Shown in pieces: positions 1 through 64,000 of a stretch of DNA of 64,000 nucleotides. Positions within the stretch are counted from its first letter, which is position 1; every line of letters begins with the position of its first letter. The DNA lies in sequence record MZ501058; one strand, 5' to 3'. The translations under genes and the position numbers were made by a program. Source of the DNA: Escherichia phage DaisyDussoix. The notes under the pieces are model-generated. The model made no database searches and was not told the origin of the DNA. It was given only the letters and a program-made list of their open reading frames with translations.

Positions 1-198
1 CGAACAAAACTCTCTTTGTCGCGGTTAAAACGGAGACATTCGAAAGGAGCTACGCTACCCTCTTTATTAGTCAGCCAATAGACATAACGTGGAAGAACAC
101 CAGAAACGATACGAACACGAGTGATACCGTTGTTGAACTTCAGGAATTCGATTTTATCGTTAGAACCGCCAGTAGTTTCGCCCCAAGACTTAGCCATA
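1..198 (-). CDS. hypothetical protein, N-terminal part only (gene runs off window edge)
   Basis: ATG at 196-198 (rc) preceded by AGAGGAAA RBS; open frame MAKSWGETTGGSNDK... continues to position 1. Confidence 0.4.
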
Positions 199-474
199 TT
201 TTATTTCCTCTTTAAAGATTAATTTCGATTTGTTAATTGCGATTAGTGGGTTAGTGTCGATTACTAAACGTGGTATCCATACTGGAACATATTGTATGTC
301 CAAACTAGGATCGTTTGTAAACTTGTATTCGGCATAATTTCGTAGACTTAAAATTCCTAGATATTCTGCCAGTTGTCTATTAGACAATTTATTTGGATTA
401 TCAACTATTGTTGATTCATTCAAAATGAATGAGGAACCGACCAATAATTGGTGAGCATCAGGCTCTGTAAGCAT
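190..474 (-). CDS. hypothetical protein
   Basis: ORF track 94 aa; downstream of T5-type promoter; weak RBS. Confidence 0.35.
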   Translation of the reverse strand: MLTEPDAHQLLVGSSFILNESTIVDNPNKLSNRQLAEYLGILSLRNYAEYKFTNDPSLDIQYVPVWIPRLVIDTNPLIAINKSKLIFKEEIKYG

Positions 475-576
475 TCTTTTGAATAGCTTAATAATTAGGT
501 CGGAATTTCCTCTAGCTAGTAAGTATAGCTTTTCATAATCGAAGAATTTAATTTTTGTTTTCTCCTCGAATTTATG

Positions 577-621
577 TATATATTATACTAGATTTCGAGA
601 GAATTTAGCAACTAAAATTTT
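577..621 (-). promoter_or_regulatory. T5-type sigma70 promoter (-35 TTGCTA, -10 TATAAT)
   Basis: rc reads AAAAATTTTAGTTGCTA..N18..TATAAT with AT-rich upstream tract. Confidence 0.55.
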
Positions 622-677
622 TATTTTTCTGCTTCGGACTTTCTTATCAATCCGAAACTTTCTCTCTCAAATTTATG

Positions 678-716
678 TATATATTATACATCATTTATGA
701 GCTGTTGCCAAATGCA
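678..716 (-). promoter_or_regulatory. sigma70 promoter (-35 TTGGCA, 17 bp, -10 TATAAT) overlapping helicase 3' end
   Basis: rc reads TTGGCA-N17-TATAAT; tandem with the downstream promoter copy. Confidence 0.45.
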
Positions 717-2047
717 ATTTTAGCTAATTGAACTGCTTTCTCCGGAGTCATAGTAATAGTTTTCCACCCGTTGTTACGATATACTGCCATACGTCCAGAA
801 GCCTGTCTTAGTCCAGTGCCACCTTTCATAATTAGATCTACAACAATAGGGTCGAGTTTACCATCGACAATACGTTGAACACGGCCTGCAAGCTGTTCAA
901 TGAGAGATTCATTATTAATGAGGCTTCCCATTATTAAACAAGATAGCTCATTAAGGGAAATACCTTCAGAGAAGATACTTTGAGCTGCTGCAAGTACACA
1001 AGGCCCACCTTTTGCTATATCTTCCTGAATTTTTAATCGGTCATCTAAGTGGGTTGCGCCAATAATCTCATAGGTTGTGACTCCTCTCTGAGATAGTGCT
1101 TCTAGTACTGTTTGGATTAACTCTGTTCTATCACTTACAATGAGTACTTTATGCCCCATATTCACGTATAAATGTGCTAGATTTATAATAGTCTCTCGAT
1201 ATTCCGGATGGTTATATACATCATTAGCACGCAAAGCCCATGGAACATTCTGGTTTCCAGACAATTCAACTGGTACGGAGTACCTGTGGATTGTAGGAGC
1301 AACAGTATTATTAACCGGCGGGCTAAATATCTTATATCCAAAGAAATCTTTGAACATAACCTGCAAGCCATCCTTACGTTTTAGTGTACCGGATAGTCCA
1401 ATTTTATAGTGAGCACATGATATTTCTAGGAAGTTAGTGAAAGTTGTAGCTACACAATGGTGAACTTCATCAACTATAACAGTACCGAATACTTTAGAAA
1501 GATTATTCGCATGTTTATTCACTGTTTGAATATTACTGACTACAATTGGTGGATCAATATTGTACTTCCCAGAACCTATGATGCCTGGTTCAAACCCAAA
1601 CCATTTACGAACTTCTGCCGCCCACATTTCACGAATGGATGTATTCGTACAGATTACCAAAGTTTTCTGGCCAAATTTATACGCAAGTGCAAGGGCTAGG
1701 ATAGTTTTACCAAATCCAGGCTTACCATTAATAATACAAGTATCATCGCATTCTTCGTATATTGGAAGCTGATCTTCTTCACGCAATTTGAACTTAGGTT
1801 TTGGTATATCTACCGGAGCTAATGTGCGTTTATCGACTAATTCGTATTTTACTCCTTTAGCATCTAGTAAGTCCAGACGCGTAATAGGAATCCACTTAAT
1901 CTCTTTGGCAACAACACCACTATTCTTATACATAATAGGGTATTTACTAGTCATTGTCTCTATGTGATAAGTGGTTTGCTTACTACAATAATCCCAAAGT
2001 TCATCATCGGGCTTGAAATAGGCTTTATTAGATATAACAACCTTCAT
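695..2047 (-). CDS. SF2 DNA helicase (T5 D10-like)
   Basis: Walker A GKPGFGKT, DEVH box (VIVDEVHH), SGT and QLAGRVQR helicase motifs; 450 aa. Confidence 0.8.
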   Translation of the reverse strand: MKVVISNKAYFKPDDELWDYCSKQTTYHIETMTSKYPIMYKNSGVVAKEIKWIPITRLDLLDAKGVKYELVDKRTLAPVDIPKPKFKLREEDQLPIYEECDDTCIINGKPGFGKTILALALAYKFGQKTLVICTNTSIREMWAAEVRKWFGFEPGIIGSGKYNIDPPIVVSNIQTVNKHANNLSKVFGTVIVDEVHHCVATTFTNFLEISCAHYKIGLSGTLKRKDGLQVMFKDFFGYKIFSPPVNNTVAPTIHRYSVPVELSGNQNVPWALRANDVYNHPEYRETIINLAHLYVNMGHKVLIVSDRTELIQTVLEALSQRGVTTYEIIGATHLDDRLKIQEDIAKGGPCVLAAAQSIFSEGISLNELSCLIMGSLINNESLIEQLAGRVQRIVDGKLDPIVVDLIMKGGTGLRQASGRMAVYRNNGWKTITMTPEKAVQLAKIAFGNSS

Positions 2048-2541
2048 AATTTTATTCTAAGTCTAGGAATTTCAGGCTCCTCTTGATGGACTTGATAAAT
2101 AACGGGGCTATTATTTACCAGAATATAGCTTATATAAGCTGGAACATAGGATAATACAAATGGATAAGGGACTTTAGCCACATAGCATTGGTATTTTCCA
2201 TTATAAATTCTAGCTGAATGCAAAACTTTAGAGGTGACAACATCATAGAACGTAGTTTTCTTCCAATTAATAAGATTTCCATCAGAATCTATAAATTGGT
2301 TACGCTTTGACCCAACTAATTGAGACAACATTGATATTCTACCCCTAATAGGATAGAGCTTGTATGGTAATTCTTTCCGTTTCTCAAATAGGATAAGCCT
2401 ACGTTGAGAAAACGTGCCAGGCAACTTCCTGTTATCTAGCACATATTTATTATATCTTGTTGTAATTACGGAATAATCACCTTCTTGCTCAATTGATACA
2501 AACGCCCGTAACGCATAGACGGGCAATTTGAAATTAAGCAC
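2044..2541 (-). CDS. hypothetical protein
   Basis: ORF track 165 aa, overlaps polymerase stop by 8 nt (operon packing). Confidence 0.5.
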   Translation of the reverse strand: MLNFKLPVYALRAFVSIEQEGDYSVITTRYNKYVLDNRKLPGTFSQRRLILFEKRKELPYKLYPIRGRISMLSQLVGSKRNQFIDSDGNLINWKKTTFYDVVTSKVLHSARIYNGKYQCYVAKVPYPFVLSYVPAYISYILVNNSPVIYQVHQEEPEIPRLRIKL

Positions 2542-5101
2542 CGAGAATCCTTTTCACGTTATCCAGATCTTTACATACAGCAATAAACTTATCATCCTTG
2601 TACTTGCTGTGGTCTGGATGTTCTTTATCCATTGCAGCTAGTTTCTTATACTCGAACTCTGCATCAAGTAATACACCCTTGACATAACGAGTATATTCGT
2701 CATCATCAATACAAGCGATTGATGGGTGCTGTTTCTTCATCTTACCACAAGAATAGTCACGAGAACCTCCAGCTTCAGAATCTGAATCAATACCAATAGG
2801 ACAGCCAGGAATACTGATACCACGGTCTTTCTGAATATTACGAATCAGAATTTCATTGTATTGGTCGATCAAATCCTCACGAACAATAGCAACTACGGAG
2901 TCATGAACCAGCATAACAATCTTCATCTCTTGTTCTACGCCAAGAGAAATGATCTCATTATCTGCATCTACAGCACCTAAAAGTAGGCTATCAGAAGAAG
3001 CAGACTGAATGATTGCGTTAAATCCAGAACGGATTTCTTCACCCTGAACACCACGGTCTTCGGAATGGATATTATGCAGACGACGTTTACGACCAAAGTG
3101 ACTATAGATAAATCCATGATTCTTGATCTGATCGTGGCACTTATCAATCCAACGCTTAAGCTGTGGGAACTGACCGAAGTAAGTTTCAATGTACTCTTTA
3201 GCATCTGCAACAGTACATTCAACAAACGGTTCACCAGTTTTGGCTGCTTGTTCTAGCAATGCTTCGTTAACAGAATGTGCTACTTTAGCCGGGCCAGAAC
3301 CGTATAGAATACCGAAGGTAATTGCTTTAGCTGCTTGACGCAGAGCCGGGAATAACTTTTTAACATCACGAGGTTCGCATTGGAGCTTAAATACCATGTG
3401 TGCGATGTTAGAGTGGAAGTCAGGGTATTTATCAGGTTCATTTCTCATGTTGATAAATACTTGTTGCATATTTCTATCCCCAGATAGAACAGCAGCATAA
3501 TAAACTTCCGCAGTTGTTAAGTCCCATGCGATTACACGATACCCAAGAGGAGCTACTACACAACCCTTGATAATAGATTCATCACGGGGTAACTGTTGCA
3601 GGTTCAGTTTACCAGAAGAACTCAGACGACCAGAAGTAGTCATATGTTCATGGAAACCAGTACGAATGCAACCATCTGCATCAATACTCAGAAGAATCTT
3701 CTCAACATAAGTAGAGATTAGCTTAGTCAGCTTACGAATCTCTAGTAGAGTTTTAGCAATTGGATGCTGCGTAGCCAGTTCATTCAGAGCTTCTGCGTTT
3801 GTAGAATCTGCACCAGTATCTGTTAACTTACCAGTTGGAGTCAAACCAACATAATCGAACAGAAGAACACGAAGTTGTTTAACAGAGTTCGGGTTAAATG
3901 CTTCATTCTGATCTTGTTCTAGCTGTTTAACTTCTGGATAAGTGTACAGTTTCTCACGGGCTTTATTCAAATTATGAGTCAATTGATACTGAGCTTCTTT
4001 CAAACGATCAATAGAGATAGGTACTCCACGATCCTCAACACGTTGCAAGAATACGCAACCAGGCATCAAAACATCATAATACAGACTGCAAAGTTTTTCA
4101 TTCTTCTCAATTTTCGGTAAGAAGAAGTTGTGCAAACGTAGGGTGGCATCTGTATCTTTCGCAGCGTAAGGCCACATAATATCAAACGGAATTAAATCAT
4201 AGGTGAAATCTTCTTTCTTGATTTTATGTGCTTTGCAGTAATCATCTTTGAACTTATCTAGTTCGAAGTCATAGTCACCCATATCGGTATACTTCATTGC
4301 TAGAGATTTCAAGCCATGAGTACCACGACGTTCATCTAGAACATAATGCTGCAACATGGTATCATGGAGCCTGCGTTCTTTATGTGCTTTATCAAAAGTA
4401 AGTCCCAGATGGTACTTATAAAAGTGCATATCAAACTTCAAGTTGTGAAAAACAATAGTGTGGTTTTCACTATCCAGAATTTTCTGGAGATAATATACTG
4501 CAACCTCTGTGAGACAATCAGAATCGATATATACACCCTGATACTCTTGGTGAGACATAGAAACACCGAGCAGATAACCATCTCGACAGTATAGTGCTGA
4601 GGTTTCGGAGTCGAATGCGACAGGTCCGATAACCATATTATACACCATCTTGATATATTCTTCTGCCTCGTCAGGGTCAGTAATAGGACGGTAATCACCA
4701 GCTTTTGCAATCTTCTCACGACCATTGATAATATCGTGGATATTCTCTACTGTTGCATCAAAAACTGGTTTCATTTCAGGTTTAAAGTGTAACTGGGCTG
4801 GGCTGATACTCGCAATCCAGTTAGCATATCCATTATACTCTACACGTTTACCGGTATAATCACCAATACCTTTCTTACCTGCAAAGTACAGAAAAGGTTC
4901 GGCACCTACCAATATAACAAAATCATAATCATTCGGGTCAAATGGGTTTTCCGGAGTCCCGATAGTAATATGCTTTTTGAGCAAACGACCGGACAACTTC
5001 TCGTTACACATATGGAATACATCAACTTCCTCGCCGTATAGCTGGAAATGTTTATCATAACGAGTGTTGTTTAGAGCTTTATCAACTACTGCGATTTTCA
5101 A
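2534..5101 (-). CDS. DNA polymerase, family A, with 3'-5' exonuclease domain
   Basis: 855 aa; exo motifs (FDSET), pol motifs (DYSQIELR-like, KAITFGILYG, VHDS); length matches T5 DNA polymerase. Confidence 0.9.
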   Translation of the reverse strand: MKIAVVDKALNNTRYDKHFQLYGEEVDVFHMCNEKLSGRLLKKHITIGTPENPFDPNDYDFVILVGAEPFLYFAGKKGIGDYTGKRVEYNGYANWIASISPAQLHFKPEMKPVFDATVENIHDIINGREKIAKAGDYRPITDPDEAEEYIKMVYNMVIGPVAFDSETSALYCRDGYLLGVSMSHQEYQGVYIDSDCLTEVAVYYLQKILDSENHTIVFHNLKFDMHFYKYHLGLTFDKAHKERRLHDTMLQHYVLDERRGTHGLKSLAMKYTDMGDYDFELDKFKDDYCKAHKIKKEDFTYDLIPFDIMWPYAAKDTDATLRLHNFFLPKIEKNEKLCSLYYDVLMPGCVFLQRVEDRGVPISIDRLKEAQYQLTHNLNKAREKLYTYPEVKQLEQDQNEAFNPNSVKQLRVLLFDYVGLTPTGKLTDTGADSTNAEALNELATQHPIAKTLLEIRKLTKLISTYVEKILLSIDADGCIRTGFHEHMTTSGRLSSSGKLNLQQLPRDESIIKGCVVAPLGYRVIAWDLTTAEVYYAAVLSGDRNMQQVFINMRNEPDKYPDFHSNIAHMVFKLQCEPRDVKKLFPALRQAAKAITFGILYGSGPAKVAHSVNEALLEQAAKTGEPFVECTVADAKEYIETYFGQFPQLKRWIDKCHDQIKNHGFIYSHFGRKRRLHNIHSEDRGVQGEEIRSGFNAIIQSASSDSLLLGAVDADNEIISLGVEQEMKIVMLVHDSVVAIVREDLIDQYNEILIRNIQKDRGISIPGCPIGIDSDSEAGGSRDYSCGKMKKQHPSIACIDDDEYTRYVKGVLLDAEFEYKKLAAMDKEHPDHSKYKDDKFIAVCKDLDNVKRILGA

Positions 5102-5194
5102 ATTTAATCTCCTCTTGGTAAGTAAGTATAACTTCAGTGTTTCTTCTCTAACTTACCAATATATTATATCAAAATATTGGGATAATAGCAAATA

Positions 5195-5524
5195 CTATTT
5201 ATAGGTATGGAGTAATTTACGCATTTCATTGCGCTGCTTTTCTAGTACCCGAAATTCTTCGTCTATACGCAGAAAAGCATCTAGTGCTTTCATAGATTGC
5301 TCAGTATTTTCTACAACAGCCCAATCATATGTTAGGTATACTTCTTGACCTGTATCTTTTACTTTAAAGTAAATATAAGATGCAGGTAATTTAGGATCAC
5401 CAAATAAATGGAAATTCTTTCGTTTATTAAGGGACTCCAGTGTTGTGAATCGCTCTAGTTTAACCTCTTTGTGTGTTATACTATCATACACTGGAACATC
5501 CGCATAAATATATATGTATTCCAT
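5195..5524 (-). CDS. hypothetical protein
   Basis: ORF track 109 aa between primase and polymerase. Confidence 0.5.
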   Translation of the reverse strand: MEYIYIYADVPVYDSITHKEVKLERFTTLESLNKRKNFHLFGDPKLPASYIYFKVKDTGQEVYLTYDWAVVENTEQSMKALDAFLRIDEEFRVLEKQRNEMRKLLHTYK

Positions 5525-5550
5525 AGTAGCTCCTCAGTTATTTAGGATTA

Positions 5551-6441
5551 TTATACCAAATCTTTAAGTGATTCAGCAACTAAAATTTCAATACGTTTTG
5601 CTAACATATCAATTTCTTCTTTATTTAAGTCACCTGGGTCTTTACCTTCAGGCAGAAGAAAGTTAGCCACTACAGGTGTTAAACGCGTTTTTGTACGAAT
5701 TAGCTTGGCCAATGCTTGTGCAGCCTTATTACCAGAAGCATCATTATCTAGTAAGATAACAACAACTTTTACACCAGCAATAATATAGGGGCTGAACTTA
5801 TCTGCAATGTTATCCGAAGTAAACTGATGTGTACCGAAGCAACAAGAAGCATAGTCTATACCATTATCCTCTAGATTCAGCATATCAAAGATACCTTCAA
5901 CTAGAATAAGAACTGGAGTATTATATCGTACAGGGAAAATCGGTGGTGAAACTTGTTTTGGTTTTACTAAGTATTTAGGAGGGGCAGAACTGTTTATAGA
6001 ACGACCCAAAAATAGGATATTGCGTCCAACAGCATCTGTGATTGGGAATACAATTCTGCCTTCCCAGTTCTCTTGATGTTGGAAAGCAAAATATTTCTTC
6101 AAGGTCTTAGAACTGATACCTCGGAAATCACCTTCAAAAAGAAAGGCAGATTCTGGGATTGCAAGATTCGTAGATCCATTTCTAATCTCAGAAATTTTTT
6201 TACGTACTTGGGATAGTCTTGGAGATTGTCTATATTGAGTCTCATTAAAATAATGATAAATACTAGGTATACCTTTGCCAAAACCGCAACTCAAGCAGTG
6301 CATAATCCCGGTTTCAGGATCAATACGCAAACTTGGGTGTTTATCATCATGATCTGGGTTTAAGCAACAGATTAAAATATCTCCACCAGTATCTTTATAC
6401 TCAATTCCCTTAAGATCAAGTAATTCTGTTATTCTACTCAT
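5551..6441 (-). CDS. DNA primase (DnaG-like zinc finger + TOPRIM)
   Basis: Zn-binding CxxH...CLSC near N-terminus; TOPRIM-like EGIFDMLNLE ... VVILLDNDASGNKAA. Confidence 0.75.
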   Translation of the reverse strand: MSRITELLDLKGIEYKDTGGDILICCLNPDHDDKHPSLRIDPETGIMHCLSCGFGKGIPSIYHYFNETQYRQSPRLSQVRKKISEIRNGSTNLAIPESAFLFEGDFRGISSKTLKKYFAFQHQENWEGRIVFPITDAVGRNILFLGRSINSSAPPKYLVKPKQVSPPIFPVRYNTPVLILVEGIFDMLNLEDNGIDYASCCFGTHQFTSDNIADKFSPYIIAGVKVVVILLDNDASGNKAAQALAKLIRTKTRLTPVVANFLLPEGKDPGDLNKEEIDMLAKRIEILVAESLKDLV

Positions 6442-6971
6442 GAATTTATCTCCTCTAATGCAGGATAATTAGACGGGTCGAATATTTCTTGAATAGCATT
6501 TTCCCCATGAAATTGTAATCGTAGCTTATTAATCTTATCTACTGCTGATTCTAAATTCTGGTACTCAAAATATCCACCGAATATTTTCTTTTTATTGGTA
6601 TCTCTTAGTTGAACTTGCCATTTTTGCCGTTGTTTATTCCAACTAACTCCTATATACCCTGATTTACTTTTAGCTGCTTTATTCCTACTATTCTCTTGGT
6701 GAGAAGAATCTTTAAGATTAACCCAACGATTATCCCTTCGTATACGGTTTATATGGTCTACTTCTTCAGGTAAATAACCTTCCATATAGAGAAAAGCTAG
6801 TTGATGCGCATAGTAAGGCTTTCCATCTACCCATATACATATATAATCATCTTTTCTTAAAGAGCCAGCTATACTACCAGCTTTCTGATTACCTCTAGAT
6901 ACTTTTCTAGTAAACTCCCCAGTTTCTGGGGAGTAATCAAATAACTCTTTTAGCCTTTCCTGTGTTATCAT
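6438..6971 (-). CDS. HNH homing endonuclease (AP2-domain type)
   Basis: 177 aa; YxAHxLAFLYMEG...VDHINRIRRDNRWxNL; 5 paralogs in window. Confidence 0.8.
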   Translation of the reverse strand: MITQERLKELFDYSPETGEFTRKVSRGNQKAGSIAGSLRKDDYICIWVDGKPYYAHQLAFLYMEGYLPEEVDHINRIRRDNRWVNLKDSSHQENSRNKAAKSKSGYIGVSWNKQRQKWQVQLRDTNKKKIFGGYFEYQNLESAVDKINKLRLQFHGENAIQEIFDPSNYPALEEINS

Positions 6972-8491
6972 ATATCGCTGGCCTGTTCACCTGTTGAATT
7001 TTCAGCTTTGTCTTTCTTAGCACGTTTAGATTGAGCCAGCTTATCCTTCTCAATAGGGATAACGAACTCAGCTTCCATTTGAGATATATCTTCCATTGCG
7101 AGATTGGTAGTGTTATCCATCCGCAGGGTTTCCCAGTTCATTTTAGGCATAAACTTCACGCTATCAGAAGAACGAGTCTTAACGAAGTCAAACATAATAG
7201 CACCTTGACCATTATCCGCTTTTGCAGCATTAAGATTAGCAGCCATGTCTGCGGAATCAAGAATCCCCTTTGACATACGTGTTCTACCATCTTGATCAAT
7301 CTGGTAAGGAGCTACACCAGCCACGTTATGTTTCTGGCAGATAGATTTGAAAGACGAGCTAACAACCATCTGTTCTTTCCAGTCATACATATCAATGGTT
7401 TTAGAGTCTGGAAGTCGGGTTTGGTTAATATAGTCTAGTAAAGCTACTGTAACTTTATCCCCATATCTAGCAACTAATTTATTTAATTCTACGTCAACTG
7501 TTGTAATAGACAGCTCAGGATCATAAACAATAATCATAGGAGTATGTAGCTCATACCCTTCTATTAGCTTACTTTCCATATCGTAGAAATCACTCATCTT
7601 AGCCATTGTGTACTGTTTAACGAAGTTATCGAAAAGCTCTTCACCACCGTTAAACATCCTAGCTCTAGTTCTGGCTAATCTCAACAGAGCTGCACCTTCT
7701 AGAGTATTATTACGCATTGCTAGTGCTGATACACCAGCTAACATAGCTAGATTACGTCTAAATACTTCATGTTCTTTCATCTCAATTGAGAAGTATGGAG
7801 CAATATCTCCATTCAAATATTGCTGAACCTGTATGTTTGAACAGATAATGGATTTACCAGTACCACGCCAACCACCAAGCAGTAACGTTTCTGTGCGAGC
7901 TAAACCAATTTGAGCGTCGAACTCATTACAAATACCAAGAGCGATTAAGTTCAGTTTGGTATCTTCTTCTCTCTGGAAAATACGCATGTTATCTGCGTTG
8001 AATACTTTTCCAGTATTCGTTACTTTCTCTTCTAATTTTAAGTGAAGGGAGGCAACTCGGTTAAGAATTTCTCCCTGATCCAGCATTGTTAAGTCTTGAA
8101 GCACGTCTGTTTCTAGGAGCTTCAGGAATAAATCCTGTGTATATTCAGCCTCTAGGACTTCAAGTGCCTGTTCCATGCTCACTTCTGGAATTTGAGTGTT
8201 AGCTAAGACGACTAGAGCTTGAGAAAGGCGGGCGTTCCTATTAGCTTCAAGCATAAGTGCGTCAATGGACGGCATTGTGTTATATTTTTTATAATAATTC
8301 TGGACGGCTTGGTAAATTGAGGAGAAAGCGTCATTAAAATGATCTTTATGCAGTTTTGAGAATGTTTCCAATGCTATTTGCTTCTGTTCGGAAGCTAGAA
8401 GCATCTTCAACACTACAGCTTGCACGTTAAACAAGGTCATTCTCCTTTGCACGCTTTCGTGCCTTCTAAATGCAAAAAGGGGAAGGAGCAT
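6968..8491 (-). CDS. DnaB-like replicative helicase (true start probably ATG at 8440)
   Basis: Walker A GGWRGTGKS, FSIEMK and LLDYINQ DnaB C-domain motifs; annotated start lies inside a terminator-like hairpin. Confidence 0.7.
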   Translation of the reverse strand: MLLPLFAFRRHESVQRRMTLFNVQAVVLKMLLASEQKQIALETFSKLHKDHFNDAFSSIYQAVQNYYKKYNTMPSIDALMLEANRNARLSQALVVLANTQIPEVSMEQALEVLEAEYTQDLFLKLLETDVLQDLTMLDQGEILNRVASLHLKLEEKVTNTGKVFNADNMRIFQREEDTKLNLIALGICNEFDAQIGLARTETLLLGGWRGTGKSIICSNIQVQQYLNGDIAPYFSIEMKEHEVFRRNLAMLAGVSALAMRNNTLEGAALLRLARTRARMFNGGEELFDNFVKQYTMAKMSDFYDMESKLIEGYELHTPMIIVYDPELSITTVDVELNKLVARYGDKVTVALLDYINQTRLPDSKTIDMYDWKEQMVVSSSFKSICQKHNVAGVAPYQIDQDGRTRMSKGILDSADMAANLNAAKADNGQGAIMFDFVKTRSSDSVKFMPKMNWETLRMDNTTNLAMEDISQMEAEFVIPIEKDKLAQSKRAKKDKAENSTGEQASDI

Positions 8492-8512
8492 AGCCCCCTC
8501 CCCTTAGGTTTA
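8468..8512 (-). terminator. intrinsic terminator-like hairpin + U-tract between D5-like gene and helicase
   Basis: minus strand AAGGGGAGGGGGCUAUGCUCCUUCCCCUUUUUGCAUUU. Confidence 0.45.
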
Positions 8513-8522
8513 ATTTACCAGA

Positions 8523-9290
8523 TTATTCAGCAGCCGCAGCTTTTGCATCCAGTTTAGCACGCTTAGCGGCACCATCATAGTCCTTAGCAACCAGACCACG
8601 ACGAGACAGCATAGATTTAACACCGCGCTCAGACTTACCAGTTTTCTCAGCGATCTCAGCAACAGTCATGTTAACCAGATCCAGCCCTTCTAACAGATCT
8701 TCACGAGTTTTAGCACTTGAAGTTTCCTGTACCGGCATAGCGGCGATACGACCTTCACGAAGCAGGCTCAGAGCTTTACCACGGATCTGCTTGATATTAC
8801 GACCGAAGTGAGCAGCGATAGCTTCAATAGTAGCCCCAGCAACAACCTGATTAACAAAATCAGTTTCTTCATCAGGAGTGAAGGAACGAACAGCGGCAGT
8901 TTTTTCAGTTGGTTTAACAGAAGCGGTCATTTCCAGACTCAGGATCTTACCCTGTACCTGTTTAGCACCGAACTGACCACCAGCCACAGCAGCAGCGATT
9001 TCAGCATAGGTATACTGACCAGCATGAGCGTTCAGGAAATCAACCAGTTCAGCTTCCTGCTCAGGAGTCCACGGGGATTTCTGTACTTCGTTAGCTTTCT
9101 GTACTTCAAAACCTTCTTTACGCAGTTTAGAGCCAACAGAGCGAGCAGTAACATCTTTGCCAGTTTCAGCAGCCAGTTCAGTAGCAATAGCAGCTACTTG
9201 TTCTTGAGAGATTACAGCAACACCCAGAGCAGTGGCTTTTGCTTTCAGAGACTCGGTTACACCTTCTACGTTCCAGTTCAGTTTAGACAT
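8523..9290 (-). CDS. Ala-rich DNA-binding-like protein with four HTH-like repeats (possible T5 D5 homolog)
   Basis: 255 aa; repeated xxEIAxxxGKxxxxVxxKLxxxG units; about 28 kDa. Confidence 0.5.
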   Translation of the reverse strand: MSKLNWNVEGVTESLKAKATALGVAVISQEQVAAIATELAAETGKDVTARSVGSKLRKEGFEVQKANEVQKSPWTPEQEAELVDFLNAHAGQYTYAEIAAAVAGGQFGAKQVQGKILSLEMTASVKPTEKTAAVRSFTPDEETDFVNQVVAGATIEAIAAHFGRNIKQIRGKALSLLREGRIAAMPVQETSSAKTREDLLEGLDLVNMTVAEIAEKTGKSERGVKSMLSRRGLVAKDYDGAAKRAKLDAKAAAAE

Positions 9291-10056
9291 TATTATTTTT
9301 CTCCAATAGTTCTTTAATCGACAGGATTTCTATCCCATTCGTTTCGGCTTTCTTATAAGATGAGGAAGAACGTTTTGATTCATCCTCACAGATCAGGTAT
9401 TTGACGTCTTTGGTAACGGATTTCTTAACCGTATATCCTAGACCTTCTAAATAGTTTGTTGCATCCGTTCTATTTGCAAAATCTTGCAAAGATCCGGTAA
9501 TACATACCGCGATTTTATTTGGCTGGGCAACTAAATCATCAGTAACGACGGTTTTAGCTTTCGCACCTTTTGAAAATTTCCACGGTAATTCGATAACATC
9601 CTTGCCTTGTGGGGAATTTAGCCAGGCTTTATAATTTTCTCCAGCCTTGCCGTCAGCCTTCACATCATGGAAGCTAGTGCAATTTTGGGATAATTTCTTT
9701 GCTGCAACCTCTCCGATTAGAGGGATTCCTAAAGAACCGAGAACTGAACCAAAGTCAATGTCTCCGCGAACTTTAGTATTTAATTCGCTAATTAACTTAG
9801 CGGCAACCTTGCTACCCACGGCTCTAACCAAATCTTCTTCGGTTAGGTAAAATAGTTCTGAAATCTTCGTCAGCTCCAGCTTCTCAATAGTTTTTGGGCC
9901 AAAGCCCTTTAACTTCATTTTTGTACAGAAGTTCTCAATTAACTTACTTGATTGCGCTGGACAGTTGGACTTATTCCGACAGAATAATTGTCCGTTGACA
10001 AGATCTAGCTTAGAACCACAAGAGGGACATTGTGTTGGAATTTCGATTTTCATCAA
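9283..10056 (-). CDS. lig: NAD-dependent DNA ligase, C-terminal subunit (Zn finger, HhH, BRCT)
   Basis: CPSCGSKL...CRNKSNC zinc finger, HhH region, BRCT-like C-terminus. Confidence 0.8.
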   Translation of the reverse strand: MMKIEIPTQCPSCGSKLDLVNGQLFCRNKSNCPAQSSKLIENFCTKMKLKGFGPKTIEKLELTKISELFYLTEEDLVRAVGSKVAAKLISELNTKVRGDIDFGSVLGSLGIPLIGEVAAKKLSQNCTSFHDVKADGKAGENYKAWLNSPQGKDVIELPWKFSKGAKAKTVVTDDLVAQPNKIAVCITGSLQDFANRTDATNYLEGLGYTVKKSVTKDVKYLICEDESKRSSSSYKKAETNGIEILSIKELLEKNNNV

Positions 10057-10077
10057 ATTTCTTCCTTATCAATTTAT

Positions 10078-10120
10078 ATAAATATTATAGCAAGTATTTA
10101 AGCATTTAGCAACTACAATT
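10078..10120 (-). promoter_or_regulatory. T5-type promoter inside the ligase split
   Basis: rc AAAATTGTAGTTGCTA-N17-TATAAT. Confidence 0.55.
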
Positions 10121-10171
10121 TTAACTAACTTTGCTTACCCTCGCCATAACTTTCTATCCCTCAACTGAATG

Positions 10172-10212
10172 ATAATAGTATATACCTAAGCGGCGAAAAT
10201 GTCAATAACCAC
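10172..10212 (-). promoter_or_regulatory. consensus-like sigma70 promoter (TTGACA-N17-TATACT) inside the ligase split
   Basis: rc GGTTATTGACATTTTCGCCGCTTAGGTATATACT. Confidence 0.5.
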
Positions 10213-10257
10213 TTTATAATTCCGATATGGTAGATGGGTAGCAAAGGGTTACATATA

Positions 10258-11229
10258 TTAATCGTATACTCGCTCTACTATGCACGGGATTACACCACCA
10301 GCACGAATTACTCGAATCTGGCAACCGATCTCTAGATCAAGAGAGTTAATATAATCAACGTTATTAAGAGTCGCCTTAACAATTGTAGCATCATCAATAA
10401 TTACCGGTTCGAAATAACCAACTGGAGTTACTTTACCAGAAGCCCCTACCTGCCATTCAACTTTAGTAAGAGTTGTAATTTCGCCTTCTTCATCCTCTTT
10501 AATAGCGAATGCTCCACGAGGAAATTTATTAGTCCAGCCTTCACGGAAGAATTTGTTGTTGTCATTAATACGAACAACTTTACCGTCCGTCGGAATCCAT
10601 TTAAAGAAGGAACACACATTAACAACTGTTAAGAAGTTCTCATTCTCTAGCCAAAGCATATCTTTTAAATACGTTTCTGTAATACCTACAGATTCAGCAG
10701 AACACTGGACACCATATGCAACGAAGATTAAACCACCTTCCCCGATACGTTGTACGAAATCATCGCTATCTTTGAGGTTAATAGCACCAGAGGCAAAGTT
10801 ACGTTTATTTTCTACTTCTTTTGTAATTAGAACTTCGCCAGTGATTTGAGTAGGTACTTTTTGGGAAATCTTTTTAGGAATGTTCAGCAATCTTACGTTG
10901 CTTGTGACATCATTCCCTAGAATACCATTACCACGAGTTAGTGCTTGAACAAATTCGCCATTAATATATAACAGAGAAATCGCACAACCATCTAACTTAT
11001 CAGTTTCTACCTGACCTAATGGGTTAAACGGAGGTTTATCTCCACGATTATAATAAACTTTCTGTAAAGAATACATACGATACAGATGTGGAATATCACC
11101 CTTAGGCCCGATCTCTTCTTCTAATGGAAATCTTTTAATCAGACGATCATATTCTTCGTCAGAGATTAAAGACATTCCCTGGTAATATGCCTCTTGACAA
11201 CGTTTAATAAAGTCTTTTACATTATTCAT
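10258..11229 (-). CDS. lig: NAD-dependent DNA ligase, N-terminal adenylation/OB subunit
   Basis: KxDG adenylation motif (ETDKLDGCAISL), TRGNG motif; 323 aa. Confidence 0.8.
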   Translation of the reverse strand: MNNVKDFIKRCQEAYYQGMSLISDEEYDRLIKRFPLEEEIGPKGDIPHLYRMYSLQKVYYNRGDKPPFNPLGQVETDKLDGCAISLLYINGEFVQALTRGNGILGNDVTSNVRLLNIPKKISQKVPTQITGEVLITKEVENKRNFASGAINLKDSDDFVQRIGEGGLIFVAYGVQCSAESVGITETYLKDMLWLENENFLTVVNVCSFFKWIPTDGKVVRINDNNKFFREGWTNKFPRGAFAIKEDEEGEITTLTKVEWQVGASGKVTPVGYFEPVIIDDATIVKATLNNVDYINSLDLEIGCQIRVIRAGGVIPCIVERVYD

Positions 11230-11434
11230 CGTCTGCGATTTCCATTTTGAGTTCTTTATTATACTGAGCAGCCATACCAGCTAAATCAGCAGCTTCTTTC
11301 AACCACGCATCTTTGTACGCTTTCTGGTTTGGAGTGCCGATACTATCCTGGTAATTGATTCTTGCTATGGAGAGCAAATTAAGTTTTGCTTGAATTTTTG
11401 GAAGTGTTACTTTCATAATTGATCCTCCTATCAA
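11222..11434 (-). CDS. hypothetical small protein (likely start at 11416)
   Basis: AGGAGG RBS 7 nt before internal ATG (MKVTLPK...). Confidence 0.45.
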   Translation of the reverse strand: MIGGSIMKVTLPKIQAKLNLLSIARINYQDSIGTPNQKAYKDAWLKEAADLAGMAAQYNKELKMEIADDE

Positions 11435-11440
11435 TTTATA

Positions 11441-11484
11441 TAAATATTATATAACAAAACTGAGTTGAAAGCAAATACATTTAT
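11441..11484 (-). promoter_or_regulatory. T5-type sigma70 promoter
   Basis: rc TTGCTT-N17-TATAAT. Confidence 0.55.
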
Positions 11485-11501
11485 AAAGAAAAAGCCAAGA
11501 A

Positions 11502-11810
11502 CTAGGCATTCTTGGCTTTGAGTTCTTCAGCTCGTTTCTGTACTTCATGTAAAACCTCAGATTCGCTAAGAATCTGTGTAAACGCATAGAAAAGCTGTGA
11601 TGTTGTTTCTAGGGTGTAAGGAAAAGAGAAGCCAGATTTCGTTGGAAACCATTCATCATTAATATCAAGAAGCCAGTAACGAATACCCATGTATAGATTC
11701 CCACGAAATTCAGATACTGTTAATCTTACTTGTTCTCCCTCCTTCTCCCAAAGTATGATGGACTGGTCATCAACGTGTCCTTCATAGTTTTGATTTACCT
11801 GTTCGCTCAT
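11502..11810 (-). CDS. PC4/YdbC-like ssDNA-binding fold protein (tentative)
   Basis: 102 aa; VRLTVSEFRGNLYMGIRYWL...DEWFPTKSGFSF resembles PC4-like core. Confidence 0.45.
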   Translation of the reverse strand: MSEQVNQNYEGHVDDQSIILWEKEGEQVRLTVSEFRGNLYMGIRYWLLDINDEWFPTKSGFSFPYTLETTSQLFYAFTQILSESEVLHEVQKRAEELKAKNA

Positions 11811-11821
11811 TTACATATCCC

Positions 11822-11850
11822 AAATACACAAAAAGCCCCATATAGGGGCT
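11822..11850 (-). terminator. intrinsic terminator
   Basis: minus strand AGCCCC-UAUAU-GGGGCU followed by UUUUUGUGUAUUU. Confidence 0.6.
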
Positions 11851-11860
11851 AATTGGTTTC

Positions 11861-12157
11861 TTATCGGCCTACTGGAGAAGCACGATCTAACTCTGATTGG
11901 AGGCTAGTCACACGACGGACTTTCTCGACAGGAATAAAACGGAAGCTATCATTAGTACGAGAGAAGACAAGGATCTCATCATCTTTCGCTTTACGAATAC
12001 GTTCACGTTTAATACGCTCAGCCAGATATTTATCTTGGGCTGGATCAAATTCCATCGTACCCTGAAGGTACGTGGTTCCTTTCTGACGAAGTTTCTCGTA
12101 ATGAAGATAAAACTCACCAAATTTTTCACATTGTGCGATAATTTCAGCTTTGGTCAT
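11861..12157 (-). CDS. hypothetical protein
   Basis: ORF track 98 aa; chosen over overlapping alternative-frame ORFs because flanking genes are minus-strand. Confidence 0.4.
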   Translation of the reverse strand: MTKAEIIAQCEKFGEFYLHYEKLRQKGTTYLQGTMEFDPAQDKYLAERIKRERIRKAKDDEILVFSRTNDSFRFIPVEKVRRVTSLQSELDRASPVGR

Positions 12158-12193
12158 AACTGTGTTCCTTTTGTTGGTGGATTTATCTAAAAA

Positions 12194-12604
12194 TTACTTA
12201 GTGATAGCTCGGATTGCTTCTGCTAGATGAGCAGCCGCTTTACCGGTCAGTTTGTCGATAATTGCATCATCCAGAAAATCTGGTGCTAGGCCAGCATCAG
12301 AGAATGCTGAACGAAGATCGGCATGAGCTTGGGCTTTGGAAGTACGAGAACCACCAGAAGCTTTTTCTCCAGTAGATGCGCTAGATTTAGAAGCAGAGCC
12401 AGCAGCTTTCTTGATATACACACCTGCTTTAGTTAGCTTCATACGAAAACCGTTCGGAGTTACACCATTTTCCTGAGCAATCTCGCTAACAATTTCCATG
12501 CTAACACCCGGACGTTCATCCTCTGGGAATTGCTCCATACGAGCAACGTATTCGGAAGACATTTTTTCGAACAGTTCATCAGTCCACTGAGTTGGAGTAG
12601 TCAT
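12194..12604 (-). CDS. hypothetical protein with HTH-like repeat related to 8523..9290 product
   Basis: 136 aa; MEIVSEIAQENGVTPNGFRMKLTKAG unit. Confidence 0.5.
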   Translation of the reverse strand: MTTPTQWTDELFEKMSSEYVARMEQFPEDERPGVSMEIVSEIAQENGVTPNGFRMKLTKAGVYIKKAAGSASKSSASTGEKASGGSRTSKAQAHADLRSAFSDAGLAPDFLDDAIIDKLTGKAAAHLAEAIRAITK

Positions 12605-12656
12605 ATTTTATATTTCCTTAATTAAGAATTAAACAGAATAGTTCTTTCAAACTATG

Positions 12657-12700
12657 AGAATATTATATCAAGAATTATAGGATTAAGCAACTGAAATTTT
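12657..12700 (-). promoter_or_regulatory. T5-type sigma70 promoter
   Basis: rc AAAAATTTCAGTTGCTT-N17-TATAAT. Confidence 0.55.
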
Positions 12701-12710
12701 TCGGTAATTG

Positions 12711-12971
12711 CTACACATCTAGCTCAACAATCTCCCAATCATCCGCTAGAGCTTCATCTAGAGTTAATTCAACCTCTTCATCACTAGGCAGCAGTGTAGT
12801 GTCTGGAGGCATCCACACGTATTGGCGTACAGTATTGCTGTCTACGTCAAACTTCAATAGTACAGTATACTCTTTATTATTTTCCCAGCTATCCCGTTGG
12901 AGATATTTTACATCTCCATCTTTAAGTAAATCAGTTAGCTTACTCACGGCGTTTTCCTTTTTCTTTATCAA
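12711..12971 (-). CDS. hypothetical protein
   Basis: ORF track 86 aa. Confidence 0.45.
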   Translation of the reverse strand: MIKKKENAVSKLTDLLKDGDVKYLQRDSWENNKEYTVLLKFDVDSNTVRQYVWMPPDTTLLPSDEEVELTLDEALADDWEIVELDV

Positions 12972-13644
12972 GTTTTAGAGCAGCCTTAACAGCTTCGTTA
13001 ATCAACGTAATAATTTCTTCACGAGTCCATTTATATCCCAGAGATTTTACATCAACCCCTAGCTTTTCCAGATGTTTAACAGAAGCCAGCTCGTAATTCA
13101 TATAGTGGACGTTCTGTTGTTTGCCTTCTGATAGAAGCCATACACGGTAACAACCAACAGGATTATCCATTGCTTTTTTGATTTCACCAATACACTGGTA
13201 TCCAGGAACCCAAACAAGCTCACCAACTGCAAATTCTTCTGCTACAGCATCATCAGGAATAATCGGAGGATTCAATGGGTCTACAATATCATTCAAACGA
13301 AGTAGAGCACCATATCGTTCCAGAACAGATTTAACCATTGCTACAGAACGGTAATTACGATCGGCAATTTCTTCAAAAGAATCACCAGATAAATACTGCT
13401 CAATAACGTTAGCTAACTCAATGCCTTCAATGAGTGTGCCACGTTTCTTTTTCTTCATCTCGGCAACTTGAATTTGGCGATCTTGCCACTCTTCTATCAT
13501 CCTTTCCATAGTTGGGTTGGATGATACGCCAAGCATTTCACATGCTGCTTTCTTAGTACCACCGTTCTCCAGATGCTCTATAACCTTTTTAAAGACTTCA
13601 TCAGGGATTTCATGGATATGTTTCTTTCTACGAGAACCGGCCAT
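12940..13644 (-). CDS. HTH-domain protein (putative regulator)
   Basis: 234 aa; N-terminal GGTKKAACEMLGVS helix-turn-helix-like segment. Confidence 0.5.
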   Translation of the reverse strand: MAGSRRKKHIHEIPDEVFKKVIEHLENGGTKKAACEMLGVSSNPTMERMIEEWQDRQIQVAEMKKKKRGTLIEGIELANVIEQYLSGDSFEEIADRNYRSVAMVKSVLERYGALLRLNDIVDPLNPPIIPDDAVAEEFAVGELVWVPGYQCIGEIKKAMDNPVGCYRVWLLSEGKQQNVHYMNYELASVKHLEKLGVDVKSLGYKWTREEIITLINEAVKAALKLDKEKGKRRE

Positions 13645-13670
13645 ATTTAAACTCCTCTCTCAAATTTATG

Positions 13671-13714
13671 AATCTATTATACAGAAAACTTTTCCTGAAA
13701 GCAAATAAATTTAT
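13671..13714 (-). promoter_or_regulatory. T5 early promoter closely resembling PN25
   Basis: rc AAATTTATTTGCTTTCAGGAAAAGTTTTCTGTATAATAGATTCATAAATTTGAGAGAGGAG. Confidence 0.7.
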
Positions 13715-14291
13715 AAATAAGCTGCTTTCAGCTTGTTATATCTATAAAGAATAGCTGGGGCGCTTTTAAATCCAAGCACTCTAGCAGTTTTTCTCCAAGA
13801 ATTGGTTTTCTGGTATGTAGATTCTATTAATTCTAAGGTTAGGGTATCGCTGGAGGGAACAGCCACAATGTATTTAAGCATAGCCTTACGCCTATAGAAT
13901 GCAGCTGCTTTAGTTATGCCCATACTTTCTAATTTCTTAATTTCTTAATTTCTACTAGGAAATCTGGATGTTCTCTCCAATTTTTATTATGAAATTTTAT
14001 TGCATTAGCTCTGTAGGTTAATACCTGCAAGTTAGATAGTCTAGGATCTAACTTATCATCATTTATATGGTCTACTACCAATTCTGATTCTAACCCAGGA
14101 AGTAGCCCAAAACAATAAGCTACTAACCTATGCACCCTCACATTTATAGGGAGGCCGTCCTTCATTAAATTAACTTGTAAGTACCCAGCAGTATTTTGAC
14201 CTGGAGTAAGAAACTTGTAGGAGAGAAAAGAGTACACCTCTCCATTTTCATTCACTGCATAGTCAGGAAATTCGGGAATTCTTATAAACAT
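13711..14291 (-). pseudogene. HNH homing endonuclease (NUMOD4/HNH + C-terminal HTH) disrupted by frameshift; two ORFs 13929..14291 and 13711..13923
   Basis: 120-aa HNH part and 70-aa HTH part align to intact 191-194 aa paralogs; junction is an 8-bp tandem repeat. Confidence 0.6.
13931..13953. repeat. 8-bp tandem repeat AATTTCTT x2.9 at HNH frameshift site
   Basis: AATTTCTTAATTTCTTAATTTCT read directly; removing one unit restores the reading frame. Confidence 0.7.
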
Positions 14292-14632
14292 TATTGTTCC
14301 TTGAGCGAAGAAGAAAGTTCAGCATATACTTTATCTAACTCAAACCCTATGCGAAGGGATACGTTAGTCCTCCGTTGTTTAAGTAACCACTCGGATATGT
14401 TAGGGATGCCAGCTAATCTGTGCGGTACCACCCTACACAGCTTTTCCGAAGTATCATAAACAGGAACTTTACGTTCTTTTACTGGAAACTTCCTTGTTTC
14501 CCATTTTTTATTCTTCACTGTCATATCTCTCCGAGGGATTAAATTCACCAAACAGCTCTTTAACTCCCCTAAGGTATAGCTGATGGGCTTCTTCCGGGGT
14601 ATCTCGTCTACCAAAAATATGCTGCTTCCCAT
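14291..14632 (-). CDS. hypothetical protein (overlaps HNH gene; true start likely internal)
   Basis: ORF track 113 aa. Confidence 0.3.
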   Translation of the reverse strand: MGSSIFLVDEIPRKKPISYTLGELKSCLVNLIPRRDMTVKNKKWETRKFPVKERKVPVYDTSEKLCRVVPHRLAGIPNISEWLLKQRRTNVSLRIGFELDKVYAELSSSLKEQ

Positions 14633-15038
14633 CGCAGTAAGCGTAGGCCATATACCTATTACCTCGTTTTACAACTCCAGTGAATCCGGTAGAATTAGTA
14701 GAACACTTCTTATTCTTTCCATTTTCGGAATAGGTAGCCTTACGTAAATTATCCCACAAGTTGTTTAAACTATCACCGTCTTTATGGTCGATAGTTTTAT
14801 CTCCAGGATCTTCGCCTGTCTTTATAAACCAGATTATTCTATGGGCTAAGTAAGCTGTCCGCTCCCCATTTATCGTAAACTCTAGCTGTCTCCCAGTTTT
14901 CATTTTGGAGCCCGCTACCTTTCCCTTCCTTGGGCCAGATAACCAAATTAAGTCCCCAGTACTTTCGTCATACCTAAGCTTTTCTAGGATAAATGCCATA
15001 GGAGGCATTGGTTTATGCGTCTTCATTAGTTGCTCCAA
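14508..15038 (-). CDS. HNH homing endonuclease (AP2-domain type)
   Basis: 176 aa; AYLAHRIIW...IDHKDGDSLNNLWDNL. Confidence 0.75.
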   Translation of the reverse strand: MEQLMKTHKPMPPMAFILEKLRYDESTGDLIWLSGPRKGKVAGSKMKTGRQLEFTINGERTAYLAHRIIWFIKTGEDPGDKTIDHKDGDSLNNLWDNLRKATYSENGKNKKCSTNSTGFTGVVKRGNRYMAYAYCDGKQHIFGRRDTPEEAHQLYLRGVKELFGEFNPSERYDSEE

Positions 15039-17919
15039 GTTCGGACAGTACTTCTTCTGCCATAGCCTTCTCTTCCTCTGTCATGAATTTGAAAGGAATT
15101 GGCATACACTCGATTTTACAATAGGTTCTGTACCAGTCTACGATATTTTCAGTGTTCATATCCTTACCAATACCCATCATACCAAGATACATTCTAGCAT
15201 ATTTTGGGTTAGCACTCTGACCTGTTTTAAGGAAGAAGTCTTTCTTCTTACCCTTCAGAGCTTCTATGAATGGTTTAATAGTTACATTTGAACACTTCTT
15301 AATATCTTCCCAGAACATCTCGTGCATCTTATGGAAGAATGCAGCTCGATCATTCGGTTTATCTTTGATATATTGTTCAACATGCTCAACTGTTACATCT
15401 TTAAAAGACTCAAGATGATAATAGCGAACAAGAAGTAGTTTAGCTTCATATGCATCTGCATGACGTGGAGCACAATAATCTGGAGTTGAATGCAGAATAG
15501 CTTTGATTCGCTCTTCCGTATATTCTTTTCCTGCACCTTCGATAGTTCCCCAGCTTTCACTGAAAATATCAATAGTTGCACCCTGATCAAGCAAATAATA
15601 ACGTAAAGTACTAGTATAGTTCCTAGATTCCAGCTCCCTACGACGTGCGTATAATTGCTGTGCTAACTCCAGCCAACCTTCATCAATGTTATATTGCTCA
15701 GAACCTGCGGAGAATCCACTCGTAGATTTATCAATAAAATAATAAATGTTCTGAGCGCCACGGTCGCGCCTGATTGCTTGGAAACGCATGTTTGGCGCTT
15801 GGTTGCTGGTTCTAGTAATAACGAATACGTTATCAAAGTAGTTGAAGTCAACGCCACTTGTTACTGATGGACTACATAATAAGCAATCAATTTGTTGGTC
15901 AATTAGCTCATTAGTTGTGTAATCCAGAATACGTCGAATATCTACATCAGACGTAGAGTTTGAGTGGATTTCCTTAACTAATGCACCAGTATTACGACGC
16001 AGTGCCATACCCTTCTCATTCAGTTCATCCGGGCCACAGTCAGATACTAGGATAGATTTCTCCCCCATCTCTAGCGAAGTCTGAAGTGCAACCCAAATAC
16101 TGGATTCATCCGGGAACTCATAAGCATGAGCTTTTGACAGCATCTTACGGTGGTGATTATAAAATGCAACCGGTTTATCAAACTCAATCAAGGAACCATA
16201 TGCTTCAATTGTTTCTGCACTAATATCACCATCTGATAATATAATGATTTTTGCAGTTGCAAGAATATCCCGAAGAACCTGAATACATTCACGACGCTGT
16301 TTAACAACCGGGGCGAATAATAGGTCATTCATTACAGCATCACATTCATCGATAAAGATTGCATCGATTTGACCAATAAAACTCTTGAACTTATGCAAAG
16401 AGTGAATAGTTGTGGACATACGGTCAATAGCGCCACGCTTAAAATTAAGCATATCTACAGACTTATCATATTGTCCTGCACTAAATTTCTTAGCATTTGA
16501 AGATACCAGTGCTCGAGTATTGGTAATTGCTAAGAAATTACCTTTAATAACTCCTGAATCTAACCAACGCACAACCGCCGTAGTTTTACCTGTACCTAGA
16601 CTTGCTTTTACAAAAGTCATATAACCTTCTGGTGGTACAGTATTTAATTTCAAGAAGTTATCAGTTTCTAGGGAATTAGTTTCTAGCTTTTTAAGTGGAA
16701 TACCTTTTAAAACATCCGGTATATCACGTTTAGAATTATTAACAAACGCTTTCAGAGCCTGTTTACGACCGTTATTAAAGTAATCTTGAATATTACGACT
16801 ATTATCTTTAGTTGCAATGTATTCTGATAAGGCTGGACGGATTTCTTTTTCTAGCCATGCGAAGTCAACACCATCCTCTAAAGCTCTGTGATAAAGTTTA
16901 GGTATGATACGTAGGTACACCCCATCCTCAGCTTCTTCTAGTTCGCTGATAGTTTCCTCTACTTTATCGGAGGCAGCTTTTTTACCTTTAATTTGATCGA
17001 GTAGAGAGTAGAATTCCTCTTTAAACTCTCCTCTAGTTGTTTCATAGTCAACCAGGTTATTAGGTAAATTTACCTTTGAGCCTTTAACAAATACCAGACG
17101 TGAAGCACCCTCCGCTTTAAACGGATCAACTATACCATCAGTAAATAAAGGATCTGCAAAATAGTGGAGCTGTACGGAAGAGTAATAAGCTAAGTCGGCA
17201 ATATCAAAGCCATACTTTTGTCTACTACTTTCGTTGATAGATGTAAATAAGAACTTGATCTGACCCTGCGTAACTTTAACATTAGATTCTAGTATTAAGT
17301 GCATTCGGATACCTGGTTTTAGGCCAGCCGAAGACGATGCATGAGCGATAAACCCTGCATCAAGAGGAAACATATCCTCGCTAATACTATTTAACATCCT
17401 AATAATATGTCGAGCCATGCCAACAAGATCAAACTTGTTACAACCTCCTGTATCTACAATACCATCCACGTCCATTGCAATTATATGACTTGGATTAGAT
17501 ACATTAAAGTTGCCCTTCTTACGTCGCACATTATTTTTGGGTGCAAGACATCGACCTCGTACCGCAACGATATGAGGGTCAGACGTTAAACGTCTCATAA
17601 GAGGGAGCATTTCTACTAGGGTTTGAGGATCAACTTCATCAATTACATCAAACTTGAAGGGCATTGAAGCTGGTTTACCTTCAGGATGCTTTGAGGAAAA
17701 TCTTTTAGCAAAAAGATAGTCTTCTGCTTTAACTTCTCGCCAATTGCCTGTGGCTAAATCGCGATGAAATCCTGCATGACCTTGTAGGATTGAGAACACA
17801 ACAATACTCCTGTATTGGAAATGAAATAAGTTTTCTTTAGGACTATTCAGAAAGAATAGAACAACTGTTACTGTCAATTTCTCAACAATTAATCGCAAAT
17901 ACTGAAGGGGGGGTGGCAA
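15013..17919 (-). CDS. large SF2-type ATPase/helicase, putative replication origin-binding protein (likely true start ATG at 17664)
   Basis: Walker A SLGTGKTT, Walker B IFIDECD; track start is TTG with odd 85-aa N-terminal extension. Confidence 0.65.
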   Translation of the reverse strand: MPPPLQYLRLIVEKLTVTVVLFFLNSPKENLFHFQYRSIVVFSILQGHAGFHRDLATGNWREVKAEDYLFAKRFSSKHPEGKPASMPFKFDVIDEVDPQTLVEMLPLMRRLTSDPHIVAVRGRCLAPKNNVRRKKGNFNVSNPSHIIAMDVDGIVDTGGCNKFDLVGMARHIIRMLNSISEDMFPLDAGFIAHASSSAGLKPGIRMHLILESNVKVTQGQIKFLFTSINESSRQKYGFDIADLAYYSSVQLHYFADPLFTDGIVDPFKAEGASRLVFVKGSKVNLPNNLVDYETTRGEFKEEFYSLLDQIKGKKAASDKVEETISELEEAEDGVYLRIIPKLYHRALEDGVDFAWLEKEIRPALSEYIATKDNSRNIQDYFNNGRKQALKAFVNNSKRDIPDVLKGIPLKKLETNSLETDNFLKLNTVPPEGYMTFVKASLGTGKTTAVVRWLDSGVIKGNFLAITNTRALVSSNAKKFSAGQYDKSVDMLNFKRGAIDRMSTTIHSLHKFKSFIGQIDAIFIDECDAVMNDLLFAPVVKQRRECIQVLRDILATAKIIILSDGDISAETIEAYGSLIEFDKPVAFYNHHRKMLSKAHAYEFPDESSIWVALQTSLEMGEKSILVSDCGPDELNEKGMALRRNTGALVKEIHSNSTSDVDIRRILDYTTNELIDQQIDCLLCSPSVTSGVDFNYFDNVFVITRTSNQAPNMRFQAIRRDRGAQNIYYFIDKSTSGFSAGSEQYNIDEGWLELAQQLYARRRELESRNYTSTLRYYLLDQGATIDIFSESWGTIEGAGKEYTEERIKAILHSTPDYCAPRHADAYEAKLLLVRYYHLESFKDVTVEHVEQYIKDKPNDRAAFFHKMHEMFWEDIKKCSNVTIKPFIEALKGKKKDFFLKTGQSANPKYARMYLGMMGIGKDMNTENIVDWYRTYCKIECMPIPFKFMTEEEKAMAEEVLSELGATNEDA

Positions 17920-18293
17920 CTTCCCCTTTCACGCTACACTGCCGCTTCACTATACCGCACAAATCCTTGAGGATGGCCGCTAAGCCAGATTTGCTCACCT
18001 AATGCTTCATGTACTAGCTCATACTAGATGCAGTATACCTTACGTCATCACTTCTCAGAGTTTTTCACTCTTCCCGTCTCACTTCACAACCACCTCACAC
18101 TAGGTTGCTTCGAGGCCTTACCAGGGTTCCTACGGGGTGTAGATCGCTAAGTATTCTATTAACTATTTGTTTAAAAACTAACACGTAACAGTTAAAACAA
18201 CCCTTAATGGGGCAGCCTAACTGTTCCGTATCGCGGATTGTAAACAAGAAAAATTAGCAAAATCAGTTTTTACTAATGTCTCTCAATTCAATA

Positions 18294-18335
18294 TAAATAT
18301 TATAGCAAGATTTTGAGCATCGTGCAAGTAAATTT
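18294..18335 (-). promoter_or_regulatory. T5-type sigma70 promoter (-35 TTGCAC)
   Basis: rc AAAAATTTACTTGCAC-N18-TATAAT. Confidence 0.5.
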
Positions 18336-18418
18336 TTAAAGAGAATGCTATCATTGGTCTTGAGTACGGATAAAACCGAGCCAAAATGACTCGGTAATCA
18401 GGATTGAGCTAATGAAAA

Positions 18419-18814
18419 TCAATCATCATTTAGGCCTGGGACATAGATTCCAATGCGATTTAATTGACCTTTAGCTTCTTCGAGAATATCTTCGGTGTAC
18501 TCCCAAATATCATCTTCTACTTGCAAAAGATAAGGGGATTCACCAGTTTCGGGGTCACGTGTAATGGCTAAGCCACATGGATGGAATATAGAGAAGTTGA
18601 GGGCAACAATCAAGCCCATGCTGGACAATTCATTCCAGTCAGCTTCCCAACCATCATCTTCATTTTCGTCCACAAAGACACCTACACTAGGGTCTGTTAC
18701 AGAAGTAAACGGAAATGTTACACTAACCTTGTCAACCCCCAACCAACGTGCAAGGAGCCCCTCAGCACGCTCTACCAAACTAGGATCTATCTGACGCCAA
18801 AATACTTGTTCCAT
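18419..18814 (-). CDS. hypothetical protein, paralog A of tandem pair
   Basis: 131 aa; shares W.EL..MGL..ALN...F.P...R..TGE.P...IPGL pattern with 18824..19252. Confidence 0.5.
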   Translation of the reverse strand: MEQVFWRQIDPSLVERAEGLLARWLGVDKVSVTFPFTSVTDPSVGVFVDENEDDGWEADWNELSSMGLIVALNFSIFHPCGLAITRDPETGESPYLLQVEDDIWEYTEDILEEAKGQLNRIGIYVPGLNDD

Positions 18815-18823
18815 TCTGCCTCC

Positions 18824-19252
18824 TTAAGCAGTTAAACCTGGGATCATATACCCGAAACGACGAAGTTTCTGAATCCCCTCATTTACTTCCTCGGGCGAAT
18901 ATGACCAGCCCTCACGTTCATTTACCTGGAAAGCAGGAGCTTCACCAGTGCGATAATTTACAATAAGACGGTGATTTGCAGGCATAAACAGCTTATGATT
19001 CAAGGCAAAAACCAGACCCATTTCATCGAGTTCTTTCCAGTCTACAATCTCTTCTACTCCCTCCCCTAAATCCACGCTAACTCCAATACACGGAGCTTCC
19101 TCTAGCGGGCCTTTAAAGGATAAGAAGATATCGTTATTCTCACACCAAATCTTGAGCAGATTGATGGTTTCATTATACATACCATTAGGGAGAGAGCGCC
19201 AGAAGTTGAGAAGCATAGGATTTACCTCTTTCATGAAAATATTATTGAACAT
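18824..19252 (-). CDS. hypothetical protein, paralog B of tandem pair
   Basis: 142 aa; same conserved pattern as 18419..18814. Confidence 0.5.
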   Translation of the reverse strand: MFNNIFMKEVNPMLLNFWRSLPNGMYNETINLLKIWCENNDIFLSFKGPLEEAPCIGVSVDLGEGVEEIVDWKELDEMGLVFALNHKLFMPANHRLIVNYRTGEAPAFQVNEREGWSYSPEEVNEGIQKLRRFGYMIPGLTA

Positions 19253-19254
19253 GC

Positions 19255-19794
19255 TTATACCTTAAGTTTCTGAAGAGCCTTACACATTTCAAGATCTGGA
19301 CTAAACTCCAGCATATAGCTGATAGCGTTTAAATCTTGAAGGTTTATTCCAGTCCTGCCGTTTACAATAACAGTAGGAAATTGATACATCATAGCACCAG
19401 CATCATCTAGGACACACCAATGCTTGAGCTTATATTTTTCGACAAAACGTAAAACAGAATTACCCCGAGATAAACCACCTCCAGTAAAATCTGTTGTACC
19501 AAGAAAACGATCGATCAAACCGAGTCCGGTCATAATCTGAACGTTCTCCATTTCATTTCGTACAGAAAACCATGAAGATACCCCAACAATCATTATTGGG
19601 GATGGCTTAAGAAAGTTCTGAAAAGCCTGGAGTAATGGCTTGTAAACCCAATCACCACCAAAGAATAGCTTCTCACTATCTGGAGCATGATGGTGAGAGA
19701 TGCTCGAATTGAGCACCCCATCAATATCCAGGAAAATCACAGGAGTATTACTTATTTCCACCAGTAGCATCCCACGTCCAGACTTTAACTTCAT
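19255..19794 (-). CDS. HAD-superfamily hydrolase-like protein
   Basis: motif I VIFLDIDGVLN. Confidence 0.5.
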   Translation of the reverse strand: MKLKSGRGMLLVEISNTPVIFLDIDGVLNSSISHHHAPDSEKLFFGGDWVYKPLLQAFQNFLKPSPIMIVGVSSWFSVRNEMENVQIMTGLGLIDRFLGTTDFTGGGLSRGNSVLRFVEKYKLKHWCVLDDAGAMMYQFPTVIVNGRTGINLQDLNAISYMLEFSPDLEMCKALQKLKV

Positions 19795-20029
19795 CAGTAA
19801 AAGGAACTGGAACCTTCAATTCACCTTTACCCCACATAACAGATAGGAACAGAGAATAAATGGTAATCATACCGATTAGGTTGACAAACCATACTAGACC
19901 TTTCCAGATACCCTTAAAAATCTTCTTCACCATATTCTCCCTCCTTAATAAGGAACTCTTTCCACTCTGCTGTATCCTCATAGATAACGCAGAAATCATC
20001 ACTCTTCCATGAGAAGTCATCAGTAGCAA
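19748..20029 (-). CDS. small membrane protein (likely start 19933, about 61 aa)
   Basis: AAGGAGGG RBS before internal ATG; hydrophobic segment LVWFVNLIGMITIYSLFL. Confidence 0.35.
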   Translation of the reverse strand: MLLMTSHGRVMISALSMRIQQSGKSSLLRRENMVKKIFKGIWKGLVWFVNLIGMITIYSLFLSVMWGKGELKVPVPFTDEVKVWTWDATGGNK

Positions 20030-20237
20030 ATTCGAAACGGTAGCACCAACTACCGTCTGGCCATACTAAAAGATCACACATGCTTTTCTGGGACATAAAT
20101 ATTTCCCTCCATAAAAGCTTCAACTTGATCAATAAAGTGTTTATTACCAAAAACTTCGGCAGCTCCAGCACGCCATACAGTAACACCACGTTTCTCATAC
20201 TCAAGCTGTTCGTCATAACGAACTTGTGGGTTAACAA
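19914..20237 (-). CDS. hypothetical small protein (likely start 20096, about 60 aa)
   Basis: GGAGGG RBS before internal ATG. Confidence 0.3.
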   Translation of the reverse strand: MLTHKFVMTNSLSMRNVVLLYGVLELPKFLVINTLLIKLKLLWREIFMSQKSMCDLLVWPDGSWCYRFEFATDDFSWKSDDFCVIYEDTAEWKEFLIKEGEYGEEDF

Positions 20238-20925
20238 CCATCATCTTAGTTCCACGACATACAGCAGGAAATAGCTCCCAGTTGAAGTCGATTACTTGGT
20301 TGCTACAACCTACTACAATAACCATATCATTGCTAGTAAGTGTATCAAACAGGTTAATCTGACCCATATACCACGGAGCCGTCTCACCAAAGAATGTTAC
20401 GTTTGGTTTTACCCATTCGTAATCCTCAGGGGCAATAGCAGTATACCCAACATCTTCGATGATTTGGTTGCGACCCTGACGATAGATCACCTCTTTCAAG
20501 TACCCGTGAGCGTGAATGATTTCATCACGAGGGATACCAGCACGTTCCAGAAGGTCATCAACGTTAGTAGTGAAGTTCTTCACGCTATCCGCACCATAAC
20601 GCTGGAACCATTCTGCAATTCGCAGATGGGCAATGTTAGGCTCAACAGTCTGTAATTCCTGACGACGCATGTTGTAGAACTCATGAGTCTTGAGATACAG
20701 ATCGTTACCATCTTTATCAATGCCAGGGAAACGAGCACTGAAGTAGTTAGGATCATCTTCACCACAGAAGCGACGGAAGCCAGCTTCAAAGTTAGGCAAG
20801 CTACATACTTCCTCTAGATCGTACTCATCCCACAAGGATTTCCCACTAGCAGTATCAGTACGGAAAGCACGAACACCACTATCTACACTCAAACCTGCAC
20901 CACTAACAACGATTAGTCTACGCAT
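20074..20925 (-). CDS. Sir2-like (sirtuin family) NAD-binding protein
   Basis: GAGLSVDSGVRAFR, TTNVDDLLERAG, FFGE, VVGCS sirtuin signatures. Confidence 0.7.
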   Translation of the reverse strand: MRRLIVVSGAGLSVDSGVRAFRTDTASGKSLWDEYDLEEVCSLPNFEAGFRRFCGEDDPNYFSARFPGIDKDGNDLYLKTHEFYNMRRQELQTVEPNIAHLRIAEWFQRYGADSVKNFTTNVDDLLERAGIPRDEIIHAHGYLKEVIYRQGRNQIIEDVGYTAIAPEDYEWVKPNVTFFGETAPWYMGQINLFDTLTSNDMVIVVGCSNQVIDFNWELFPAVCRGTKMMVVNPQVRYDEQLEYEKRGVTVWRAGAAEVFGNKHFIDQVEAFMEGNIYVPEKHV

Positions 20926-21203
20926 TATACGATTCCTTGCTTGAATCCTTCGATGATATTTTGGAGCAGAATTGCTTCTTCTGGGCGAACCTTCTCTTGC
21001 TTAATAAGCATATCCAAACCAGCAATACAGGTAGCTACTCCAGCATTATACCCAGCATTCCACTGCTCCATAAGCATATTTTCTAAATTACTTTTTAGAT
21101 TCTGATTCAAGAAGTCCATAAAGTTTTTCCTCCAATTCCATAATACGATTTTCGTAAGAAGCACGCAGCTTCTCGATGGACAAAGCACGAACTGTAACTT
21201 CAT
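20925..21203 (-). CDS. hypothetical small protein (likely start 21119)
   Basis: GGAGGA RBS before internal ATG. Confidence 0.4.
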   Translation of the reverse strand: MKLQFVLCPSRSCVLLTKIVLWNWRKNFMDFLNQNLKSNLENMLMEQWNAGYNAGVATCIAGLDMLIKQEKVRPEEAILLQNIIEGFKQGIV

Positions 21204-21291
21204 CTGAATTGATCGCTAGCTGAGCTAGATCTTCTGTTTCCATACGTCCGTTGTAAATTAAGCGATATTTAAGATGTTTTACGTTTTTCAT
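21088..21291 (-). CDS. hypothetical small protein
   Basis: AAGGAA RBS; 67 aa. Confidence 0.4.
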   Translation of the reverse strand: MKNVKHLKYRLIYNGRMETEDLAQLAINSDEVTVRALSIEKLRASYENRIMELEEKLYGLLESESKK

Positions 21292-21300
21292 TCTTGTTCC

Positions 21301-21582
21301 TTAGTTCTGTACTGTAAATTCATTCTTATCACAGTGAGCATAATAATACCCATACATACGATAAATTTTCACAGCCTTAGTAGACCCCTTCGATTCTTCA
21401 TAATCAATCCAGAGCCACTTGTCTTTACCTACATAATGTACCCGAAACTTCTTAACTTTCTTATCATTCCATGTTGCAACAACACGACGATAATCAAATC
21501 CGCCCAACCAATCTAGAGCCTTACGTTCTTCACTAGGCTCTCCAAGATGGGAAACATCTACTTTCGGAAGCAATTCGCTCAT
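21301..21582 (-). CDS. hypothetical protein
   Basis: ORF track 93 aa; downstream of promoter at 21606-21649. Confidence 0.45.
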   Translation of the reverse strand: MSELLPKVDVSHLGEPSEERKALDWLGGFDYRRVVATWNDKKVKKFRVHYVGKDKWLWIDYEESKGSTKAVKIYRMYGYYYAHCDKNEFTVQN

Positions 21583-21605
21583 AGCTTTCTCCTCTCAAAT
21601 TTATA

Positions 21606-21649
21606 AATCAATTATACATAAGTTTTAGCTCGAAAGCAAATAAAATAAA
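21606..21649 (-). promoter_or_regulatory. T5-type sigma70 promoter
   Basis: rc ATTTTATTTGCTT-N17-TGTATAATT. Confidence 0.55.
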
Positions 21650-21676
21650 AGCCAGGTCGACTAGCAACCTGGCTGA
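21640..21676 (-). terminator. intrinsic terminator after nrdD
   Basis: minus strand AGCCAGGU-UGCUAGUCG-ACCUGGCU + UUUAUUUUAUUUG. Confidence 0.6.
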
Positions 21677-21680
21677 TTCA

Positions 21681-23555
21681 TTATTTAGCGCGAATGTCTT
21701 GATGTTTCACTCGACCCATAACCTCATGTTGTTTACCTGGGTTAAACGGACGAGCACCTGGATTTCCAAGATATCCACAAACTCGACGAGTTACCTCAAG
21801 AGTCTCAGGATCATGATTGCCACAAATTGGGCATTTGAAACCATCCTCAGAAGCTATAGTTTCACCCAAGAACCCACATTCCCCACAAGAGTCTACTGGA
21901 GTATTAATACCGAAGTAATGAACTTTACTTGCAGCATAGTTAATAACCCATTCCAGTGCATCAGGGAATCGTTTCATATCCGGTAATTCCACATAGGAAA
22001 TGCACCCACCAGAAGCAATAGGAGTAAAGTTAGACTCATAATCAAACTTCACATTTGGAGCAACCTTACGTTCTACATCAAGGTGATGGGAATTAGTGTA
22101 ATATCCTTTAGCCAGAATATCTTCATGCTCTGGGAAATACTCACGGTCTAGGCGACAGAAGCGATCACATAGAGATTCAGATGGTGTAGCATACAGACTA
22201 TACCCTAATTGAGTCTCTTCCTTCTTCTGATCAGCACGATCACGCATGTATTGTAGCACACGTTGAACGAACTTGATACAAGACTCAGACATTGTATCTA
22301 CATCTTTACCAAACATGAGCTGCAACATTTCGTGGCAACCAATATATCCTAGAGATACAGAAGCACGCTTGTAGAAATGATCAAATACATATTCATCTGG
22401 CCCCAGACGTAATCCAAAGGCTCCTGACATATAGAGGATGGGCGCAGCTTTAGCTTGAATGTATTTTAAGCGATCAACCCTCCACTCCAATGCTTTTAAC
22501 GCGGTATCCACACGCAGCTCAAGCAGATCGAAGAATAGATCAATATTTCCTTCCGCTTCGATAGCGATTCGAGGAAGGTTTACGGAAACAACGCCTAAGT
22601 TGTTACGACCAGAAGTTTCACCATCTTCCGCAGCAGCCAGGAACGAACGACAGCCCATAGAGACTTTGTAGTCCCCCGTAACTTCTACAACCTTATCATA
22701 ACTGATGTAGTCAGGATACATACGTTCAGCAGTACATTTCATAGCTAACTTCTTGATATCATAGTTAACATCACCAGGTTTCATGTTTACGCCCTCACGC
22801 AAAACAAATACCAGTTTAGGGAAGATAGCTGTACGTTTATTGATACCCAAACCATCCATACGTACTTCTAGTATTGCTTTCTGTACAAGACGTGCTTCCC
22901 AAGAAGTTCCTAGACCAAAACCAAAGGTAATAAACGGACTTTGACCATTAGAGTTGAACATCGTATTGATTTCATACTCCAGGCCCTGACAGGCATCGTA
23001 AACTTCTTTCTCAGTCATTTCCGTAGCCATTACAGATGCTTTAGCTTCATCCTTAGTCCAACGCTTTGCAAACGCATGATTCTTATCATAAGACTTACGA
23101 ACATAAGGAGCCAATACTTCATCTAATCGGTCTACAGAAGTACCCCCATATTGATGTGAACTAACCTGAGTGATAATCTGAGCTGTGATAGCAGCCGCAG
23201 TAGTAATAGAGTTTGGTGTACTGATTTCAGCATTACCAACCTTCATACCATTCTTCAACATATCTTCCAAAGCAACCAGGCAACAGTTAGTCATACCTAA
23301 CGCAGCGTAATCAGCATCATGGAAGTGAATATCACCAATCATGTGAGCATTTCGAATCTGGATGGGCATTTCTTCCAGAATCAGATATTTACTCAATTCC
23401 CCTGCAAGCATATCCCTTTGTGTAGGGAAACGTTCTGAGGGCTTATTGGCATTATTAAACAGCAGCTCTTCATCTGCTGAACCTTCGATAATTTCTTTGC
23501 AGTTTCGAATCAAGGACTGCATTCCTTTATACTTTAGTTCTTCATTGCGATTCAT
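21681..23555 (-). CDS. nrdD: anaerobic ribonucleoside-triphosphate reductase
   Basis: 624 aa; C-terminal glycyl-radical motif RRVCGYLG; Zn-ribbon cysteines. Confidence 0.9.
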   Translation of the reverse strand: MNRNEELKYKGMQSLIRNCKEIIEGSADEELLFNNANKPSERFPTQRDMLAGELSKYLILEEMPIQIRNAHMIGDIHFHDADYAALGMTNCCLVALEDMLKNGMKVGNAEISTPNSITTAAAITAQIITQVSSHQYGGTSVDRLDEVLAPYVRKSYDKNHAFAKRWTKDEAKASVMATEMTEKEVYDACQGLEYEINTMFNSNGQSPFITFGFGLGTSWEARLVQKAILEVRMDGLGINKRTAIFPKLVFVLREGVNMKPGDVNYDIKKLAMKCTAERMYPDYISYDKVVEVTGDYKVSMGCRSFLAAAEDGETSGRNNLGVVSVNLPRIAIEAEGNIDLFFDLLELRVDTALKALEWRVDRLKYIQAKAAPILYMSGAFGLRLGPDEYVFDHFYKRASVSLGYIGCHEMLQLMFGKDVDTMSESCIKFVQRVLQYMRDRADQKKEETQLGYSLYATPSESLCDRFCRLDREYFPEHEDILAKGYYTNSHHLDVERKVAPNVKFDYESNFTPIASGGCISYVELPDMKRFPDALEWVINYAASKVHYFGINTPVDSCGECGFLGETIASEDGFKCPICGNHDPETLEVTRRVCGYLGNPGARPFNPGKQHEVMGRVKHQDIRAK

Positions 23556-23579
23556 TATACCCTCCTTCTCTAACTAAGA

Positions 23580-23618
23580 CTACTATTATAACTCATTCGA
23601 AGGCGGATGTCAACAATA
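23580..23618 (-). promoter_or_regulatory. consensus sigma70 promoter for nrdD (TTGACA-N17-TATAAT)
   Basis: rc TTGTTGACATCCGCCTTCGAATGAGTTATAATAG. Confidence 0.6.
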
Positions 23619-23653
23619 TTTTACTATAACATTCTGTAAATTGATCTGAGTCA

Positions 23654-23695
23654 AAAAATTTTATTTGCCAACCTCTATTAAAAATAGTATAATCA
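23654..23695 (+). promoter_or_regulatory. T5-type sigma70 promoter (-35 TTGCCA)
   Basis: AAAAAATTTTATTTGCCA-N17-TATAAT. Confidence 0.55.
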
Positions 23696-23793
23696 CGCGC
23701 CCGTGTACGCGATATAAAATGATTATCTAGTACCATACATCTCCCAATAAAAGCAAGCAAATTTTTTATTTAAATGCAATATCATAGGCTTAT

Positions 23794-23836
23794 TTAAAAT
23801 TGTAGTTGCTTTCTCCCGTATATATTGGTATAATAT
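23794..23836 (+). promoter_or_regulatory. T5-type sigma70 promoter
   Basis: AAAATTGTAGTTGCTT-N17-TATAAT. Confidence 0.55.
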
Positions 23837-23898
23837 ATTTGTAAGTTGATAAACAAGATCTTTTTGTTGATCCTCTGTTAGCGAAGTACACTATAGGA

Positions 23899-24660
23899 GT
23901 GTTATTTATGGGAAAAGCACGTCAAAAAAGAGAGAACCGCAATGGTTCAAGAAAGCGTGGCAACAAGTACGAGAGTAACGTAATTCAAGCAGATTTCTCT
24001 GGTGATTACGCCAATCCAGTTGCTAAATCCCTAGTTGGTAAAAACCGTGAGCAAAAATCATATATCAATATGATCAAGAACAACACAGTGACTGTGGGTA
24101 TCGGTGAACCAGGTACTGGTAAAACCTTTATCCCGTCTGTTCTTGCAGCTCAGGAACTCGTAGACATTCACTCAGATATTGAGCAAGTGATCCTCGTACG
24201 TCCTAATGAACCTCTAGGTAAGTCTCTTGGTATGCTTCCTGGTGATCTAGCGGAAAAGCTAGAGCCTTGGTTAGAGCCAATAGCTGATGGTATGAAATGG
24301 GCCATCGGCGACCATGCCTATAAGGGATATGTCGAACGTCAGAAAATTAAATTTTTGGCTGTAGAACATGCTCGTGGCAGAACTTTCAACAACTCCTATG
24401 TAATTGTCGATGAAGCTCAGAATATTTCCGTTGAGGCAATGATTTGTCTCCTAACTCGTGTAGGGCAAGACTGCCGTTTAATTATCTGCGGAGATATAGC
24501 TCAGAAAGACATTAAAGGTGACTCAGGTCTAGCACTCCTTATGGAAGTCTATGAGAAATATGAAAATGCCCCATTCTCAATGATCGAATTGATTGATAAC
24601 GTTCGTTCTATTGAGTCTAAAGCATTCTATGATATTTTTAAAGACATGGGGAAGGTGTAA
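23899..24660 (+). CDS. phoH: PhoH-like ATPase (likely start ATG 23908)
   Basis: Walker A GEPGTGKTF, Walker B VIVDEAQN. Confidence 0.8.
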   Translation: MLFMGKARQKRENRNGSRKRGNKYESNVIQADFSGDYANPVAKSLVGKNREQKSYINMIKNNTVTVGIGEPGTGKTFIPSVLAAQELVDIHSDIEQVILVRPNEPLGKSLGMLPGDLAEKLEPWLEPIADGMKWAIGDHAYKGYVERQKIKFLAVEHARGRTFNNSYVIVDEAQNISVEAMICLLTRVGQDCRLIICGDIAQKDIKGDSGLALLMEVYEKYENAPFSMIELIDNVRSIESKAFYDIFKDMGKV

Positions 24661-24661
24661 T

Positions 24662-24883
24662 ATGGGAAACGTCGTTCATCTGAGCCGTAAAACTAAAATA
24701 CATCGTACTTCACTGAGTGCTGCTAATATGATTACACGTAAGGAAGGGGAAGAAAGTCCTAAGACAACCCTAGCGTGGAAAATTGTAACCTCAAATCCAA
24801 ATAAACCATTCAATTATAACGAGCTGAGCACTTCCATAGATATTCTATTAAAAGAAGTAGCTAGAGCTAAAGTAATTGAATAA
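24662..24883 (+). CDS. hypothetical small protein
   Basis: GGAAGG RBS then ATG; ORF track frame 24593..24883. Confidence 0.4.
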   Translation: MGNVVHLSRKTKIHRTSLSAANMITRKEGEESPKTTLAWKIVTSNPNKPFNYNELSTSIDILLKEVARAKVIE

Positions 24884-24920
24884 GCTAAAAAGCTAGACTG
24901 GTAATATACGAGGCCTGGGT

Positions 24921-27356
24921 ATGAAAATACTCGGGCCTTTTCTATCAGAAAATTTTATTTGCCTAATGACCGATAATAAAGTAGAATATTCCTTAAATCC
25001 TGATAACTATAAAAAGGAAAGCCAAATGAGCCATCGCATTGAAAAAGTAATTAAACGTGACGGTACTGTAGAAGACTTTGCTCCTGAAAAACTCAATGGT
25101 TGGGCAGAGTATGGTTGCAAAACAGTTGATGTAAGCTGGTCAGCCATTACTATGGCTGCTCAAAAAACTCTACCTAAAGGGGTTGTAGATTCCGACACTC
25201 TGATGGATGCATTAATTAAGGCTGCTGAAAGTCTTATCAAAGATAATCCAGCATACGATGTGCCAGCAAAGGAATTACGTCTTGCGCAAATGCGTAAACG
25301 CCTTTATGATTCTTTCGAACCACCTTCTCTACGCTTCTTCCATGATCACATGGTTAGCGTAGGTGCATGGGAAGACATGAGTGCATGGATTACCGATGAG
25401 CAATTTGAAGCTCTGAATCAGGTTATCGACCATGATCGTGACCGTCTTTTTACTAGTGGTGGGCTGAAGCAGTTCTTTGATAAGTATTCCCGTCGTAATA
25501 TAGCCACTGGTGAAATTTACGAAACTCCGCAATTCGCCTACATGGGTATGGCAATGGCGATGTTATCTCAACCTAACTGGACAATTCTAGATGCAATCGA
25601 CCTCTACAACGCAATGTCGCTCCACAAAATCAACGTTCCTACGCCGCCACTGGTTGGCCTGCGCTCTAGTGACCGTGGATTTGCTAGTTGCTGCCTCGTG
25701 GATTCCACTGACACGTTGGATTCAATCGACACCGCCGAGCACATCGTCTTCAAAATGGTCGCAGCCAGAGCGGGAATCGGGTATCATCTTGAAAGCCGAT
25801 CAATTGCTGATCCGGTGCGAAATGGGGCATTCCCGCATTCCGGAAAACTGCCATATTATCGACACATTGACCGCTCAGTAAAGGCCAATACTCAGCAAAC
25901 TCGTGGTGGTTCTGCTACAGTGTCTTATCCATATTTCGATCCTGAAATCATTCAATTGATGCAGGTTAAGCAACAACGTGCTACAGATGAGAATAAAATC
26001 GATAAGATGGATTATTCTCTGAGCTTCAACAATCTTTTGTTAAAACGTTATCTGAAAAACGAAGATATTACGCTAATGTCATACTTCTATGCTCCAGAAG
26101 TTCATGAGGCGTTTTATAGTGATGACGAGGCTAAATTTGAAGAAATCTATGTGGCAGCGGAGAAACGTGTGGCATCTCTTACAAAGATCGACCACGAAGG
26201 AAAGACAGTTCCAGCAGCTCCTAAGGTCTCTGCAAAAGAAATCCTAGATACTTGGCTACGTATCCGAATGGAAACAGGACGTATGTATGCTCATCACATC
26301 GGGGAATCTAATCGTCACGGTAACTTCCTTGATCCGATCCGTATGACAAACCTTTGTGTTGAAATTACTCAGCCTACACGCCCGTTCCATCATATTACAG
26401 AGCTGTATAAGACAAAAGAGCAGCTTGATCAAATGAAGCCGGAGGATATTGGTGAAGTATCCCTGTGTAACTTAGGTGGTGTTGTACTTGGACGCATGGA
26501 ATCTCTGGCTGAGTGGGAAAAAACTTGCTACATCCTTCTGAAATTCGTTGATACAATTATTGAAATTCAGGATTATCCGTTCCCAACTATGGAATATACG
26601 GCTAAGAAACGTCGTAACGTTGGTATTGGCCTGATGAATGCAGCAGGTGCAATGGCAGCAGAAGGTCTGGCTTACGAAGGTATTGAAGCCCGTAACTGGA
26701 TTCACCGTGAGGCTGAAAAACTGTCTTACTTCCTGCATAAAGCCTCTGTACGCCTGGCTAAAGAACAGGGCGCATGTGAGTGGTTTGATCGTACTAAACC
26801 ATCTAAAGGAATTCTAGTAATCGATACGTACAAGAAAACTGTTGATGAACTGGTATCCGTAGGTCTAGAAATGGATTGGGAGTCTCTGCGTGCAGATATT
26901 CTGAAATACGGCATGCGTAACTCTGTTCTGACTGCTCAGATGCCAGGAGAAAGTTCTTCTGTTCTGTTAGGTGTTACTAACTCTATTGAACCGCCTCGTA
27001 AGATTGTATCTATCAAGGGTAGTGCAGTAAATAAAGTAATTGCAATTGCTCCAGGTGCAACCGATTGGGAAACGTTAATGAGCTATAAATTGGCTTATGA
27101 TGTAGATCGTATCGAGTGGATCAAATGGGTAGCAACTATGCAGAAATTCTTCAGTCAGTCTATCAGTACGAATATGTACTATGACTACACCAAGTTTGAG
27201 AATGAGATCATTCCTGGTCCAGTAGTAGTTCGTGATTTCATGACTGCTGTTAAGTATGGGTGGAAAACTTGGTATTACGCTAACTTCAATACTGCAAATG
27301 GTGGAGGTGCTGGAGAAGAAGCAGCCGGTTGTGCATCAGGCGGTTGTACTATTTAA
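24921..27356 (+). CDS. nrdA: ribonucleotide reductase class Ia large subunit (likely start ATG 25026)
   Basis: ATP-cone at N-terminus, NLCVEI active-site motif, C-terminal CASGGC. Confidence 0.9.
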   Translation: MKILGPFLSENFICLMTDNKVEYSLNPDNYKKESQMSHRIEKVIKRDGTVEDFAPEKLNGWAEYGCKTVDVSWSAITMAAQKTLPKGVVDSDTLMDALIKAAESLIKDNPAYDVPAKELRLAQMRKRLYDSFEPPSLRFFHDHMVSVGAWEDMSAWITDEQFEALNQVIDHDRDRLFTSGGLKQFFDKYSRRNIATGEIYETPQFAYMGMAMAMLSQPNWTILDAIDLYNAMSLHKINVPTPPLVGLRSSDRGFASCCLVDSTDTLDSIDTAEHIVFKMVAARAGIGYHLESRSIADPVRNGAFPHSGKLPYYRHIDRSVKANTQQTRGGSATVSYPYFDPEIIQLMQVKQQRATDENKIDKMDYSLSFNNLLLKRYLKNEDITLMSYFYAPEVHEAFYSDDEAKFEEIYVAAEKRVASLTKIDHEGKTVPAAPKVSAKEILDTWLRIRMETGRMYAHHIGESNRHGNFLDPIRMTNLCVEITQPTRPFHHITELYKTKEQLDQMKPEDIGEVSLCNLGGVVLGRMESLAEWEKTCYILLKFVDTIIEIQDYPFPTMEYTAKKRRNVGIGLMNAAGAMAAEGLAYEGIEARNWIHREAEKLSYFLHKASVRLAKEQGACEWFDRTKPSKGILVIDTYKKTVDELVSVGLEMDWESLRADILKYGMRNSVLTAQMPGESSSVLLGVTNSIEPPRKIVSIKGSAVNKVIAIAPGATDWETLMSYKLAYDVDRIEWIKWVATMQKFFSQSISTNMYYDYTKFENEIIPGPVVVRDFMTAVKYGWKTWYYANFNTANGGGAGEEAAGCASGGCTI

Positions 27357-27364
27357 TAAAAACA

Positions 27365-27392
27365 AGGAGATCTTCGGGTCTCCTTTTTCTTT
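27365..27392 (+). terminator. intrinsic terminator (UUCG tetraloop hairpin)
   Basis: AGGAGAUC-UUCG-GGUCUCCU + UUUUCUUUG. Confidence 0.65.
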
Positions 27393-27435
27393 GAAATTTT
27401 ACTTGCTAATCGCTACCAGATTTGCTATAATATTC
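27393..27435 (+). promoter_or_regulatory. T5-type sigma70 promoter
   Basis: TTTTACTTGCTA-N17-TATAAT. Confidence 0.55.
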
Positions 27436-27462
27436 CTGAAATAGTGAGAAAGAGGAAAATCA

Positions 27463-28608
27463 ATGACTACTTTACTAAACCTGAACTGGGATCATACTAA
27501 TGCTGACCTTTTCCTGGGAGATTCTCTCGGTATCGCAGATTATGTACGTGTAGCACATCCAGAACTAGAACGTCTGGCACTACTGCAACGCTCTCAATTT
27601 TGGACTGAAACTGAAATCAGTCTGGAAGCAGATAAGAAACAATGGCCTAATCTCCCACGTGAAATTCAGGAAATTACACTCCTGAACTTAGCATGGCAAA
27701 CCCAAACCGACTCCTTTATCAGTCGTGCCCCTGAAGCAGCTATTATGCCGCTTGTAAGTCGTCCAGAATTGGAAGGTATGCTCAAGCAGTGGAGCTACTT
27801 CGAAGATCTGCATAGTCGTGCTTATAGTAATATTATTCGTAATGTGCTGACTGACCCAGCAGAATTTATTGATTCTGTAACCAAAAACCAAGAAGCATTT
27901 GCACGCATCGCTGATTCTGTTGAACTGTTCGATGAACTGTACCAGTTAGGTCAGTATTTCATCGCAGTACGTGATCATCGTGGTGACAATACGTATCCAG
28001 AAACTGAGTTCCCTGAAGTTAAGCGTGAAACTCAGGCTAAACTATTAGACGCTTACTTTGCGATCTATGGCCTGGAAGCAATGCAGTTTTACGCATCCTT
28101 TGCATGTACCTTTGCATTAGCAGAGAACGATATTCTGCAAGGTATTGCTAAAAATCTGCAATTAATCGCTAAAGATGAAGCTCTGCACACTCAGATGTCC
28201 AAAGCAATCATCCATATTATGTTTCAGCAATTTGACAAAGATCTGGTAGATGAAGCAGTGGCTAAAGCACCAGCACAGCTCCTGAAAACTCTGAAAACTG
28301 AAATTGAATGGGGTCATTTCATTTTCAAAGGTCGTAGTCTGATTGGCTTGAATGCAGAACTTCTAGAAGAATATCTGTATTTTGTGGGACGTAATGCATT
28401 TATGCACATCGGTGTAGAATGGCCTAGTCATTTACCAGTAATCACCAAAAACCCTATTCCGTGGATTATGAACTGGTTGGATACTACTTCTCTACAGCCT
28501 GCTCCACAAGAAATCCAGATTGGTGCAGCCTACCGTGTAGGTCAGGTAACTGAGACCTCTACTGATACTCTGAAAGATCTGGGCAATGAATTTGGAGATT
28601 TCCTATGA
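27463..28608 (+). CDS. nrdB: ribonucleotide reductase class Ia small subunit
   Basis: ferritin-like di-iron ligand pattern (EALHT etc.); 381 aa. Confidence 0.9.
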   Translation: MTTLLNLNWDHTNADLFLGDSLGIADYVRVAHPELERLALLQRSQFWTETEISLEADKKQWPNLPREIQEITLLNLAWQTQTDSFISRAPEAAIMPLVSRPELEGMLKQWSYFEDLHSRAYSNIIRNVLTDPAEFIDSVTKNQEAFARIADSVELFDELYQLGQYFIAVRDHRGDNTYPETEFPEVKRETQAKLLDAYFAIYGLEAMQFYASFACTFALAENDILQGIAKNLQLIAKDEALHTQMSKAIIHIMFQQFDKDLVDEAVAKAPAQLLKTLKTEIEWGHFIFKGRSLIGLNAELLEEYLYFVGRNAFMHIGVEWPSHLPVITKNPIPWIMNWLDTTSLQPAPQEIQIGAAYRVGQVTETSTDTLKDLGNEFGDFL

Positions 28609-29138
28609 TTACAGCAATATATGCAGTTGGGCCGAGTGGGGAGTTCGGCCTCCGAGGTAAGCTTCCCTGGGGTTCTTTTAAAGAAGAACTAGATGCTTTT
28701 TATTCACAATTAGATGTACTAAATCCCGATAATATTATTATGGGGGCAGGTACTTATTTAGCTCTTCCATATGCCGTTAGGGAACGTATGATTGGAGCTT
28801 CTGACCTATTTATTCGTGCTGATCGTCCACTGCCAGACGATATTACACATGATATTTACACTCCCATATCAATGATAGGTGATACATTACCTACTTTTCT
28901 AAAAGATCAGCAAACAGTAGTTCTAGGTGGAGCTAATCTTCTTCTAGAAATGTACCAACATGGGCATATAGAGAGTGCTTTTGTATCTACAATCTTTAGC
29001 GAACAGAAGCTAGAGGCAGATATATATCTAGATAGTATGATACTAGATTATAACTATGAATCCACTCGATTAGTCTATGCAGTTGGCGCAAACAGTGATA
29101 ACAGCCTGCGATTTGTACAGGAATTGGTTACTTATTAA
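28605..29138 (+). CDS. frd: dihydrofolate reductase
   Basis: N-terminal MITAIYAVGPSGEFGLRGKLPW DHFR signature; overlaps nrdB stop and thyA start. Confidence 0.75.
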   Translation: MITAIYAVGPSGEFGLRGKLPWGSFKEELDAFYSQLDVLNPDNIIMGAGTYLALPYAVRERMIGASDLFIRADRPLPDDITHDIYTPISMIGDTLPTFLKDQQTVVLGGANLLLEMYQHGHIESAFVSTIFSEQKLEADIYLDSMILDYNYESTRLVYAVGANSDNSLRFVQELVTY

Positions 29139-29977
29139 TGCAACAATACTTAAAAATTTTGACAGATGTAATTTTACTAGGTGAACCCCGTAATGACCGT
29201 ACAGGAACAGGCACAGTTTCAATTTTTGATTCCTATGCTAAGTTCGACCTACGTGAAGGATTCCCGGCTGTAACTACTAAACGCCTGGCCTGGAAATCAG
29301 TAGTAGGAGAACTTTTGTGGTTCTTGTCTGGTTCCACAAATCTTCATGATCTACGTGTATTCACATTTGGTCGTGACGAAGGACAGTGGACCATCTGGAC
29401 TCCAAATTATGAAGACCAAGCTATAAGTATGGGGTATGATAAGGGTAATCTAGGACCAGTATATGGTAAACAGTGGCGTAACTTTGGTGGGCGAGATCAG
29501 ATCCTAGAACTTATTGAAGGAATCAAGAATAATCCTCATGGCCGCAGACATCTAGTTTCTGCGTGGAACGTAGCTGAACTTGATAAAATGGCATTACCAC
29601 CCTGTCATTATGGTTTTCAGTGTTACGTAAGTAATGATGGATACCTAGATCTTAAATGGACACAACGCTCTGTGGATTGTTTCCTCGGTTTACCTTTCAA
29701 TATTGCTAGTTATGCTTTATTAACGCATATATTAGCAAAACTGACAGGATTAAAACCTCGTTATCTTATCTTTAGTGGTGGTGATACTCATATCTATAAT
29801 GACCACATGGAACAGGTAGAAGAACAGGTAAAACGCAAGCCACGCCCTCTGCCAACTCTAGTAATGCCAGAGTTTGTAGATCTTTACGATTTATTAGAAA
29901 ATAATACAGCAGCTTGGTCGTTCCATTTAGAGGGGTACGATCCTCATCCAGCTCTTAAAGCTAAAATGTCCTCTTAA
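29138..29977 (+). CDS. thyA: thymidylate synthase
   Basis: PPCHYGFQCYV active-site motif. Confidence 0.9.
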   Translation: MQQYLKILTDVILLGEPRNDRTGTGTVSIFDSYAKFDLREGFPAVTTKRLAWKSVVGELLWFLSGSTNLHDLRVFTFGRDEGQWTIWTPNYEDQAISMGYDKGNLGPVYGKQWRNFGGRDQILELIEGIKNNPHGRRHLVSAWNVAELDKMALPPCHYGFQCYVSNDGYLDLKWTQRSVDCFLGLPFNIASYALLTHILAKLTGLKPRYLIFSGGDTHIYNDHMEQVEEQVKRKPRPLPTLVMPEFVDLYDLLENNTAAWSFHLEGYDPHPALKAKMSS

Positions 29978-29982
29978 CTTAA

Positions 29983-30008
29983 ATAGCCCTTCGGGGCTAT
30001 TATATTTA
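29983..30008 (+). terminator. intrinsic terminator (UUCG tetraloop)
   Basis: UAGCCC-UUCG-GGGCUA + UUAUAUUU. Confidence 0.55.
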
Positions 30009-30050
30009 AAATTTCATTTGCTTATTTAGTGAAATTTTAAATATAATATA
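30008..30050 (+). promoter_or_regulatory. T5-type sigma70 promoter
   Basis: AAAATTTCATTTGCTT-N18-TATAAT. Confidence 0.5.
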
Positions 30051-30078
30051 CTAAATCAACCAATATGGACAAACAAGA

Positions 30079-30465
30079 ATGAGCAAAGATATAGAATTAG
30101 AACACGCCCTGCATAATTATACCTCTTACTTGGAGGGTAATGAAGTAAAAGAATTAACTAAGGAACAAATCCTACTAATTCTAGATTCTCTAGTTTTAAA
30201 GTTTAAAAAACTAGAGGAATACTACTCCGTAGGTAATGGGGATGAAAGAGTAGAACTATCTCTAAGTCTTCTAGAAGACATGGGGTGGGATGAAGATGAC
30301 CAAGTAGGGTACTTGGGGATTTCTGTAGAAATCTTAGAAAACACAGAACATGAAGATATTTTAGAAGTGAAAAGTAGAACAGCTATTCGTTATGGTACTT
30401 ATGGAAGTGGAATAACTGGATTAAAAGCGCTTCTTAGTATGGATCTAGGGTGGTTGGATGAGTAA
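30079..30465 (+). CDS. hypothetical acidic protein
   Basis: ORF track 128 aa. Confidence 0.45.
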   Translation: MSKDIELEHALHNYTSYLEGNEVKELTKEQILLILDSLVLKFKKLEEYYSVGNGDERVELSLSLLEDMGWDEDDQVGYLGISVEILENTEHEDILEVKSRTAIRYGTYGSGITGLKALLSMDLGWLDE

Positions 30466-31003
30466 ACAACCGACACTAGAGAGATTAAAAGAACTTCTAA
30501 ATTATGATCCTGATACCGGAATATTTACTAATAAAATAAGTAGAGGTAAGGGAGGTAAAGCCGGAGCAGTTGCTGGTTATTTAAGAAAAGATGGTTATAT
30601 AACTATAAAAATAGATAAAGTAGATTATCTAGCCCATAGACTGGCATTCCTGTATATGACAGGGAGTATTCCTGACTTAGTAGATCATATAAATCGTATA
30701 CGGTCAGATAATAGATGGAAAAATTTAAGAGAATCTACTAGTCAAATTAATAATAGAAACTGCACTGCCTCTAGCAAATCAGGGTACTTAGGGGTACATT
30801 GGAATAAGCAACTACAAAAGTGGCAAGTACAGATAATAAACTGTGAGGGTAAGAATATTTATGGTGGAATATTCGAATATCTAGACTTAGAGAACGCCGT
30901 ATTAAAAGCAAATATCTTGAGACACGAGTTACATGGTAAAGATGCTGTAGAAGAAATATTTTATAATAACTATTATCCCACATTAGAGGAACTTAATAGA
31001 TGA
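30458..31003 (+). CDS. HNH homing endonuclease (AP2-domain type)
   Basis: 181 aa; YLAHRLAFLYMTG...VDHINRIRSDNRWKNL. Confidence 0.8.
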   Translation: MSKQPTLERLKELLNYDPDTGIFTNKISRGKGGKAGAVAGYLRKDGYITIKIDKVDYLAHRLAFLYMTGSIPDLVDHINRIRSDNRWKNLRESTSQINNRNCTASSKSGYLGVHWNKQLQKWQVQIINCEGKNIYGGIFEYLDLENAVLKANILRHELHGKDAVEEIFYNNYYPTLEELNR

Positions 31004-31476
31004 GTACATTTCATATATACACAGATGGTGCTTGTAAGTCTAATCCAGGTCCAGGTGCTTGGGGTTTTATTGTCTATGATGATAACAACGATCGTTTAGG
31101 TTCTAAATCTGGTTATAATCCTAAAACCACAAATAACGAGATGGAACTCACAGCTATTGTAGAAGCTCTACGTTGGTCCGTTAAAAAAGATAATAGACCA
31201 ATTGCTATCTATACTGACTCTGCTTATTGCAAAAATGGCATGGAAAGTTGGATGTTTTCTTGGCAAAGGAAAGGCTGGAAGAAAGCAGATGGTGAAGTTC
31301 CTCTTAATCTAGAACTTTGGCAGGAAGCATTTAAATTAACACAGCAGTATATCAACTTTCATAATACTAACCCTACCTTTATTAAGGTTAAAGGACATTC
31401 TGGTATTAGTGGTAATGAAGCTGTAGATGCACTATGTAATACAGTTATTACTGAGCAAGAACTTGCTGAGATGTGA
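31000..31476 (+). CDS. rnh: ribonuclease H
   Basis: YTDGACKSNPGPGAWG, ELTAIVEAL, YTDSAY, VKGHSGISGNEAVDALC motifs. Confidence 0.8.
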   Translation: MSTFHIYTDGACKSNPGPGAWGFIVYDDNNDRLGSKSGYNPKTTNNEMELTAIVEALRWSVKKDNRPIAIYTDSAYCKNGMESWMFSWQRKGWKKADGEVPLNLELWQEAFKLTQQYINFHNTNPTFIKVKGHSGISGNEAVDALCNTVITEQELAEM

Positions 31477-31486
31477 TAAATAAATT

Positions 31487-31530
31487 AAAAATTTTCTTGC
31501 TTAAAGCCCCCTAATTTAGTATAATATTCG
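31487..31530 (+). promoter_or_regulatory. T5-type sigma70 promoter
   Basis: AAAAATTTTCTTGCTT-N17-TATAAT. Confidence 0.55.
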
Positions 31531-31552
31531 TATTGAAAGTGAGGAGGGCTTT

Positions 31553-31831
31553 ATGCGAATTTACAACTCAAATTCATTAGGATTTAAACCTTTGAGAAAA
31601 CTCGCACAACCTCCGCGTCAGATCAGAAAGGCAAATATTGGTGAGCCAGAAACTAGGCTTCCACCACCTCCGGAGCAACGTCTAGTTTACCTAGACGAAG
31701 AATTAGCCGAAAGGGAACGCAAAGCTCAAGAAGAAATTGAGCGCAAGAAACTGTGTACTGCTCCAGCGTATAATAAAGGAGCGTATCAATATGTCTCAGA
31801 TGCCGAACAAGCTAAGATGGTTGGTAGATAA
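31553..31831 (+). CDS. hypothetical protein
   Basis: GAGGAGGG RBS; 92 aa. Confidence 0.45.
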   Translation: MRIYNSNSLGFKPLRKLAQPPRQIRKANIGEPETRLPPPPEQRLVYLDEELAERERKAQEEIERKKLCTAPAYNKGAYQYVSDAEQAKMVGR

Positions 31832-31837
31832 TTTTTA

Positions 31838-31880
31838 AAAAATTCATTTGCTAAACGCTTCAAATTCTCGTATAATATAC
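31838..31880 (+). promoter_or_regulatory. T5-type sigma70 promoter
   Basis: AAAAATTCATTTGCTA-N17-TATAAT. Confidence 0.6.
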
Positions 31881-31914
31881 TTCATAAATTGATAAACAAA
31901 AAGGAAAACAAATA

Positions 31915-32430
31915 ATGGCTAAGCAGAAAAACGCAAAAACTCAAGCAGCTCCGGCAGTTAAAACTTTCCCGCAGACCGAGGCTAATCGCAAAGCTCGTCT
32001 GGAACGCCACCTGCGTAAGCATCCTACCGATGCTCAGGCTGCGCAAGCACTGAATAATCCGGCTCCGATTCGTAAGAAGCCTAAAGCTAAAAATGCCACC
32101 CGTAAATCCTACAAAATGGTTATGTATGTAGAAAATTACGGCCACAAATCTGTCCCAGTTTCCATGAGCTTCAACGCTGGGGCTGAATTATTCTCTCGTA
32201 ATGGTATGTCTATGAAAGACTATGAGAAGGCAGTTAACCAGAAGCGTAAACCAACAGCAGATGTATTGCGTGATACTCGTGGACAGTTTGGTTCTGTTAA
32301 GCCAAATATCTTTGGCGTAGAGTATAGTAAAGATAATGTTCGTGCTCTGTGTTACGGTGTAGGCATTAAGTTCACGGGTGATTCTGCTCGTAAATCTGCT
32401 AAACCAGCTCGCAAGCGTAAAGCGAAGTAA
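31915..32430 (+). CDS. hypothetical basic protein
   Basis: 171 aa, Lys/Arg-rich termini. Confidence 0.5.
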   Translation: MAKQKNAKTQAAPAVKTFPQTEANRKARLERHLRKHPTDAQAAQALNNPAPIRKKPKAKNATRKSYKMVMYVENYGHKSVPVSMSFNAGAELFSRNGMSMKDYEKAVNQKRKPTADVLRDTRGQFGSVKPNIFGVEYSKDNVRALCYGVGIKFTGDSARKSAKPARKRKAK

Positions 32431-32437
32431 TAGATAA

Positions 32438-32456
32438 ATAGGGGCAGAAGCCCCTA
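32438..32456 (+). other. stable GC hairpin (GGGGC-AGAA-GCCCC), weak terminator or processing site
   Basis: hairpin without clear U-tract. Confidence 0.35.
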
Positions 32457-32493
32457 CAATCTACTAATTCTCTAACTAATCAAGGATATTTTT

Positions 32494-32709
32494 ATGTTCT
32501 CTAAGAAACCACGTTCCGTTACTGAAATCGTTGCTTCCTTTACCACTATCACTGATGAGCTTCAAGCTCGTATTGAGGCTGATCAAAAAATTGCTGCGGA
32601 TATTCAGAAACAGCAGGAAGAACTCGCTTTAAAGTTGGCTGAAACCAACAAGAGCGAAAAATCTGCCCAAACTATTATGGAAAATATCCTTAAACTGCTG
32701 GGCAAGTGA
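32494..32709 (+). CDS. hypothetical small protein
   Basis: ORF track 71 aa. Confidence 0.45.
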   Translation: MFSKKPRSVTEIVASFTTITDELQARIEADQKIAADIQKQQEELALKLAETNKSEKSAQTIMENILKLLGK

Positions 32710-32717
32710 TTTAAATC

Positions 32718-32742
32718 AGGGGGCGAAAGCCCCTCTTATTTG
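32718..32742 (+). terminator. intrinsic terminator-like hairpin (GNRA loop)
   Basis: GGGGC-GAAA-GCCCC + UCUUAUUU. Confidence 0.45.
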
Positions 32743-32750
32743 GAGAAACT

Positions 32751-32987
32751 ATGCGTAATTTTGTAGCAAAGAATGATTTTAACCGTGCTAGCACCCATAA
32801 GTCAGCTAGGGATTATACACGACTTTCTAGTCATGAAGTAATGGATACCTGTTATGAAGAGCTGGAAGGTAGCTGGAATGACTGGCCCGACTTCTCTATG
32901 GAAGAGAACTGGGATGTCAGTGAGGATATGCTTCCTGGTTTTAAAGACCCCAAGAAGTGGGAGTCTATTAAAGAGACAGCTCTTTAA
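32751..32987 (+). CDS. hypothetical small protein
   Basis: ORF track 78 aa. Confidence 0.45.
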   Translation: MRNFVAKNDFNRASTHKSARDYTRLSSHEVMDTCYEELEGSWNDWPDFSMEENWDVSEDMLPGFKDPKKWESIKETAL

Positions 32988-33015
32988 TAGTTTTCTACAC
33001 AATAAAGGATAAGTT

Positions 33016-33717
33016 ATGAAAGTAAAACCATTTGGTATGCTAGATATTGAATCTCTAGGAACTCCAGGAGATTGTGGTACTACTCATATCGCAATGCCTT
33101 CTTTCGCTTTTGTGGCTATGCATGGGATTGATAAAGACCCTGACTTAGTATTTGCTACTTTGGATGTGCAGGATCAGCTTAATTCTGGTGCCAAAGTTAC
33201 AGCATCTACTCTAGCATTCTGGATGGATCAAGCTAAAAATAGCCCGTCTGCTATCCACATTATGGAAGCCATGAAGGAACGTAATCCAAAACTGATTGCC
33301 TTCCAAAATGGTAAACATCATTGCACTAATAAATTAGGCTCAAACTATGCTGCCTTCTCTATGTCTCAAAATATTATGGAGTTGGCTCTAGGTGAAAATG
33401 CTTTGTATTATGGCAATGGCCCAGAGTTTGATATGACTATCTACTCTGCAAACACGTTCCATGCTGGAACCAATGAAGAGGTAGTTCCGTGGAAATTCTG
33501 GAATTTGGGCAATGTTCGATCTCTTCGTAATCTCTGGATGCAAGCTGGATACAGTTATAAGGCTCTAGAGACCGAAGGTATTAGCTGGGCAATAGCTAAA
33601 ATGGAGAAGATGGACACTATTCGTTATGGGATCTATCCGGTTAAGCATGATCCTGCATTTGATGCCTTAGTTGAAAGCTATTGTGTTGCAGCTATGATCG
33701 AAAAAATGAAAATTTGA
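33016..33717 (+). CDS. DEDD-type 3'-5' exonuclease-like protein (T4 DexA-like, tentative)
   Basis: N-terminal LDIESLG (DxE) and C-terminal KHDPAFDA (H..D) signatures. Confidence 0.45.
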   Translation: MKVKPFGMLDIESLGTPGDCGTTHIAMPSFAFVAMHGIDKDPDLVFATLDVQDQLNSGAKVTASTLAFWMDQAKNSPSAIHIMEAMKERNPKLIAFQNGKHHCTNKLGSNYAAFSMSQNIMELALGENALYYGNGPEFDMTIYSANTFHAGTNEEVVPWKFWNLGNVRSLRNLWMQAGYSYKALETEGISWAIAKMEKMDTIRYGIYPVKHDPAFDALVESYCVAAMIEKMKI

Positions 33718-33752
33718 TTTGCTTCCGGCCCCAAAATTCTGTATAATATATT
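33709..33752 (+). promoter_or_regulatory. T5-type sigma70 promoter
   Basis: AAAATTTGATTTGCTT-N17-TATAAT. Confidence 0.55.
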
Positions 33753-33787
33753 CATAAATTTGAGAAAACAATAAAAGGAAAACATAT

Positions 33788-33970
33788 ATGCCAGTATCTA
33801 AAAATGTTCGTAAAAATGGTAAGAAAGCTACTCGTAATCTGGGTATCCGTCGTATGGCTGAACGTCAATCAGGTATCCAGAAAATCTTTGATCTGCTAAA
33901 TCGTGCTAATCCTAAAATTGATAACAGTAATGATACTGTTCTACGCACTCTGCTGGCAATTGGTCTGTAA
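33788..33970 (+). CDS. hypothetical small basic protein
   Basis: AAAAGGAAAA RBS; 60 aa. Confidence 0.4.
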   Translation: MPVSKNVRKNGKKATRNLGIRRMAERQSGIQKIFDLLNRANPKIDNSNDTVLRTLLAIGL

Positions 33971-34023
33971 TAGACCAACTTTAAACAAATTCAAATCTCA
34001 AACTTCATATAAGGAAGCAAATA

Positions 34024-34662
34024 ATGACTACTCGTATTTCTAAAACTCGCGCTCTGGCAACTATCAAATCTCTGGAAGCTAAAATCCGTAAAGCTACTGA
34101 ACAGCAGCTTCTGATCGCTGTTGGTGAAGGTAAGGATAAAAACCAAGTTGTAGTTGGCGCTGCAATCGAAGTAGCTGATCTGTCTACTCGTATTAAGACT
34201 GATTTCCAGTCTCTGCTGGATATGATGTCCCAGCGTGATCGTATCAAAGCTGCTCTGATTAAAAGCAATGCGGAAACAATCGTTGAGATTGGCTCTCGTA
34301 AGATGACTGTTGCGGAAGCAATTGAAGCTAAGCGTTCTATGGAACTTAAAGCCCAACTACTGGCTAACATGCGTAAGCAGTTCCATGCCGCTACGGTTAA
34401 GTTTAATACGCAGAAAGCACAGTTTGATGCTAAATATGAGCGTTTGCAGGATAGCATGGCTACCCGCGATAAGAAAACTTCCGAAGATGAAGTTAAAATG
34501 CAGCTCAACCTGCTGGAACTCAAGAATACTCCATTCTTGATTGATCCGCTGGAACTGGAAAAGCTGATTAAGCAGCATGACGAGGAATATCAGGACTTTG
34601 CAACAAATGTTGACTTTGTTCTGTCCGAGTCTAACGCTTCTACCTTCATTGAAGTAGAGTAA
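34024..34662 (+). CDS. hypothetical coiled-coil protein
   Basis: 212 aa; AAGGAAG RBS; overlapping minus-strand ORFs judged spurious. Confidence 0.5.
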   Translation: MTTRISKTRALATIKSLEAKIRKATEQQLLIAVGEGKDKNQVVVGAAIEVADLSTRIKTDFQSLLDMMSQRDRIKAALIKSNAETIVEIGSRKMTVAEAIEAKRSMELKAQLLANMRKQFHAATVKFNTQKAQFDAKYERLQDSMATRDKKTSEDEVKMQLNLLELKNTPFLIDPLELEKLIKQHDEEYQDFATNVDFVLSESNASTFIEVE

Positions 34663-35035
34663 TAATTTAAAAGCTAGTAAATCGGTAGACGAAAGCCCAA
34701 GCATCTTACCTCGCAGCAGCGGTTGAAATACGAGGTTAAATAAGACCGCTGACCATACTATAAAGTATAATCTATTGGAGATTATGTTTATTACATCAGA
34801 CATTTAATCTGACACGTAAAAACAAAAGGTCGTTGGTAGTACCAACACAACTTCAAAGATCAACGCTCAAGTATGAAAGCTGAAAAGTTAAAAGCACTCA
34901 AACTTCTAACCTTCTAAAGCTAAAAGATGCAAAGTATTCGTTGATGATTCAAACCCTAGATCAAAGGTACATGGCTCATAAGATATGGCCTGTGGCGCCT
35001 CTAGGCTGTTTATCGGTTTACTAGTCTCTCAATTT

Positions 35036-35078
35036 AAAAATGTATTTGCTAATTAGTTTAGTTTTCTATATAATATAT
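35036..35078 (+). promoter_or_regulatory. T5-type sigma70 promoter
   Basis: AAAAATGTATTTGCTA-N17-TATAAT. Confidence 0.55.
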
Positions 35079-35104
35079 TTTTAAATTGATGAGACGAGGC
35101 TATT

Positions 35105-35422
35105 ATGATTTTTCATATTCTTATTGATGATGTTCGTGTCCTGCATGGGATGGATATTATCATTCGAACCCCCGAAGCCGCTATTGAGTTTCTGAATACA
35201 ACCGATACCACCGGACATTTCGTTTATATGGATAACGATCTGGCTGTAGATGGTATGGAAGGTTATCAAATTCTTCGATTACTCCTAGAATTTGGTCAGA
35301 GACCCAAGAAAGTGGTACTAGTAACCTCGAACCCAGTAGCTAAAGAGACCATGCGTAATGATCTCCTAGACGAAGGGTATCAAGAAAGCCCTAATCGTAT
35401 TGAGTACGATTGGCCGGAGTAA
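35105..35422 (+). CDS. receiver (REC)-like domain protein (tentative)
   Basis: HILIDDV ... MDNDL ... VVLVTSNP pattern reminiscent of CheY-like fold. Confidence 0.35.
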   Translation: MIFHILIDDVRVLHGMDIIIRTPEAAIEFLNTTDTTGHFVYMDNDLAVDGMEGYQILRLLLEFGQRPKKVVLVTSNPVAKETMRNDLLDEGYQESPNRIEYDWPE

Positions 35423-35877
35423 ATAAAATGAAGGCAGCTTTGCTTTTAATAGCTGCCCTAACCTATAGCTTCAATAGTCATGCGACCTACGACTCAAAGC
35501 AGATTGATTGCATTGCAAAAAATATCTACTTCGAAGCACGAGGTGAGGGCACTAAAGGAATGATCGCAGTTGCACAGGTTACTAAAAACCGTGTTAACTC
35601 TGGTACTTTTCCTGATTCTTACTGTAAAGTAGTATATCAGTCTAACCAGTTCTCTTGGGTGGCCAAGAGACCAAAAGTTGATAAAACCGATGAGGCTTGG
35701 CAAGTTGCTAAGAATTTAGCTAGAGTGATATACTACGTTGATTTACCACAAGATCCAACACATGGAGCGTTATACTTCCATAGTGGTAAAGATAAACCTT
35801 ACTGGACAAAGAAGTTTAAGAAAACAACGAAGATTCAAGGCCATACGTTCTACAAGCCTGTGGTTAAGAAAACTTAA
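35410..35877 (+). CDS. secreted SleB-like cell-wall hydrolase
   Basis: signal peptide MKAALLLIAALTYSFNSHA; NIYFEARGE...AVAQVTKNR SleB-family motifs. Confidence 0.55.
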   Translation: MAGVNKMKAALLLIAALTYSFNSHATYDSKQIDCIAKNIYFEARGEGTKGMIAVAQVTKNRVNSGTFPDSYCKVVYQSNQFSWVAKRPKVDKTDEAWQVAKNLARVIYYVDLPQDPTHGALYFHSGKDKPYWTKKFKKTTKIQGHTFYKPVVKKT

Positions 35878-35918
35878 AAATTCGATTGCTTAAAGCCTTA
35901 AATTTCTGTATAATACTT
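35876..35918 (+). promoter_or_regulatory. T5-type sigma70 promoter
   Basis: AAAAATTCGATTGCTT-N17-TATAAT. Confidence 0.55.
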
Positions 35919-35945
35919 TCATAAATTAATGAGAGGAAGCGAAAT

Positions 35946-36116
35946 ATGAAATCAGTTGTAATTATTGGTGTTAATACTCGTGGTATCCGTACTACGAAAA
36001 CAGTTAAAACTACTAACGTTGCTGAAATTACTACAAACCCTAAGAAGTTTGATTTCGCCAAAGTCTCAGCAGTTATGACAGAGCAATCTTTTAACCAAGC
36101 ACTGGGGATGAAATAA
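35946..36116 (+). CDS. hypothetical small protein (56 aa; below ORF-track cutoff)
   Basis: GAGAGGAAG RBS, ATG 35946, stop overlaps next start (TAATG). Confidence 0.35.
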   Translation: MKSVVIIGVNTRGIRTTKTVKTTNVAEITTNPKKFDFAKVSAVMTEQSFNQALGMK

Positions 36117-36565
36117 TGGAAGAGAATATTCTAGATGTTTTGCGTAGGGCTTTGCAGGAATCTAAGGTTGATGGTTCTGATAAAGAAGTAGCTAAAAGCT
36201 ACCAGACCATAATCGGAGATCTTCAGCGTGTTGATAAAGACTTCATTACTTCTGAACAGTTTGTATCTTATCTAAAAGCTCAACTGAAAAGCATTAATCA
36301 GACGAAAGCTAAACTTCACGGTCAAGACATTGATAATTATAGCTTGCAGTCTGCTCAGTATGAATATATACTGAACAAATGGTTACAACAGTATCTGCCG
36401 CCTCAGCTTTCTGATTCTGAGATTCGCAAATACTTTGCAGAATTAGTTAAGTTGAACCCTGGGATTACGAAAGGTATGCTGATGAAAGCGATTAAGGAAG
36501 AATTCCCTGGTCGTTATGATGGTGGTATTGCTGCTCAAGTTGCTGGCGAATTCAATAAAAATTGA
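36116..36565 (+). CDS. GatB/YqeY-like domain protein
   Basis: C-terminal WLQQYLPPQLSDSEIRKYFAELVKLNPGITKGMLMKAIKEEFPGRYDG matches YqeY/GatB pattern. Confidence 0.5.
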   Translation: MEENILDVLRRALQESKVDGSDKEVAKSYQTIIGDLQRVDKDFITSEQFVSYLKAQLKSINQTKAKLHGQDIDNYSLQSAQYEYILNKWLQQYLPPQLSDSEIRKYFAELVKLNPGITKGMLMKAIKEEFPGRYDGGIAAQVAGEFNKN

Positions 36566-36600
36566 TTTGCTAAACGCTTCAAAATTCTGTATAATAGATT
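36557..36600 (+). promoter_or_regulatory. T5-type sigma70 promoter driving ORF-free RNA region
   Basis: AAAAATTGATTTGCTA-N17-TATAAT. Confidence 0.55.
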
Positions 36601-37454
36601 CATAAATTAGAGAACAGCGAGCCGATTACGCTGAGTGAGTTTAGTGATTCCTAATAGGATAGCTATCCCACTGAATAGAGTCGGTGAGTTGGAGACTAGT
36701 AAGTACTCTTAGAGAGGCTACGAGCTAACGCTTATTGCTATTGATAGGGAACTGAAAATCTGCGGAAAACTCGGGAGCTGTCCCGAAATCTCGTAAACTC
36801 TTCTCTAGTTTATGTTAGTGGGGTGTCGAACTGACTTATGTGATAACACTGCCGTCCTAGTATAAACGGTAATATCAAACCGTAACTGGTGGAAGATGCA
36901 GGTTCGAATCCTGCGGTCGGAAAGAATCAGATAACTCGGGCTTATACCGGATAAGCATTCGCTGCTGTAGTACATACTATGACGGTTCAGGAGGTACGCC
37001 GCCTGATCAGTATTAGGTTAGAATCGAAACAGCTAAACCACGAGGAAACCTGACGGCCTCAATCAAACTCGGAACTCGGGATCACTGCCTAGTGTGTGCC
37101 CCGTTTAACCTGAGACTAGGCATCCAGCTTCGCATCGAAAATCGGAGGTGCGATTCTAACAGACCGCGTGAATATGAGAGTGGGAAATGCTGACATGAGA
37201 GATGTCACTAATGGTGCCCAATAGTACAGGTAATTCGCGATAATTCCTGTTGAGCGGCAGCAGTAGGCTGGGAGTCATGACCTAAGCCTAACCGAGTTCT
37301 TCACATACGGAGAACATAACCACAAAGTCACCCTGACTTAAACTGGAGGATATTATCTGACGGAAGGGCTGCAGAGCTTAATCTGAGGGGGCTGACCCTA
37401 CCTACCGTCGGGTATCTTTAAGAGCTTTTATAAGAGTTCTTAAAAATACCTAAA
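36601..37454 (+). ncRNA. candidate structured ncRNA / degenerate tRNA region (no ORF of 60 aa or more on either strand)
   Basis: 850 bp ORF-free directly after a strong promoter; tRNA T-arm copy at 36898-36914 without matching acceptor stem. Confidence 0.3.
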
Positions 37455-37529
37455 CGGGGTGTAGTCTAAGGGATAGGCAGGAGTCTTCTAAATTCCTTTA
37501 TGCAGGTTCGAATCCTGTCACCTCGGCCA
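37455..37529 (+). tRNA. tRNA-Arg (anticodon UCU)
   Basis: manual cloverleaf: acceptor CGGGGUG/CACCUCG, anticodon loop CUUCUAA, T-loop UUCGAAU, CCA encoded. Confidence 0.6.
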
Positions 37530-37555
37530 ATTTTATTAACTGCTAGGAAAATAAA

Positions 37556-37756
37556 GTGAAAACACGATATATAGTAAAAGTAGTAGGTGAACATTCACAA
37601 GTAAATACCACCGATGTTACAGCGCTAGCATTTGAAGTAGTCTCCGGTATAGTCATATTTCATAACGGAGATATCAAAGCTCCTGAATTTGCTGTGGATG
37701 CTAGCCTGTTTATTTCTGCAACTAAAGTAACTGTAGTAGCTAACTCTTCTAAATAA
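37556..37756 (+). CDS. hypothetical beta-rich small protein (possible NfeD-like partner of SPFH protein)
   Basis: GTG start with AGGAAA RBS; 66 aa immediately upstream of SPFH gene. Confidence 0.4.
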   Translation: MKTRYIVKVVGEHSQVNTTDVTALAFEVVSGIVIFHNGDIKAPEFAVDASLFISATKVTVVANSSK

Positions 37757-37767
37757 TAAGGAAATAT

Positions 37768-38712
37768 ATGTTTACTAAAAATATGAAAGAACTGACTTCT
37801 GAGCAAAAAGTAATTCGCACTATTAAACGTTGGGGTATTGGTGCTGTAGTTGGTTTAGCAGGTTTAATCCTAGCTTTTAATTCATATACTATTGTTTCTG
37901 ATGGTACGGTTAAAACCCAAACATTTCTTGGTAAAGTAGATCCTAATCCAGTATTACCTGGTTTCCATCTTGTAAACCCATTTGCATCTTTCGATACTTT
38001 TAGTACAAAAGATATTGCTGTAAAATTAGATAAACTTCAGGTTCCTAGCCAGGATAAGTTTAAATCCACTGTTGACCTGACTGTTATGTTGCAGTTTGAC
38101 GGTTCTAAGGCACCGATCAACCGTATTAATGCAGGTACTCAGGATCAGGCTCTAGATAAGTACGTAACTGAAAAATTACTGTCTACTATTCGTGAGTTTG
38201 GTAAGTCTGTACCTAAAGCACAAGATTTATTTGATGCTAAAATTCAGGCTCAATTGCAAACTGCAATTCAACAGGAAGTTGAAGAGTATGCACGCCCTTA
38301 TGGTTACACAGTTAAGCAAGTGTTCCTTCAGGATATTACGTTGCCACCGGTAATCATGGAACAGGTACAAAATACCAAAGTTCGTGAAGAACAGGTTAAT
38401 GCTGCGAAAGCTGAGTTGGCTCGTGTTGAACAAGAAGCACAGCAGAAGGTTAAACAAGCAGAAGCAGATCGTGAAGCTCGTAACAACCAAGCTATTGCAA
38501 ACGAACGTGATGCAGATGCTAAACTGTACGCAGCTAAGAAAGAAGCCGAAGCTAACGCCGCGCTGCAACGTACTATTACTCCTGAGATGATTCGCTGGAA
38601 ACAACTAGAAGTTGAAATGATTCGTGCTCAGAAATATCAAGGTGGTGTACCGCAAACAGTGGTTGGCACTGGTTATGATGGCCAGATGATTATGGATATG
38701 CGTAACAAGTAA
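37768..38712 (+). CDS. SPFH/band-7 (stomatin/prohibitin-like) membrane protein
   Basis: N-terminal TM (WGIGAVVGLAGLILAF), band-7 core, long Ala/Glu/Gln coiled-coil tail. Confidence 0.6.
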   Translation: MFTKNMKELTSEQKVIRTIKRWGIGAVVGLAGLILAFNSYTIVSDGTVKTQTFLGKVDPNPVLPGFHLVNPFASFDTFSTKDIAVKLDKLQVPSQDKFKSTVDLTVMLQFDGSKAPINRINAGTQDQALDKYVTEKLLSTIREFGKSVPKAQDLFDAKIQAQLQTAIQQEVEEYARPYGYTVKQVFLQDITLPPVIMEQVQNTKVREEQVNAAKAELARVEQEAQQKVKQAEADREARNNQAIANERDADAKLYAAKKEAEANAALQRTITPEMIRWKQLEVEMIRAQKYQGGVPQTVVGTGYDGQMIMDMRNK

Positions 38713-38735
38713 TATCCGCATGTAATCTCTGAAGT

Positions 38736-38770
38736 AAACCCTGTGTTCCCTGGAGAGCGCAGGGTTTTTC
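38736..38770 (+). terminator. intrinsic terminator
   Basis: AACCCUG...CAGGGUU + UUUUCUGU. Confidence 0.55.
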
Positions 38771-39327
38771 TGTATAACGTATTTATAAAATCAACTAGGA
38801 GATCAAATATGAGTGTTGATGAGTTGACCCGGCACCTTCTATCTAGAGGGTTTGATACAGATAAATATCATTGCTGGTTAAGTCCGGAAGGATGGCTAAC
38901 AGTCCCGTTGTATGATTTCTCTGGGATGTTGAGGGGCTATCAGACGTATAATCCTTCTGCTCCAAAAGGTCATGGTAAGTGTCCCTTTGAGGCTAAATAT
39001 TTTACCTACTCTACTACCCAGTGTGTATGGGGACTAGAAACTCTCAATGGAGATGAAAAAGTAGTATTGATTGCTGAATCTGTATTTAAGGCAGTTGCAT
39101 TACATAATGCTGGTTATCCAGCCCTAGCAATGTTGGGTTCTACCCCAGGAAAAGCGTTATTAAAGCAACTGAAATTACTACCTTTTAAATTGGTAGCTGT
39201 CGGGGATAATGATCCTGCGGGTGAAAAATTTGCTAGAAAATTAAACGGCTTTGTTTCTCCTGTAGATGTGGATGAGATGTCTACCGAAAACTTGAAAAAT
39301 TTTCTTGCTATGAAGCTAAATTTCTAA
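38743..39327 (+). CDS. TOPRIM-domain protein (likely start ATG about 38809)
   Basis: VVLIAESVFKAVAL ... LVAVGDNDPAGEKFARKL TOPRIM-like E/DxD pattern. Confidence 0.45.
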   Translation: MFPGERRVFLYNVFIKSTRRSNMSVDELTRHLLSRGFDTDKYHCWLSPEGWLTVPLYDFSGMLRGYQTYNPSAPKGHGKCPFEAKYFTYSTTQCVWGLETLNGDEKVVLIAESVFKAVALHNAGYPALAMLGSTPGKALLKQLKLLPFKLVAVGDNDPAGEKFARKLNGFVSPVDVDEMSTENLKNFLAMKLNF

Positions 39328-39338
39328 TATAATATATC
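39295..39338 (+). promoter_or_regulatory. T5-type sigma70 promoter for tRNA transcription
   Basis: TTTCTTGCTA-N17-TATAAT inside 3' end of preceding ORF. Confidence 0.55.
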
Positions 39339-39348
39339 TTATAAATTC

Positions 39349-39437
39349 GGAAGAATAGCATAACGGTATTGCAGCAGATTGCTAATCTGTCGGTTTGAAA
39401 TATAGCCTTGTGGGTTCGATTCCCACTTCTTCCGCCA
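39349..39437 (+). tRNA. tRNA-Ser (anticodon GCU), type II
   Basis: acceptor GGAAGAA/UUCUUCC, anticodon loop UUGCUAA, long variable arm, T-loop UUCGAUU, CCA. Confidence 0.65.
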
Positions 39438-39444
39438 AATTCTG

Positions 39445-39521
39445 GTTCTCAAGCTCATATGGTATGAGCACCCAGCTCATAACTGGAAGGTACGTAGGTT
39501 CGAATCCTCGGGGAGCCACCA
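39445..39521 (+). tRNA. tRNA with CAU anticodon (Met or Ile-lysidine)
   Basis: acceptor GGUUCUC/GGGAGCC, anticodon loop CUCAUAA; T-stem imperfect. Confidence 0.5.
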
Positions 39522-39540
39522 ACTTAATTAGGGGATTACA

Positions 39541-39730
39541 AGTGGAATTATACATAGTTTATGTTGTGTTTATTCAAGATAGAGAATACCCTGATGAATA
39601 TAAAAAAGGATATAGGTTAGCCAGAGCTACCTCTGAAGCCCAAGCTATGGATAAAGTGGCAGATTATATGATTACGGTAGAAAACGTACACTATATCGAC
39701 TACCTTGAGGCCTCAAAAGTAATTGACTAA
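39541..39730 (+). CDS. hypothetical small protein (GTG start after tRNA)
   Basis: AGGGGA RBS; 5' part of track ORF 39395..39730 overlaps tRNAs and is rejected. Confidence 0.3.
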
Positions 39731-39739
39731 GGAGACTAT

Positions 39740-39925
39740 ATGTCCAAGTTTCAAGAACTCAAGCAAGAGCTAGAAGAATGTGCCTGCCCTGAGTGTAGGG
39801 GAATTGGTGAAAGTTCTGATGCAGAAGCAGGAGATACTTTTTGCAATATCTGGGTTTGCCCAAATTGCAATGGTACAGGTATTAATCCTAACTGTGGTAT
39901 TTCTCTAGATATTGAAAGAGGGTAA
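39740..39925 (+). CDS. Cys-rich zinc-ribbon-like mini-protein
   Basis: CACPECRG ... CPNCNGTG. Confidence 0.4.
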   Translation: MSKFQELKQELEECACPECRGIGESSDAEAGDTFCNIWVCPNCNGTGINPNCGISLDIERG

Positions 39926-40026
39926 TATCTGTGAAACTAAAAGATTATTATATTGGTTGGTTTGTGGGACTAGTAGTAGGATTTTCACTAGGCTATAATA
40001 TGTATCAACTAATAAACTGATTACAC

Positions 40027-40103
40027 GGGGGTGTAATCGAATTGGCATAGGTACTGGACTTAAAATTCAGGTTTTGTGGGTTCGAATCCCACCACCCCTA
40101 CCA
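40027..40103 (+). tRNA. tRNA, apparent anticodon UAA (Leu-like) with short variable arm (atypical)
   Basis: acceptor GGGGGUG/CACCCCU, anticodon loop CUUAAAA, T-loop UUCGAAU, CCA; D-arm unclear. Confidence 0.45.
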
Positions 40104-40278
40104 AATTAAGGAAATAAGATGTATAGACCTCCACCTCCGCCAACACGTCGTTCTAGAGAAGTTATCCTCATGGAATTGACTAAAAACTTCAAGGCAACTC
40201 TTGAAGATAGAGATTTAGGCACGGATGAAGACATTGATTTTATTTGTAGACTATTAAAGATGAAACTGGAGAAACAAC

Positions 40279-40485
40279 ATGGCTAATCCTGAAATTACCG
40301 CACAACGTTTCATGCTTAAAGGCATGATTGCTGAAGCAGGTATGACTCAAGAGGTTGCAGACTTTCATAAGCAAATTCTTGATATTATAACCCTAGCTAA
40401 AGAGACTGGAGAAAAAGAGCACGCAGCAGCAATTATGGCTATATCTCTTATTAGTCTAGACTTGGCTGAAGAATCTGGAGTTTAG
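40279..40485 (+). CDS. hypothetical small protein
   Basis: ORF track 68 aa. Confidence 0.4.
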   Translation: MANPEITAQRFMLKGMIAEAGMTQEVADFHKQILDIITLAKETGEKEHAAAIMAISLISLDLAEESGV

Positions 40486-40505
40486 CTCCTCCAAATAGAA
40501 TTTTT

Positions 40506-40550
40506 AAAAATGTACTTGCCTTTTGCTTTAAATTTCTGATATAATAGTTA
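40506..40550 (+). promoter_or_regulatory. T5-type sigma70 promoter
   Basis: AAAAATGTACTTGCCT-N18-TATAAT. Confidence 0.5.
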
Positions 40551-40575
40551 TATAAATTGATGAAGGAGTTAACTA

Positions 40576-40851
40576 ATGCAAAATCGTGTTATAGCAACTG
40601 GTATTGAAAGTGCAATCTGTAAATCCTGGGAAGGCTGGGAAGGTGAGATTGAATGGCTTTATTTCTACGATGTAGAACTTCTGCCGGAAGTTAAAGCTAA
40701 ATGTGTTGAAGCTGGAATGGCTCCAGATGCAAAAGCTGATATTGATATTTCAATGTCTGAACTTAAAGGCCGTGTAATTACTGTTAGTGATGAGGGTGAA
40801 GAAGTTTTCGAACTTCCATTCTCCTTAACTGTCACTCCTAAGTTCGACTAA
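40576..40851 (+). CDS. hypothetical acidic protein
   Basis: AAGGAG RBS; 91 aa. Confidence 0.45.
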   Translation: MQNRVIATGIESAICKSWEGWEGEIEWLYFYDVELLPEVKAKCVEAGMAPDAKADIDISMSELKGRVITVSDEGEEVFELPFSLTVTPKFD

Positions 40852-40877
40852 CTAATACAGCACTGAGCAAGTTCTTT

Positions 40878-40920
40878 AAAATTTGACTTGCTCAGTGCCT
40901 TAAAACTTGGTATAATAGTT
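40878..40920 (+). promoter_or_regulatory. T5-type sigma70 promoter for tRNA operon
   Basis: TTGACTTGCTC-N17-TATAAT. Confidence 0.5.
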
Positions 40921-40932
40921 ATCTAATTTGGA

Positions 40933-40982
40933 AACATATTTAAAAGTGTTTAAACTAGTATTTTAGTACTTTTAAATATGTT
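40933..40982 (+). repeat. 15-bp perfect inverted repeat with 20-nt spacer between promoter and tRNA-Tyr
   Basis: AACATATTTAAAAGT ... ACTTTTAAATATGTT. Confidence 0.6.
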
Positions 40983-41059
40983 GGATTAGTATCGTAGAGG
41001 TAGCGAAGCAGACTGTAAATCTGCCGACTCGGGTGGTTCGACTCCATCATCCAACACCA
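40980..41059 (+). tRNA. tRNA-Tyr (anticodon GUA)
   Basis: acceptor GUUGGAU/AUCCAAC, anticodon stem GCAGA/UCUGC loop CUGUAAA, CCA. Confidence 0.55.
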
Positions 41060-41066
41060 AATTTAA

Positions 41067-41143
41067 GTCCTGTTAGACAAACTGGTAAAGTCACTACCCT
41101 TTCAAGGTAGGATTTGCGGGTTCGATCCCCGCACAGGACGCCA
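41067..41143 (+). tRNA. tRNA-Glu (anticodon UUC)
   Basis: acceptor GUCCUGU/ACAGGAC, anticodon stem CUACC/GGUAG loop CUUUCAA, T-loop UUCGAUC, CCA. Confidence 0.65.
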
Positions 41144-41152
41144 ATTTCTGCA

Positions 41153-41228
41153 TTCCTAGAGTGTTACTGGACAGCATGTCGGTCTCCAAAACCGTACGGT
41201 CTAGGTTCGAGTCCTAGTAGGTTTGCCA
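41153..41228 (+). tRNA. tRNA-like gene, possible Trp (anticodon CCA); acceptor pairing poor
   Basis: T-arm CUAGG-UUCGAGU-CCUAG, anticodon loop CUCCAAA, CCA end; 5' acceptor strand not resolved. Confidence 0.35.
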
Positions 41229-41234
41229 AAATTT

Positions 41235-41309
41235 GCACCTTTAGCTGAGATGGATTAGCGCTTGCCTGAAGAGCTTGAGAGGTTCGTTCGATACGAACAG
41301 GGTGCACCA
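41235..41309 (+). tRNA. tRNA, probable Phe (anticodon GAA)
   Basis: acceptor GCACCUU/AGGGUGC, T-arm GUUCG-UUCGAUA-CGAAC, loop CUGAAGA, CCA. Confidence 0.45.
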
Positions 41310-41311
41310 AA

Positions 41312-41599
41312 TTGAAGGAGCTGCTGATGCATCCTGAAAACTTCTTTATTTACTGCGCGGATAAGTCGCTGAAACGTAGAATTAACAAAGTCTATCATTA
41401 TCGTGCTAGTCAACAGCCTTATGTATACGCTTTTGACGGTAATCACATTCCATTAGAACAATTATCCTGTGATTACATGATATTGAAGAACTTTGACGAG
41501 ACAAAGATCTCAAGCGTTCACAATCGACAGAATCCATTAACGTGGAAACATAAGAAGAAAAAGAAAGGTATCAAATTCTTAAAAAATGTAGTTGCTTAG
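41312..41599 (+). CDS. hypothetical protein (likely start ATG 41327)
   Basis: AAGGAG RBS before MHPENFF; 3' end carries next promoter. Confidence 0.4.
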   Translation: MKELLMHPENFFIYCADKSLKRRINKVYHYRASQQPYVYAFDGNHIPLEQLSCDYMILKNFDETKISSVHNRQNPLTWKHKKKKKGIKFLKNVVA

Positions 41600-41625
41600 T
41601 TTCCAAAAGTTCTGTATAATAATTA
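41582..41625 (+). promoter_or_regulatory. T5-type sigma70 promoter
   Basis: AAAAATGTAGTTGCTT-N17-TATAAT. Confidence 0.55.
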
Positions 41626-41667
41626 CATAAATTGAACTGGAGAAGCAACATGACAGAACAAGATAAA

Positions 41668-41743
41668 CCGACCGTTGGCTGAATGGCTTAGGCGAAGGAT
41701 TGCAAATCCTTTTTATGTGAGTTCAAATCTCATGCGGTCGTCC
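41668..41743 (+). tRNA. tRNA-Cys (anticodon GCA)
   Basis: acceptor CGACCGU/GCGGUCG, anticodon stem AAGGA/UCCUU loop UUGCAAA, T-loop UUCAAAU, CCA. Confidence 0.6.
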
Positions 41744-41765
41744 AAATTACTAAAGGAAAGAAGTA

Positions 41766-42284
41766 GTGCATACAAAAGTTTTTGATAGTTTGGTAAAGAA
41801 AGGCGTTGTTACTAATGAGCCCTTCTGTATAACCGCAGAACTAATCCAAAGATTTATGGAAGAATATATAAATCTTTCAGGAACCAATGGTAACACCAAA
41901 AAGAATACAAATACTATGTATTCGAGAAAACTTGCTGCACTTTCCTTTATAAAGTTTAAGCAGGAAAATAAACTTCCTATTTCTGAAGGTTTTGTATACT
42001 GTATTAGTAATCCTGCATGGAAAAATCAGTATAAAATAGGTATGAGTCAAAATCCGAAGGAGAGATTAGCTCAATATCAGACTTATTCCCCTTATAGGGA
42101 TTATAAGTTAGAGCATTGGTCTTTTTGGTTTGACAAACGAAAAGGTGAAAAACTAATTCACCAGTATTTCAAAGATTTAAAAGAACATGAGTGGTTTAGT
42201 ATAAATTCTAGGGATCTTAGTAAATATCTAGGACGTATTAACTCTAGTTCTGACTTATATGGTTCCTTAGCTCTAATTGGTTAG
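41766..42284 (+). CDS. T5orf172-domain protein (GIY-YIG-like nuclease superfamily)
   Basis: 172 aa; GFVYCISNPAWKNQYKIGMSQNPKERLAQY core; 3' end overlaps tRNA-Asn start. Confidence 0.65.
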   Translation: MHTKVFDSLVKKGVVTNEPFCITAELIQRFMEEYINLSGTNGNTKKNTNTMYSRKLAALSFIKFKQENKLPISEGFVYCISNPAWKNQYKIGMSQNPKERLAQYQTYSPYRDYKLEHWSFWFDKRKGEKLIHQYFKDLKEHEWFSINSRDLSKYLGRINSSSDLYGSLALIG

Positions 42285-42338
42285 AGCGGCATCTTGTTAA
42301 GTTGAGGGTTGCTGGTTCGAATCCAGCAGGAACCGCCA
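42261..42338 (+). tRNA. tRNA-Asn (anticodon GUU)
   Basis: acceptor GGUUCCU/AGGAACC perfect, D-stem GCUC/GAGC, loop UUGUUAA, T-loop UUCGAAU, CCA. Confidence 0.55.
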
Positions 42339-42440
42339 AATTCTGTGTAGAGTTAAGTAAACCGGTAGCCAACCAGCTATCATTGCTGACATCGAATTCA
42401 GCCACAGATACCATTTTCATTAATAACTGAGGAAACAAGC

Positions 42441-42626
42441 ATGTCCAAGAATGTGATTGCGCAGCTAGAAGTTCATCGTGATAGCACTATCAACAACATT
42501 GAAGTTGAAAAGAAATACATCGAAGAACTTAAACATGATATACTAGTAAGTCTCAACCGTCTTAATGTACGAAAAGAGTTTCTTAAAGAACTTAATGCAG
42601 CTATTGAAAAACTCAAAGCTGAGTAA
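42441..42626 (+). CDS. hypothetical coiled-coil mini-protein
   Basis: ORF track 61 aa; GAGGAAA RBS. Confidence 0.4.
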   Translation: MSKNVIAQLEVHRDSTINNIEVEKKYIEELKHDILVSLNRLNVRKEFLKELNAAIEKLKAE

Positions 42627-42635
42627 ATAAATTAT

Positions 42636-42712
42636 GCGACCGGGGCTGGCTTGGTAATGGTACTCCCCTGTCACGGGAGGGAATGTGGGTTCAAATCCCA
42701 TCGGTCGCGCCA
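42636..42712 (+). tRNA. tRNA-Asp (anticodon GUC)
   Basis: acceptor GCGACCG/CGGUCGC perfect, anticodon stem CUCCC/GGGAG loop CUGUCAC, T-loop UUCAAAU, CCA. Confidence 0.7.
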
Positions 42713-42737
42713 AATTAATTTAGTATGAGAATATACT

Positions 42738-43085
42738 ATGCGTAATGCAAAAGAAGAGCTGTTACTTGCCTTAAAAAATACTAATTCTGAAGTTAAATGT
42801 ATTAAAATAGAATTCGGGTATTATGGGGATAAAAAAGTTTGGGTATTGCCTTTAGGTTACACAGAAGAAGATATTGAGGATTTTCTTAATAACCTAGACT
42901 TTAAATATGACTCTGGATATGGTGGACAATTACTTTATGGTAATGTATGGTTTGCCGATGGAACTTGGTTAGAACGTGGTGAATATGATGGTTCTGAATG
43001 GTGGGAATATAAGGCTACACCAGCAATCCCAGAAGAATGCCGAACAATTAATGGTGAAGTAGATAATACTTTACGGTTAAACTAA
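42738..43085 (+). CDS. hypothetical protein
   Basis: ORF track 115 aa. Confidence 0.45.
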   Translation: MRNAKEELLLALKNTNSEVKCIKIEFGYYGDKKVWVLPLGYTEEDIEDFLNNLDFKYDSGYGGQLLYGNVWFADGTWLERGEYDGSEWWEYKATPAIPEECRTINGEVDNTLRLN

Positions 43086-43089
43086 TAAA

Positions 43090-43460
43090 ATTTCAGTGCA
43101 GAACACGGAGCTAGCAATTAGGAAGTGCTGACTCATGATAAGCTGCCTATGTACTTGCAAAGCGGTCGTGTCCAAGACTCGGACTCTTGCACTGAAAACA
43201 ATCAAACATTCTAGCGTGGTTGATGGGGAAACCAGCTTGGCTAGGGCAGAAGCTCGTTCGATTCGAGTGAAAGAATGGTTCTCGTAAGTCCGCACAAGTG
43301 ATAATAGGTTCGAGTCCTGTCTAGAATGACACTATAAAGTTTACTTATTATGTAGGTTCCGATAGATCGGAGGGTCTATTCTGGCATTTAAGAGAGGTCT
43401 CGCAAACGTCTTTGTCAGCCGTGGGGTTGGTAGCCTCCAGGTGGCCTACACAATAAGTAA
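43090..43460 (+). ncRNA. candidate structured stable RNAs (ORF-free), including a 121-nt tRNA-like element 43208..43328
   Basis: long-range stems UUCAGUGCA/UGCACUGAA (43092-43100 / 43188-43196) and AUUCUAG/CUAGAAU closing a T-arm (AUAGG-UUCGAGU-CCUGU). Confidence 0.35.
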
Positions 43461-43467
43461 ATTTATT

Positions 43468-43510
43468 AAAAATTCATTTGCTATTCTGCTTTATTATCTG
43501 TATAATATAT
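43468..43510 (+). promoter_or_regulatory. T5-type sigma70 promoter
   Basis: AAAAATTCATTTGCTA-N17-TATAAT. Confidence 0.6.
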
Positions 43511-43538
43511 TTTATAAAGTGAAGAGAAGGAAAGCTAA

Positions 43539-44114
43539 ATGGAAGGATTTAAGCCAATACCCGAGTATCCAGAATACTTAGTATCTGAGAAGGGAGAAAT
43601 ATACTCTACTATCAGTAATAAATATCTAAAACCTACTATAAACGGAAAAGGCTATTACCACTTTGCAGTACGTGAAGATACTAATAAGTATAAATGGCTC
43701 CAGCTGCACAGAGTCATATGCAGAGTTTATGGCAATCTCCCCTCTTTAGATAGTGAAATGGAAGTAGATCATAATGATCGTAATAAGCTTAATATACTCC
43801 CTAGTAATTTAGTTGCCAGAGAGAAGAAAGATCATTATGATAAAACTACACTGGAGAGAGGAAAAACTATAGGGGGCACTAGATGTATAGTCTGTAATAA
43901 GAGGATACACTCTGGTCGAGAATACTGTATAAATTGCAGCCCAGTTAAACAGACTAAATCTCCAGAGATTACCGCAGAACAGATAGAATATTGGGTATCA
44001 AAGTATTCCTGGACTAGAGCTGCAAAAGAGTTAAATTTATCTGATAATGGTCTACGAAAACGGTATACTAAATTAACAGGTAAATCCCCAAAAGAAATTA
44101 AAAAATCAGGGTAA
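43539..44114 (+). CDS. HNH homing endonuclease (NUMOD4/HNH + C-terminal HTH type)
   Basis: 191 aa; HRVICRVYG...EVDHNDRNKLNILPSNL; C-terminal RAAKELNLSDNGLRKRY HTH. Confidence 0.75.
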   Translation: MEGFKPIPEYPEYLVSEKGEIYSTISNKYLKPTINGKGYYHFAVREDTNKYKWLQLHRVICRVYGNLPSLDSEMEVDHNDRNKLNILPSNLVAREKKDHYDKTTLERGKTIGGTRCIVCNKRIHSGREYCINCSPVKQTKSPEITAEQIEYWVSKYSWTRAAKELNLSDNGLRKRYTKLTGKSPKEIKKSG

Positions 44115-44184
44115 GGGCGATAAGGTACGCCACCTCGTTTGGGGTGAGGAAATCTTTAGAGTTCGAGTCCTGCCGCACTGACCA
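44107..44184 (+). tRNA. tRNA-like gene, possible Pro (anticodon UGG); acceptor/T-stem imperfect
   Basis: anticodon stem CCUCG/UGAGG loop UUUGGGG, D-stem GGCG/CGCC, T-loop UUCGAGU, CCA; several mismatches. Confidence 0.35.
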
Positions 44185-44190
44185 AACAAC

Positions 44191-44268
44191 TGCGGGTTAG
44201 ATCTCTGGTAGAGATCGCTAGTCTCATAAGCTAGAAAGAGGTAGGTTCGATTCCTGCACCCGCTTCCA
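44191..44268 (+). tRNA. tRNA with CAU anticodon (Met or Ile-lysidine)
   Basis: D-stem GAUC/GAUC, anticodon stem CUAGU/GCUAG loop CUCAUAA, T-loop UUCGAUU, CCA. Confidence 0.55.
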
Positions 44269-44288
44269 CTTTAATAGAGGATTTCGAA

Positions 44289-44456
44289 ATGAAAGTATTT
44301 CGATTAGTAGTAAGTGACAAACGTTTAGGTAATAATACATCAAAATCCTTACTCGCTCATTACGGTAAAAATTGGGATGAAGTAATGGCAGAGTTTAGTA
44401 CTAATCACCCTTACTTGAAAGTTCACTCTATTAAAGAAGTGTACAATGGTTACTAA
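44289..44456 (+). CDS. hypothetical small protein (55 aa; below track cutoff)
   Basis: AGAGGA RBS then ATG; MKVFRLVVSDKRLGNN... Confidence 0.3.
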   Translation: MKVFRLVVSDKRLGNNTSKSLLAHYGKNWDEVMAEFSTNHPYLKVHSIKEVYNGY

Positions 44457-44457
44457 T

Positions 44458-44536
44458 AGATCGCTAGCTCAATAGGTTTAGTAGCATCCGACTTTTAATC
44501 GGAAGGTTCTGGGTTCGAGTCCCAGGCGATCTACCA
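44458..44536 (+). tRNA. tRNA-Lys (anticodon UUU)
   Basis: acceptor AGAUCGC/GCGAUCU perfect, anticodon stem UCCGA/UCGGA loop CUUUUAA, T-arm CUGGG-UUCGAGU-CCCAG, CCA. Confidence 0.65.
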
Positions 44537-44540
44537 AATT

Positions 44541-44614
44541 GCTCGGTTAGTTTAATGGGAGAACCCCGTCTTTACACGGCGGTTGAGATAGTTCAATTCT
44601 ATCACCGAGTACCA
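44541..44614 (+). tRNA. tRNA-Val (anticodon UAC)
   Basis: acceptor GCUCGGU/ACCGAGU, anticodon stem CCGUC/GGCGG loop UUUACAC, T-arm GAUAG-UUCAAUU-CUAUC, CCA. Confidence 0.6.
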
Positions 44615-44633
44615 ATTAACTCAAAATAAGGAA

Positions 44634-44993
44634 TTGCAAATGCAATTATCAAGCAAGATTCAAGGTTATTTCGGTCATGTAACAATGGAGTTCGCTATCT
44701 CTAAAGGTTGGGACTTCGAACAAGATTTAGCTGAGTTCTACAAAGATATTGATCTGAACGTACCATACATGGGACTTTCTACTGGTCAGGAGATCACAGA
44801 AGCCGATGTATTCAAGGCAAGTCAAGGTGAGGTAACACCTAGTTTTGCCGAGTTCTGGTTAGGCATTACGTTAAAAGAAGATGCACCAGATAGTGGTGTA
44901 CTAATGTCTAGTATGCACTCTGGAAGTTCCGATTACCTTTTCATTAGCGATGTTAAGGAAATACAAGAAGTCTGCAAAAATGTACTTGCTTGA
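44634..44993 (+). CDS. hypothetical protein
   Basis: ORF track 119 aa; next promoter sits in its 3' end. Confidence 0.45.
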   Translation: MQMQLSSKIQGYFGHVTMEFAISKGWDFEQDLAEFYKDIDLNVPYMGLSTGQEITEADVFKASQGEVTPSFAEFWLGITLKEDAPDSGVLMSSMHSGSSDYLFISDVKEIQEVCKNVLA

Positions 44994-45018
44994 TGCTTAA
45001 TTTCTTGTTATAATATTT
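44976..45018 (+). promoter_or_regulatory. T5-type sigma70 promoter
   Basis: AAAAATGTACTTGCTT-N17-TATAAT. Confidence 0.55.
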
Positions 45019-45029
45019 ATATAAATTGA

Positions 45030-45252
45030 TGGGGAGAAATCCTCATCATAGTTCACTAAGGTATTAGCTCGACCTAGGACTGGCTGCCAAAAAGCACGAT
45101 CCCTACAATTCGGGAGAAGTTCTAGATTAGTCCACTAGATTCAGCGGCAACTGAATAGTGTATCGGGTTTGCGAGATGACGCAGTTCCTTCCGCTCGAAG
45201 CGAAGGTGCTGTAGTTACGCCGAGCTAATAGCCTTAGTAAACTAAATAATTT
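45030..45252 (+). ncRNA. candidate structured leader / small RNA (ORF-free, hairpin-rich) ahead of tRNA-Ala
   Basis: hairpins GAUGGGG..CCUCAUC, UUCAG..CUGAA, CCUUCCGCUCGAAGCGAAGG. Confidence 0.25.
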
Positions 45253-45327
45253 GGGCGAATAGTGTCAGCGGGAGCACACCAGACTTGCAATCTGGTAGGG
45301 AGGGTTCGAGTCCCTCTTTGTCCACCA
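45253..45327 (+). tRNA. tRNA-Ala (anticodon UGC)
   Basis: acceptor GGGCGAA/UUUGUCC (G-U pairs), anticodon stem CCAGA/UCUGG loop CUUGCAA, T-arm GAGGG-UUCGAGU-CCCUC, CCA. Confidence 0.65.
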
Positions 45328-45332
45328 AATTC

Positions 45333-45417
45333 GGGGCTATGCTGGAACTGGTAGACAATACGGCCTTAGATTCCGTAGCTTAAATGCGTGGGAGTTCGAG
45401 TCTCCCTAGCCCCACCA
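45333..45417 (+). tRNA. tRNA-Leu (anticodon UAG), type II
   Basis: acceptor GGGGCUA/UAGCCCC perfect, loop CUUAGAU, long variable arm, T-arm GGGAG-UUCGAGU-CUCCC, CCA. Confidence 0.6.
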
Positions 45418-45434
45418 ACTCATAGGATTTATGT

Positions 45435-46019
45435 ATGCAGTTTGTACCAATAAAAGATGCACCAGGGTATTTAGTAAATGAGGCGGGGGATGTGTTCTCT
45501 ACATTTACTAATAAAGTTTTATCAAGATATATAGTTGATGGATACCCTGCTGTAAAATTACAGATAAATGGTAAACAAACCTCTGTACTTATACACCGAA
45601 TTATTTCTCATGTATTTGGGGACTTATATAATCTATTTGACCCTGAACTAGAGGTAGATCATAAGGATAGAGATAGACTGAATCTATCTAAAGATAATCT
45701 TCAAGTCCTATCAAAAATAGAACATCAGAGGAAAACTAATAAAGATAATGGGTGGTCTGACAGTAGAGTACCTTGCCCCCTATGTGGGAGTCTAATGCTT
45801 CAGAGATCTGTAACATGTACAAATTGTAAGCCAAAACCTACAGGAAGGTTGATAAAACCAGAATTGTCTTTAGACGACATAACTGAAAAGGTTTTATTAA
45901 TGGGGTGGGTTAAGGCAGCTAAAGAGTTAGAAGTATCAGAGTCCACTTTGCGCAGGAGGTATACTAAACTAACTGGATTAAGCCCAAAAGTATTAACAGA
46001 ACAATGGAAAAGCAAGTAG
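45435..46019 (+). CDS. HNH homing endonuclease (NUMOD4/HNH + HTH type)
   Basis: 194 aa; HRIISHVFG...EVDHKDRDRLNLSKDNL; C-terminal HTH. Confidence 0.75.
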   Translation: MQFVPIKDAPGYLVNEAGDVFSTFTNKVLSRYIVDGYPAVKLQINGKQTSVLIHRIISHVFGDLYNLFDPELEVDHKDRDRLNLSKDNLQVLSKIEHQRKTNKDNGWSDSRVPCPLCGSLMLQRSVTCTNCKPKPTGRLIKPELSLDDITEKVLLMGWVKAAKELEVSESTLRRRYTKLTGLSPKVLTEQWKSK

Positions 46020-46097
46020 ACTGGCGACTAAACCCGATTGGAAAGTGGCTGACTTGTGAAAGCAGGCTTGAGAGTTCGAATCTCTCTTCTTCCGCCA
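46006..46097 (+). tRNA. tRNA-like gene, probably type II (anticodon unresolved)
   Basis: T-arm GAGAG-UUCGAAU-CUCUC, 3' UUCUUCC-G-CCA; 5' strand GGAAAAG pairs 6/7. Confidence 0.35.
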
Positions 46098-46120
46098 AAC
46101 AATAGAAGATAGGACGTAGT

Positions 46121-46195
46121 GGTACGTAACCGGTCTTGAAAACCGGCCCGCTGTAGTGATACGGTGTAAGGGTTCGATCCCCTTACCTACCTCCA
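46121..46195 (+). tRNA. tRNA (anticodon unresolved)
   Basis: acceptor GGUACGU/ACCUACC (6/7), D-stem CCGG/CCGG, T-arm AAGGG-UUCGAUC-CCCUU, CCA. Confidence 0.45.
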
Positions 46196-46561
46196 AATCT
46201 TGAAGTATGCCGAAATCGGTAGACGGGGCTGCCTAAAAGGTTTATAGGGAACATCCACTCCCTACAACATACCTCATAAAGCGGCTGAGATAAATGGTCT
46301 ATCTCGTGAAGGTTCAAGTCCTTCTGCTTCTTGATACATCTATGGCTCAAAGTGTAACGGTGCTATTTGATGCTCTTGGTAAGACTTCCCCGACATGCGT
46401 TCGGGAGTAAGCTGCTAAGACTAGAGTAGAAGAGTTTCTGAGAGCCGCCACAATTGAAAATTCGTACTCGTCTTGAGCTGCGCGCAATAGGAGATAACTT
46501 GATTAGTATTCTAGAACATGCTAATTGAGGAAGGTTTCGCTAACCCTGCGAGTTTTCAATT
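46196..46561 (+). ncRNA. candidate structured RNA region (ORF-free) with 18-bp imperfect inverted repeat
   Basis: IR arms 46447-46464 (GCCACAATTGAAAATTCG) and 46549-46566 (CGAGTTTTCAATTGTGGC); T-arm-like hairpins without acceptor stems. Confidence 0.3.
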
Positions 46562-46638
46562 GTGGCTATATCATAATTGGTTAATGATCCTGATTGTGAA
46601 TCAGGCCTATGTGGATTCGAATTCCACTAGCCACCCCA
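46562..46638 (+). tRNA. tRNA-His (anticodon GUG)
   Basis: acceptor GUGGCUA/UAGCCAC perfect, anticodon stem CCUGA/UCAGG loop UUGUGAA, T-arm GUGGA-UUCGAAU-UCCAC, CCA. Confidence 0.65.
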
Positions 46639-46668
46639 AATTAACTTAACTTAAATAGGAAATAAAAT

Positions 46669-46863
46669 ATGGCTGATTTCTGCAAACAATGCTCCATTGA
46701 TATGTGGGGCAGAGATACTGGTGATCTTTCTGGTTTGATTACAGAAGCTGAGGTCAAAGAAGGTTATGGTGCAGTTGTGATTTGCGAAGGATGCGGAGTT
46801 ATTCGAGTAGATCATGAAGGCAAACGTTTAGAAGAATCTGAGCCAACAACAATTTTTCCGTAG
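46669..46863 (+). CDS. Cys-rich zinc-ribbon-like mini-protein
   Basis: CKQC ... CEGCG; 64 aa. Confidence 0.4.
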   Translation: MADFCKQCSIDMWGRDTGDLSGLITEAEVKEGYGAVVICEGCGVIRVDHEGKRLEESEPTTIFP

Positions 46864-46869
46864 AATAAG

Positions 46870-47451
46870 ATGAAATTAGAGAATTTCAAAGTAATTCCTG
46901 AGTATCCAGAATACTTAATCTCTCCATACGGAGAGGTTTACTCTACCAAGAGTAATAAATTACTTACACATCATTTAGGCAGTGCGGGATACCTGTTTGT
47001 AACGTTCTATGAACAGGGTAAAAATGTTTCTGTTGTACTGCATAGATTATTGGCTAGAGTATTTAAAGATTTACCTTCGCTAGAATCTGAACTAGAGGTG
47101 GATCACAAAGATAGGAATAAATTGAACTTTGCCCTGGATAATCTAGTTGTCATGACCAAGGAAGATCACAGAGTAAAAACTACACTTGAAAGAGGACATA
47201 TAATAGGTGGTAACAAGTGCCCTTATTGTAGTAAACAAATAAATTCTTCAGCTAAAACTTGTTTTGATTGTAAACCTAAGAGTAACCCTGCTATTACAGC
47301 AGAGCAAATAGAATATTGGGTAATAAATTATTCGTGGGTTAAAGCATCAAAAGAGCTGGGACTATCTGATAATGGTCTACGTAAACGTTATAAATCCTTA
47401 ACAGGTAAAGATCCAAAAAGTATTAAGAAGAAGGTTAGCCAAGTCGGTTAA
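46870..47451 (+). CDS. HNH homing endonuclease (NUMOD4/HNH + HTH type)
   Basis: 193 aa; HRLLARVF...EVDHKDRNKLNFALDNL; 3' end overlaps tRNA-Gln start. Confidence 0.75.
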   Translation: MKLENFKVIPEYPEYLISPYGEVYSTKSNKLLTHHLGSAGYLFVTFYEQGKNVSVVLHRLLARVFKDLPSLESELEVDHKDRNKLNFALDNLVVMTKEDHRVKTTLERGHIIGGNKCPYCSKQINSSAKTCFDCKPKSNPAITAEQIEYWVINYSWVKASKELGLSDNGLRKRYKSLTGKDPKSIKKKVSQVG

Positions 47452-47504
47452 GGCTGGGGTCTCTGAAATCCTGATCAGTGGTTCAAATCCACTACTTTCT
47501 GCCA
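47429..47504 (+). tRNA. tRNA-Gln (anticodon CUG)
   Basis: acceptor AGAAGGU/ACUUUCU, loop CUCUGAA, T-arm AGUGG-UUCAAAU-CCACU, CCA. Confidence 0.55.
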
Positions 47505-47510
47505 AACAAT

Positions 47511-47588
47511 TGGGGATTAGCTTAGCTTGGCCTAAAGCTTCGGCCTTTGAAGTCGAGATCATTGGTTCAAATCCAATATCCCCTGCCA
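47511..47588 (+). tRNA. tRNA-Gln (anticodon UUG)
   Basis: anticodon stem UCGGC/GUCGA loop CUUUGAA, T-arm AUUGG-UUCAAAU-CCAAU, CCA. Confidence 0.5.
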
Positions 47589-47599
47589 GCCAAATTAAT

Positions 47600-47674
47600 G
47601 CGTGATTAGTTCAGTGGCTAGAATAACTGGCTTCCAACCAGTAGACACGAGTTCGACTCTCGTATCCCGCACCA
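47600..47674 (+). tRNA. tRNA-Gly (anticodon UCC)
   Basis: anticodon stem ACUGG/CCAGU loop CUUCCAA, T-arm ACGAG-UUCGACU-CUCGU, CCA. Confidence 0.65.
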
Positions 47675-47688
47675 AATAAGGAAACACT

Positions 47689-47940
47689 ATGCACGTTTTT
47701 GAGTTTCGTAATAAAAGTACCGATAAGCGAGTTATCATTATTGGAGAAACATATCGAGCATATGAACAAACTGACGGCTCTGTTATCTTGAATGATGAGA
47801 AAGGAGGTTTTAGCTTTTATCCAGAAGAACCTTATGAAGAGTTTCGAAAACAATTTAACCTAGACTGGAGAAAGCATTTAAACACTGTTGCTTCATCTGT
47901 AATATTGCCAACTACCAGTACTGTACTCTCTAATGGCTGA
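47689..47940 (+). CDS. hypothetical protein
   Basis: AAGGAAA RBS; 83 aa. Confidence 0.4.
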   Translation: MHVFEFRNKSTDKRVIIIGETYRAYEQTDGSVILNDEKGGFSFYPEEPYEEFRKQFNLDWRKHLNTVASSVILPTTSTVLSNG

Positions 47941-48107
47941 CAACCTAAAAGTAAAGATTGATAAACAAAAGAAACGTGTAGAAGTAGAGATTGGTGAAGA
48001 ACGTGTTGCCTTTACTTTTGAATTTCTACAGCAAATGGCAATGACAGTTATGACTGATAAGTCCCCTGTTATTGAAAAAGAAATCCCGTTGAAATAACGG
48101 GATCATA

Positions 48108-48182
48108 GCTCCTAAAGCATTGCTGGCGATGCAGTTGCCTTGTAAGCATCTGAACCGGGTTCGATTCCTGGTGGGAGCACCA
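48108..48182 (+). tRNA. tRNA-Thr (anticodon UGU)
   Basis: acceptor GCUCCUA/UGGGAGC, D-stem GCAU/AUGC, loop CUUGUAA, T-loop UUCGAUU, CCA. Confidence 0.65.
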
Positions 48183-48187
48183 AATTT

Positions 48188-48230
48188 AAAAATTCATTTG
48201 CTTTCTCTCTTATTTATTGTTATAATAATT
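48188..48230 (+). promoter_or_regulatory. T5-type sigma70 promoter
   Basis: AAAAATTCATTTGCTT-N17-TATAAT. Confidence 0.6.
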
Positions 48231-48256
48231 ATATAAATTAATGAGAGGGAAACCAA

Positions 48257-48547
48257 ATGAAACGTTATCTTTCTGTAGTATTCCAAACTGGCGGCCAAAG
48301 ATACACCTATGAATTTCCACCCTCTTGGAAAATCAAAGAGGGTGATCAAGTAGTAGTGTTAACACCGCGTGAAGGATATAAAGTAGTAACGGTTAAACAA
48401 GTATTTCTAAAAGATCATGAACCAGCTAAAGGCATCTGCTATAAGATGATTCATGGTGTGGTTCGTCAAGTACCACGAACTGAGGTAGAAGTAGATAAGA
48501 CTGGAGAAACTAAATTCCATTATACTTCTTACTTAGACAGTGTGTGA
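48257..48547 (+). CDS. hypothetical protein
   Basis: GAGAGGGAAA RBS; 96 aa. Confidence 0.45.
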   Translation: MKRYLSVVFQTGGQRYTYEFPPSWKIKEGDQVVVLTPREGYKVVTVKQVFLKDHEPAKGICYKMIHGVVRQVPRTEVEVDKTGETKFHYTSYLDSV

Positions 48548-48562
48548 TGTAAATATTTTAAT

Positions 48563-48639
48563 GCTTCGGTAGCTTAGCGATCTAAAGCACTCGGCTGATA
48601 ACCGAGAGATCGGGGGTTTAAATCCCTCCCGGAGTACCA
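48563..48639 (+). tRNA. tRNA-Ile (anticodon GAU)
   Basis: acceptor GCUUCGG/CCGGAGU, anticodon stem CUCGG/CCGAG loop CUGAUAA, unusual T-loop UUUAAAU, CCA. Confidence 0.6.
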
Positions 48640-48736
48640 AATTTAGGAATTAAGACTATGCGTCCAGGAAAGTTTAAAAAAGCTAATTGGACTAAAGAGT
48701 ATAAAGAATACTTACTTAGTCTAGTAAAACATAATA

Positions 48737-48811
48737 GTTAGTTGGCAGAGTGGTTATGCACCTCCTTCATACGGAGTGACTACAGTGGTTCAAATCCACT
48801 ACTAACTACCA
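48737..48811 (+). tRNA. tRNA with CAU anticodon (Met or Ile-lysidine)
   Basis: acceptor AGUUAGU/ACUAACU perfect, loop UUCAUAC, T-arm AGUGG-UUCAAAU-CCACU, CCA. Confidence 0.55.
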
Positions 48812-48848
48812 TTAAAAGAGCTAGAGATAGCTAAATTTAGGAGCAGCT

Positions 48849-49043
48849 ATGTTAACAATTAAAATAATGTCAGCCAAGAATGGGGAGCAGATTCATACAG
48901 GAAAAAGTGTAAGCTTTAATCCTAGAAATAAAAGATTGGCTATAGTTGGAGTAGACCAAGCCATCTTTTTAAAAGAAGATGAAGTAGCATATGTCATGAA
49001 CCAAACTGGTAAGACAGTTTCCGTATACTATGGAAAAGTATAA
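48849..49043 (+). CDS. hypothetical small protein
   Basis: TAGGAG RBS; 64 aa. Confidence 0.4.
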   Translation: MLTIKIMSAKNGEQIHTGKSVSFNPRNKRLAIVGVDQAIFLKEDEVAYVMNQTGKTVSVYYGKV

Positions 49044-49085
49044 AGAATAAAGAGCTGAGCCAAATTCTAATATCGTGGAGATCTA

Positions 49086-49454
49086 ATGAAAGCATATCAA
49101 AATCTTAAATCCGGCGTAATCAACCTCGTTCATGAAAATCAGATTATTCAGCTATACTCCGACAACGGTGAACTTAAACAGAAAGTTCTAGTTGAAGATC
49201 TAGAAGGTATCACACCACAATTCGATCCTGAAGCCTTCCGTGAAGTTAAGGTGGAAGTCGCCCCTCAAATCGAAGGTGGTCAGCACCTAAATGTCAATGT
49301 GTTAAGCCGTGATCAGCTTTTGGATGCGCAGAAACATCTTGAAAAATATCCTCAGTTGACCATCCGTGTCTCTGGCTACGCTGTTCGATTTAATGCACTG
49401 ACTCGTGAACAACAGAACGACGTTATTAGTCGTACATTTACTCAGGCGATGTAA
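49086..49454 (+). CDS. hypothetical protein
   Basis: ORF track 122 aa. Confidence 0.45.
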
Positions 49455-49535
49455 TGGGGTTTGGATACGATTTCTCCCAGCTACGCAAGGTAGTCGAGCA
49501 AACTCCATTTATCTCCCAAGTTTTAGGAGAAATGT

Positions 49536-49850
49536 GTGGATCGAGCATTAAGACGTCATCACCGGCAACGTGTGAAGAACAACCGCAAGAAGTATTGGAC
49601 AGTCTTCCCACATGAAGAAAGCCCTAAGCGGTTAGGTATTATCACTACTACTCCTTGCATCTGTTCTTGTTGGATGTGTGGGAACCCTCGCAAATATTAT
49701 AAGAATAGTAAAGCAGGTATGAAAACCTCGGAGATCAGGAAAATGGAAGCAATGATTATGGGCATTTCAAATGATGAATTTGATGGCTTTGTAGGATTCG
49801 GAGAAGGAATCAGCTCAGGCTGTTTCGAAGATGAACGCCCCTATCTGTAA
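49536..49850 (+). CDS. hypothetical Cys-rich basic protein
   Basis: TAGGAGAAA RBS, GTG start; CICSCWMC motif. Confidence 0.45.
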   Translation: MDRALRRHHRQRVKNNRKKYWTVFPHEESPKRLGIITTTPCICSCWMCGNPRKYYKNSKAGMKTSEIRKMEAMIMGISNDEFDGFVGFGEGISSGCFEDERPYL

Positions 49851-49859
49851 TTAATAACA

Positions 49860-49896
49860 AACCCCAGCTATTGAATAAGTAGTCTGGGGTTTTTCT
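49860..49896 (+). terminator. intrinsic terminator
   Basis: ACCCCAG...CUGGGGU + UUUUCUGU. Confidence 0.6.
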
Positions 49897-49971
49897 GTAT
49901 AAAGGTACATAATATATGTATAACAAAATTCATCCACATTAGGTTAATTTAAAAGACTTAATGGAGGTAAT

Positions 49972-50319
49972 ATGAGCCGTACTTATCGTAAACAATCTGG
50001 TGATCAGTGGTGGAAGTCTAAAGCTAATTACACCCAGGGATATACTTTCCTCAAAGCAAGTGGCTACTACATTCGTGTTACTTATGCTAAATCCTGGGAT
50101 GAGGTAGAACAGGAAATGGAAGAAGCAACCATTCGTAATGAGAAAAAGGATGGTTATAACTGGAATTCCATTAGTAAGAATGTTAAGTGGCACTCTAATA
50201 AAATGGTTCGTCAAGGGAATCGTCAAGAACTTCACCGCGTGATGAAAGATCCAGAAAATTACGACTATAATCGTGATCATGACATGCGTAAGCGTGGGTT
50301 ATGGTGGTGCTATGACTAA
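49972..50319 (+). CDS. hypothetical protein
   Basis: GGAGG RBS; 115 aa. Confidence 0.45.
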   Translation: MSRTYRKQSGDQWWKSKANYTQGYTFLKASGYYIRVTYAKSWDEVEQEMEEATIRNEKKDGYNWNSISKNVKWHSNKMVRQGNRQELHRVMKDPENYDYNRDHDMRKRGLWWCYD

Positions 50320-50326
50320 ATTCTGA

Positions 50327-50370
50327 AATAATTCATTTGCTAAACCTCTCTTTTCTTGCTATAATATGTT
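50327..50370 (+). promoter_or_regulatory. T5-type sigma70 promoter
   Basis: AATTCATTTGCTA-N17-TATAAT. Confidence 0.6.
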
Positions 50371-50395
50371 TATAAATTGATGAGAGAGGTTTGAA

Positions 50396-50677
50396 ATGAA
50401 AACTCGTCTAGACTGTGCTGTTCATGTTCTTGAGCATGATGTTGCTGGAACCTGTATGTCTTACCACGAAGCAGGTCGTTTGATTAAAGAACGTGTGGCA
50501 GATGTGTGTGGATTGAAGATTACTGCTGAGGAAGCTGATGATCTTTTAGGTCAAGCACTGGAGAAAACCGAAATGTTCCTCTGCGATTCTTGTTCTTGGT
50601 GGTGTGAAGCTCACGAACGTTCTTTCAATGATTATGATGTATGTCGTGATTGTAGTGGGGAGGATGAAGATGAATAA
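50396..50677 (+). CDS. Cys-rich hypothetical protein
   Basis: CDSCSWWC ... CRDC; 93 aa. Confidence 0.45.
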   Translation: MKTRLDCAVHVLEHDVAGTCMSYHEAGRLIKERVADVCGLKITAEEADDLLGQALEKTEMFLCDSCSWWCEAHERSFNDYDVCRDCSGEDEDE

Positions 50678-50969
50678 GTTTATTATTGCACTGATGATCT
50701 CCGCAGTTAGTTTCGGTTCTCTGGCATCTACCAAAGTTTCTATGAAAAATGGTAATGTTAAAGTCCAACAGAACGGTATTATTACCGAGTATGGTAAAGT
50801 TCGTGATGTTAAAGAACGTAATGGTAAAGTAGAAATCTATACTAATAAAAACTTCTCTACTCCAGCCGTTACTATTGGCAAACGTGGTGAAATAACCACT
50901 CAACGTACTAATAGTTCCAGCTCTTTTACTTGTCGTTATGATTGCGACTTTGAAGGTGAAGATGAATAA
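50604..50969 (+). CDS. secreted small protein with signal peptide (likely start ATG 50673)
   Basis: GGAGGA RBS before MNKFIIALMISAVSFGSLAS signal-like N-terminus. Confidence 0.4.
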   Translation: MKLTNVLSMIMMYVVIVVGRMKMNKFIIALMISAVSFGSLASTKVSMKNGNVKVQQNGIITEYGKVRDVKERNGKVEIYTNKNFSTPAVTIGKRGEITTQRTNSSSSFTCRYDCDFEGEDE

Positions 50970-51357
50970 TTTAGACCCTAGAATTAAATTTGCAATTACG
51001 GAAATCCAAGATCAAATTGATGAGGACTTCACTGTTTGGTCAAGGTCTGGTAATGGAGAATATTGCCAGCTTTATAGCATGAAAATGGGTATCTCAATTG
51101 AGCTTAATATCAACTCTGAAGGCAGAGTAGAAGCCCAACCCATGTTTAGCGTTCCAGGCTTCTCTGGATTTGTTGCAGGTATAAAATTGTGTCTACCAAA
51201 TAACCATCTTCATCGAGTTATTTGTCAGCTAGAGACTATTAAGCATTTCTTGCCAGAAGATAACATTAATGACTACTACCACGAAGTTGTAGCAGCTCAT
51301 ATGATGAAAGAATCTAAACGTCGGAGAGAAGAACGTGAAAAGACTAAACATCAATAG
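50938..51357 (+). CDS. hypothetical protein (likely start ATG 50962)
   Basis: GAAGGTGAAG RBS; 139-aa track ORF. Confidence 0.45.
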   Translation: MIATLKVKMNNLDPRIKFAITEIQDQIDEDFTVWSRSGNGEYCQLYSMKMGISIELNINSEGRVEAQPMFSVPGFSGFVAGIKLCLPNNHLHRVICQLETIKHFLPEDNINDYYHEVVAAHMMKESKRRREEREKTKHQ

Positions 51358-51631
51358 CACAGTGCAGATTCCAGCAACTAAGGATGTTTTAACATTCCTA
51401 CGAAGTGAAAACGCTCAGTTTTGGCATGATCATGTTGTAAAGAACGGTAGTATTCCAGATGTAGTTGCCTTTGCCAAAAAACGTATTGAAGAATATAAAG
51501 ATCCAGAGATTAAAGATGGGATGATCACTATGCAATTGTGGGTAGCCATGAATACGTTTGGACCTACTATGAGTCTAGGAGTTACTCCACTGTTTACTAA
51601 TATTCTAATTAAGGAAAAGGATCTGAAATGA
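51335..51631 (+). CDS. hypothetical protein
   Basis: ORF track 98 aa. Confidence 0.45.
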   Translation: MKRLNINSTVQIPATKDVLTFLRSENAQFWHDHVVKNGSIPDVVAFAKKRIEEYKDPEIKDGMITMQLWVAMNTFGPTMSLGVTPLFTNILIKEKDLK

Positions 51632-51912
51632 TTATCTCTCCATTTGCTCTTTGGTTCGTCATTGGATCTATAGTAGCTATTTACAGCTTGGTTGATGATC
51701 TGTATATTTCTAAGAATAAAGATGTAATATTATACGTTATACATAAAACTCGACCGTTAGATCTGCCTCCTCTTGATGATAAAACATTACTCAGATGTGC
51801 TAGATCTATGATATTTGTTGTGGATATTCTTCTAGGCCCAACATCTGTGTTTTTCTTTTATAGAAAGACTCGTAATATGAAAAAATTTAAAGCTGAAATG
51901 CAGAATACCTAA
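51628..51912 (+). CDS. small membrane protein
   Basis: two hydrophobic segments; 94 aa. Confidence 0.4.
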   Translation: MIISPFALWFVIGSIVAIYSLVDDLYISKNKDVILYVIHKTRPLDLPPLDDKTLLRCARSMIFVVDILLGPTSVFFFYRKTRNMKKFKAEMQNT

Positions 51913-51986
51913 AGAACTCGCGTAGGACCGAGTTGCGTCACCTGCAACTGTTACGGATAAGGGAGTCGTGCCCCTTAGTGCGGTAA

Positions 51987-52367
51987 GTGGTGAGGTGGCT
52001 GCTAGCCATAACTGGAGATAATATGACTATATTACTAATTCTTGTTACAACTTGGTTTTTAATCGGTGCTGTATATGCGATAGCTATTATTAGACATTTG
52101 GATGAACATTCTGCTGAATGGTTTGTTAAGTATCTACGTATTGATGATCAAGAACAGAAGTTTAAAGATGAAAAGCAGAAAAAAGCAGTAAATAATATGA
52201 CAGCCAAAGAATGCTTGTTCTACATGCGTATTGTAGGGTTCTTTGGACTATTAGTTGCTGGCCCAATTGGTTCTACCATTGCTCCATATAAAGAAACAGT
52301 TGCTGACATCAAATTGTGGAGAAATGCAGGGGTACTACGCAAAGCTAGAGAAACTAATATTACATAA
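51987..52367 (+). CDS. membrane protein
   Basis: N-terminal TM LLILVTTWFLIGAVYAIAII and second TM. Confidence 0.45.
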   Translation: MVRWLLAITGDNMTILLILVTTWFLIGAVYAIAIIRHLDEHSAEWFVKYLRIDDQEQKFKDEKQKKAVNNMTAKECLFYMRIVGFFGLLVAGPIGSTIAPYKETVADIKLWRNAGVLRKARETNIT

Positions 52368-52411
52368 GATTGATACTAAATCAACTTACTAGCAAAAGCA
52401 AATAATGACAA

Positions 52412-52448
52412 AGCCCAGCCTGCACTTTTGCGACTGGGCTATTTTTAT
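52412..52448 (+). terminator. intrinsic terminator
   Basis: AGCCCAG...CUGGGCU + AUUUUUAU. Confidence 0.6.
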
Positions 52449-52451
52449 AAT

Positions 52452-52495
52452 AAAATTTTAGTTGCTTAGATGCCCAAACTTTTGTATAATATGTT
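52452..52495 (+). promoter_or_regulatory. T5-type sigma70 promoter
   Basis: AAAATTTTAGTTGCTT-N17-TATAAT. Confidence 0.55.
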
Positions 52496-52521
52496 TATAG
52501 ATTGAGGCAAGAGGATTAAAT

Positions 52522-53220
52522 ATGAGGATTATTTCTAAGTTCGCCGATGTGTATGATTTGCAGAACAGTTTGTTCGACCCAGATCGTGTTTGGGAGCGTA
52601 AAACTGAAGAGTTGCTGGTTAAAGTAACCGATGATGCAGAAAAGAACATTGTGCATACTCGCCAGGTATTTCGTGATGGCTCGCTATCTTTTCGTGGTGA
52701 TTTCGAATATTTTGTAAACCCACTATTTGTTGCAGGTGAAGTTTACTGGTTACACGAGCTGTACTGCTGGCATCCAGAGTTTAGCTTCAAAACGTTCGAC
52801 CTCGACACTATGTTCGATAAAATGGAAGAGATGGGATTGCATGCTCGCTCTTATTTAATGGATAAGAGTCGTGGAGATGTTCGTGAAACAATGCGTGATT
52901 TGCTAGTTGAAGCAAAACCTAAAGCAGAACGTATCTTATCCGAACTGCGTGTACCGATTGCATATGTGAAAGGTATTAAAAAGAACGATAACGATGATGT
53001 TCGTAACTTCGTGATTCAGACTAACATTCGTTTCCATCAATCAGGTATTCCGTGGCAGGAAATTGAAAGTAACTTATACCGTTTACACCAAGTTCTCGAA
53101 CAGTATATCTTTGGGGTACTAGGAACTGGTGAGCCTGATATGATTAAAGTATCAGATAAAGACAGGTTAGCAGCGCATGGATTTGATACAAAAACTTCTT
53201 TCAGGAATATGGCACGGTAA
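52522..53220 (+). CDS. hypothetical protein
   Basis: ORF track 232 aa. Confidence 0.5.
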   Translation: MRIISKFADVYDLQNSLFDPDRVWERKTEELLVKVTDDAEKNIVHTRQVFRDGSLSFRGDFEYFVNPLFVAGEVYWLHELYCWHPEFSFKTFDLDTMFDKMEEMGLHARSYLMDKSRGDVRETMRDLLVEAKPKAERILSELRVPIAYVKGIKKNDNDDVRNFVIQTNIRFHQSGIPWQEIESNLYRLHQVLEQYIFGVLGTGEPDMIKVSDKDRLAAHGFDTKTSFRNMAR

Positions 53221-53626
53221 GTGGTATATCCTGGGAGCAGGTCTAGCGATAGGCATCGGGTTTGGTGCTTATCACTTAGTAGATAAAGTGGAGACTCTAG
53301 CAGGTGATCTTGCAGTAGCTACTAAAAAGATCTCTTCTCTAGAGACTTCGCTTAATAAGGTGAAAGCTGAAAGTGAACTTCGTGAGACTAGAATGAATCA
53401 GTATTTCACGATGAATAATATTTCTCAAGCAGATCTAGACAAAAAGATTAAGCAGTTAGATAAAGCACTTAGTCGCCAAGATATTATAGCTGCAAAGCCT
53501 GGATTGGTAACATTAATTGCTAAAAAGCAGAGTAAAGAGTTCGAGGAAAGATTAGCGTGTTTAACTGGAAACTTGGAATACTGCTCGCAGCCGCAATCAC
53601 AATCACAGGCTGTGCAGAAGAAATAA
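53177..53626 (+). CDS. i-spanin-like protein (N-terminal TM + coiled coil), tentative
   Basis: TM WYILGAGLAIGIGFGAY then coiled coil; next ORF overlaps out of frame. Confidence 0.4.
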   Translation: MDLIQKLLSGIWHGKWYILGAGLAIGIGFGAYHLVDKVETLAGDLAVATKKISSLETSLNKVKAESELRETRMNQYFTMNNISQADLDKKIKQLDKALSRQDIIAAKPGLVTLIAKKQSKEFEERLACLTGNLEYCSQPQSQSQAVQKK

Positions 53627-53910
53627 AACCAGAGCCATCTCATGAGTTAAAGCAAGCTCACGTAGACTGGCCTAAAGGACTTCAACCTTGTAGCTTTGAC
53701 TTTAAGTTTGAAAAGAAATTAGCTACAAATGGAGAAGATGGCGTAGTAGTTGTTGTACCATATAAAGATTGGAATATGTTGGCAAAATGCCGTGAGGCAG
53801 AATACTCATATATTTCACGACTGACAAGTATGGTTTGCTTCTATCGTCAAGATTTACAAGAAAAACGTTGTTTAGTATATTATCCACCAATTAACAATAG
53901 GAAAGATTAA
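53557..53910 (+). CDS. lipoprotein, o-spanin-like, tentative
   Basis: lipobox LAAAITITGC with signal-like N-terminus; starts inside 53177..53626 in another frame. Confidence 0.4.
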   Translation: MFNWKLGILLAAAITITGCAEEIKPEPSHELKQAHVDWPKGLQPCSFDFKFEKKLATNGEDGVVVVVPYKDWNMLAKCREAEYSYISRLTSMVCFYRQDLQEKRCLVYYPPINNRKD

Positions 53911-54662
53911 TGTCAGTATTAGTCGGTTTACATGGTGAAGCTGGTTCGGGAAAAGATACCGTTGCAAAATTAATTATCGATTGGTGTAATGACACGTATC
54001 CAACGTATTTATATCGTCGTTATAGTTTTGCTAAGCCCGTTTATGAACTTGCATCCGTAATCCTCGGTGTAACTCCAGAGTTTCTAGGAGAGCGCAGGGG
54101 AAAAGAGATTGACCAATGGTTTACGGTCACACAATCTCAGTTGGAGCGAGCCAGGGATGTATGGTTTAAGTACGGTATCGATAAGTTCGAAGACTTCTCG
54201 TACGTTTGGCCTATTTTTGAGGAAAAATATCTTAATCCTCAACAACTTATATCAGAGAATAAAGAAGACGGTCTTTATAGCTTATTTATTTCTCCGAGAA
54301 AAATGTTACAGCTCATAGGAACAGAGCTAGGAAGGCAGCTGGTGCATGAACGCATTTGGCTCATAATTCTGGAGCAATCCATCGCTAAAGACGACCCAGA
54401 TGTCGCCGTAATAACAGATGTTAGATTCCCCAATGAAGGAGAGCTACTCAGAGAAACAAACCATTTAGATATGGATTCTTTGATAGTAAATGTAGTACCA
54501 GCTGAGCAGAAGTTCACTATTAAATCAGATCATCCATCTGAAAGTGGTATTCCTGCAAAATATATTACTCACGAATTAGTTAATAAATTCGATGGTATCA
54601 ATAACCTTAAACTAGAAGTTTATAACTTCTGTGACTTAGAGCTAGAACCACTAGTTGGATAA
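53910..54662 (+). CDS. dnk: deoxynucleoside monophosphate kinase
   Basis: P-loop GLHGEAGSGKDT at N-terminus; 250 aa. Confidence 0.7.
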   Translation: MSVLVGLHGEAGSGKDTVAKLIIDWCNDTYPTYLYRRYSFAKPVYELASVILGVTPEFLGERRGKEIDQWFTVTQSQLERARDVWFKYGIDKFEDFSYVWPIFEEKYLNPQQLISENKEDGLYSLFISPRKMLQLIGTELGRQLVHERIWLIILEQSIAKDDPDVAVITDVRFPNEGELLRETNHLDMDSLIVNVVPAEQKFTIKSDHPSESGIPAKYITHELVNKFDGINNLKLEVYNFCDLELEPLVG

Positions 54663-54674
54663 TCAAGGATCGCT

Positions 54675-55274
54675 ATGACTAATAAAAAAGAAGAAAAGAC
54701 TAACCTGTTTCACTCCATTCGCCAATCTAATGAGTATACCTTTTTCTTTGATGAAGAATTAGGCCCGCCGGATGAATACCGTGATTTATCAATGGTACTT
54801 ATGCAAGCAAATGAGGACGACGAAATTAATCTGATGATTAATGGCCCTGGTGGTTATGTTGATACTGCTGCACAGTTATCTAACTTAATTGCTAATTGCC
54901 GTGGAACAGTTATAGGACATCTGGTTGGTCCTAGTGCTTCTGCTTACTGCACAATTTTTCTATCCTGTCATGGATGGGTAGTATATCCACATGCTACGCT
55001 AATAGGCCACACGTTCTCTGGTGGGTTCTGTGAGAAAGGTCAGGAAATCAAGAAAGCCTATGAATCTTACAACAAGTTTGTAGAAGATATGATGCTAGAT
55101 GTCTACTATCCATTTTTCTCAATAGATGAAATCGACGAGATGGTAAAAGACAACAAAAATATCTATCTAGATAGCAAGGAAATCCATAAGCGTATTGAAA
55201 TCTTGGCGAAATATCGATCTGAGCAATATAATAAAGCCCAGTTACCTCAATCCGAGGAGCACAACGAAGAGTAA
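54675..55274 (+). CDS. ClpP-like serine protease
   Basis: INGPGGYV ... SASAYC ... H pattern of ClpP-family. Confidence 0.6.
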   Translation: MTNKKEEKTNLFHSIRQSNEYTFFFDEELGPPDEYRDLSMVLMQANEDDEINLMINGPGGYVDTAAQLSNLIANCRGTVIGHLVGPSASAYCTIFLSCHGWVVYPHATLIGHTFSGGFCEKGQEIKKAYESYNKFVEDMMLDVYYPFFSIDEIDEMVKDNKNIYLDSKEIHKRIEILAKYRSEQYNKAQLPQSEEHNEE

Positions 55275-55283
55275 GTAATTTTA

Positions 55284-55315
55284 AGCCAGGGTTTAACGAC
55301 CCTGGCTTTTCTTTT
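55284..55315 (+). terminator. intrinsic terminator
   Basis: AGCCAGGG-UUUAACGA-CCCUGGCU + UUUCUUUU. Confidence 0.65.
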
Positions 55316-55367
55316 ATCTAAAATTCTTCTTGACAACGACAAAATTTTGTGCTCCAAAGAAAATCTT

Positions 55368-55410
55368 TAAAAACACATTGTAATTTTCCTCCAAAATTAG
55401 TATAATGGTA
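55368..55410 (+). promoter_or_regulatory. sigma70 promoter (-35 TTGTAA, 17 bp, -10 TATAAT) for lysis cassette
   Basis: read directly; followed by GAGGAGG RBS and TTG start. Confidence 0.45.
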
Positions 55411-55430
55411 CTGGTTAGAGGAGGTTACAA

Positions 55431-56087
55431 TTGGAAAAGTTCTTACAATTATTAACGGTACTGCTCCAAGAAGCGAAAGATCCAGCATCGCTTCTTAAAC
55501 GTCTGCTAACTATCTTAGTTGCTGTCATTATTTTCTTATTTGTTAGTAATACTAGCGAGGTGATGTCATTCTTAAAGACTTTCTCCACGTCTGCGGTTCT
55601 ACAGGATGTTCAAACTCAAAGGATAGATAACTTTCCTAATGTAGCTAGAGAAAAGAGCATGGTACTCTTTTCTCAAACGGGTGCGGATGCTGTTTTTGTA
55701 GTCAAGTATAAACCCGATGCCATTAATGATTATTCTAACATTATTGCATGGGAAAGCAATGCGCAATTAGATAGGGCTGACTTGGCCGATAAAGCAGTAA
55801 ATAAAACGTCTGAGCTATACAGACGTCACTTAGAGGGCTTTAACTACGCATCGGATTTAAGTGTAAGAGTAAATAAATATACGGGGTTAAATATACCTGC
55901 GTTTAAGAACGTTACTTTTAATTACATATACACTTGTCCATATTTCAATCTAAACAATATCTATGCTGGATATATTGGTATTGCTTGGAAAGATAATCCT
56001 GTAGATGCAGCCGATTCTGAGAAATTTAAGGAATATTTAACAAAGCTCTGTTCCCCACAACAGAGATCTTTAGGTAGATCAATATGA
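55431..56087 (+). CDS. hol: holin-like membrane protein (TTG start)
   Basis: TM LLTILVAVIIFLFV; immediately upstream of and overlapping endolysin gene. Confidence 0.55.
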   Translation: MEKFLQLLTVLLQEAKDPASLLKRLLTILVAVIIFLFVSNTSEVMSFLKTFSTSAVLQDVQTQRIDNFPNVAREKSMVLFSQTGADAVFVVKYKPDAINDYSNIIAWESNAQLDRADLADKAVNKTSELYRRHLEGFNYASDLSVRVNKYTGLNIPAFKNVTFNYIYTCPYFNLNNIYAGYIGIAWKDNPVDAADSEKFKEYLTKLCSPQQRSLGRSI

Positions 56088-56497
56088 GTTTTAAATTTGG
56101 TAAAAATAGCGAAAAACAATTAGCTACCGTTAAGCCAGAGCTACAAAAAGTAGCTCGTAGGGCTTTAGAATTATCTCCATATGATTTCACGATCGTACAG
56201 GGTATTCGTACAGTAGCACAAAGTGCCCAGAATATTGCTAATGGTACTTCATTTTTAAAAGATCCTAGTAAAAGCAAGCATATTACTGGGGATGCTCTTG
56301 ATTTTGCTCCATACATTAATGGCAAGATTGATTGGAATGACTTAGAAGCATTTTGGGCAGTTAAAAAGGCTTTTGAACAAGCGGGTAAAGAACTAGGCAT
56401 TAAACTTCGTTTTGGTGCTGATTGGAATGCTTCGGGAGACTATCACGATGAAATAAAACGTGGTACCTATGATGGCGGTCATGTCGAACTAGTTTAA
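56084..56497 (+). CDS. lys: endolysin, L-alanyl-D-glutamate peptidase (M15-like)
   Basis: 137 aa; H..GDALDF...DGGHVEL zinc-peptidase pattern; matches recalled T5 Lys N-terminus MSFKFGKNSEKQ. Confidence 0.8.
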   Translation: MSFKFGKNSEKQLATVKPELQKVARRALELSPYDFTIVQGIRTVAQSAQNIANGTSFLKDPSKSKHITGDALDFAPYINGKIDWNDLEAFWAVKKAFEQAGKELGIKLRFGADWNASGDYHDEIKRGTYDGGHVELV

Positions 56498-56506
56498 TTA
56501 ATAACT

Positions 56507-56532
56507 GAGGCGGGAATATTCCCGCCTTTTTA
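56507..56532 (+). terminator. intrinsic terminator
   Basis: GGCGGGA-AUAUU-CCCGCC + UUUUU. Confidence 0.7.
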
Positions 56533-56574
56533 GGCAAAGGGGGCTTTAATAATTTTTGAAGATAGGAGAAAGCC

Positions 56575-56991
56575 ATGTTTGCAGAACTATTCACTATGAT
56601 GCTGCTAGGTATCTGGAAAATAAGTCTAGTAGTATTCGTTTTAATGATAGTCTTTACTATCATTGCATTAACTACCCGAAATAGCTTATTAATAAAGGTT
56701 ATTCACGGACTAGAGTATATAATTATGGGTTCATTCGGCGTTTGTAAATGCAATTGCCCTAGAGATACGAAATATTGTTGGTTATGGATGGAACTAGAGA
56801 ATCCTATATCCATAGCTTTGGCTGTTTCATTCGGTATGATTCTTATGGCCCTTACTCTAGCATTAATACCTTTGATGTTAGCTGGGGGAGTTACAGCGTA
56901 TTTCACCCTTTTCTCCCCGATACTTATGTACTCAATTTACCCAATAACTATGTATCTAGTTAGGAAAAAATTTATACATGCAGTAGATTAA
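56575..56991 (+). CDS. multi-pass membrane protein
   Basis: four hydrophobic segments; 138 aa. Confidence 0.45.
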   Translation: MFAELFTMMLLGIWKISLVVFVLMIVFTIIALTTRNSLLIKVIHGLEYIIMGSFGVCKCNCPRDTKYCWLWMELENPISIALAVSFGMILMALTLALIPLMLAGGVTAYFTLFSPILMYSIYPITMYLVRKKFIHAVD

Positions 56992-56994
56992 GAT

Positions 56995-57038
56995 AAAAAA
57001 GTAGTTGACTTTTAGCCCTAGTTATTATATAATATATA
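56995..57038 (+). promoter_or_regulatory. sigma70 promoter (-35 TTGACT, -10 TATAAT)
   Basis: AAAAAGTAGTTGACT-N17-TATAAT. Confidence 0.55.
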
Positions 57039-57066
57039 CATAAATTAGTTAAGAGAGGTATATATT

Positions 57067-57495
57067 ATGTCTGATCGTTTCTATACTCAAATGGCGGAAC
57101 ATTTTCGTATACCACATTACGAGCTAAACATTGCACTCCGTGATCATGACTCTCCTGAGTACAAAAAGCTCGAAAAGAAAGCGGAAAAATCTATTGATAC
57201 AAAGGTAGGTGCATCTATGTCTAAGGGCAAAAAGTTAACTCGTCTTGATCTTAATAAAATTTTAACTGAACTTTTGGGTACTGATATTGAAGGTGCTAAA
57301 TTACCGCTTCTTGTACTAGAGACTATGATTAAAAAGGTCAAAAATAAAGAGTATAAGAAGGTAGAAGTCCCAGAAGGCAGATTAAAGGCTCCCTATCAGG
57401 AAGCATTAACCGAGTGTTTGGGTGTAAATCTTGATCTGAGCACCGCAACCGTTAAGTGCATGAAAAACTTCTTAGAAGCTATTAATAAACTATGA
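57067..57495 (+). CDS. hypothetical protein
   Basis: AGAGAGG RBS; 142 aa. Confidence 0.45.
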   Translation: MSDRFYTQMAEHFRIPHYELNIALRDHDSPEYKKLEKKAEKSIDTKVGASMSKGKKLTRLDLNKILTELLGTDIEGAKLPLLVLETMIKKVKNKEYKKVEVPEGRLKAPYQEALTECLGVNLDLSTATVKCMKNFLEAINKL

Positions 57496-58019
57496 TTACA
57501 CAGGATACTCTTAAACAGATGTTCAATTACGACCCTGAAACGGGAATCTTTACATGGAAAGTAAGTAGAGGACCGAAAAAGAAGGGTGATATAGCAGGAA
57601 CACTCACTAAAGATGGGTACATTAGGATAACCATTAATAAACGCCCTTATTATGCGCAGCAATTAGCATGCCTATACATGACTGGAGAATGGCCAGAGCA
57701 TGAGATGGACCATGAAAATCGCATAACCTATGATAATAGGTGGTGTAATATTCGTAATGCTACTAAACAGGAAAATCTAAGAAATAGGAAAGCATGGAGT
57801 AAATCCGGCTATTTAGGAGTTTCATGGAATCGAGGTAAGTGGCAAGTCTACGTCGTGAACTCAAATGGAGAAAGTATATCCGGCGGGCGTTTTGAACATA
57901 AAGATTTAGAATTGGCAGTTAAATCAGCCAATACTTTAAGAGCAAAATTGCACGGGGAACGTGCTATTTTTGAAGAATTTACAGGATATATACCTAATAT
58001 TGGAGAGTTAAATAAATGA
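57492..58019 (+). CDS. HNH homing endonuclease (AP2-domain type)
   Basis: 175 aa; YYAQQLACLYMTGEWPEHEMDHENRITYDNRWCNI. Confidence 0.8.
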   Translation: MITQDTLKQMFNYDPETGIFTWKVSRGPKKKGDIAGTLTKDGYIRITINKRPYYAQQLACLYMTGEWPEHEMDHENRITYDNRWCNIRNATKQENLRNRKAWSKSGYLGVSWNRGKWQVYVVNSNGESISGGRFEHKDLELAVKSANTLRAKLHGERAIFEEFTGYIPNIGELNK

Positions 58020-58306
58020 GTAAATTAGTTTTTTTATTGAAAGGTTCTACTTGCAATCCTTGCAAAATGTTTGAGCCAGTATTTGATAAAGTAGTCAATG
58101 AATATAATTTGGAAGTCCATAAAGAGACTGATAATACAGAATTAATGCAGAAATTTGGTGTGCGCCAAGTACCTGTAGTAGTTCTGGCGGATCGCTTACC
58201 TAATGGTCGAGTAGAAGCTAATCATATTTTGATTGGACGTCAGCTTCGTAAAGAAACTATGCACGAAGCTATTAAAAATTTCCTGGACGATAATCCAGAG
58301 GATTAA
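58016..58306 (+). CDS. thioredoxin-fold redoxin (CxxC)
   Basis: CNPC active-site-like motif near N-terminus; 96 aa. Confidence 0.5.
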   Translation: MSKLVFLLKGSTCNPCKMFEPVFDKVVNEYNLEVHKETDNTELMQKFGVRQVPVVVLADRLPNGRVEANHILIGRQLRKETMHEAIKNFLDDNPED

Positions 58307-58312
58307 TAAACC

Positions 58313-58345
58313 AAGCCTGATCTTAGCGGATCAGGCTTTTATTTT
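58313..58345 (+). terminator. intrinsic terminator
   Basis: AGCCUGAUC-UUAGCG-GAUCAGGCU + UUUAUUUU. Confidence 0.7.
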
Positions 58346-58380
58346 ACTTGCTTTTTGCTAAAAATTTTGGTATAATATTT
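58338..58380 (+). promoter_or_regulatory. T5-type sigma70 promoter
   Basis: ATTTTACTTGCTT-N17-TATAAT. Confidence 0.55.
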
Positions 58381-58403
58381 ATATAGATTGATAGGAGGAT
58401 TAA

Positions 58404-58649
58404 ATGTTAGCAGAGCAAGCAAAACATTTAGCTAGAGTTAATAGAGCCGCATCCCTTAAGAGCCGAAAGAAAACGTATAGATGGGTTAAGCGGAGGATAG
58501 TATCTTCTGTCGAGATTGGAGGTTCTTTTGTACAGCTTAATCGTGACGAAATTAGTTATGAAGCTATAAAAGCTCTCAATAAAGAGGGTTATACTCTCCA
58601 ACTATCTAATGATTATGGCACAACTATTTTAACTGTTATTTGGGAATAA
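58404..58649 (+). CDS. hypothetical protein
   Basis: TAGGAGGA RBS; 81 aa. Confidence 0.4.
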   Translation: MLAEQAKHLARVNRAASLKSRKKTYRWVKRRIVSSVEIGGSFVQLNRDEISYEAIKALNKEGYTLQLSNDYGTTILTVIWE

Positions 58650-59515
58650 TTATGAAAAAAGAATTTAATGTACATAAAACTCTAGTAGTGCCGGATGATG
58701 CCAACTTGTTTTTCGTTGGTGATATTCATGGATGCAATGATTTGCTAGAAGATGCGTTGATGTTAGCTGGGTATAATAGCAAAAAAGATTGCCTAGTATG
58801 TGTTGGTGACTTAATTGACCGGGGCACACAAAACTTACAAGTTTTAGCCAAATTCCTGTATAACCCACGTTTTATCAGTGTCCGTGGCAATCATGATCAA
58901 TTTATGATTGTGGGAGATTGGGCTAATTGGATGTATAATGGTGGTATGTGGGCCATGAATGAACTAGATGCAGACACCATTAAAAATATTGCCGAAGATA
59001 TGGCTGAAAAAATGCCAGTATTCCTAACTGTTAGACATCGTGGTAAGAAGTTTGGTGTTGTTCATGGTGGTGTACCTTTTACATACAAAGAATGTGGTAA
59101 TGAAGTAGAAACCCCAGTATGGGATAATCTTATTGCACAAGTAGAAGCAGCTAAGGAAGACCCACATGATCATCCTGGATACCATGTTGAGCCATATTTA
59201 TGGGATCGAGATGTAATCCAAGAAATAGGCTTCTACTTGTCCAAAAATGGCGAGGAACACCCGTATTTCCAGCGTTATGCAGGATTTAAGGAAAAATACA
59301 TGGTAGAAGTGCCAGAAGTTAAAGGGGTAGATTTCGTGTTTCACGGACATACTGGGGTTCCTTACCCAATACTCCATAAAAACCGTGTTTATCTTGATAC
59401 TGGCGGTGTTTTCAACGGGCAGTTGACGGTTGCGCAAGTTAACGATGAAACAGGTAAAATCACCACATTTACCACAGACAAAAATAATAGCTGCGGTGTA
59501 CAGAGGACTCTATAA
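58640..59515 (+). CDS. Ser/Thr protein phosphatase (calcineurin-like metallophosphoesterase)
   Basis: GDIHGC, GDLIDRG, GNHD motifs. Confidence 0.7.
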   Translation: MGIIMKKEFNVHKTLVVPDDANLFFVGDIHGCNDLLEDALMLAGYNSKKDCLVCVGDLIDRGTQNLQVLAKFLYNPRFISVRGNHDQFMIVGDWANWMYNGGMWAMNELDADTIKNIAEDMAEKMPVFLTVRHRGKKFGVVHGGVPFTYKECGNEVETPVWDNLIAQVEAAKEDPHDHPGYHVEPYLWDRDVIQEIGFYLSKNGEEHPYFQRYAGFKEKYMVEVPEVKGVDFVFHGHTGVPYPILHKNRVYLDTGGVFNGQLTVAQVNDETGKITTFTTDKNNSCGVQRTL

Positions 59516-59883
59516 TGGAACGTGAAGAACGTTATGTAGTTATAAAGCTGTCTGATATTGAGAAAGCCCTAGAATTAGGGCATATCACTCAAAGCAACTT
59601 TACCACTTTGGAACATATCCTATCTAAACTACGGTATAGTCGAGCACAACGTGGTAAGGAGGATCTCAAAACCGTCGTAGTAGAGCATGATTGGCCAGAG
59701 TACGAAGAAGTCTGGAAGATGCTAGAGAATCGTGTTGAATTTGAACAAGCACGACAGGAAGAGATTGACAAAGGCTACCAAGAAGCGAAAGAGCACTATG
59801 AGGTTTATGATGAAATATTCAAACTTCGTGGTATTAGTAGTTATTGTCAGGGTTGGAATAAATATGCGGAGGAAGTTCTGTAA
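59515..59883 (+). CDS. hypothetical protein
   Basis: ORF track 122 aa; start overlaps previous stop. Confidence 0.45.
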   Translation: MEREERYVVIKLSDIEKALELGHITQSNFTTLEHILSKLRYSRAQRGKEDLKTVVVEHDWPEYEEVWKMLENRVEFEQARQEEIDKGYQEAKEHYEVYDEIFKLRGISSYCQGWNKYAEEVL

Positions 59884-59990
59884 TGAGAAGGACACGCCAA
59901 GAAATTGATGCCGAAGTTCTTCATGGCATTGCAGTTTGTGTTAGGCTAGCTTTGTTGATGGCCTTACCGTTTATTTTATAAGGATTAAAC

Positions 59991-60581
59991 ATGAAAGTTA
60001 AATTCTGGTCAGACTTGCACCTAGACCACCCTGGAGCGTTACGTTTCCGTCCGTGGTTTAAGAACATGAAAGAGCACGATGAGTATATTCTAGATACTTT
60101 GTCCAAGCATATTGGTAAACGAACAAAACTTATTTTGCTAGGAGATATTGCAGTAGGTCGTGAAGGTCTAGCTAAATTAAAGTCGGTTATCCACAATGTT
60201 CCTAATCAACTGATTATGGGTAATCATGATGCAGAACGTCAGGGACTGAGTATTAGGGACTTGGCGGAAGTTTATGACGATATTCAGGCTCTAGGTAAAC
60301 AGACTGGAGGCGGCAAAAAGTTTTGGCTATCTCACTGTCCTTTGCACCCTAATGAACTTCGTGGCAAACTAAATATTCATGGACACGTACATACTACTTC
60401 TCTACGTGATCCACGTTATATCAATGTTTCATTTGAAATGAGTAAAACTCCAATTTCATTAGAGGATATTGTGTCTGGTAAGTTTACTAGTTACGATAGA
60501 GTAGTTAACTGTACTACCGGCGAGGTATTACAAATAGGGGAAGACGTAGCTGCTGTATTGCGTGGTGATATAAATGTATAA
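59991..60581 (+). CDS. metallophosphoesterase
   Basis: SDLHLD ... GDIA ... GNHD ... GHVH motifs. Confidence 0.6.
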   Translation: MKVKFWSDLHLDHPGALRFRPWFKNMKEHDEYILDTLSKHIGKRTKLILLGDIAVGREGLAKLKSVIHNVPNQLIMGNHDAERQGLSIRDLAEVYDDIQALGKQTGGGKKFWLSHCPLHPNELRGKLNIHGHVHTTSLRDPRYINVSFEMSKTPISLEDIVSGKFTSYDRVVNCTTGEVLQIGEDVAAVLRGDINV

Positions 60582-60697
60582 GTATATAGCTGAGGCTATT
60601 ATTAAACGAATCATACAAGCGATAGCAATACTTATAATCATTTGTATTGCTATTGGCACAGGACTAGGCATTTTAATTAAAAGTTTTATTTGCTAAA
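60575..60697 (+). CDS. possible 40-aa hydrophobic peptide (below track cutoff)
   Basis: ATG 60575; MYKYIAEAIIKRIIQAIAILIIICIAIGTGLGILIKSFIC. Confidence 0.2.
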
Positions 60698-60722
60698 ATG
60701 CTTAAGTTTCTGTATAATTACT
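60680..60722 (+). promoter_or_regulatory. T5-type sigma70 promoter
   Basis: AAAAGTTTTATTTGCTA-N17-TATAAT. Confidence 0.55.
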
Positions 60723-60748
60723 TTATAAATTGATGAGAAGGAATCAAA

Positions 60749-61180
60749 ATGAACAAAGTTGATAAAGCTCTAGTTTTCGCAGCAGCAGATAAGTTTGAAC
60801 AAGTTAAGGCAACTTTCCGAACCTTGTTCCAGTCTTACGTTCAGGATAAGTCTAATCCTATCTCTGAACGTTTGATGGTCTGGGAATGTCATGCTTGCAA
60901 TGCCCTATTAATTGCGGATTATCGTAGCGATATAGATAAAGATCTGTGCGAAATTCTTATCGCTGAGGAGGCAGAACGTTATCAGTTAATCTCTTTCCAA
61001 GATTTGGCGGAGCATATCATTCCTGATGATCTTTGGGATAAATACTACGGTGATCCTGAAGATGAGGGAATGACTCCAGAAGCCTGTATTGAGCTGATCT
61101 GCAAAGATCATCCTGAAATTGCAGAGAAATTTGAAAAAGTTTTTGCTTCTGAGTTCTCCGGCGTTGTTAACGATTGGTAA
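60749..61180 (+). CDS. hypothetical acidic protein
   Basis: AAGGAA RBS; 143 aa. Confidence 0.45.
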   Translation: MNKVDKALVFAAADKFEQVKATFRTLFQSYVQDKSNPISERLMVWECHACNALLIADYRSDIDKDLCEILIAEEAERYQLISFQDLAEHIIPDDLWDKYYGDPEDEGMTPEACIELICKDHPEIAEKFEKVFASEFSGVVNDW

Positions 61181-61186
61181 GTAATT

Positions 61187-61230
61187 AAAAATTCAGTTGC
61201 TTTAAGCCTTAAAATTCTGTATAATAAGTT
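61187..61230 (+). promoter_or_regulatory. T5-type sigma70 promoter
   Basis: AAAAATTCAGTTGCTT-N17-TATAAT. Confidence 0.6.
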
Positions 61231-61239
61231 CATAAATTA

Positions 61240-61533
61240 ATGAGAGAGGAAATTCTAATGGAAAACATGACTAAAGACTTCGATGCCTCTAACCTTACCA
61301 AGACTGAAATGGCCAATGTATTAGCAATTCTCCTCGACATGCAAGGATTTGAGGGGCAACTGATGAAAATGTCCATCCCAGCAATGAAAAAGATGTACGA
61401 TTCTCTTAATAAGAACGCTATGGCCTTTAACTTAGCGAAACAAGAGGCACGATTTGCTAAGGAGCATCAAGCAGTGGCAGAACGCCGAGCAGCTAGCTTT
61501 GAGCGCGAAGTCAAGCAATTAAAGAAAAAATGA
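61240..61533 (+). CDS. hypothetical protein (likely start ATG 61258)
   Basis: track ATG 61240 is only about 15 nt after the -10 box; GAGAGAGG RBS precedes ATG 61258. Confidence 0.45.
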   Translation: MREEILMENMTKDFDASNLTKTEMANVLAILLDMQGFEGQLMKMSIPAMKKMYDSLNKNAMAFNLAKQEARFAKEHQAVAERRAASFEREVKQLKKK

Positions 61534-62066
61534 TAACACAAGAAAGATTAAAAGAATTATTTGAATACCGCCCGGAAACGGGCGAGTTTATAAGGAAAGT
61601 CAGTAGGGGGCGAGGTAAAGCAGGTAGTATTGCGGGCAGTCCTGATAAGGATGGTTATATATTTATTGGAATAAATAGAAAAAGATATGCAGCCCATAGA
61701 TTAGCCTTTTTGTACATGGAGGGGTATATTCCGAATCTAGTACACCACTTAAACAATATAAGAAAAGATAATAGATGGTGTAATTTAAAAGATTGTACGT
61801 CCCAAGAGAATAATCGTAGCAAAATCGCTCAATCTAATTCAGGGTACTTAGGAGTTACCTGGAAAAAAGATCGACAACAATGGAGAGTCCAGGTCAGAAG
61901 CGCCGAAAGTATTACAGTACACGGAGGCTACTTTAGGTATTTAGATTTAGAGTTAGCAGTTCAAAGAGCTAATGAACTACGTTTAGAACTACATGGGTCT
62001 AACGCTGTTATAGAAACTTTTGATCATACAAAACCCTTACCTACTTTAGAGGAATTAAATAAATGA
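61530..62066 (+). CDS. HNH homing endonuclease (AP2-domain type)
   Basis: 178 aa; N-terminus MITQERLKELFEY nearly identical to 6438..6971 product. Confidence 0.8.
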   Translation: MITQERLKELFEYRPETGEFIRKVSRGRGKAGSIAGSPDKDGYIFIGINRKRYAAHRLAFLYMEGYIPNLVHHLNNIRKDNRWCNLKDCTSQENNRSKIAQSNSGYLGVTWKKDRQQWRVQVRSAESITVHGGYFRYLDLELAVQRANELRLELHGSNAVIETFDHTKPLPTLEELNK

Positions 62067-62344
62067 TTACAGAAATTCTTATTGGATTACTAATTCTTAC
62101 TACGCTAGCAGCGATTGGTGGGGTTATTGGTATTGTAAGCATGCGAAAAAATATAGAGAGTATGCTTACTACTAATAGTGGACTTCACTGCCGCTTAATA
62201 GAACAAGAACAAGATATTGAACTAGCACAGAGACGCTCAGATATTCTAAAAGAAAAACTAAACAATATTGAAGCAATTGCTGGGAATACAAAACTACCTA
62301 ATAAAGTAATGCGTGCTCAGATAATTACGGAGATTAAAAAATGA
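62063..62344 (+). CDS. small membrane protein
   Basis: TM ILIGLLILTTLAAIGGVIGIV. Confidence 0.4.
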   Translation: MITEILIGLLILTTLAAIGGVIGIVSMRKNIESMLTTNSGLHCRLIEQEQDIELAQRRSDILKEKLNNIEAIAGNTKLPNKVMRAQIITEIKK

Positions 62345-62586
62345 TGATGTTTATTCTAGCGTTTTATCTAATTGTGGTTGGTGTACTGGTTACTAAGTAC
62401 CACACATGGACACCAAAGAATGTAGCTAAGGTAGCTTTATTTGTTATTCCAGTTCCACTTATTATCTTTTCTATGTTACTGGTGATGTTAATCGGTAAAA
62501 TAACAAAAACCGATATTAAACGTATTGCTGATGAATTGCAACAGTCTTGTGATATGGTAGAGGATATTCTTAAAGATGAAGCTTAA
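62341..62586 (+). CDS. small membrane protein
   Basis: two TM segments; 81 aa. Confidence 0.4.
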   Translation: MMMFILAFYLIVVGVLVTKYHTWTPKNVAKVALFVIPVPLIIFSMLLVMLIGKITKTDIKRIADELQQSCDMVEDILKDEA

Positions 62587-62902
62587 TTTTAATGAATTAA
62601 ATACCTTACATGAGATATTACAGTTTGTGAATAATAATATTAGTATTCCAGATGATACACTAGAAGTTCTCATGTTAATCGAGAAAAAGGTAGGAATTGA
62701 GATTGAGGACTCTTGGAAACCACTTTCTGTATTAACACCACTTAATATGAAAGTGATAGTTAAAAATATTGATACTGGTGAAGAGTGTGAAATGATTCGT
62801 AAAGAACTAGCTGATAGCTATTCACCAAAGTCTGTAGTAATGTACCATGATGATACTGCTAAGACTCTACAGACAGCTAATTACGTATGGCGTCTCCCAT
62901 GA
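62576..62902 (+). CDS. hypothetical protein
   Basis: ORF track 108 aa. Confidence 0.4.
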   Translation: MKLNFNELNTLHEILQFVNNNISIPDDTLEVLMLIEKKVGIEIEDSWKPLSVLTPLNMKVIVKNIDTGEECEMIRKELADSYSPKSVVMYHDDTAKTLQTANYVWRLP

Positions 62903-63001
62903 TTGATTTAGTACCAATTACTGCGGGGCTAATAGCACTATTAGTGCTTGCAGTTTTTATTATTGTGGAGCAGGCCAAAGTAATAAGGAGACTTAAAAAC
63001 A

Positions 63002-63202
63002 ATGGTAAAACGTCTTGTTTATCAGGCACCAAAGATTGTAACTGAGTATTTTGTATTACTGCCCCAGATTGTATTTCTAACAGCACTATTTAATATACTT
63101 TTTCGACATCTAGGAATAACGGAAAATATCTTCTACACTTCTGAACTACTTCCTTTTATGTACGAAGGCATCATCGTGGCAATTAACGGAGTTCGTAAAT
63201 GA
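63002..63202 (+). CDS. hypothetical small membrane protein
   Basis: AAGGAGA RBS about 11 nt upstream; 66 aa. Confidence 0.3.
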   Translation: MVKRLVYQAPKIVTEYFVLLPQIVFLTALFNILFRHLGITENIFYTSELLPFMYEGIIVAINGVRK

Positions 63203-63660
63203 CAGCACTACAACAACTACAGAATTACTGGTTTGATAACCAATTTAACGATCTCTTTATCCAGTTATTTGTCGAAACGAACGGACGCTTCAACTACCGA
63301 TTCTTTAATAAGTTTCACGAAACAAAATTCTCTCATACAGAAATTAATGCAGCAATTCAAGATCTAACGGGTTCTAAAGTAATTCAGTATCGTGAAGTAG
63401 ACTTTACACCGGATTGTTTTGGGTTTGAGTTGTTTAAGAAAGCGTATAAATTTGGTAAGTTTGAAGATGCTCGTCAATGGGTTCACGATTTCTGGTATAA
63501 TACCGATATTGTCCCTAGTCGTGTGCTGATTCTTAACTGGATTGCTAAACAACATCCACCTAAAGCTCAATCGTCCTTCTTACCGACTGACACAGGAAAC
63601 CTCTACCATGACAGAAAAGAAAAATCCATTATTGGAGCAGATGAAGGAGTGGGAGAGTAA
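63199..63660 (+). CDS. hypothetical protein
   Basis: ORF track 153 aa. Confidence 0.45.
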   Translation: MTALQQLQNYWFDNQFNDLFIQLFVETNGRFNYRFFNKFHETKFSHTEINAAIQDLTGSKVIQYREVDFTPDCFGFELFKKAYKFGKFEDARQWVHDFWYNTDIVPSRVLILNWIAKQHPPKAQSSFLPTDTGNLYHDRKEKSIIGADEGVGE

Positions 63661-63979
63661 TATTGAAACTGGTCTAATAGACGGTGAAGATATTGTTAAC
63701 TCCATGCTAGAAGTAACAGTAGATAATATTAATCCTATTTTGGCTGGAGAAACCTCAGATCTTATAGGACTCTATAGCACATTTGATTCTTTGGCTAAAT
63801 TAGCTTTAGACGATGAAGAGATAACCAAAGAAGATCTCGCTACAGCTATGAATATGGCTATTAATGCTTACATCAGTAAACGTACTGATGAACTTGGTAA
63901 ACAGATCAATAAGCGTGATGCTACGCTAGGTCTTATGGAAACGGCCACTATGTTAAGAAGTGGTAAACAACTTCATTAA
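63542..63979 (+). CDS. hypothetical protein (start likely internal, after 63660)
   Basis: track ORF overlaps previous gene by 119 nt. Confidence 0.35.
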   Translation: MLNNIHLKLNRPSYRLTQETSTMTEKKNPLLEQMKEWESNIETGLIDGEDIVNSMLEVTVDNINPILAGETSDLIGLYSTFDSLAKLALDDEEITKEDLATAMNMAINAYISKRTDELGKQINKRDATLGLMETATMLRSGKQLH

Positions 63980-64000
63980 TTTTAGGGGGCCAGGACTTAA

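What the first reader, a model, noticed from the sequence alone, without database searches (positions are those of the whole stretch)
9283..11229. Split NAD-dependent DNA ligase with two promoters in the 200-bp spacer
The adenylation/OB half (10258..11229) and Zn-finger/HhH/BRCT half (9283..10056) are separate ORFs. The spacer carries a near-consensus TTGACA-N17-TATACT promoter and a T5-type promoter, so the C-terminal half can be transcribed independently. The spacer is too short and promoter-rich to be an intron or intein.
Basis: seen in the sequence. Interest (0 to 1): 0.45.

Follow-up and report, generated by a model that had tools for sequence, protein, structure and literature searches.

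The report
T5-type split NAD DNA ligase
This is the already-described two-gene NAD-dependent DNA ligase (ligA/ligB) of T5-like phages, and the two promoters between the genes are already annotated in phage T5, so the finding is real but ordinary.

Summary
On the minus strand, 10258..11229 encodes the Ia/adenylation/OB half of an NAD-dependent ligase. A 204-nt non-coding spacer separates them and holds TTGACA-N17-TATACT and a T5-type TTGCTA-N17-(TG)TATAAT promoter.

The window is a T5-like phage (Demerecviridae). The last 175 nt of the spacer are 100% identical to phage T5. The T5 RefSeq record annotates the genes as ligA and ligB and the two promoters as P-K28b and P-K28a. The split ligase was reported with the T5 genome (Wang 2005, cited in PMC1684257). 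PDB entries 9hu3/9i5i hold both chains of the Providencia phage PR1/PSTCR5 homologue.

What I add: the split and the tandem promoter pair, at fixed distances from the ligB ATG, occur in all seven relatives from other Demerecviridae lineages that I compared. Some of them carry extra ORFs between the halves. The break lies in the OB–Zn linker. Stops close all three frames, there is no intron-like RNA and there are no intein residues.

The parts
11491..11519 (-). Terminator-like hairpin with a T-run that closes the upstream transcription unit, after the homologue of the T5.115 transcriptional regulator
   Evidence: 12-bp stem, T tail; sequence
11446..11474 (-). T5-type early promoter (TTGCTT-N17-TATAAT followed by ATTTATATAAATTGATA) upstream of orf64 and ligA. 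T5 annotates a promoter at the equivalent position.
   Evidence: T5 record promoter at 65284..65358
11222..11416 (-). Small ORF of 64 aa (phrog_8267, function unknown). Its stop overlaps the ligA start by 8 nt. T5 lacks it.
   Evidence: T5 has only an 87-nt gap at this position
10258..11229 (-). ligA: the NAD-dependent DNA ligase subunit holding short domain Ia, the adenylation (NTase) domain and the OB domain. 323 aa, KxDG lysine at K78.
   Evidence: Pfam; phrog_3359 at 6.5e-176; PDB 9hu3_A at 2.2e-104; 98.1% aa identity to T5 LigA
10054..10257 (-). Non-coding ligA-ligB spacer of 204 nt, 31% GC, with stops in all three frames
   Evidence: no Rfam hit; fold z-score -1.27
10177..10205 (-). Distal promoter TTGACA-N17-TATACT, the homologue of T5 promoter P-K28b. 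Predicted start near 10170 (inferred).
   Evidence: T5 annotation; the -35 lies at -151 to -155 from the ligB ATG in all eight phages compared, window included
10084..10112 (-). Proximal T5-type promoter TTGCTA-N17-TATAAT with an extended -10 TG and the downstream box ATTTATATAAATTGAT. It is the homologue of T5 promoter P-K28a. Predicted start near 10077 (inferred).
   Evidence: T5 annotation; the -35 lies at -58 to -60 in six phages at the strict threshold; weaker matches in Athena and, by alignment, in Spivey
10061..10067 (-). Shine-Dalgarno AAGGAAG for ligB
   Evidence: sequence; the Spivey and Seafire records annotate a ribosome-binding site here
9283..10053 (-). ligB: the ligase subunit holding the Zn finger (C9, C12, C25, C31), HhH and BRCT domains. 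256 aa from the ATG.
   Evidence: Pfam BRCT and HhH; phrog_3498 at 1.5e-135; PDB 9hu3_B at 6.4e-81 and E. coli LigA residues 402-529
8523..9290 (-). D5 DNA-binding/transcription-factor gene. Its ATG overlaps the ligB stop by 8 nt, so it is co-transcribed with ligB and probably translationally coupled to it.
   Evidence: phrog_323 D5-like; the same overlap in T5
8477..8505 (-). Strong intrinsic terminator (13-bp stem with 8 GC pairs, then a T-run) that ends the ligA-ligB-D5 block
   Evidence: sequence

Best explanation
The window comes from a T5-like phage (Demerecviridae) and carries that family's standard two-subunit NAD-dependent DNA ligase. LigA (Ia + adenylation + OB) holds the catalytic lysine K78 and should self-adenylate with NAD+. 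LigB (Zn finger + HhH + BRCT) supplies the DNA-clamping half. The two proteins assemble non-covalently into the functional nick-sealing enzyme. The break lies exactly in the OB-Zn linker. The genes sit in one terminator-bounded block: promoter, orf64, ligA, [P-K28b, P-K28a], ligB, D5, terminator. So ligB and D5 are read both from the upstream promoter and from the two strong internal early promoters, which should give more ligB/D5 than ligA message. Shown here: gene structure, domain content, the identity of the promoters with annotated T5 promoters, family-wide conservation, and the existence of a solved structure entry holding both chains of a homologue. Inferred: assembly of the two proteins in this phage, the exact transcription starts, and any excess of LigB.
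For: - 441 phage records match the region at 80-99% identity, with ligA/ligB 'subunit A/B' annotations.
- T5 RefSeq annotates ligA (T5.116), promoter P-K 28b, promoter P-K 28a and ligB (T5.117) in this order. The window is 100% identical to T5 over the last 175 nt of the spacer, against 95-96% in the genes.
[quoted passage not shown] 2005).
- PDB 9hu3/9i5i contain chain A (339 aa) and chain B ('DNA ligase subunit B', 248 aa). Chain B is 100% identical to Providencia phage PR1/PSTCR5.
- The halves tile the full-length ligase profile phrog_3869 at positions 9-381 and 388-654. Against contiguous jumbo-phage ligases the junction falls in the OB-Zn linker, with 6-8 linker residues missing.
- The split and the tandem promoters are found in all seven relatives compared: T5, Epseptimavirus 1-23, Sugarlandvirus Spivey, Priunavirus PR1, Novosibvirus PM135, Vibrio 70E37.1 and Thalassavirus Athena.
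- The block is bounded by terminators, and none was detected inside the spacer.
- A LigA-type ligase truncated after the OB domain adenylates itself but cannot ligate (PMC1684257). This fits LigB being required.
Against: - None of the tools measures transcription or protein association in this phage.
- The generic sigma-70 scan is not enriched overall in this AT-rich DNA, so promoter function rests on conservation and on the T5 annotation.
- I could not retrieve the primary promoter paper or any paper for 9hu3.
- The Providencia PR1 record annotates a terminator directly after ligA, so read-through from ligA into ligB may not be general.
Confidence: 0.9

Rival explanations
1. The two halves also, or instead, work independently. 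LigA would act as a minimal ligase. LigB, made in excess together with D5 from its own promoters, would act as a separate HhH/BRCT DNA-binding or recruitment factor.
For: - Independent strong promoters are tied to ligB, at a fixed distance from its ATG in all eight phages compared.
- ligB is translationally coupled to D5 through an 8-nt overlap.
- In Vibrio phage Athena the halves lie 1048 nt apart with two genes between them.
Against: - LigA-type enzymes truncated after the OB domain adenylate but do not ligate (PMC1684257).
- The PDB entries contain both chains together.
- Both genes were present in every Demerecviridae locus I examined.
Confidence: 0.1
2. The gene is a broken, decaying ligase pseudogene, and the host LigA does the work.
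For: Stop codons interrupt what is one gene in bacteria and in jumbo phages.
Against: - Both ORFs are intact in the seven relatives examined from other Demerecviridae lineages, and full-length LigB matches occur in about 930 phage records.
- Catalytic K78 and all four Zn cysteines are retained.
- Protein identity to T5 (98.1% and 96.9%) exceeds nucleotide identity (95.1% and 96.4%).
- Dedicated PHROG families exist for each half, and a homologue has a solved structure entry.
Confidence: 0.02
3. A single-chain ligase is restored by RNA splicing, ribosomal frameshifting or bypassing, or split-intein protein splicing.
For: ligA and ligB are in the same frame when counted from the TTG (201 nt) or the ATG (204 nt).
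Against: - The shared frame has six stops including the ligA stop, and all three frames are closed.
- There is no Rfam intron hit and no unusual RNA structure (z -1.27).
- The only GAT landing codon near the ligB start is out of frame (sequence).
- Spacer length runs from 192 to 1048 nt, with whole genes inside in other genera.
- There are no intein-sized extensions, because the halves tile the profile with a 6-position gap.
- The PDB entries have two separate chains.
Confidence: 0.02

Closest known systems
Bacteriophage T5 ligA (T5.116) / ligB (T5.117) with promoters P-K28b and P-K28a (NC_005859 65364..67317)
   Same: Same gene order and same break point. LigA is 98.1% and LigB 96.9% identical at the protein level. 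The last 175 nt of the spacer, including both promoters, are 100% identical.
   Different: There is a 2-nt length difference just after the ligA stop. The window also carries an extra 64-aa ORF (phrog_8267) directly upstream of ligA that T5 lacks.
Providencia phage PR1/PSTCR5 two-chain ligase, PDB 9hu3 and 9i5i (chain A 339 aa, chain B 248 aa)
   Same: The split falls at the same OB/Zn junction, both halves are homologous (about 57% and 56% aa identity), and the same tandem promoters lie upstream of ligB.
   Different: It belongs to a different genus (Priunavirus). The PR1 record annotates a terminator straight after ligA. I found no publication for these entries in the library.
Single-chain bacterial LigA (E. 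coli 2owo) and jumbo-phage NAD ligases (PS119XW, RSL2; phrog_3869)
   Same: Same domain order: Ia, NTase, OB, Zn, HhH, BRCT. The KxDG lysine and four Zn cysteines are present.
   Different: These are one polypeptide of about 650-690 aa. Identity across the junction is only about 30-35%. The T5-type enzyme lacks 6-8 linker residues and is about 90 aa shorter overall.

Membership tests
NAD-dependent DNA ligase (LigA family) | Nucleotidyltransferase domain with the KxDG adenylation lysine | tested here: met
   Pfam DNA_ligase_aden at 5.8e-24. K78 in ETDKLDG aligns with the active-site region of many LigA structures: query 78 aligns to 114 of 1b04 and to 123 of 1zau.
NAD-dependent DNA ligase (LigA family) | N-terminal domain Ia, the NMN-binding domain that specifies NAD+ | tested here: inconclusive
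   The first ~46 aa carry a YYxGxxxISDxEYDxL-like motif and align to the full-length ligase profile from position 9. The domain is shorter than in E. coli, and cofactor use was not tested.
NAD-dependent DNA ligase (LigA family) | OB-fold domain after the NTase domain | tested here: met
   Pfam DNA_ligase_OB at 3.9e-22, residues 252-321.
NAD-dependent DNA ligase (LigA family) | Cys4 zinc finger, HhH domain and BRCT domain | tested here: met
   C9, C12, C25 and C31 in LigB. LigB aligns to 2owo residues 402-529. BRCT scores 31.7 bits against a 21.3 cut-off. The HhH Pfam hits fall below their cut-offs.
NAD-dependent DNA ligase (LigA family) | All domains on a single polypeptide | tested here: not met
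   Two ORFs are separated by 204 nt with stops in all frames.
T5-type two-subunit ligase (ligA/ligB of Demerecviridae; phrog_3359 + phrog_3498) | Separate LigA (Ia-NTase-OB) and LigB (Zn-HhH-BRCT) genes broken at the OB/Zn linker, with ligB directly followed by D5 | tested here: met
   phrog_3359 at 6.5e-176 and phrog_3498 at 1.5e-135. The junction alignment is identical to T5. Synteny with D5 holds in T5, PM135, Athena, 1-23 and Spivey.
T5-type two-subunit ligase (ligA/ligB of Demerecviridae; phrog_3359 + phrog_3498) | The two polypeptides associate to form the active enzyme | not testable with these tools
   Only indirect evidence: PDB 9hu3/9i5i hold both chains of the Providencia phage homologue.
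T5 early promoters (P-K28a / P-K28b) | Sequence identity with the annotated T5 promoters and the class signature (-35, 17-nt spacer, -10, conserved downstream ATAAATTGA box) | tested here: met
   100% identity over 175 nt with T5. T5 annotation. The class motif occurs 11 times in the window against 0.03 expected.
T5 early promoters (P-K28a / P-K28b) | Transcription initiation by host RNA polymerase at these sites | not testable with these tools
   From my own memory these promoters were isolated by function by Gentz and Bujard (1985). That paper could not be retrieved here.

The most novel reading that the evidence does not exclude
The split may be maintained across Demerecviridae because a fixed tandem-promoter module makes ligB-D5 a separately and more strongly expressed unit. 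LigB would then be made in excess over LigA and would have a second, LigA-independent role, for example as an HhH/BRCT nick-binding or replisome-recruiting factor acting with D5. The region between the ligA stop and that promoter module would serve as a family-wide landing site for small accessory genes.
Probability: 0.12. Interest if true: 0.35.

Novelty: already known. Interest (0 to 1): 0.1.

Why it matters
This matters little as a discovery. The split T5 ligase has been in the literature since the 2005 genome paper, the two promoters are named features of the T5 record, and a homologous two-chain enzyme has solved-structure entries in the PDB.

The modest value added is comparative. The break point and the tandem promoter pair are ancestral to the family and fixed relative to ligB, while the sequence between ligA and the promoters is free to gain genes. 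That gives a clean natural example of a multidomain enzyme split at a domain linker that coincides with an internal promoter boundary. It is useful for split-enzyme engineering and for annotation: the two ORFs should be named subunits A and B, not treated as a frameshifted pseudogene.

Tried and rejected
- **Intron or structured RNA in the spacer.** The Rfam E-value scan of 8400..12200 gave only a sub-threshold sRNA hit at 11830..11861, outside the spacer. Folding of the spacer gave z = -1.27. Rejected.
- **Read-through, frameshift or bypassing.** All three frames are closed, and the candidate GAT landing codon is out of frame. Rejected.
- **Split intein.** There are no extra residues at the junction. 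Rejected.
- **An 8-codon mini-ORF (MARVSKVS)** behind an SD-like GAGGGA downstream of the distal promoter. It occurs only in the T5/Epseptimavirus group and is not conserved in other genera. Treated as chance.
- **Literature.** Searches for a paper on 9HU3, for the Providencia phage ligase, for T5 transcription-start mapping and for 'K28a/K28b' returned nothing relevant.
Full report
**1. What is in the sequence**

On the minus strand there are two ORFs.
- 10258..11229 gives 323 aa. It matches Pfam DNA_ligase_aden (5.8e-24) and DNA_ligase_OB (3.9e-22). It carries the KxDG lysine at K78, which aligns with the active-site region of many solved LigA structures.
- 9283..10056 gives 257 aa from a TTG. 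It matches BRCT (1.8e-07) with weaker HhH hits. It aligns to residues 402-529 of E. coli LigA 2owo, the Zn-finger plus HhH region, and has the four zinc cysteines.

The likelier ligB start is the ATG at 10053. It follows the Shine-Dalgarno AAGGAAG and matches the N-termini of all relatives. That gives a 204-nt spacer of 31% GC with stops in all three frames. The frame shared by the two genes has six stops, counting the ligA stop.

The spacer holds two promoter matches:
- TTGACA-N17-TATACT at 10205..10177
- TTGCTA-N17-TATAAT, with an extended-10 TG, at 10112..10084

**2. Is it more than chance?**

The permissive promoter scan is not enriched overall in this AT-rich DNA: 7 against 8.6 expected in 3.8 kb, and 64 against 59.8 in 20 kb. 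The count alone therefore proves nothing. These two sites do stand out:
- The exact pattern TTGACA-N16-18-TATAMT occurs twice in 64 kb against 0.09 expected.
- The T5-type -10/downstream box of the proximal promoter occurs 11 times against 0.03 expected. It always lies on the strand matching local gene orientation.

**3. Identity of the locus**

The 2.2-kb region matches 441 phage records at 80-99% identity. [quoted passage not shown]

The RefSeq record of phage T5 lists, in order: a promoter, ligA (T5.116), 'promoter P-K 28b', 'promoter P-K 28a', ligB (T5.117) and D5. The window compares to T5 as follows:

| Region | Identity to T5 |
|---|---|
| Last 175 nt of the spacer | 100% |
| ligA, nucleotide | 95.1% |
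| ligB, nucleotide | 96.4% |
| LigA, protein | 98.1% |
| LigB, protein | 96.9% |

From my own memory, the P-K28 promoters come from the functional selection of strong T5 promoters by Gentz and Bujard (1985). I could not retrieve that paper, so the claim rests on the record's annotation.

The split ligase itself is in the literature. [quoted passage not shown] 2005. PMC3632103 and PMC4319617 list ligA and ligB as subunits.

PDB entries 9hu3 and 9i5i contain a 339-aa chain A and a 248-aa chain B named 'DNA ligase subunit B'. Chain B is 100% identical to Providencia phages PR1 and PSTCR5, which belong to Demerecviridae.

**4. The junction**

The two halves hit dedicated PHROG families for stand-alone subunits: phrog_3359 at 6.5e-176 and phrog_3498 at 1.5e-135. 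They also tile the full-length ligase profile phrog_3869 at positions 9-381 and 388-654.

In an alignment with the contiguous ligases of jumbo phages PS119XW and RSL2, LigA ends just after the last OB strand (...GGVIPCIVERVYD). LigB begins 8 residues before the first zinc cysteine. About 6-8 linker residues are absent.

Neither side carries the extra sequence an intein or split intein would need. The spacer has no Rfam match and no unusual predicted structure (z -1.27). A T4 gene-60-style bypass is not supported, because the only matching GAT codon near the ligB start is out of frame.

**5. Comparative picture (the added value here)**

A junction-spanning protein query found two separate pieces in every Demerecviridae hit listed. 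It found a single piece only in distant ligases at about 27-36% identity, mostly from jumbo phages. I examined seven relatives in detail:

| Phage | Lineage | Between ligA stop and ligB start |
|---|---|---|
| T5 | Tequintavirus | 202 nt, non-coding |
| Salmonella 1-23 | Epseptimavirus | 358 nt, 156 of them extra |
| Spivey | Sugarlandvirus | 199 nt |
| PR1 | Priunavirus | 192 nt |
| PM135 | Novosibvirus | 344 nt, includes a 55-aa ORF |
| Vibrio 70E37.1 | unassigned Demerecviridae | 443 nt, includes a 98-aa ORF |
| Athena | Thalassavirus | 1048 nt, includes two genes, one DprA-like |

Despite these differences, a near-consensus distal promoter has its -35 at -151 to -155 from the ligB ATG in all of them. 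A proximal extended-10 promoter has its -35 at -58 to -60 in six phages at the strict threshold. Athena has a weaker match, and Spivey has a TTGCTT -35 seen by alignment. The columns that never vary in the alignment are the promoter hexamers themselves.

In the closer relatives this non-coding module is more conserved than the flanking genes: 100% against 95-96% for T5, 96.6% against 91-94% for 1-23, and 75.7% against 67% for Spivey.

The split and its promoter pair are therefore ancestral to the family. The promoters belong to ligB, and the variable zone lies between the ligA stop and the distal promoter.

**6. How it most likely works**

The block is bounded by terminators: a hairpin at 11519..11491 and a strong one at 8505..8477. 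Inside it, in order:
- a T5-type promoter at 11474..11446
- a 64-aa ORF whose stop overlaps the ligA start
- ligA
- the two internal promoters
- ligB
- D5, whose ATG overlaps the ligB stop by 8 nt

No terminator was detected in the spacer. By inference, ligA is read from the upstream promoter only, while ligB and D5 are read from three promoters. LigB would then be made at least as abundantly as LigA.

Established knowledge says a LigA-type enzyme truncated after the OB domain self-adenylates but cannot seal nicks (PMC1684257). LigA should therefore need LigB in trans. The two-chain PDB entries of the Providencia homologue are consistent with a complex. Assembly and transcription starts in this phage are inferred, not shown.

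**7. Verdict**

The feature is the canonical, already annotated ligA/P-K28b/P-K28a/ligB arrangement of T5-like phages. Novelty is 'already known' and interest is low. The residual open question is why the split is kept, and whether LigB is made in excess or has a second role. That question is modest and my data do not address it.

Noticed in passing
window 11222..11416 (-): A 64-aa ORF (phrog_8267, function unknown) sits between the homologue of the T5.115 regulator and ligA, and its stop overlaps the ligA ATG by 8 nt. T5 lacks it and has only an 87-nt gap there. Several closer relatives annotate a hypothetical protein at this position.
   Followed up: partly
window 569..590, 10071..10092, 11433..11454, 12649..12670, 18286..18307 (all -); 40537..40558, 45006..45027, 48218..48239, 50357..50378, 57025..57046, 58368..58389 (all +): There are eleven copies of the T5-type early-promoter -10/downstream box (TGnTATAATATTnnnATAAAnT) against 0.03 expected. 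All copies below about 18 kb are on the minus strand and all above about 40 kb are on the plus strand, which points to two divergently transcribed early-gene blocks.
   Followed up: partly
window 23585..23613 (-): This is the only other exact TTGACA-N16-18-TATAMT match in the window (TTGACA-N17-TATAAT). I did not look at what it drives.
   Followed up: no
window 11834..11850 (both strands): A palindromic GC-rich hairpin (AGCCCC-ATATA-GGGGCT) was called as a terminator on both strands. It carries a T-run on the minus strand only. It also gave a sub-threshold Rfam hit (SpF51 sRNA, 26.5 bits against a cut-off of 50).
   Followed up: no
L004 (Vibrio phage Athena) 2470..3362; L002 (Proteus phage PM135) 74..706 and 1697..1864; L003 (Vibrio phage 70E37.1) 1698..1994; L005 (Salmonella phage 1-23) 1705..~1860: The stretch between the ligA stop and the distal ligB promoter varies between genera. 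It holds small hypothetical ORFs in some, and in Athena a DprA-like gene that lies upstream of ligA in PM135. This looks like an insertion hot spot.
   Followed up: partly
window 10136..10162 (-): An 8-codon mini-ORF (MARVSKVS) lies 9 nt after an SD-like GAGGGA, downstream of the distal promoter. It is conserved only within the T5/Epseptimavirus group, so it is probably chance.
   Followed up: yes

What the first reader, a model, noticed from the sequence alone, without database searches (positions are those of the whole stretch)
13711..14291. HNH homing endonuclease broken by an 8-bp tandem duplication (slippage-prone repeat)
ORFs 13929..14291 (NUMOD4/HNH part) and 13711..13923 (C-terminal HTH part) together match the intact 191-194 aa paralogs at 43539, 45435 and 46870. 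The junction is AATTTCTT repeated 2.9 times (13931-13953). Deleting one 8-bp unit fuses the frames (...EIKKL-ES-MGITKAAAF...). This is either a recent pseudogenisation or a slippage-controlled ON/OFF switch of a selfish nuclease.
Basis: seen in the sequence. Interest (0 to 1): 0.55.

Follow-up and report, generated by a model that had tools for sequence, protein, structure and literature searches.

The report
Freshly frameshifted phage homing endonuclease gene
A selfish HNH homing-endonuclease gene in the T5-like phage DaisyDussoix (Bas31) is split into two reading frames by an extra copy of an 8-base repeat found in no other known copy of the gene, so this is an ordinary, recent gene inactivation and not a built-in on/off switch.

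Summary
On the minus strand, 14291..13711 carries a 581-nt HNH homing-endonuclease gene (HEG) split into a 120-aa ORF and a 70-aa ORF. The break is three perfect tandem copies of AGAAATTA (13930-13953). Removing one unit gives a 190-aa protein.

The window is Escherichia phage DaisyDussoix (Bas31). GenBank already lists the two pieces as separate CDSs.

- Every orthologue found is intact at 573 nt / 190 aa and sits at the same locus. That covers 12 nucleotide copies and 27 protein sequences.
- The closest allele (VAH1) has exactly two repeat units.
- The repeat is degenerate or absent in 5 of the 8 other alleles.
- No copy number other than this one was seen anywhere.
- There is no slippery site, no stimulatory RNA fold, and no Shine-Dalgarno before the 70-aa ORF.
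- The downstream half shows no more private change than the intact VAH1 gene.

Best reading: a recent 2-to-3 copy replication-slippage duplication, private to this lineage, has inactivated a free-standing I-HmuI-type HEG. This is the first step of the known HEG degeneration cycle. A phase-variable switch is not supported. A sequencing artefact cannot be excluded without the reads. Interest is low.

The parts
13711..14291 (-). Whole disrupted free-standing HNH homing-endonuclease gene (581 nt; 573 nt / 190 aa once one 8-bp unit is removed)
   Evidence: ORFs. In-silico repair. Alignment to six intact 573-nt orthologues. Pfam HNH_3 at 33.3 bits against a cut-off of 24.8. PHROG 59 'HNH endonuclease', E 3e-27.
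13929..14291 (-). 5' ORF, 120 aa (GenBank QXV77253.1 'putative homing endonuclease'). It holds the N-terminal beta-sheet (NUMOD4-like), the HNH motif with D74-H75...N87...N96, and two following helices. It ends ...EIKKLRN*.
   Evidence: I-HmuI (1u3e) aligns over residues 10-97, E 4.9e-9. Foldseek top hit is 1u3e, E 9e-8. Model secondary structure.
13711..13923 (-). 3' ORF, 70 aa (GenBank QXV77252.1, bas31_0046, 'hypothetical protein'). It corresponds to residues 121-190 of the intact protein: a helix, a low-confidence linker and a three-helix HTH-like domain. Its ATG is an ancestral internal Met codon 5 nt after the new stop, with no Shine-Dalgarno.
   Evidence: hhalign to the paralogues' C-terminal HTH region. 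Anti-SD duplex energy -1.4 kcal/mol, against a median of -5.7 for 39 long ORFs and -1.5 for all ATGs.
13930..13953 (-). Three perfect tandem copies of AGAAATTA (followed by partial GAAA at 13926-13929). One copy is extra relative to every orthologue and causes the frameshift.
13713..14290 (-). Extent of the HEG insertion relative to phage T5, which lacks this gene.
   Evidence: T5 aligns to window 12906-13712 and 14291-16899 only. Three-way alignment.
14291..14524 (-). Upstream 77-aa gene (homologue of T5.110, PHROG 5291). Its stop overlaps the HEG start (TAATG), so the HEG is probably read from the upstream transcript.
   Evidence: Sequence. Annotated orthologues. PHROG hit.
13676..13704 (-). 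D2 promoter (equivalent to T5 promoter P-N25: TTGCTT, 17 nt, TATAAT). It begins 6 nt after the HEG stop codon and is left intact by the insertion.
   Evidence: T5 annotation. Alignment. Sequence.

Best explanation
This is a free-standing HNH homing-endonuclease gene of the I-HmuI architectural type. It has an N-terminal beta-sheet, an HNH catalytic motif, linker helices and a C-terminal helix-turn-helix. It sits between the T5.110 homologue and the D2 promoter of a T5-like phage.

In the DaisyDussoix (Bas31) lineage, a pre-existing two-copy direct repeat, AGAAATTA-AGAAATTA, encodes part of E-I-K-K-L. It gained a third copy, most likely by slipped-strand mispairing during replication or recombinational repair. 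This step is inferred.

The +8 bp shifts the frame and stops translation after residue 118 plus two foreign residues (shown). The product keeps the catalytic motif but has lost the last linker helix and the HTH domain. In this enzyme class that domain supplies much of the DNA binding (inferred from I-HmuI). The downstream 70-aa frame has no ribosome-binding site, so at best it is made at low level by termination-reinitiation (inferred).

The event is recent and non-programmed. It matches the expected first step of HEG degeneration once the element has no empty target sites left in its own population.
For: 1. Exact protein look-up identifies the window as phage DaisyDussoix. The 120-aa and 70-aa forms each occur on one contig only.
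2. Six GenBank phages (VAH1, JLBYU43, RN29, SuperGirl, SB13, SB9) carry one uninterrupted 573-nt CDS at the same locus. The only length difference is the 8-bp unit.
3. Six further Logan/ENA contigs are also 573 nt at the same locus. The 25-member cluster of 190-aa proteins, plus P0002 and VAH1's protein, are all intact.
4. The closest allele, VAH1, differs at 3 of the first 338 nt and has exactly two perfect units, which is the substrate for a 2-to-3 slip.
5. Bas31 has 1 private non-synonymous nucleotide change in the N-part and 5 in the C-part (4 codons), plus 1 synonymous change in the C-part. The intact VAH1 gene shows the same counts, so there is no extra decay after the break.
6. Domain assignment: HNH_3 above the Pfam cut-off. 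I-HmuI is the only significant PDB relative by sequence and by fold. The break falls at the end of helix 109-120, between the catalytic domain and the HTH at 150-189.
7. The gene is present in only 6 distinct phages among about 460 T5-like records that match the flanks. It has clean boundaries against T5 and is found in both Tequintavirus and Epseptimavirus, which is typical HEG behaviour.
8. HEG presence/absence is the main source of local differences among T5-like genomes (PMC10644984). The degeneration cycle and a defunct phage HEG (T4 I-TevIII) are established (PMC2988022).
Against: - Only one assembly of this phage exists, with no reads available here, so the extra unit could be an assembly error or a stock-specific mutation.
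- No biochemical data exist for this HEG family, so loss of activity of the 120-aa product is inferred and not shown.
- The catalytic residues are all retained in the 120-aa fragment.
- An ATG lies 5 nt after the new stop, so some residual or two-piece activity is conceivable.
- 'Recent' rests on small counts of substitutions.
Confidence: 0.8

Rival explanations
1. Slip-strand phase variation: the 8-bp tract is a contingency repeat that toggles the nuclease ON (2 units) and OFF (3 units) at high frequency within phage populations.
For: The break is a perfect tandem repeat. Loss of one unit restores the frame exactly. Three units slip back more easily than two units slip forward (general knowledge of slipped-strand mispairing).
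Against: - There are only 3 units.
- All 12 other nucleotide copies have the same 573-nt length, and none has 1 or 4 units.
- All 27 other protein sequences are 190 aa.
- The tract is imperfect (AGAGATTA or AGAAGTTA as first unit) or absent in 5 of the 8 other alleles, so it is not a conserved feature.
- The 3-unit junction is absent from IMG/VR. No form of the junction is found in IMG/VR or the JGI metagenomes.
Confidence: 0.04
2. Sequencing or assembly artefact: the real phage has two units and an intact gene.
For: There is a single record and no independent assembly. Every relative is intact.
Against: BASEL genomes were assembled from Illumina NextSeq reads at typically 50-100x coverage (PMC8594841). 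To my knowledge, an exact 8-bp tandem duplication in non-homopolymer sequence is not a usual Illumina or assembler error.
Confidence: 0.06
3. The split gene still works. Either the 120-aa catalytic fragment acts as a nuclease with relaxed or altered specificity, or it reassociates with a separately translated 70-aa HTH peptide as a two-piece enzyme.
For: - D74, H75, N87 and N96 and the N-terminal DNA-contacting sheet are all in the 120-aa ORF.
- The break lies in the inter-domain linker region.
- The 70-aa ORF is intact and starts at an ATG 5 nt after the stop, which allows termination-reinitiation.
Against: - There is no Shine-Dalgarno before the 70-aa ORF: -1.4 kcal/mol, the same as random ATGs.
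- The arrangement occurs in a single genome, so nothing shows selection for it.
- That ATG is an ancestral internal Met codon present in the intact orthologues; the most divergent allele has Leu there.
- The predicted model shows no contact-rich interface between the domains, only a low-confidence linker at 135-145.
Confidence: 0.08
4. Programmed recoding: ribosomes shift -1 (or +2) within the repeat to make the full-length protein from the 3-unit allele.
For: The two frames overlap by only about 13 nt inside an A/T-rich repeat.
Against: - There is no X XXY YYZ slippery heptamer in the permitted interval between the TAA in the downstream frame and the TAG in the upstream frame (sequence).
- There is no homopolymer run for transcriptional slippage.
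- The downstream RNA folds no better than shuffles (z -0.39).
- The arrangement is not conserved in any orthologue.
Confidence: 0.01

Closest known systems
I-HmuI (Bacillus phage SPO1 intron-encoded HNH homing/nicking endonuclease, PDB 1U3E)
   Same: It is the only significant solved relative by sequence (E 4.9e-9, residues 10-97) and by fold (Foldseek E 9e-8, 121 columns). The order of parts is the same: N-terminal sheet, HNH motif with D-H...N...N, helices, C-terminal HTH.
   Different: 28% identity. The gene is free-standing, not intron-encoded. In the window the gene is cut between the catalytic part and the HTH. Cleavage chemistry and target are untested.
[quoted passage not shown]
   Same: Same phage group and the same NUMOD4/HNH_3 N-terminal half: 46% identity, E 2e-23. 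The profile alignment is colinear, including the C-terminal HTH. The paralogues sit in the tRNA cluster, as described for the F-Tfl genes (PMC2330249).
   Different: The paralogues carry a CxxC...CxxC zinc ribbon in the middle, where this gene has helices instead. The C-terminal 70 aa alone have no BLASTP similarity. The genomic site differs (replication-gene region). I did not verify which paralogue equals which F-Tfl enzyme.
Degenerate homing endonuclease genes in the HEG life cycle, e.g. the defunct I-TevIII ORF of phage T4
   Same: A phage HNH HEG is inactivated in one lineage while an intact orthologue persists in relatives (PMC2988022). This fits the invasion, fixation and degeneration scheme.
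   Different: T4 I-TevIII lost a large segment. Here the lesion is a single, precisely reversible 8-bp duplication with no further decay, so it is at a much earlier stage.
Simple-sequence contingency loci (phase variation by repeat slippage)
   Same: A frameshift is caused by a change in copy number of a short tandem repeat inside a coding region.
   Different: Only 3 units are present. The tract is not conserved among orthologues and shows no copy-number polymorphism beyond this one genome.

Membership tests
HNH (His-Me finger) homing endonuclease, I-HmuI-like architecture | HNH catalytic domain recognised above the curated threshold | tested here: met
   Pfam HNH_3 at 33.3 bits against a cut-off of 24.8, residues 52-97. 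PHROG 59 and 959 'HNH endonuclease'.
HNH (His-Me finger) homing endonuclease, I-HmuI-like architecture | Catalytic and metal-binding residues (D-H ... N ... N) present and aligned to a solved enzyme | tested here: met
   In the hmmsearch alignment to 1u3e, VVDH (D74, H75), N87 and N96 align with I-HmuI's VVDH, N and N. These positions are invariant in 18 orthologues.
HNH (His-Me finger) homing endonuclease, I-HmuI-like architecture | N-terminal NUMOD4 DNA-binding module | tested here: inconclusive
   NUMOD4 scores 20.5 bits, below the cut-off of 23.4. The model has the beta strands, and the I-HmuI alignment starts at residue 10.
HNH (His-Me finger) homing endonuclease, I-HmuI-like architecture | C-terminal helix-turn-helix DNA-binding domain | tested here: inconclusive
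   A three-helix bundle at 150-189 is predicted with pLDDT 77-90. It aligns with the paralogues' HTH region in hhalign. There is no Pfam or PHROG hit for the 70-aa part alone, and the Foldseek match to 1u3e covers 121 columns only.
HNH (His-Me finger) homing endonuclease, I-HmuI-like architecture | Sporadic presence/absence at a fixed site in otherwise syntenic genomes | tested here: met
   The gene is present in 6 distinct phages (11 records) of 463 records that match the flanks. It is always between the 77-aa gene and D2, and it spans two genera. The boundary against T5 is clean.
HNH (His-Me finger) homing endonuclease, I-HmuI-like architecture | Site-specific cleavage or nicking of the HEG-less allele and biased inheritance in crosses | not testable with these tools
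   This requires enzyme assays and phage co-infections.
HNH (His-Me finger) homing endonuclease, I-HmuI-like architecture | Uninterrupted reading frame | tested here: not met
   The window copy is split into 120 aa and 70 aa by the extra 8 bp. It is therefore a disrupted member of the family.
Phase-variable contingency locus (repeat slippage switch) | Repeat-number polymorphism among strains or isolates | tested here: not met
   All 12 other nucleotide copies are 573 nt. All 27 other proteins are 190 aa. No 1-unit or 4-unit allele was found.
Phase-variable contingency locus (repeat slippage switch) | The repeat tract is conserved as a feature of the gene | tested here: not met
   A perfect two-unit tract occurs only in VAH1, SuperGirl and SB13. 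It is imperfect in JLBYU43, RN29, SB9, L025 and L026, and absent in L027-L030.
Phase-variable contingency locus (repeat slippage switch) | Length heterogeneity within one population | not testable with these tools
   No sequencing reads are available. There is no second assembly of this phage.
Programmed ribosomal frameshift | Slippery site plus stimulatory element, conserved among homologues | tested here: not met
   There is no slippery heptamer in the overlap. The downstream fold has z -0.39. The frameshift is absent from all orthologues.
Recent pseudogene | Disruption relative to intact orthologues, with little or no secondary decay | tested here: met
   The single 8-bp insertion is the only frame-disrupting difference. 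Private substitutions downstream of the break (4 non-synonymous codons and 1 synonymous change) equal those of the intact VAH1 gene.

The most novel reading that the evidence does not exclude
The three-unit tract reverts to two units often enough that every Bas31 lysate carries a minority of nuclease-ON genomes. The selfish gene would then stay silent, and harmless, in clonal growth, yet be rescued by homing whenever the phage meets a HEG-less relative. That would be a slippage-based bet-hedging switch for a homing endonuclease.
Probability: 0.04. Interest if true: 0.55.

Novelty: new member of a known kind. Interest (0 to 1): 0.13.

Why it matters
It matters little beyond annotation. The two GenBank CDSs of phage DaisyDussoix (QXV77253.1 and bas31_0046) should be read as one frameshifted homing-endonuclease gene. 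The case gives a cleanly dated example of the earliest step of HEG degeneration in a T5-like phage.

It has some practical use. Bas31 (broken allele), SuperGirl/Bas29 (intact allele, same BASEL collection) and T5 (no HEG at this site) form a ready-made trio. They could be used to test whether this uncharacterised HEG family homes, and what its C-terminal HTH contributes.

Tried and rejected
- A search for the 3-unit junction in IMG/VR found nothing. Searches for any form of the junction in IMG/VR and the JGI metagenomes also found nothing.
- The search for related loci in IMG/VR returned only distant HNH relatives (31-49% identity). The scan of one genome per species returned nothing. Neither helped with copy number.
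- Exact look-up of the 120-aa product on assemblies found nothing on record, so there is no independent assembly.
- I tested for relaxed selection after the break and rejected it: the intact VAH1 gene shows the same pattern.
- I considered programmed frameshifting or transcriptional slippage and rejected it: no slippery site, no homopolymer, no structured RNA.
- I considered a gene on the opposite strand. The 87-aa ORF at 14196..14459 (+) has a stop codon in 5 of 6 relatives. There is no Rfam match in 12800-15300.
- The consensus promoter scan did not pick up the D2 promoter, because TTGCTT matches only 3 of 6 positions of TTGACA. I located it through the T5 annotation instead.

Full report
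**What is in the sequence**

On the minus strand, an ATG at 14291 opens a 120-aa ORF that ends at a TAG (13931-13929). Five bases later, an ATG at 13923 opens a 70-aa ORF that ends at 13711. Between them lies a tandem array. TRF reports 13926-13953, period 8, 3.6 copies. Read as AGAAATTA there are three perfect copies at 13930-13953, followed by GAAA. This is the only short tandem array with three or more copies in the 64-kb window. Removing one unit gives a 573-nt ORF of 190 aa reading ...HPDFLVEIKKLESMGITKAAAF....

**Where the window comes from**

Exact protein look-up shows that the two ORF products are QXV77253.1 ('putative homing endonuclease') and QXV77252.1 (bas31_0046, 'hypothetical protein'). 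Both belong to Escherichia phage DaisyDussoix (Bas31), a T5-like phage of the BASEL collection. Each is known from that single 113.5-kb contig. BASEL genomes were assembled from Illumina NextSeq reads at typically 50-100x (PMC8594841).

**Orthologues**

- Megablast and blastn against about 50,700 phage records find this gene in only six distinct phages: VAH1, JLBYU43, RN29, SuperGirl (Bas29), SB13 and SB9. Together with RefSeq duplicates that makes 11 records.
- By contrast, 463 T5-like records match the flanks.
- In all six, one uninterrupted 573-nt CDS lies between a 77-aa gene and D2.
- The alignment shows a single length difference: the window has one extra 8-bp unit.
- The 5.8-billion-protein search adds a 25-member cluster of 190-aa proteins and a more distant 190-aa form, P0002 (81% identity). 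The 120-aa protein occurs only in DaisyDussoix.
- Six further Logan/ENA contigs carry 573-nt copies in the same gene order.
- In total, every one of 12 other nucleotide copies (8 alleles) and 27 other protein sequences is intact.

**The repeat as a feature**

VAH1, SuperGirl and SB13 have two perfect units. In JLBYU43, RN29 and SB9 the first unit is AGAGATTA. In L025 and L026 it is AGAAGTTA. The most divergent allele (L027-L030) has no repeat at all. The repeat is therefore an incidental consequence of coding for E-I-K-K-L-E in some alleles and is not a conserved device. VAH1, the closest allele, differs at 3 of the first 338 nt and carries exactly the two-unit substrate. No allele with one or four units was found. 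The three-unit junction is absent from IMG/VR, and no form of the junction was found in IMG/VR or the JGI metagenomes.

**What the gene is**

- The repaired protein matches Pfam HNH_3 above threshold (33.3 bits against 24.8, residues 52-97). It matches NUMOD4 just below threshold (20.5 against 23.4). It also matches PHROG 59 'HNH endonuclease' (E 3e-27).
- A profile of 18 orthologues finds one significant solved relative, the homing/nicking endonuclease I-HmuI (1u3e, E 4.9e-9). The VVDH, N87 and N96 positions align.
- An AlphaFold model of orthologue P0001 (90% identical; the repaired window protein itself was not accepted) has mean pLDDT 81. It shows a confident beta-rich catalytic domain (1-106), helices at 109-120 and 124-136, a low-confidence linker (135-145) and a three-helix bundle at 150-189.
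- Foldseek again puts I-HmuI first (E 9e-8).
- The frameshift falls at residue 118/119, at the end of the helix 109-120. The 120-aa product therefore keeps the whole catalytic part and loses the third helix and the HTH-like domain.

[quoted passage not shown] Their N-terminal halves match (46% identity, E 2e-23). The 70-aa part alone gives no BLASTP alignment. The paralogues have a CxxC...CxxC zinc ribbon where this gene has helices. A profile-profile comparison is nevertheless colinear over residues 2-187, including the C-terminal HTH (probability 99.4%). The claim that 'the two halves match one paralogue' is therefore true for architecture, weak for the C-terminal sequence, and not needed once the orthologues are in hand.

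**Genomic setting**

- Against T5, the gene is a clean 578-bp insertion (window 13713-14290).
- Its ATG overlaps the stop of the upstream 77-aa gene (TAATG).
- Its own stop lies 6 nt before the -35 hexamer of the D2 promoter (T5 P-N25), which is left intact.
- The gene occurs in both Tequintavirus and Epseptimavirus, in E. coli and Salmonella phages, always at this site. This is the pattern expected of a homing endonuclease gene.
- HEGs are reported as the main source of local differences among T5-like genomes (PMC10644984).

**Tests of the rival readings**

*Switch.* This fails three defining features of contingency loci: tract length, conservation of the tract, and inter-isolate polymorphism. 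Within-stock heterogeneity could not be tested.

*Recoding.* The interval in which a ribosome would have to shift lies between the TAA of the downstream frame and the TAG of the upstream frame. It is about 13 nt long and holds no X XXY YYZ heptamer and no homopolymer. The downstream RNA folds no better than shuffles (z -0.39). No orthologue shares the arrangement.

*Two-piece enzyme.* The 70-aa ORF has no Shine-Dalgarno. Its duplex energy is -1.4 kcal/mol, against a median of -5.7 for 39 long ORFs and -1.5 for all ATGs in the window. Its ATG is simply the ancestral Met121 codon. Low-level termination-reinitiation remains possible.

*Further decay.* Bas31 has one private non-synonymous change upstream of the break. 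Downstream it has four private non-synonymous codons and one synonymous change. The intact VAH1 gene shows exactly the same counts. The C-terminal part simply evolves faster, and the break has left no detectable trace of relaxed selection. It is therefore recent on the scale of allele divergence.

*Opposite strand and RNA.* The 87-aa plus-strand ORF is broken in five of six relatives. No Rfam family matches.

**Conclusion**

The most likely history is as follows. A free-standing I-HmuI-type HEG was already resident at this site. It suffered a 2-to-3 copy slippage duplication of an 8-bp direct repeat in the Bas31 lineage, or in its laboratory stock. That truncated the enzyme between its catalytic and C-terminal DNA-binding parts.

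- Shown: the duplication, its uniqueness, the intactness of all relatives, the domain position of the break, and the absence of recoding signals.
- Inferred: the slippage mechanism, the loss of activity, and the lack of selection to keep the gene once no empty sites remain in the population. The last point follows the HEG life cycle; compare the defunct T4 I-TevIII (PMC2988022).

An assembly artefact cannot be excluded without reads, but it would be an unusual error type. The finding is real but ordinary: a new, very young example of a known process. Its main practical consequence is an annotation correction.

Noticed in passing
window 14508-15038 (-), block 14529-15022: A second HNH gene, the homologue of T5 hegI (HNH_3 at 47.5 bits), lies just upstream of the 77-aa gene. 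T5 and its close relatives have hegI but not the broken HEG. The six HEG-bearing phages lack hegI. No record in the phage collection covers both, so Bas31 appears to be the only sampled genome with the two HEGs about 230 bp apart.
   Followed up: partly
window 13711-14528 (-): There is a mosaic boundary inside the HEG. Bas31 and VAH1 differ at 3 of the first 338 nt of the gene but at 28 of the last 219 nt. The breakpoint interval (gene nt 232-393) contains the repeat. In the last 100 nt, Bas31 is closest to SuperGirl. This may be a coincidence, since the interval is 28% of the gene. Alternatively the duplication may have arisen during recombinational repair. HEGs at exchange boundaries are discussed in PMC10448857.
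   Followed up: partly
window 13676-13713 (-): The HEG stop codon lies 6 nt upstream of the -35 hexamer of the D2 promoter (equivalent to the strong T5 promoter P-N25). The insertion therefore replaces the A/T-rich sequence upstream of the promoter found in T5. Any effect on promoter strength is unknown.
   Followed up: no
window 43539-44114, 45435-46019, 46870-47451 (+): Three intact paralogous NUMOD4/HNH_3 genes, each with a central CxxC...CxxC zinc ribbon and a C-terminal HTH, are interspersed among 21 tRNA genes (40027-48811). [quoted passage not shown] The correspondence was not checked.
   Followed up: partly
window 12940-13644 (-): The D2 protein (234 aa) is variously annotated in relatives as 'helicase', 'D2 protein' or 'hypothetical'. 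It gives only weak helix-turn-helix Pfam matches (HTH_28 at 22.1 bits, below cut-off) and no helicase domain, so the 'helicase' label looks doubtful.
   Followed up: no
window 14291-14632 (-): The mechanical 113-aa ORF overlaps the 3' end of hegI by 125 nt. Comparison with relatives and PHROG 5291 (match to residues 39-113) indicates that the real gene is the 77-aa ORF starting at 14524.
   Followed up: yes
window 14196-14459 (+): An 87-aa ORF lies antisense to the HEG start. It is interrupted by a stop codon in 5 of 6 relatives and is therefore not a gene.
   Followed up: yes

What the first reader, a model, noticed from the sequence alone, without database searches (positions are those of the whole stretch)
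17665..18290. 600-bp ORF-free, G-rich structured leader upstream of the large ATPase gene, possible origin or regulatory RNA
The track start of the 968-aa gene is a TTG with an implausible 85-aa N-terminal extension (VVLFFLNSPKENLFHFQY...). The first ATG (17664, MPFKFD...) leaves about 620 bp between the promoter at 18294-18335 and the coding start. The interval is strand-biased (C-rich on plus) and contains perfect hairpins (AACAGTTA...TAACTGTT around 18190-18230; GAAGGGG...CCCCTTTC at 17893-17921). A long structured leader or replication origin next to a putative origin-binding protein is plausible.
Basis: inference. Interest (0 to 1): 0.5.

Follow-up and report, generated by a model that had tools for sequence, protein, structure and literature searches.

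The report
Conserved structured RNA leader of T5 D2
The gap upstream of the phage T5-type D2 helicase gene is a transcribed 5' leader that folds into a large, evolutionarily conserved RNA structure matching no catalogued RNA family; nothing in the sequence marks it as a replication origin.

Summary
The window comes from a T5-like phage (Demerecviridae). The finding lies upstream of gene D2, the UL9-like "replication origin binding" helicase, on the minus strand.

The ORF-free gap is real, but its limits differ from those given. D2 starts at GTG 17799 (AGGAG 7 nt upstream; the N-terminus is conserved in relatives that have ATG there). It does not start at TTG 17919 or at ATG 17664. The upstream gene ends at 18419, followed by a terminator (18395-18370) and a T5 early-type promoter (18327-18299). 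That leaves a leader of about 493 nt (18292-17800).

The leader carries a structured RNA of about 390 nt. A 30-42 bp helix closes a 333-nt multi-helix domain with invariant islands.

Covariation is strong:
- 91% of cells pair, against 79% in shuffles and 36-52% in slid controls.
- 28 pairs carry compensatory changes (0 of 500 shuffles reach this).
- G-U pairs place the structure on the sense strand.

The interior exists in unalignable versions: the window's type in 162 phage records and T5's type in 277. Both keep the same architecture.

There is no Rfam match and I found no literature on it. I found no iterons, no DnaA-box cluster and no strong R-loop signature.

Most likely it acts in cis on the D2 mRNA, perhaps through RNase III processing. 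The function is unproven.

The parts
18370..18395 (-). Intrinsic terminator of the upstream DUF7415 gene (ACCGAGUCAUUUUGGCUCGG + UUUUAU). It marks the end of the previous transcription unit.
   Evidence: Sequence; inverted repeat I24; T5 record annotates a terminator at the homologous site.
18299..18327 (-). T5 early-type sigma-70 promoter: -35 TTGCAC 18327-18322, 17-nt spacer, extended -10 TGC-TATAAT 18304-18299. Inferred transcription start about 18292.
   Evidence: Sequence; promoter annotated at the same place in AY543070 and AY692264; the same promoter profile recurs at least 10 times in the window. The simple consensus scan missed it because the -35 matches TTGACA at only 3 of 6 positions. 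The start site is inferred, not measured.
17800..18292 (-). The whole 5' leader of the D2 mRNA (about 493 nt), ORF-free in all relatives.
   Evidence: no ORF conserved between types.
18244..18276 (-). P0: promoter-proximal AU-rich hairpin (UUAGUAAAA-CUG-AUUUUGCUAA, 18276-18254) followed by the U-tract UUUUUCUUGU (18253-18244). It resembles a terminator, but the stem is weak.
   Evidence: Stem differs but is kept in L058 (UUAGACAAGU/AUUUGUCUAA). Not called by the terminator scan.
18207..18231 (-). P1: nearly invariant element AUACGGAACAGUnnGGCUGCCCCAU. It forms a small hairpin (CAGU/GCUG plus GG/CC) whose two variable bases sit in the loop.
   Evidence: Conserved in the 9 diverse leaders aligned, with two substitutions in the Klebsiella-type L030. 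Pairs never vary, so there is no covariation evidence (helix 2).
18150..18194 (-). P2, 5' strand of the long closing helix.
   Evidence: Pairs with 17903-17862. 30-42 bp, dG -27 to -40 kcal/mol in 8 sequence types, z -2.1 to -6.9 against shuffles. 14 of 20 aligned pairs have compensatory changes (helix 3).
17862..17903 (-). P2, 3' strand of the long closing helix.
   Evidence: A G-C to G-U to A-U series at one pair across types A, T5 and L026.
18137..18147 (-). P3, 5' strand (GCGAUCUACAC).
   Evidence: Pairs with 17939-17931. CUACAC/GUGUAG becomes CUGCGU/GCGCAG, CUGUGU/GCACAG and CCAUAU/GUAUGG in other types. 6 of 9 pairs are compensatory (helix 4).
17931..17939 (-). P3, 3' strand (GUGUAGCGU).
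18073..18136 (-). P4 three-way junction: closing helix CCCGU/ACGGG (18136-18132 / 18077-18073) enclosing two hairpins (about 18125-18116 and 18107-18087).
   Evidence: The segment folds to the same topology in all 8 types, with 6 different closing helices: CCCGU/ACGGG, ACCCU/GGGGU, GCGG/CCGC, CCCGU/GCGGG, UUCGU/GCGAA, AUCCU/GGGAU. Within-type double change CCCAU/AUGGG in L007.
18047..18071 (-). P5 hairpin (AGAGU-GAAAA-ACUCU, 18071-18057), followed by the conserved single-stranded GAGAAGUGAU (18056-18047).
   Evidence: AGAGU/ACUCU against GGAGU/ACUCC, AGGGG/CCCU, GGUC/GACC. GAGAAGUG is conserved in types A, K, L058, L059 and L075 but not in the T5 type.
17960..17993 (-). P7 helix (CAAAUC/GAUUUG) enclosing the conserved GGCUUAGCGGCC (17986-17975), whose GCUUAGCGG core is kept in 8 of the 9 leaders aligned (ACUUAGCGG in L059).
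   Evidence: Seven different complementary helices at the same place in seven types. Motif conserved in 9 leaders, CUUAGCGG in all of them.
17903..17931 (-). P8 hairpin (UGAAAGGGG-AAGUUGCCAC-CCCCCUUCA).
   Evidence: Stem covaries: GGGG/CCCC, GUGG/CCAC, AUAUGA/UCAUAU, GUAUGA/UCAUAC, GAGG/CCUC, UUAGG/CCUAG.
17843..17859 (-). P9 hairpin (CUAUUC-UUUCU-GAAUAG) between the domain and the ribosome-binding region.
   Evidence: CUAUC/GAUAG in L030 and CUUUCC/GGAAAG in L058 (read from the alignment).
17797..17811 (-). Shine-Dalgarno AGGAG (17811-17807) and the true D2 start codon GTG (17799-17797).
15013..17799 (-). Gene D2: 928-aa SF2 helicase, annotated in relatives as 'replication origin binding protein'.
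   Evidence: Biochemistry of T5 D2 in PMC3632103.

Best explanation
Shown: the interval is the 5' leader of the mRNA for the replication helicase D2, transcribed from a T5 early-type promoter. It contains a conserved, previously unannotated structured RNA of about 390 nt. The order of elements is a promoter-proximal hairpin, a nearly invariant 25-nt element, a 333-nt domain closed by a 30-42 bp helix, one more hairpin, and then an A/U-rich stretch with the ribosome-binding site. The domain holds an inner helix, a three-way junction, several hairpins and the conserved GGCUUAGCGGCC.

Inferred: the RNA acts in cis on the D2 message. The long closing helix is the kind of double-stranded RNA that host RNase III cuts. 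Cleavage there would remove the domain and leave D2 mRNA with a short leader headed by the P9 hairpin. That would set the stability and translation of the initiator helicase early in infection, possibly with a phage or host protein bound to the invariant elements. No terminator and no promoter separate the domain from D2, so D2 can only be made from a transcript that first carries this RNA.
For: Transcription unit:
- Terminator, promoter and start codon.
- No promoter-like or terminator-like site on the minus strand between 17800 and 18290.

Structure:
- RNAalifold on 9 diverse leaders gives 28 of 51 pairs with compensatory changes.
- 91.1% of cells pair, against 79.4 +/- 1.2% in shuffles (0 of 500 reach this) and 36-52% when partners are slid.
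- The closing helix is present in all 8 sequence types, 30-42 bp, z down to -6.9.
- P4, P5, P7 and P8 each have 5-7 different complementary sequences at the same place.
- Numerous G-U cells, and a G-C to G-U to A-U series, place the structure on the sense RNA.

Linkage:
- One copy per genome, always directly upstream of D2, in every T5-like contig found.
- 526 phage records match the interval.
- The region carries no conserved ORF and is left unannotated in most records seen, with only short hypothetical ORFs called over it in a few.
Against: - No measurement shows the transcript, its ends or any cleavage.
- The usual signature of a cis-regulatory leader is absent. The ribosome-binding site is not consistently sequestered: P(unpaired) is 0.4-0.8 in five of seven types, and the predicted partners are local and differ between types.
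- The long-range U-tract/SD pairing that RNAalifold proposed has only one covarying pair (helix 1).
- A 333-nt domain with invariant single-stranded islands is more elaborate than any known RNase III site or stability element needs to be. That points to a further function.
- RNase III susceptibility is inferred from helix length alone.
Confidence: 0.45

Rival explanations
1. A stand-alone functional RNA. The domain is excised from the D2 leader by cleavage in the closing helix, as rRNAs are released from their precursor. It then accumulates as a stable 300-330-nt RNA or RNP that acts in trans on the host, on a defence system or on the replisome. The alternative interior cassettes would reflect an arms race or partner specificity.
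For: - The paired 5' and 3' ends and the compact multi-helix core with invariant islands resemble stable functional RNAs more than mRNA leaders.
- No SD-masking platform.
- The interior exists in unalignable versions. The window's type is in 162 records and T5's type in 277. They are 40-50% identical between types while the flanks are 80-100% identical, and both occur in Escherichia and Salmonella phages.
- phiR2-01 carries a hybrid of two types.
Against: - Always linked to D2, with no terminator of its own.
- No evidence of accumulation.
- No partner identified.
- Not found outside T5-like phages.
Confidence: 0.25
2. A replication-initiation transcript. The early promoter fires into the region and the structured RNA forms a persistent hybrid with the template, as ColE1 RNA II or the T4 and T7 origin transcripts do. 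The hybrid primes DNA synthesis or loads D2, making this a T5 origin.
For: - A strong promoter lies directly upstream of the initiator-type helicase gene.
- The RNA strand has more G than C.
- ColE1 RNA II is a precedent for a folded primer transcript of about 550 nt (my own knowledge).
- The locus lies at about 48.5% of the T5 genome (59.0-59.5 kb of 121.75 kb). An older electron-microscopy study reported internal origins (cited).
Against: - GC skew of 0.12-0.22 and 1-2 GGG runs in T5 and in the window are ordinary for structured RNA, not an R-loop cluster.
- No iterons, no DnaA-box cluster, and no AT-rich unwinding block apart from the promoter itself.
- The strand-composition and gene-orientation switch lies 5.5 kb away, at 23556-23898.
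- Recombitron editing bias suggests mainly unidirectional replication from one genome end (PMC10055335).
- The 'origin-binding' label of D2 comes from its helicase core only.
Confidence: 0.12
3. A riboswitch or protein-responsive sensor. The domain would bind a metabolite (for example a nucleotide) or a phage protein such as D2 itself, and adjust D2 synthesis.
For: 5' UTR location, conserved junctions and invariant unpaired nucleotides. Autogenous control through leader RNA is known for T4 gp32 and gp43 (my own knowledge).
Against: - No conserved alternative pairing, terminator or SD-sequestering helix.
- Loop and junction sequences differ greatly between types. This is unusual for a ligand pocket.
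- The domain is much larger than known aptamers.
Confidence: 0.08
4. Processive antitermination. The invariant promoter-proximal part (P0 and P1, about 97-100% identical across phages) would bind RNA polymerase in cis, like HK022 put RNA, so that the replication-gene operon is read through downstream terminators.
For: The first 110 nt or so of the transcript are 97-100% identical between phages whose flanking genes are 70-95% identical. The position just downstream of a strong promoter fits.
Against: No similarity to any antitermination RNA in Rfam. This does not explain the 333-nt domain. P1 shows no covariation because it never varies.
Confidence: 0.05
5. A DNA-level element only (cruciform, protein-binding site or recombination cassette), or a decayed or unrecognised protein-coding gene.
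For: There are inverted repeats in the DNA and mosaic boundaries at the element.
Against: - G-U pairs would be A-C mismatches on the other strand or in a cruciform.
- The helices are up to 330 nt apart.
- No ORF is shared between types on either strand.
- Compensatory changes are not expected for coding sequence.
Confidence: 0.03

Closest known systems
RNase III processing stems formed by sequences flanking a folded RNA (E. coli rRNA precursor stems; phage lambda N-leader; T7 early mRNA sites)
   Same: A helix of 30-42 bp is formed by sequences that flank a folded domain within a longer transcript of an enterobacterial phage. Cleavage would separate the domain from the downstream message.
   Different: Cleavage is not shown. 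The enclosed RNA is neither an rRNA nor a simple hairpin but a 250-nt multi-junction core with invariant islands. No sequence homology.
ColE1 RNA II and the transcript-dependent phage origins (T7 primary origin, T4 oriF/oriG)
   Same: A promoter-driven, several-hundred-nt, folded (RNA II) transcript next to replication functions.
   Different: No G-cluster, no mapped RNA-DNA transition and no antisense partner (only one weak plus-strand promoter-like site, outside the leader). No AT-rich unwinding block downstream. Here the transcript continues into an essential protein-coding gene.
Autoregulatory leaders of phage replication genes (T4 gene 32 pseudoknot, T4 gene 43 operator)
   Same: An RNA structure in the 5' leader of a phage replication gene, possibly bound by the gene product.
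   Different: Those elements are 20-40 nt and overlap the ribosome-binding site. This one is about 390 nt and ends 30-60 nt before an apparently accessible ribosome-binding site.
Large ornate bacterial and phage ncRNAs of unknown function (GOLLD, ROOL, OLE, raiA)
   Same: Several hundred nucleotides, many helices, conserved junction nucleotides, phage association (GOLLD, ROOL), unknown function.
   Different: No covariance-model match to any of them. This RNA is part of an mRNA leader, is restricted to T5-like phages of enterobacteria, and occurs as alternative sequence cassettes.

Membership tests
Any Rfam 15 family (4227 models) | Covariance-model score at or above the family's gathering threshold | tested here: not met
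   Window at gathering thresholds gives only tRNAs. 17500-18500 at E<=10 gives only four sub-threshold chance hits. Nine related loci at E<=1 give nothing in the leader.
RNase III-processed leader / processing stem | Double-stranded RNA helix of at least about 20 bp, formed by sequences flanking the domain, conserved across relatives | tested here: met
   30-42 bp, dG -27 to -40 kcal/mol in 8 types. 14 of 20 pairs compensatory.
RNase III-processed leader / processing stem | Cleavage within the helix in vivo, dependent on rnc | not testable with these tools
   Needs end-mapping in wild-type and rnc hosts.
Transcript-primed replication origin (ColE1 RNA II, T7, T4 type) | Promoter transcribing into the element | tested here: met
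   Promoter 18327-18299. Sequence-based only.
Transcript-primed replication origin (ColE1 RNA II, T7, T4 type) | G-rich RNA over a C-rich template able to form a persistent hybrid, or an AT-rich unwinding block downstream of the promoter | tested here: inconclusive
   GC skew 0.12-0.22, with 1-2 GGG runs in the window and T5. The only block with at least 80% AT is the promoter and start region 18265-18305.
Transcript-primed replication origin (ColE1 RNA II, T7, T4 type) | Mapped start of DNA synthesis at the site | not testable with these tools
   The T5 origin is not mapped molecularly in the papers read.
Initiator-binding origin (herpes oriS/UL9 boxes, iteron or DnaA-box origins) | Repeated initiator-binding sites flanking an AT-rich segment | tested here: not met
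   Only short two-copy repeats at chance level. One DnaA-like 9-mer against 0.36 expected.
Riboswitch | Conserved folded aptamer with covariation | tested here: met
   This is a generic criterion only.
Riboswitch | Expression platform: mutually exclusive terminator or SD-sequestering pairing | tested here: not met
   No terminator between the domain and D2. The ribosome-binding site is not consistently paired and its partners are not conserved. The local alternative hairpin 18229-18183 is absent from the other types.
Riboswitch | Specific ligand binding | not testable with these tools
   Needs in-line probing or ITC.
Promoter-proximal attenuator (intrinsic terminator) | Stable G+C-containing hairpin followed by a U-tract | tested here: inconclusive
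   P0 has a 9-bp A-U/G-U stem with one G-C pair, followed by UUUUUCUU. Not called by the terminator scan.
Protein-coding gene or leader peptide | ORF conserved in position and frame among relatives | tested here: not met
   ORFs of 30-77 aa differ in position and frame between the 8 types. Types are unalignable yet keep the base pairing.

The most novel reading that the evidence does not exclude
A new class of large structured phage RNA. It would be released from the D2 leader by cleavage of its 40-bp closing helix and would work as an RNA or RNP in its own right, for example specifying or licensing the still unmapped T5 replication origin together with the D2 helicase, or countering a host defence. 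Its interchangeable interior cassettes would act as specificity or arms-race determinants.
Probability: 0.25. Interest if true: 0.8.

Novelty: new variant of a known kind. Interest (0 to 1): 0.6.

Why it matters
- T5 is a classical model phage, and its relatives are common in phage-therapy and food-safety collections. 526 records in the phage collection match this interval.
- In most of the records inspected the 470-620 bp upstream of the essential D2 helicase gene carries no annotation; a few call only short hypothetical ORFs there. The interval nevertheless holds one of the larger conserved RNA structures seen in a virulent coliphage.
- If the RNA controls D2, it is a new layer of control over the start of T5 replication.
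- If it acts as an RNA in its own right, it is a new RNA class in a tractable system.
- It also corrects gene models. D2 starts at GTG 17799, and several deposited records carry N-terminal extensions or spurious small ORFs here.
- It gives the long-open question of where and how T5 starts replication one concrete element to test, even though the present evidence does not favour an origin.

Tried and rejected
- **Rfam.** Searches of the window, of the region at E<=10 and of nine related loci found nothing.
- **Origin features.** No repeat families beyond chance two-copy matches, no DnaA-box cluster and no AT-rich block other than the promoter. The composition is ordinary for structured RNA.
It is real in the window and in T5 but is not kept in the Klebsiella-type, L058, My1 or phiR2-01 leaders. 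Its 3' arm belongs to the long closing helix.
- **SD sequestration by the upstream U-tract (RNAalifold helix 1).** Only one covarying pair, and partition-function folding does not support it.
- **Coding potential.** No ORF is shared between types.
- **Homologues outside T5-like phages.** The two-motif pattern hit only T5-like contigs in IMG/VR (31 loci). In metagenomes it gave 8 T5-like hits and 5 chance hits.
- **Distant Demerecviridae (Serratia, Vibrio, Aeromonas).**
  - They have 180-1300 nt upstream of their D2 homologue with no annotation, or with only very short ORFs annotated.
  - nhmmer finds only the promoter, and four Vibrio leaders could not be aligned.
  - Single-sequence fold z-scores for the Serratia and L032-type leaders were +0.4 and +1.9. 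I therefore make no claim for them.
- **Correlation of RNA type with the D2 N-terminus.** None was evident by inspection.
- **Literature.** Five of six full-text searches found nothing on this element, including one for the invariant sequence strings. Two further search attempts failed on term syntax.
- **Not attempted.** A covariance model of the whole RNA, because 333-390 positions exceed the calibration limit. The genome-contig scan was not used, because the phages are virulent and the viral and metagenome scans were already family-restricted.


Full report
**Context**

The window carries 23 tRNA genes at 37-49 kb. The finding region matches 526 records of the phage collection, all T5-like: Salmonella 272, Escherichia 128, Klebsiella 81. 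The large gene downstream on the minus strand is gene D2 of T5. D2 is an SF2 helicase that databases call 'replication origin binding protein'. That name rests on residues 394-533 matching positions 51-197 of the 820-position Herpes_ori_bp profile (UL9 structures). Its helicase activity has been characterised, but no origin binding has been shown (PMC3632103).

**Checking the observation**

- The 968-aa TTG ORF, the ATG at 17664, the promoter and both hairpins are in the sequence as described.
- The coding start is different. AGGAG (17811-17807) lies 7 nt before GTG 17799. The 45 residues from there to the ATG (VFSILQGHAGF...) are conserved. Relatives at 66-78% identity have ATG at that very codon. 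Phage Stitch and both T5 records annotate the same start.
- The upstream DUF7415 gene stops at 18419. It is followed by a terminator hairpin (18395-18370) and a promoter: TTGCAC, 17 nt, TGC-TATAAT (18327-18299).
- AY543070 annotates a terminator and a promoter at the homologous positions and nothing for the next 471 nt. A profile of the region finds the same promoter type at ten or more other places in the window.
- The true non-coding interval is therefore 17800-18418, with a transcribed leader of about 493 nt (18292-17800). The start site is inferred from the -10 element.

**What the relatives show**

In 32 IMG/VR loci the promoter and the first 110 nt or so of the transcript are 96-100% identical. 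The next 300 nt or so fall into two groups that do not align with each other, at about 36-50% identity. The window's type occurs in 162 phage records and T5's own type in 277. Both occur in Escherichia and Salmonella phages.

Further types occur in Klebsiella-type phages (L030), L058, Pectobacterium phage My1 (L059) and Yersinia phage phiR2-01 (L075). The phiR2-01 leader is a hybrid of two types.

Small islands are conserved in all types, at fixed distances from the start codon:
- AUACGGAACAGUnnGGCUGCCCCAU
- GCUUAGCGG
- CAGUGUAG
- GAGAAGUGAU (in most types, not in T5's)

**The structure**

RNAalifold on nine diverse leaders predicts a long helix that joins 18194-18150 to 17903-17862 and an inner helix that joins 18147-18137 to 17939-17931. 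28 of 51 pairs show compensatory changes. The formal count on the same alignment gives:
- 91.1% of cells paired, against 79.4 +/- 1.2% after shuffling (0 of 500 reach the observed value) and 36-52% when partners are slid by 1-3 columns.
- 14 of 20 pairs in the long helix and 6 of 9 in the inner helix with changes on both sides.

The long helix is found independently in each of eight sequence types, at 30-42 bp, -27 to -40 kcal/mol and z down to -6.9.

The segments between the anchors fold into the same sub-structures in every type:
- A three-way junction, closed by CCCGU/ACGGG, ACCCU/GGGGU, GCGG/CCGC, CCCGU/GCGGG, UUCGU/GCGAA or AUCCU/GGGAU, and followed by a hairpin.
- A helix around GGCUUAGCGGCC, with seven different complementary sequences.
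- A terminal hairpin with six.

Even inside the window's type there are double changes, such as CCCGU/ACGGG to CCCAU/AUGGG.

Many pairs are G-U, and one pair runs G-C, G-U, A-U across types. Selection therefore acts on the sense-strand RNA, not on the DNA or on an antisense transcript. No ORF is shared between types.

Its 3' arm is the beginning of the long helix.

**Is it known?**

- No Rfam 15 family matches, even at E<=10.
- The two-motif pattern occurs once per genome, only in T5-like contigs and always upstream of D2.
- nhmmer finds a single copy in the window.
- Most deposited records inspected annotate nothing here, and a few call only short hypothetical ORFs.
- Full-text searches, including one for the invariant strings, found no description.
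- I cannot exclude a description in a paper outside the searchable library.

**How it may work**

Shown:
- A promoter, a leader without internal promoter or terminator, a conserved fold, and obligatory linkage to D2.
- The ribosome-binding site is not consistently sequestered.
- There is no conserved alternative pairing.

On that basis a classical riboswitch or attenuator is unlikely.

Inferred: the most economical reading is a cis-acting leader whose 30-42 bp closing helix is a substrate for host RNase III. Cleavage would detach the domain and leave a short, hairpin-headed D2 message. The same cleavage would release a compact RNA with paired ends.

The size of the domain, its invariant unpaired islands and its cassette-like diversity suggest it may have a function of its own. 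I rate this as the main rival.

**The origin reading**

- Adjacency to an initiator-like helicase.
- A strong promoter.
- A mid-genome position, about 48.5% of T5.
- The precedent of folded primer transcripts (my own knowledge).

Against it:
- No iterons or DnaA-box cluster.
- Unremarkable G/C skew with few G runs.
- A gene-orientation and skew switch 5.5 kb away.
- Editing-bias data that suggest replication mainly from one end.

It remains possible but is not favoured.

**Limits**

- Everything about transcription, processing and function is inferred from sequence.
- The covariation rests on about eight independent sequence types, though these come from 41 distinct sequences and hundreds of records.
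- The region between 18047 and 17993 is not resolved into a consensus.
- Distant Demerecviridae have 180-1300 nt upstream of their D2 homologue with no annotation, or with only very short ORFs annotated. I could show neither homology nor structure there.

**Verdict**

The feature is a real, conserved RNA structure of a kind not yet catalogued. Its function is still to be established.

Noticed in passing
L011 about 1900-2000; also L034, L025 and L075 (phiR2-01) about 1030-1120: Some phages carry an extra ORF-free segment of about 97 nt between the promoter-proximal hairpin and the invariant P1 element. It is flanked by a duplicated TTTTTCTT. It may be an optional RNA module or a small insertion.
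   Followed up: partly
window 23556-23898: A 343-bp, 70% A+T intergenic region between divergently transcribed genes, with a TATAAT -10 hexamer (TAGTATAAT, TGGTATAAT) in each half. It sits exactly at the cumulative GC-skew minimum and at the switch of gene orientation. On composition alone it is a better candidate for a bidirectional origin than the D2 leader. It has no DnaA boxes.
   Followed up: partly
window 44977, 27394, 52453, 58341, 33711, 40879, 31488, 50332 (+ strand); 10121, 12698 (- strand): The promoter part of the leader profile matches at least ten other sites. This is the family of highly similar T5 early promoters.
   Followed up: no
window 14508-15038 (-): An HNH homing-endonuclease ORF (176 aa) overlaps the 3' end of D2 by 26 nt.
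   Followed up: no
window 18419-18814 (-) and 18824-19252 (-): Two tandem paralogous DUF7415 genes (PHROG 2502) lie immediately upstream of the leader.
   Followed up: no
window 18151-18140 (-) and 48573-48584 (+): The 12-mer CTTAGCGATCTA in the leader is identical to the D-arm of the phage tRNA-Ile. A related CUUAGCGG is the conserved motif of the RNA. By my rough estimate one or more such 12-mer matches are expected by chance.
   Followed up: no
L032 and L033, -70 to -37 relative to the D2 start: In this more distant group (66% D2 identity) a consensus TTGACA-17-TATAAT promoter sits only about 40 nt upstream of D2. It lies downstream of a non-coding stretch of about 600 nt that contains CCUUAGCGGG. 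There, the upstream region could be a separate transcript.
   Followed up: partly
L070 (Serratia), L071, L072, L123 and L125 (Vibrio), L074 (Aeromonas): Distant Demerecviridae have 180 to more than 1300 nt upstream of their D2 homologue with no annotation, or with only very short ORFs annotated. The Thalassavirus leaders begin with a TTGACA...TATAAA promoter. No alignable similarity to the T5-type RNA and no fold signal was found.
   Followed up: partly
window 15013-17799 (-), residues about 100-215: The N-terminal part of D2 contains HIIAMDVDG, SSSAGLKPGIRMHLIL and QLHYFADP. These look like primase-polymerase (AEP) motifs, and some records call the gene 'DNA primase C'. Pfam gave no hit for this part.
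   Followed up: no
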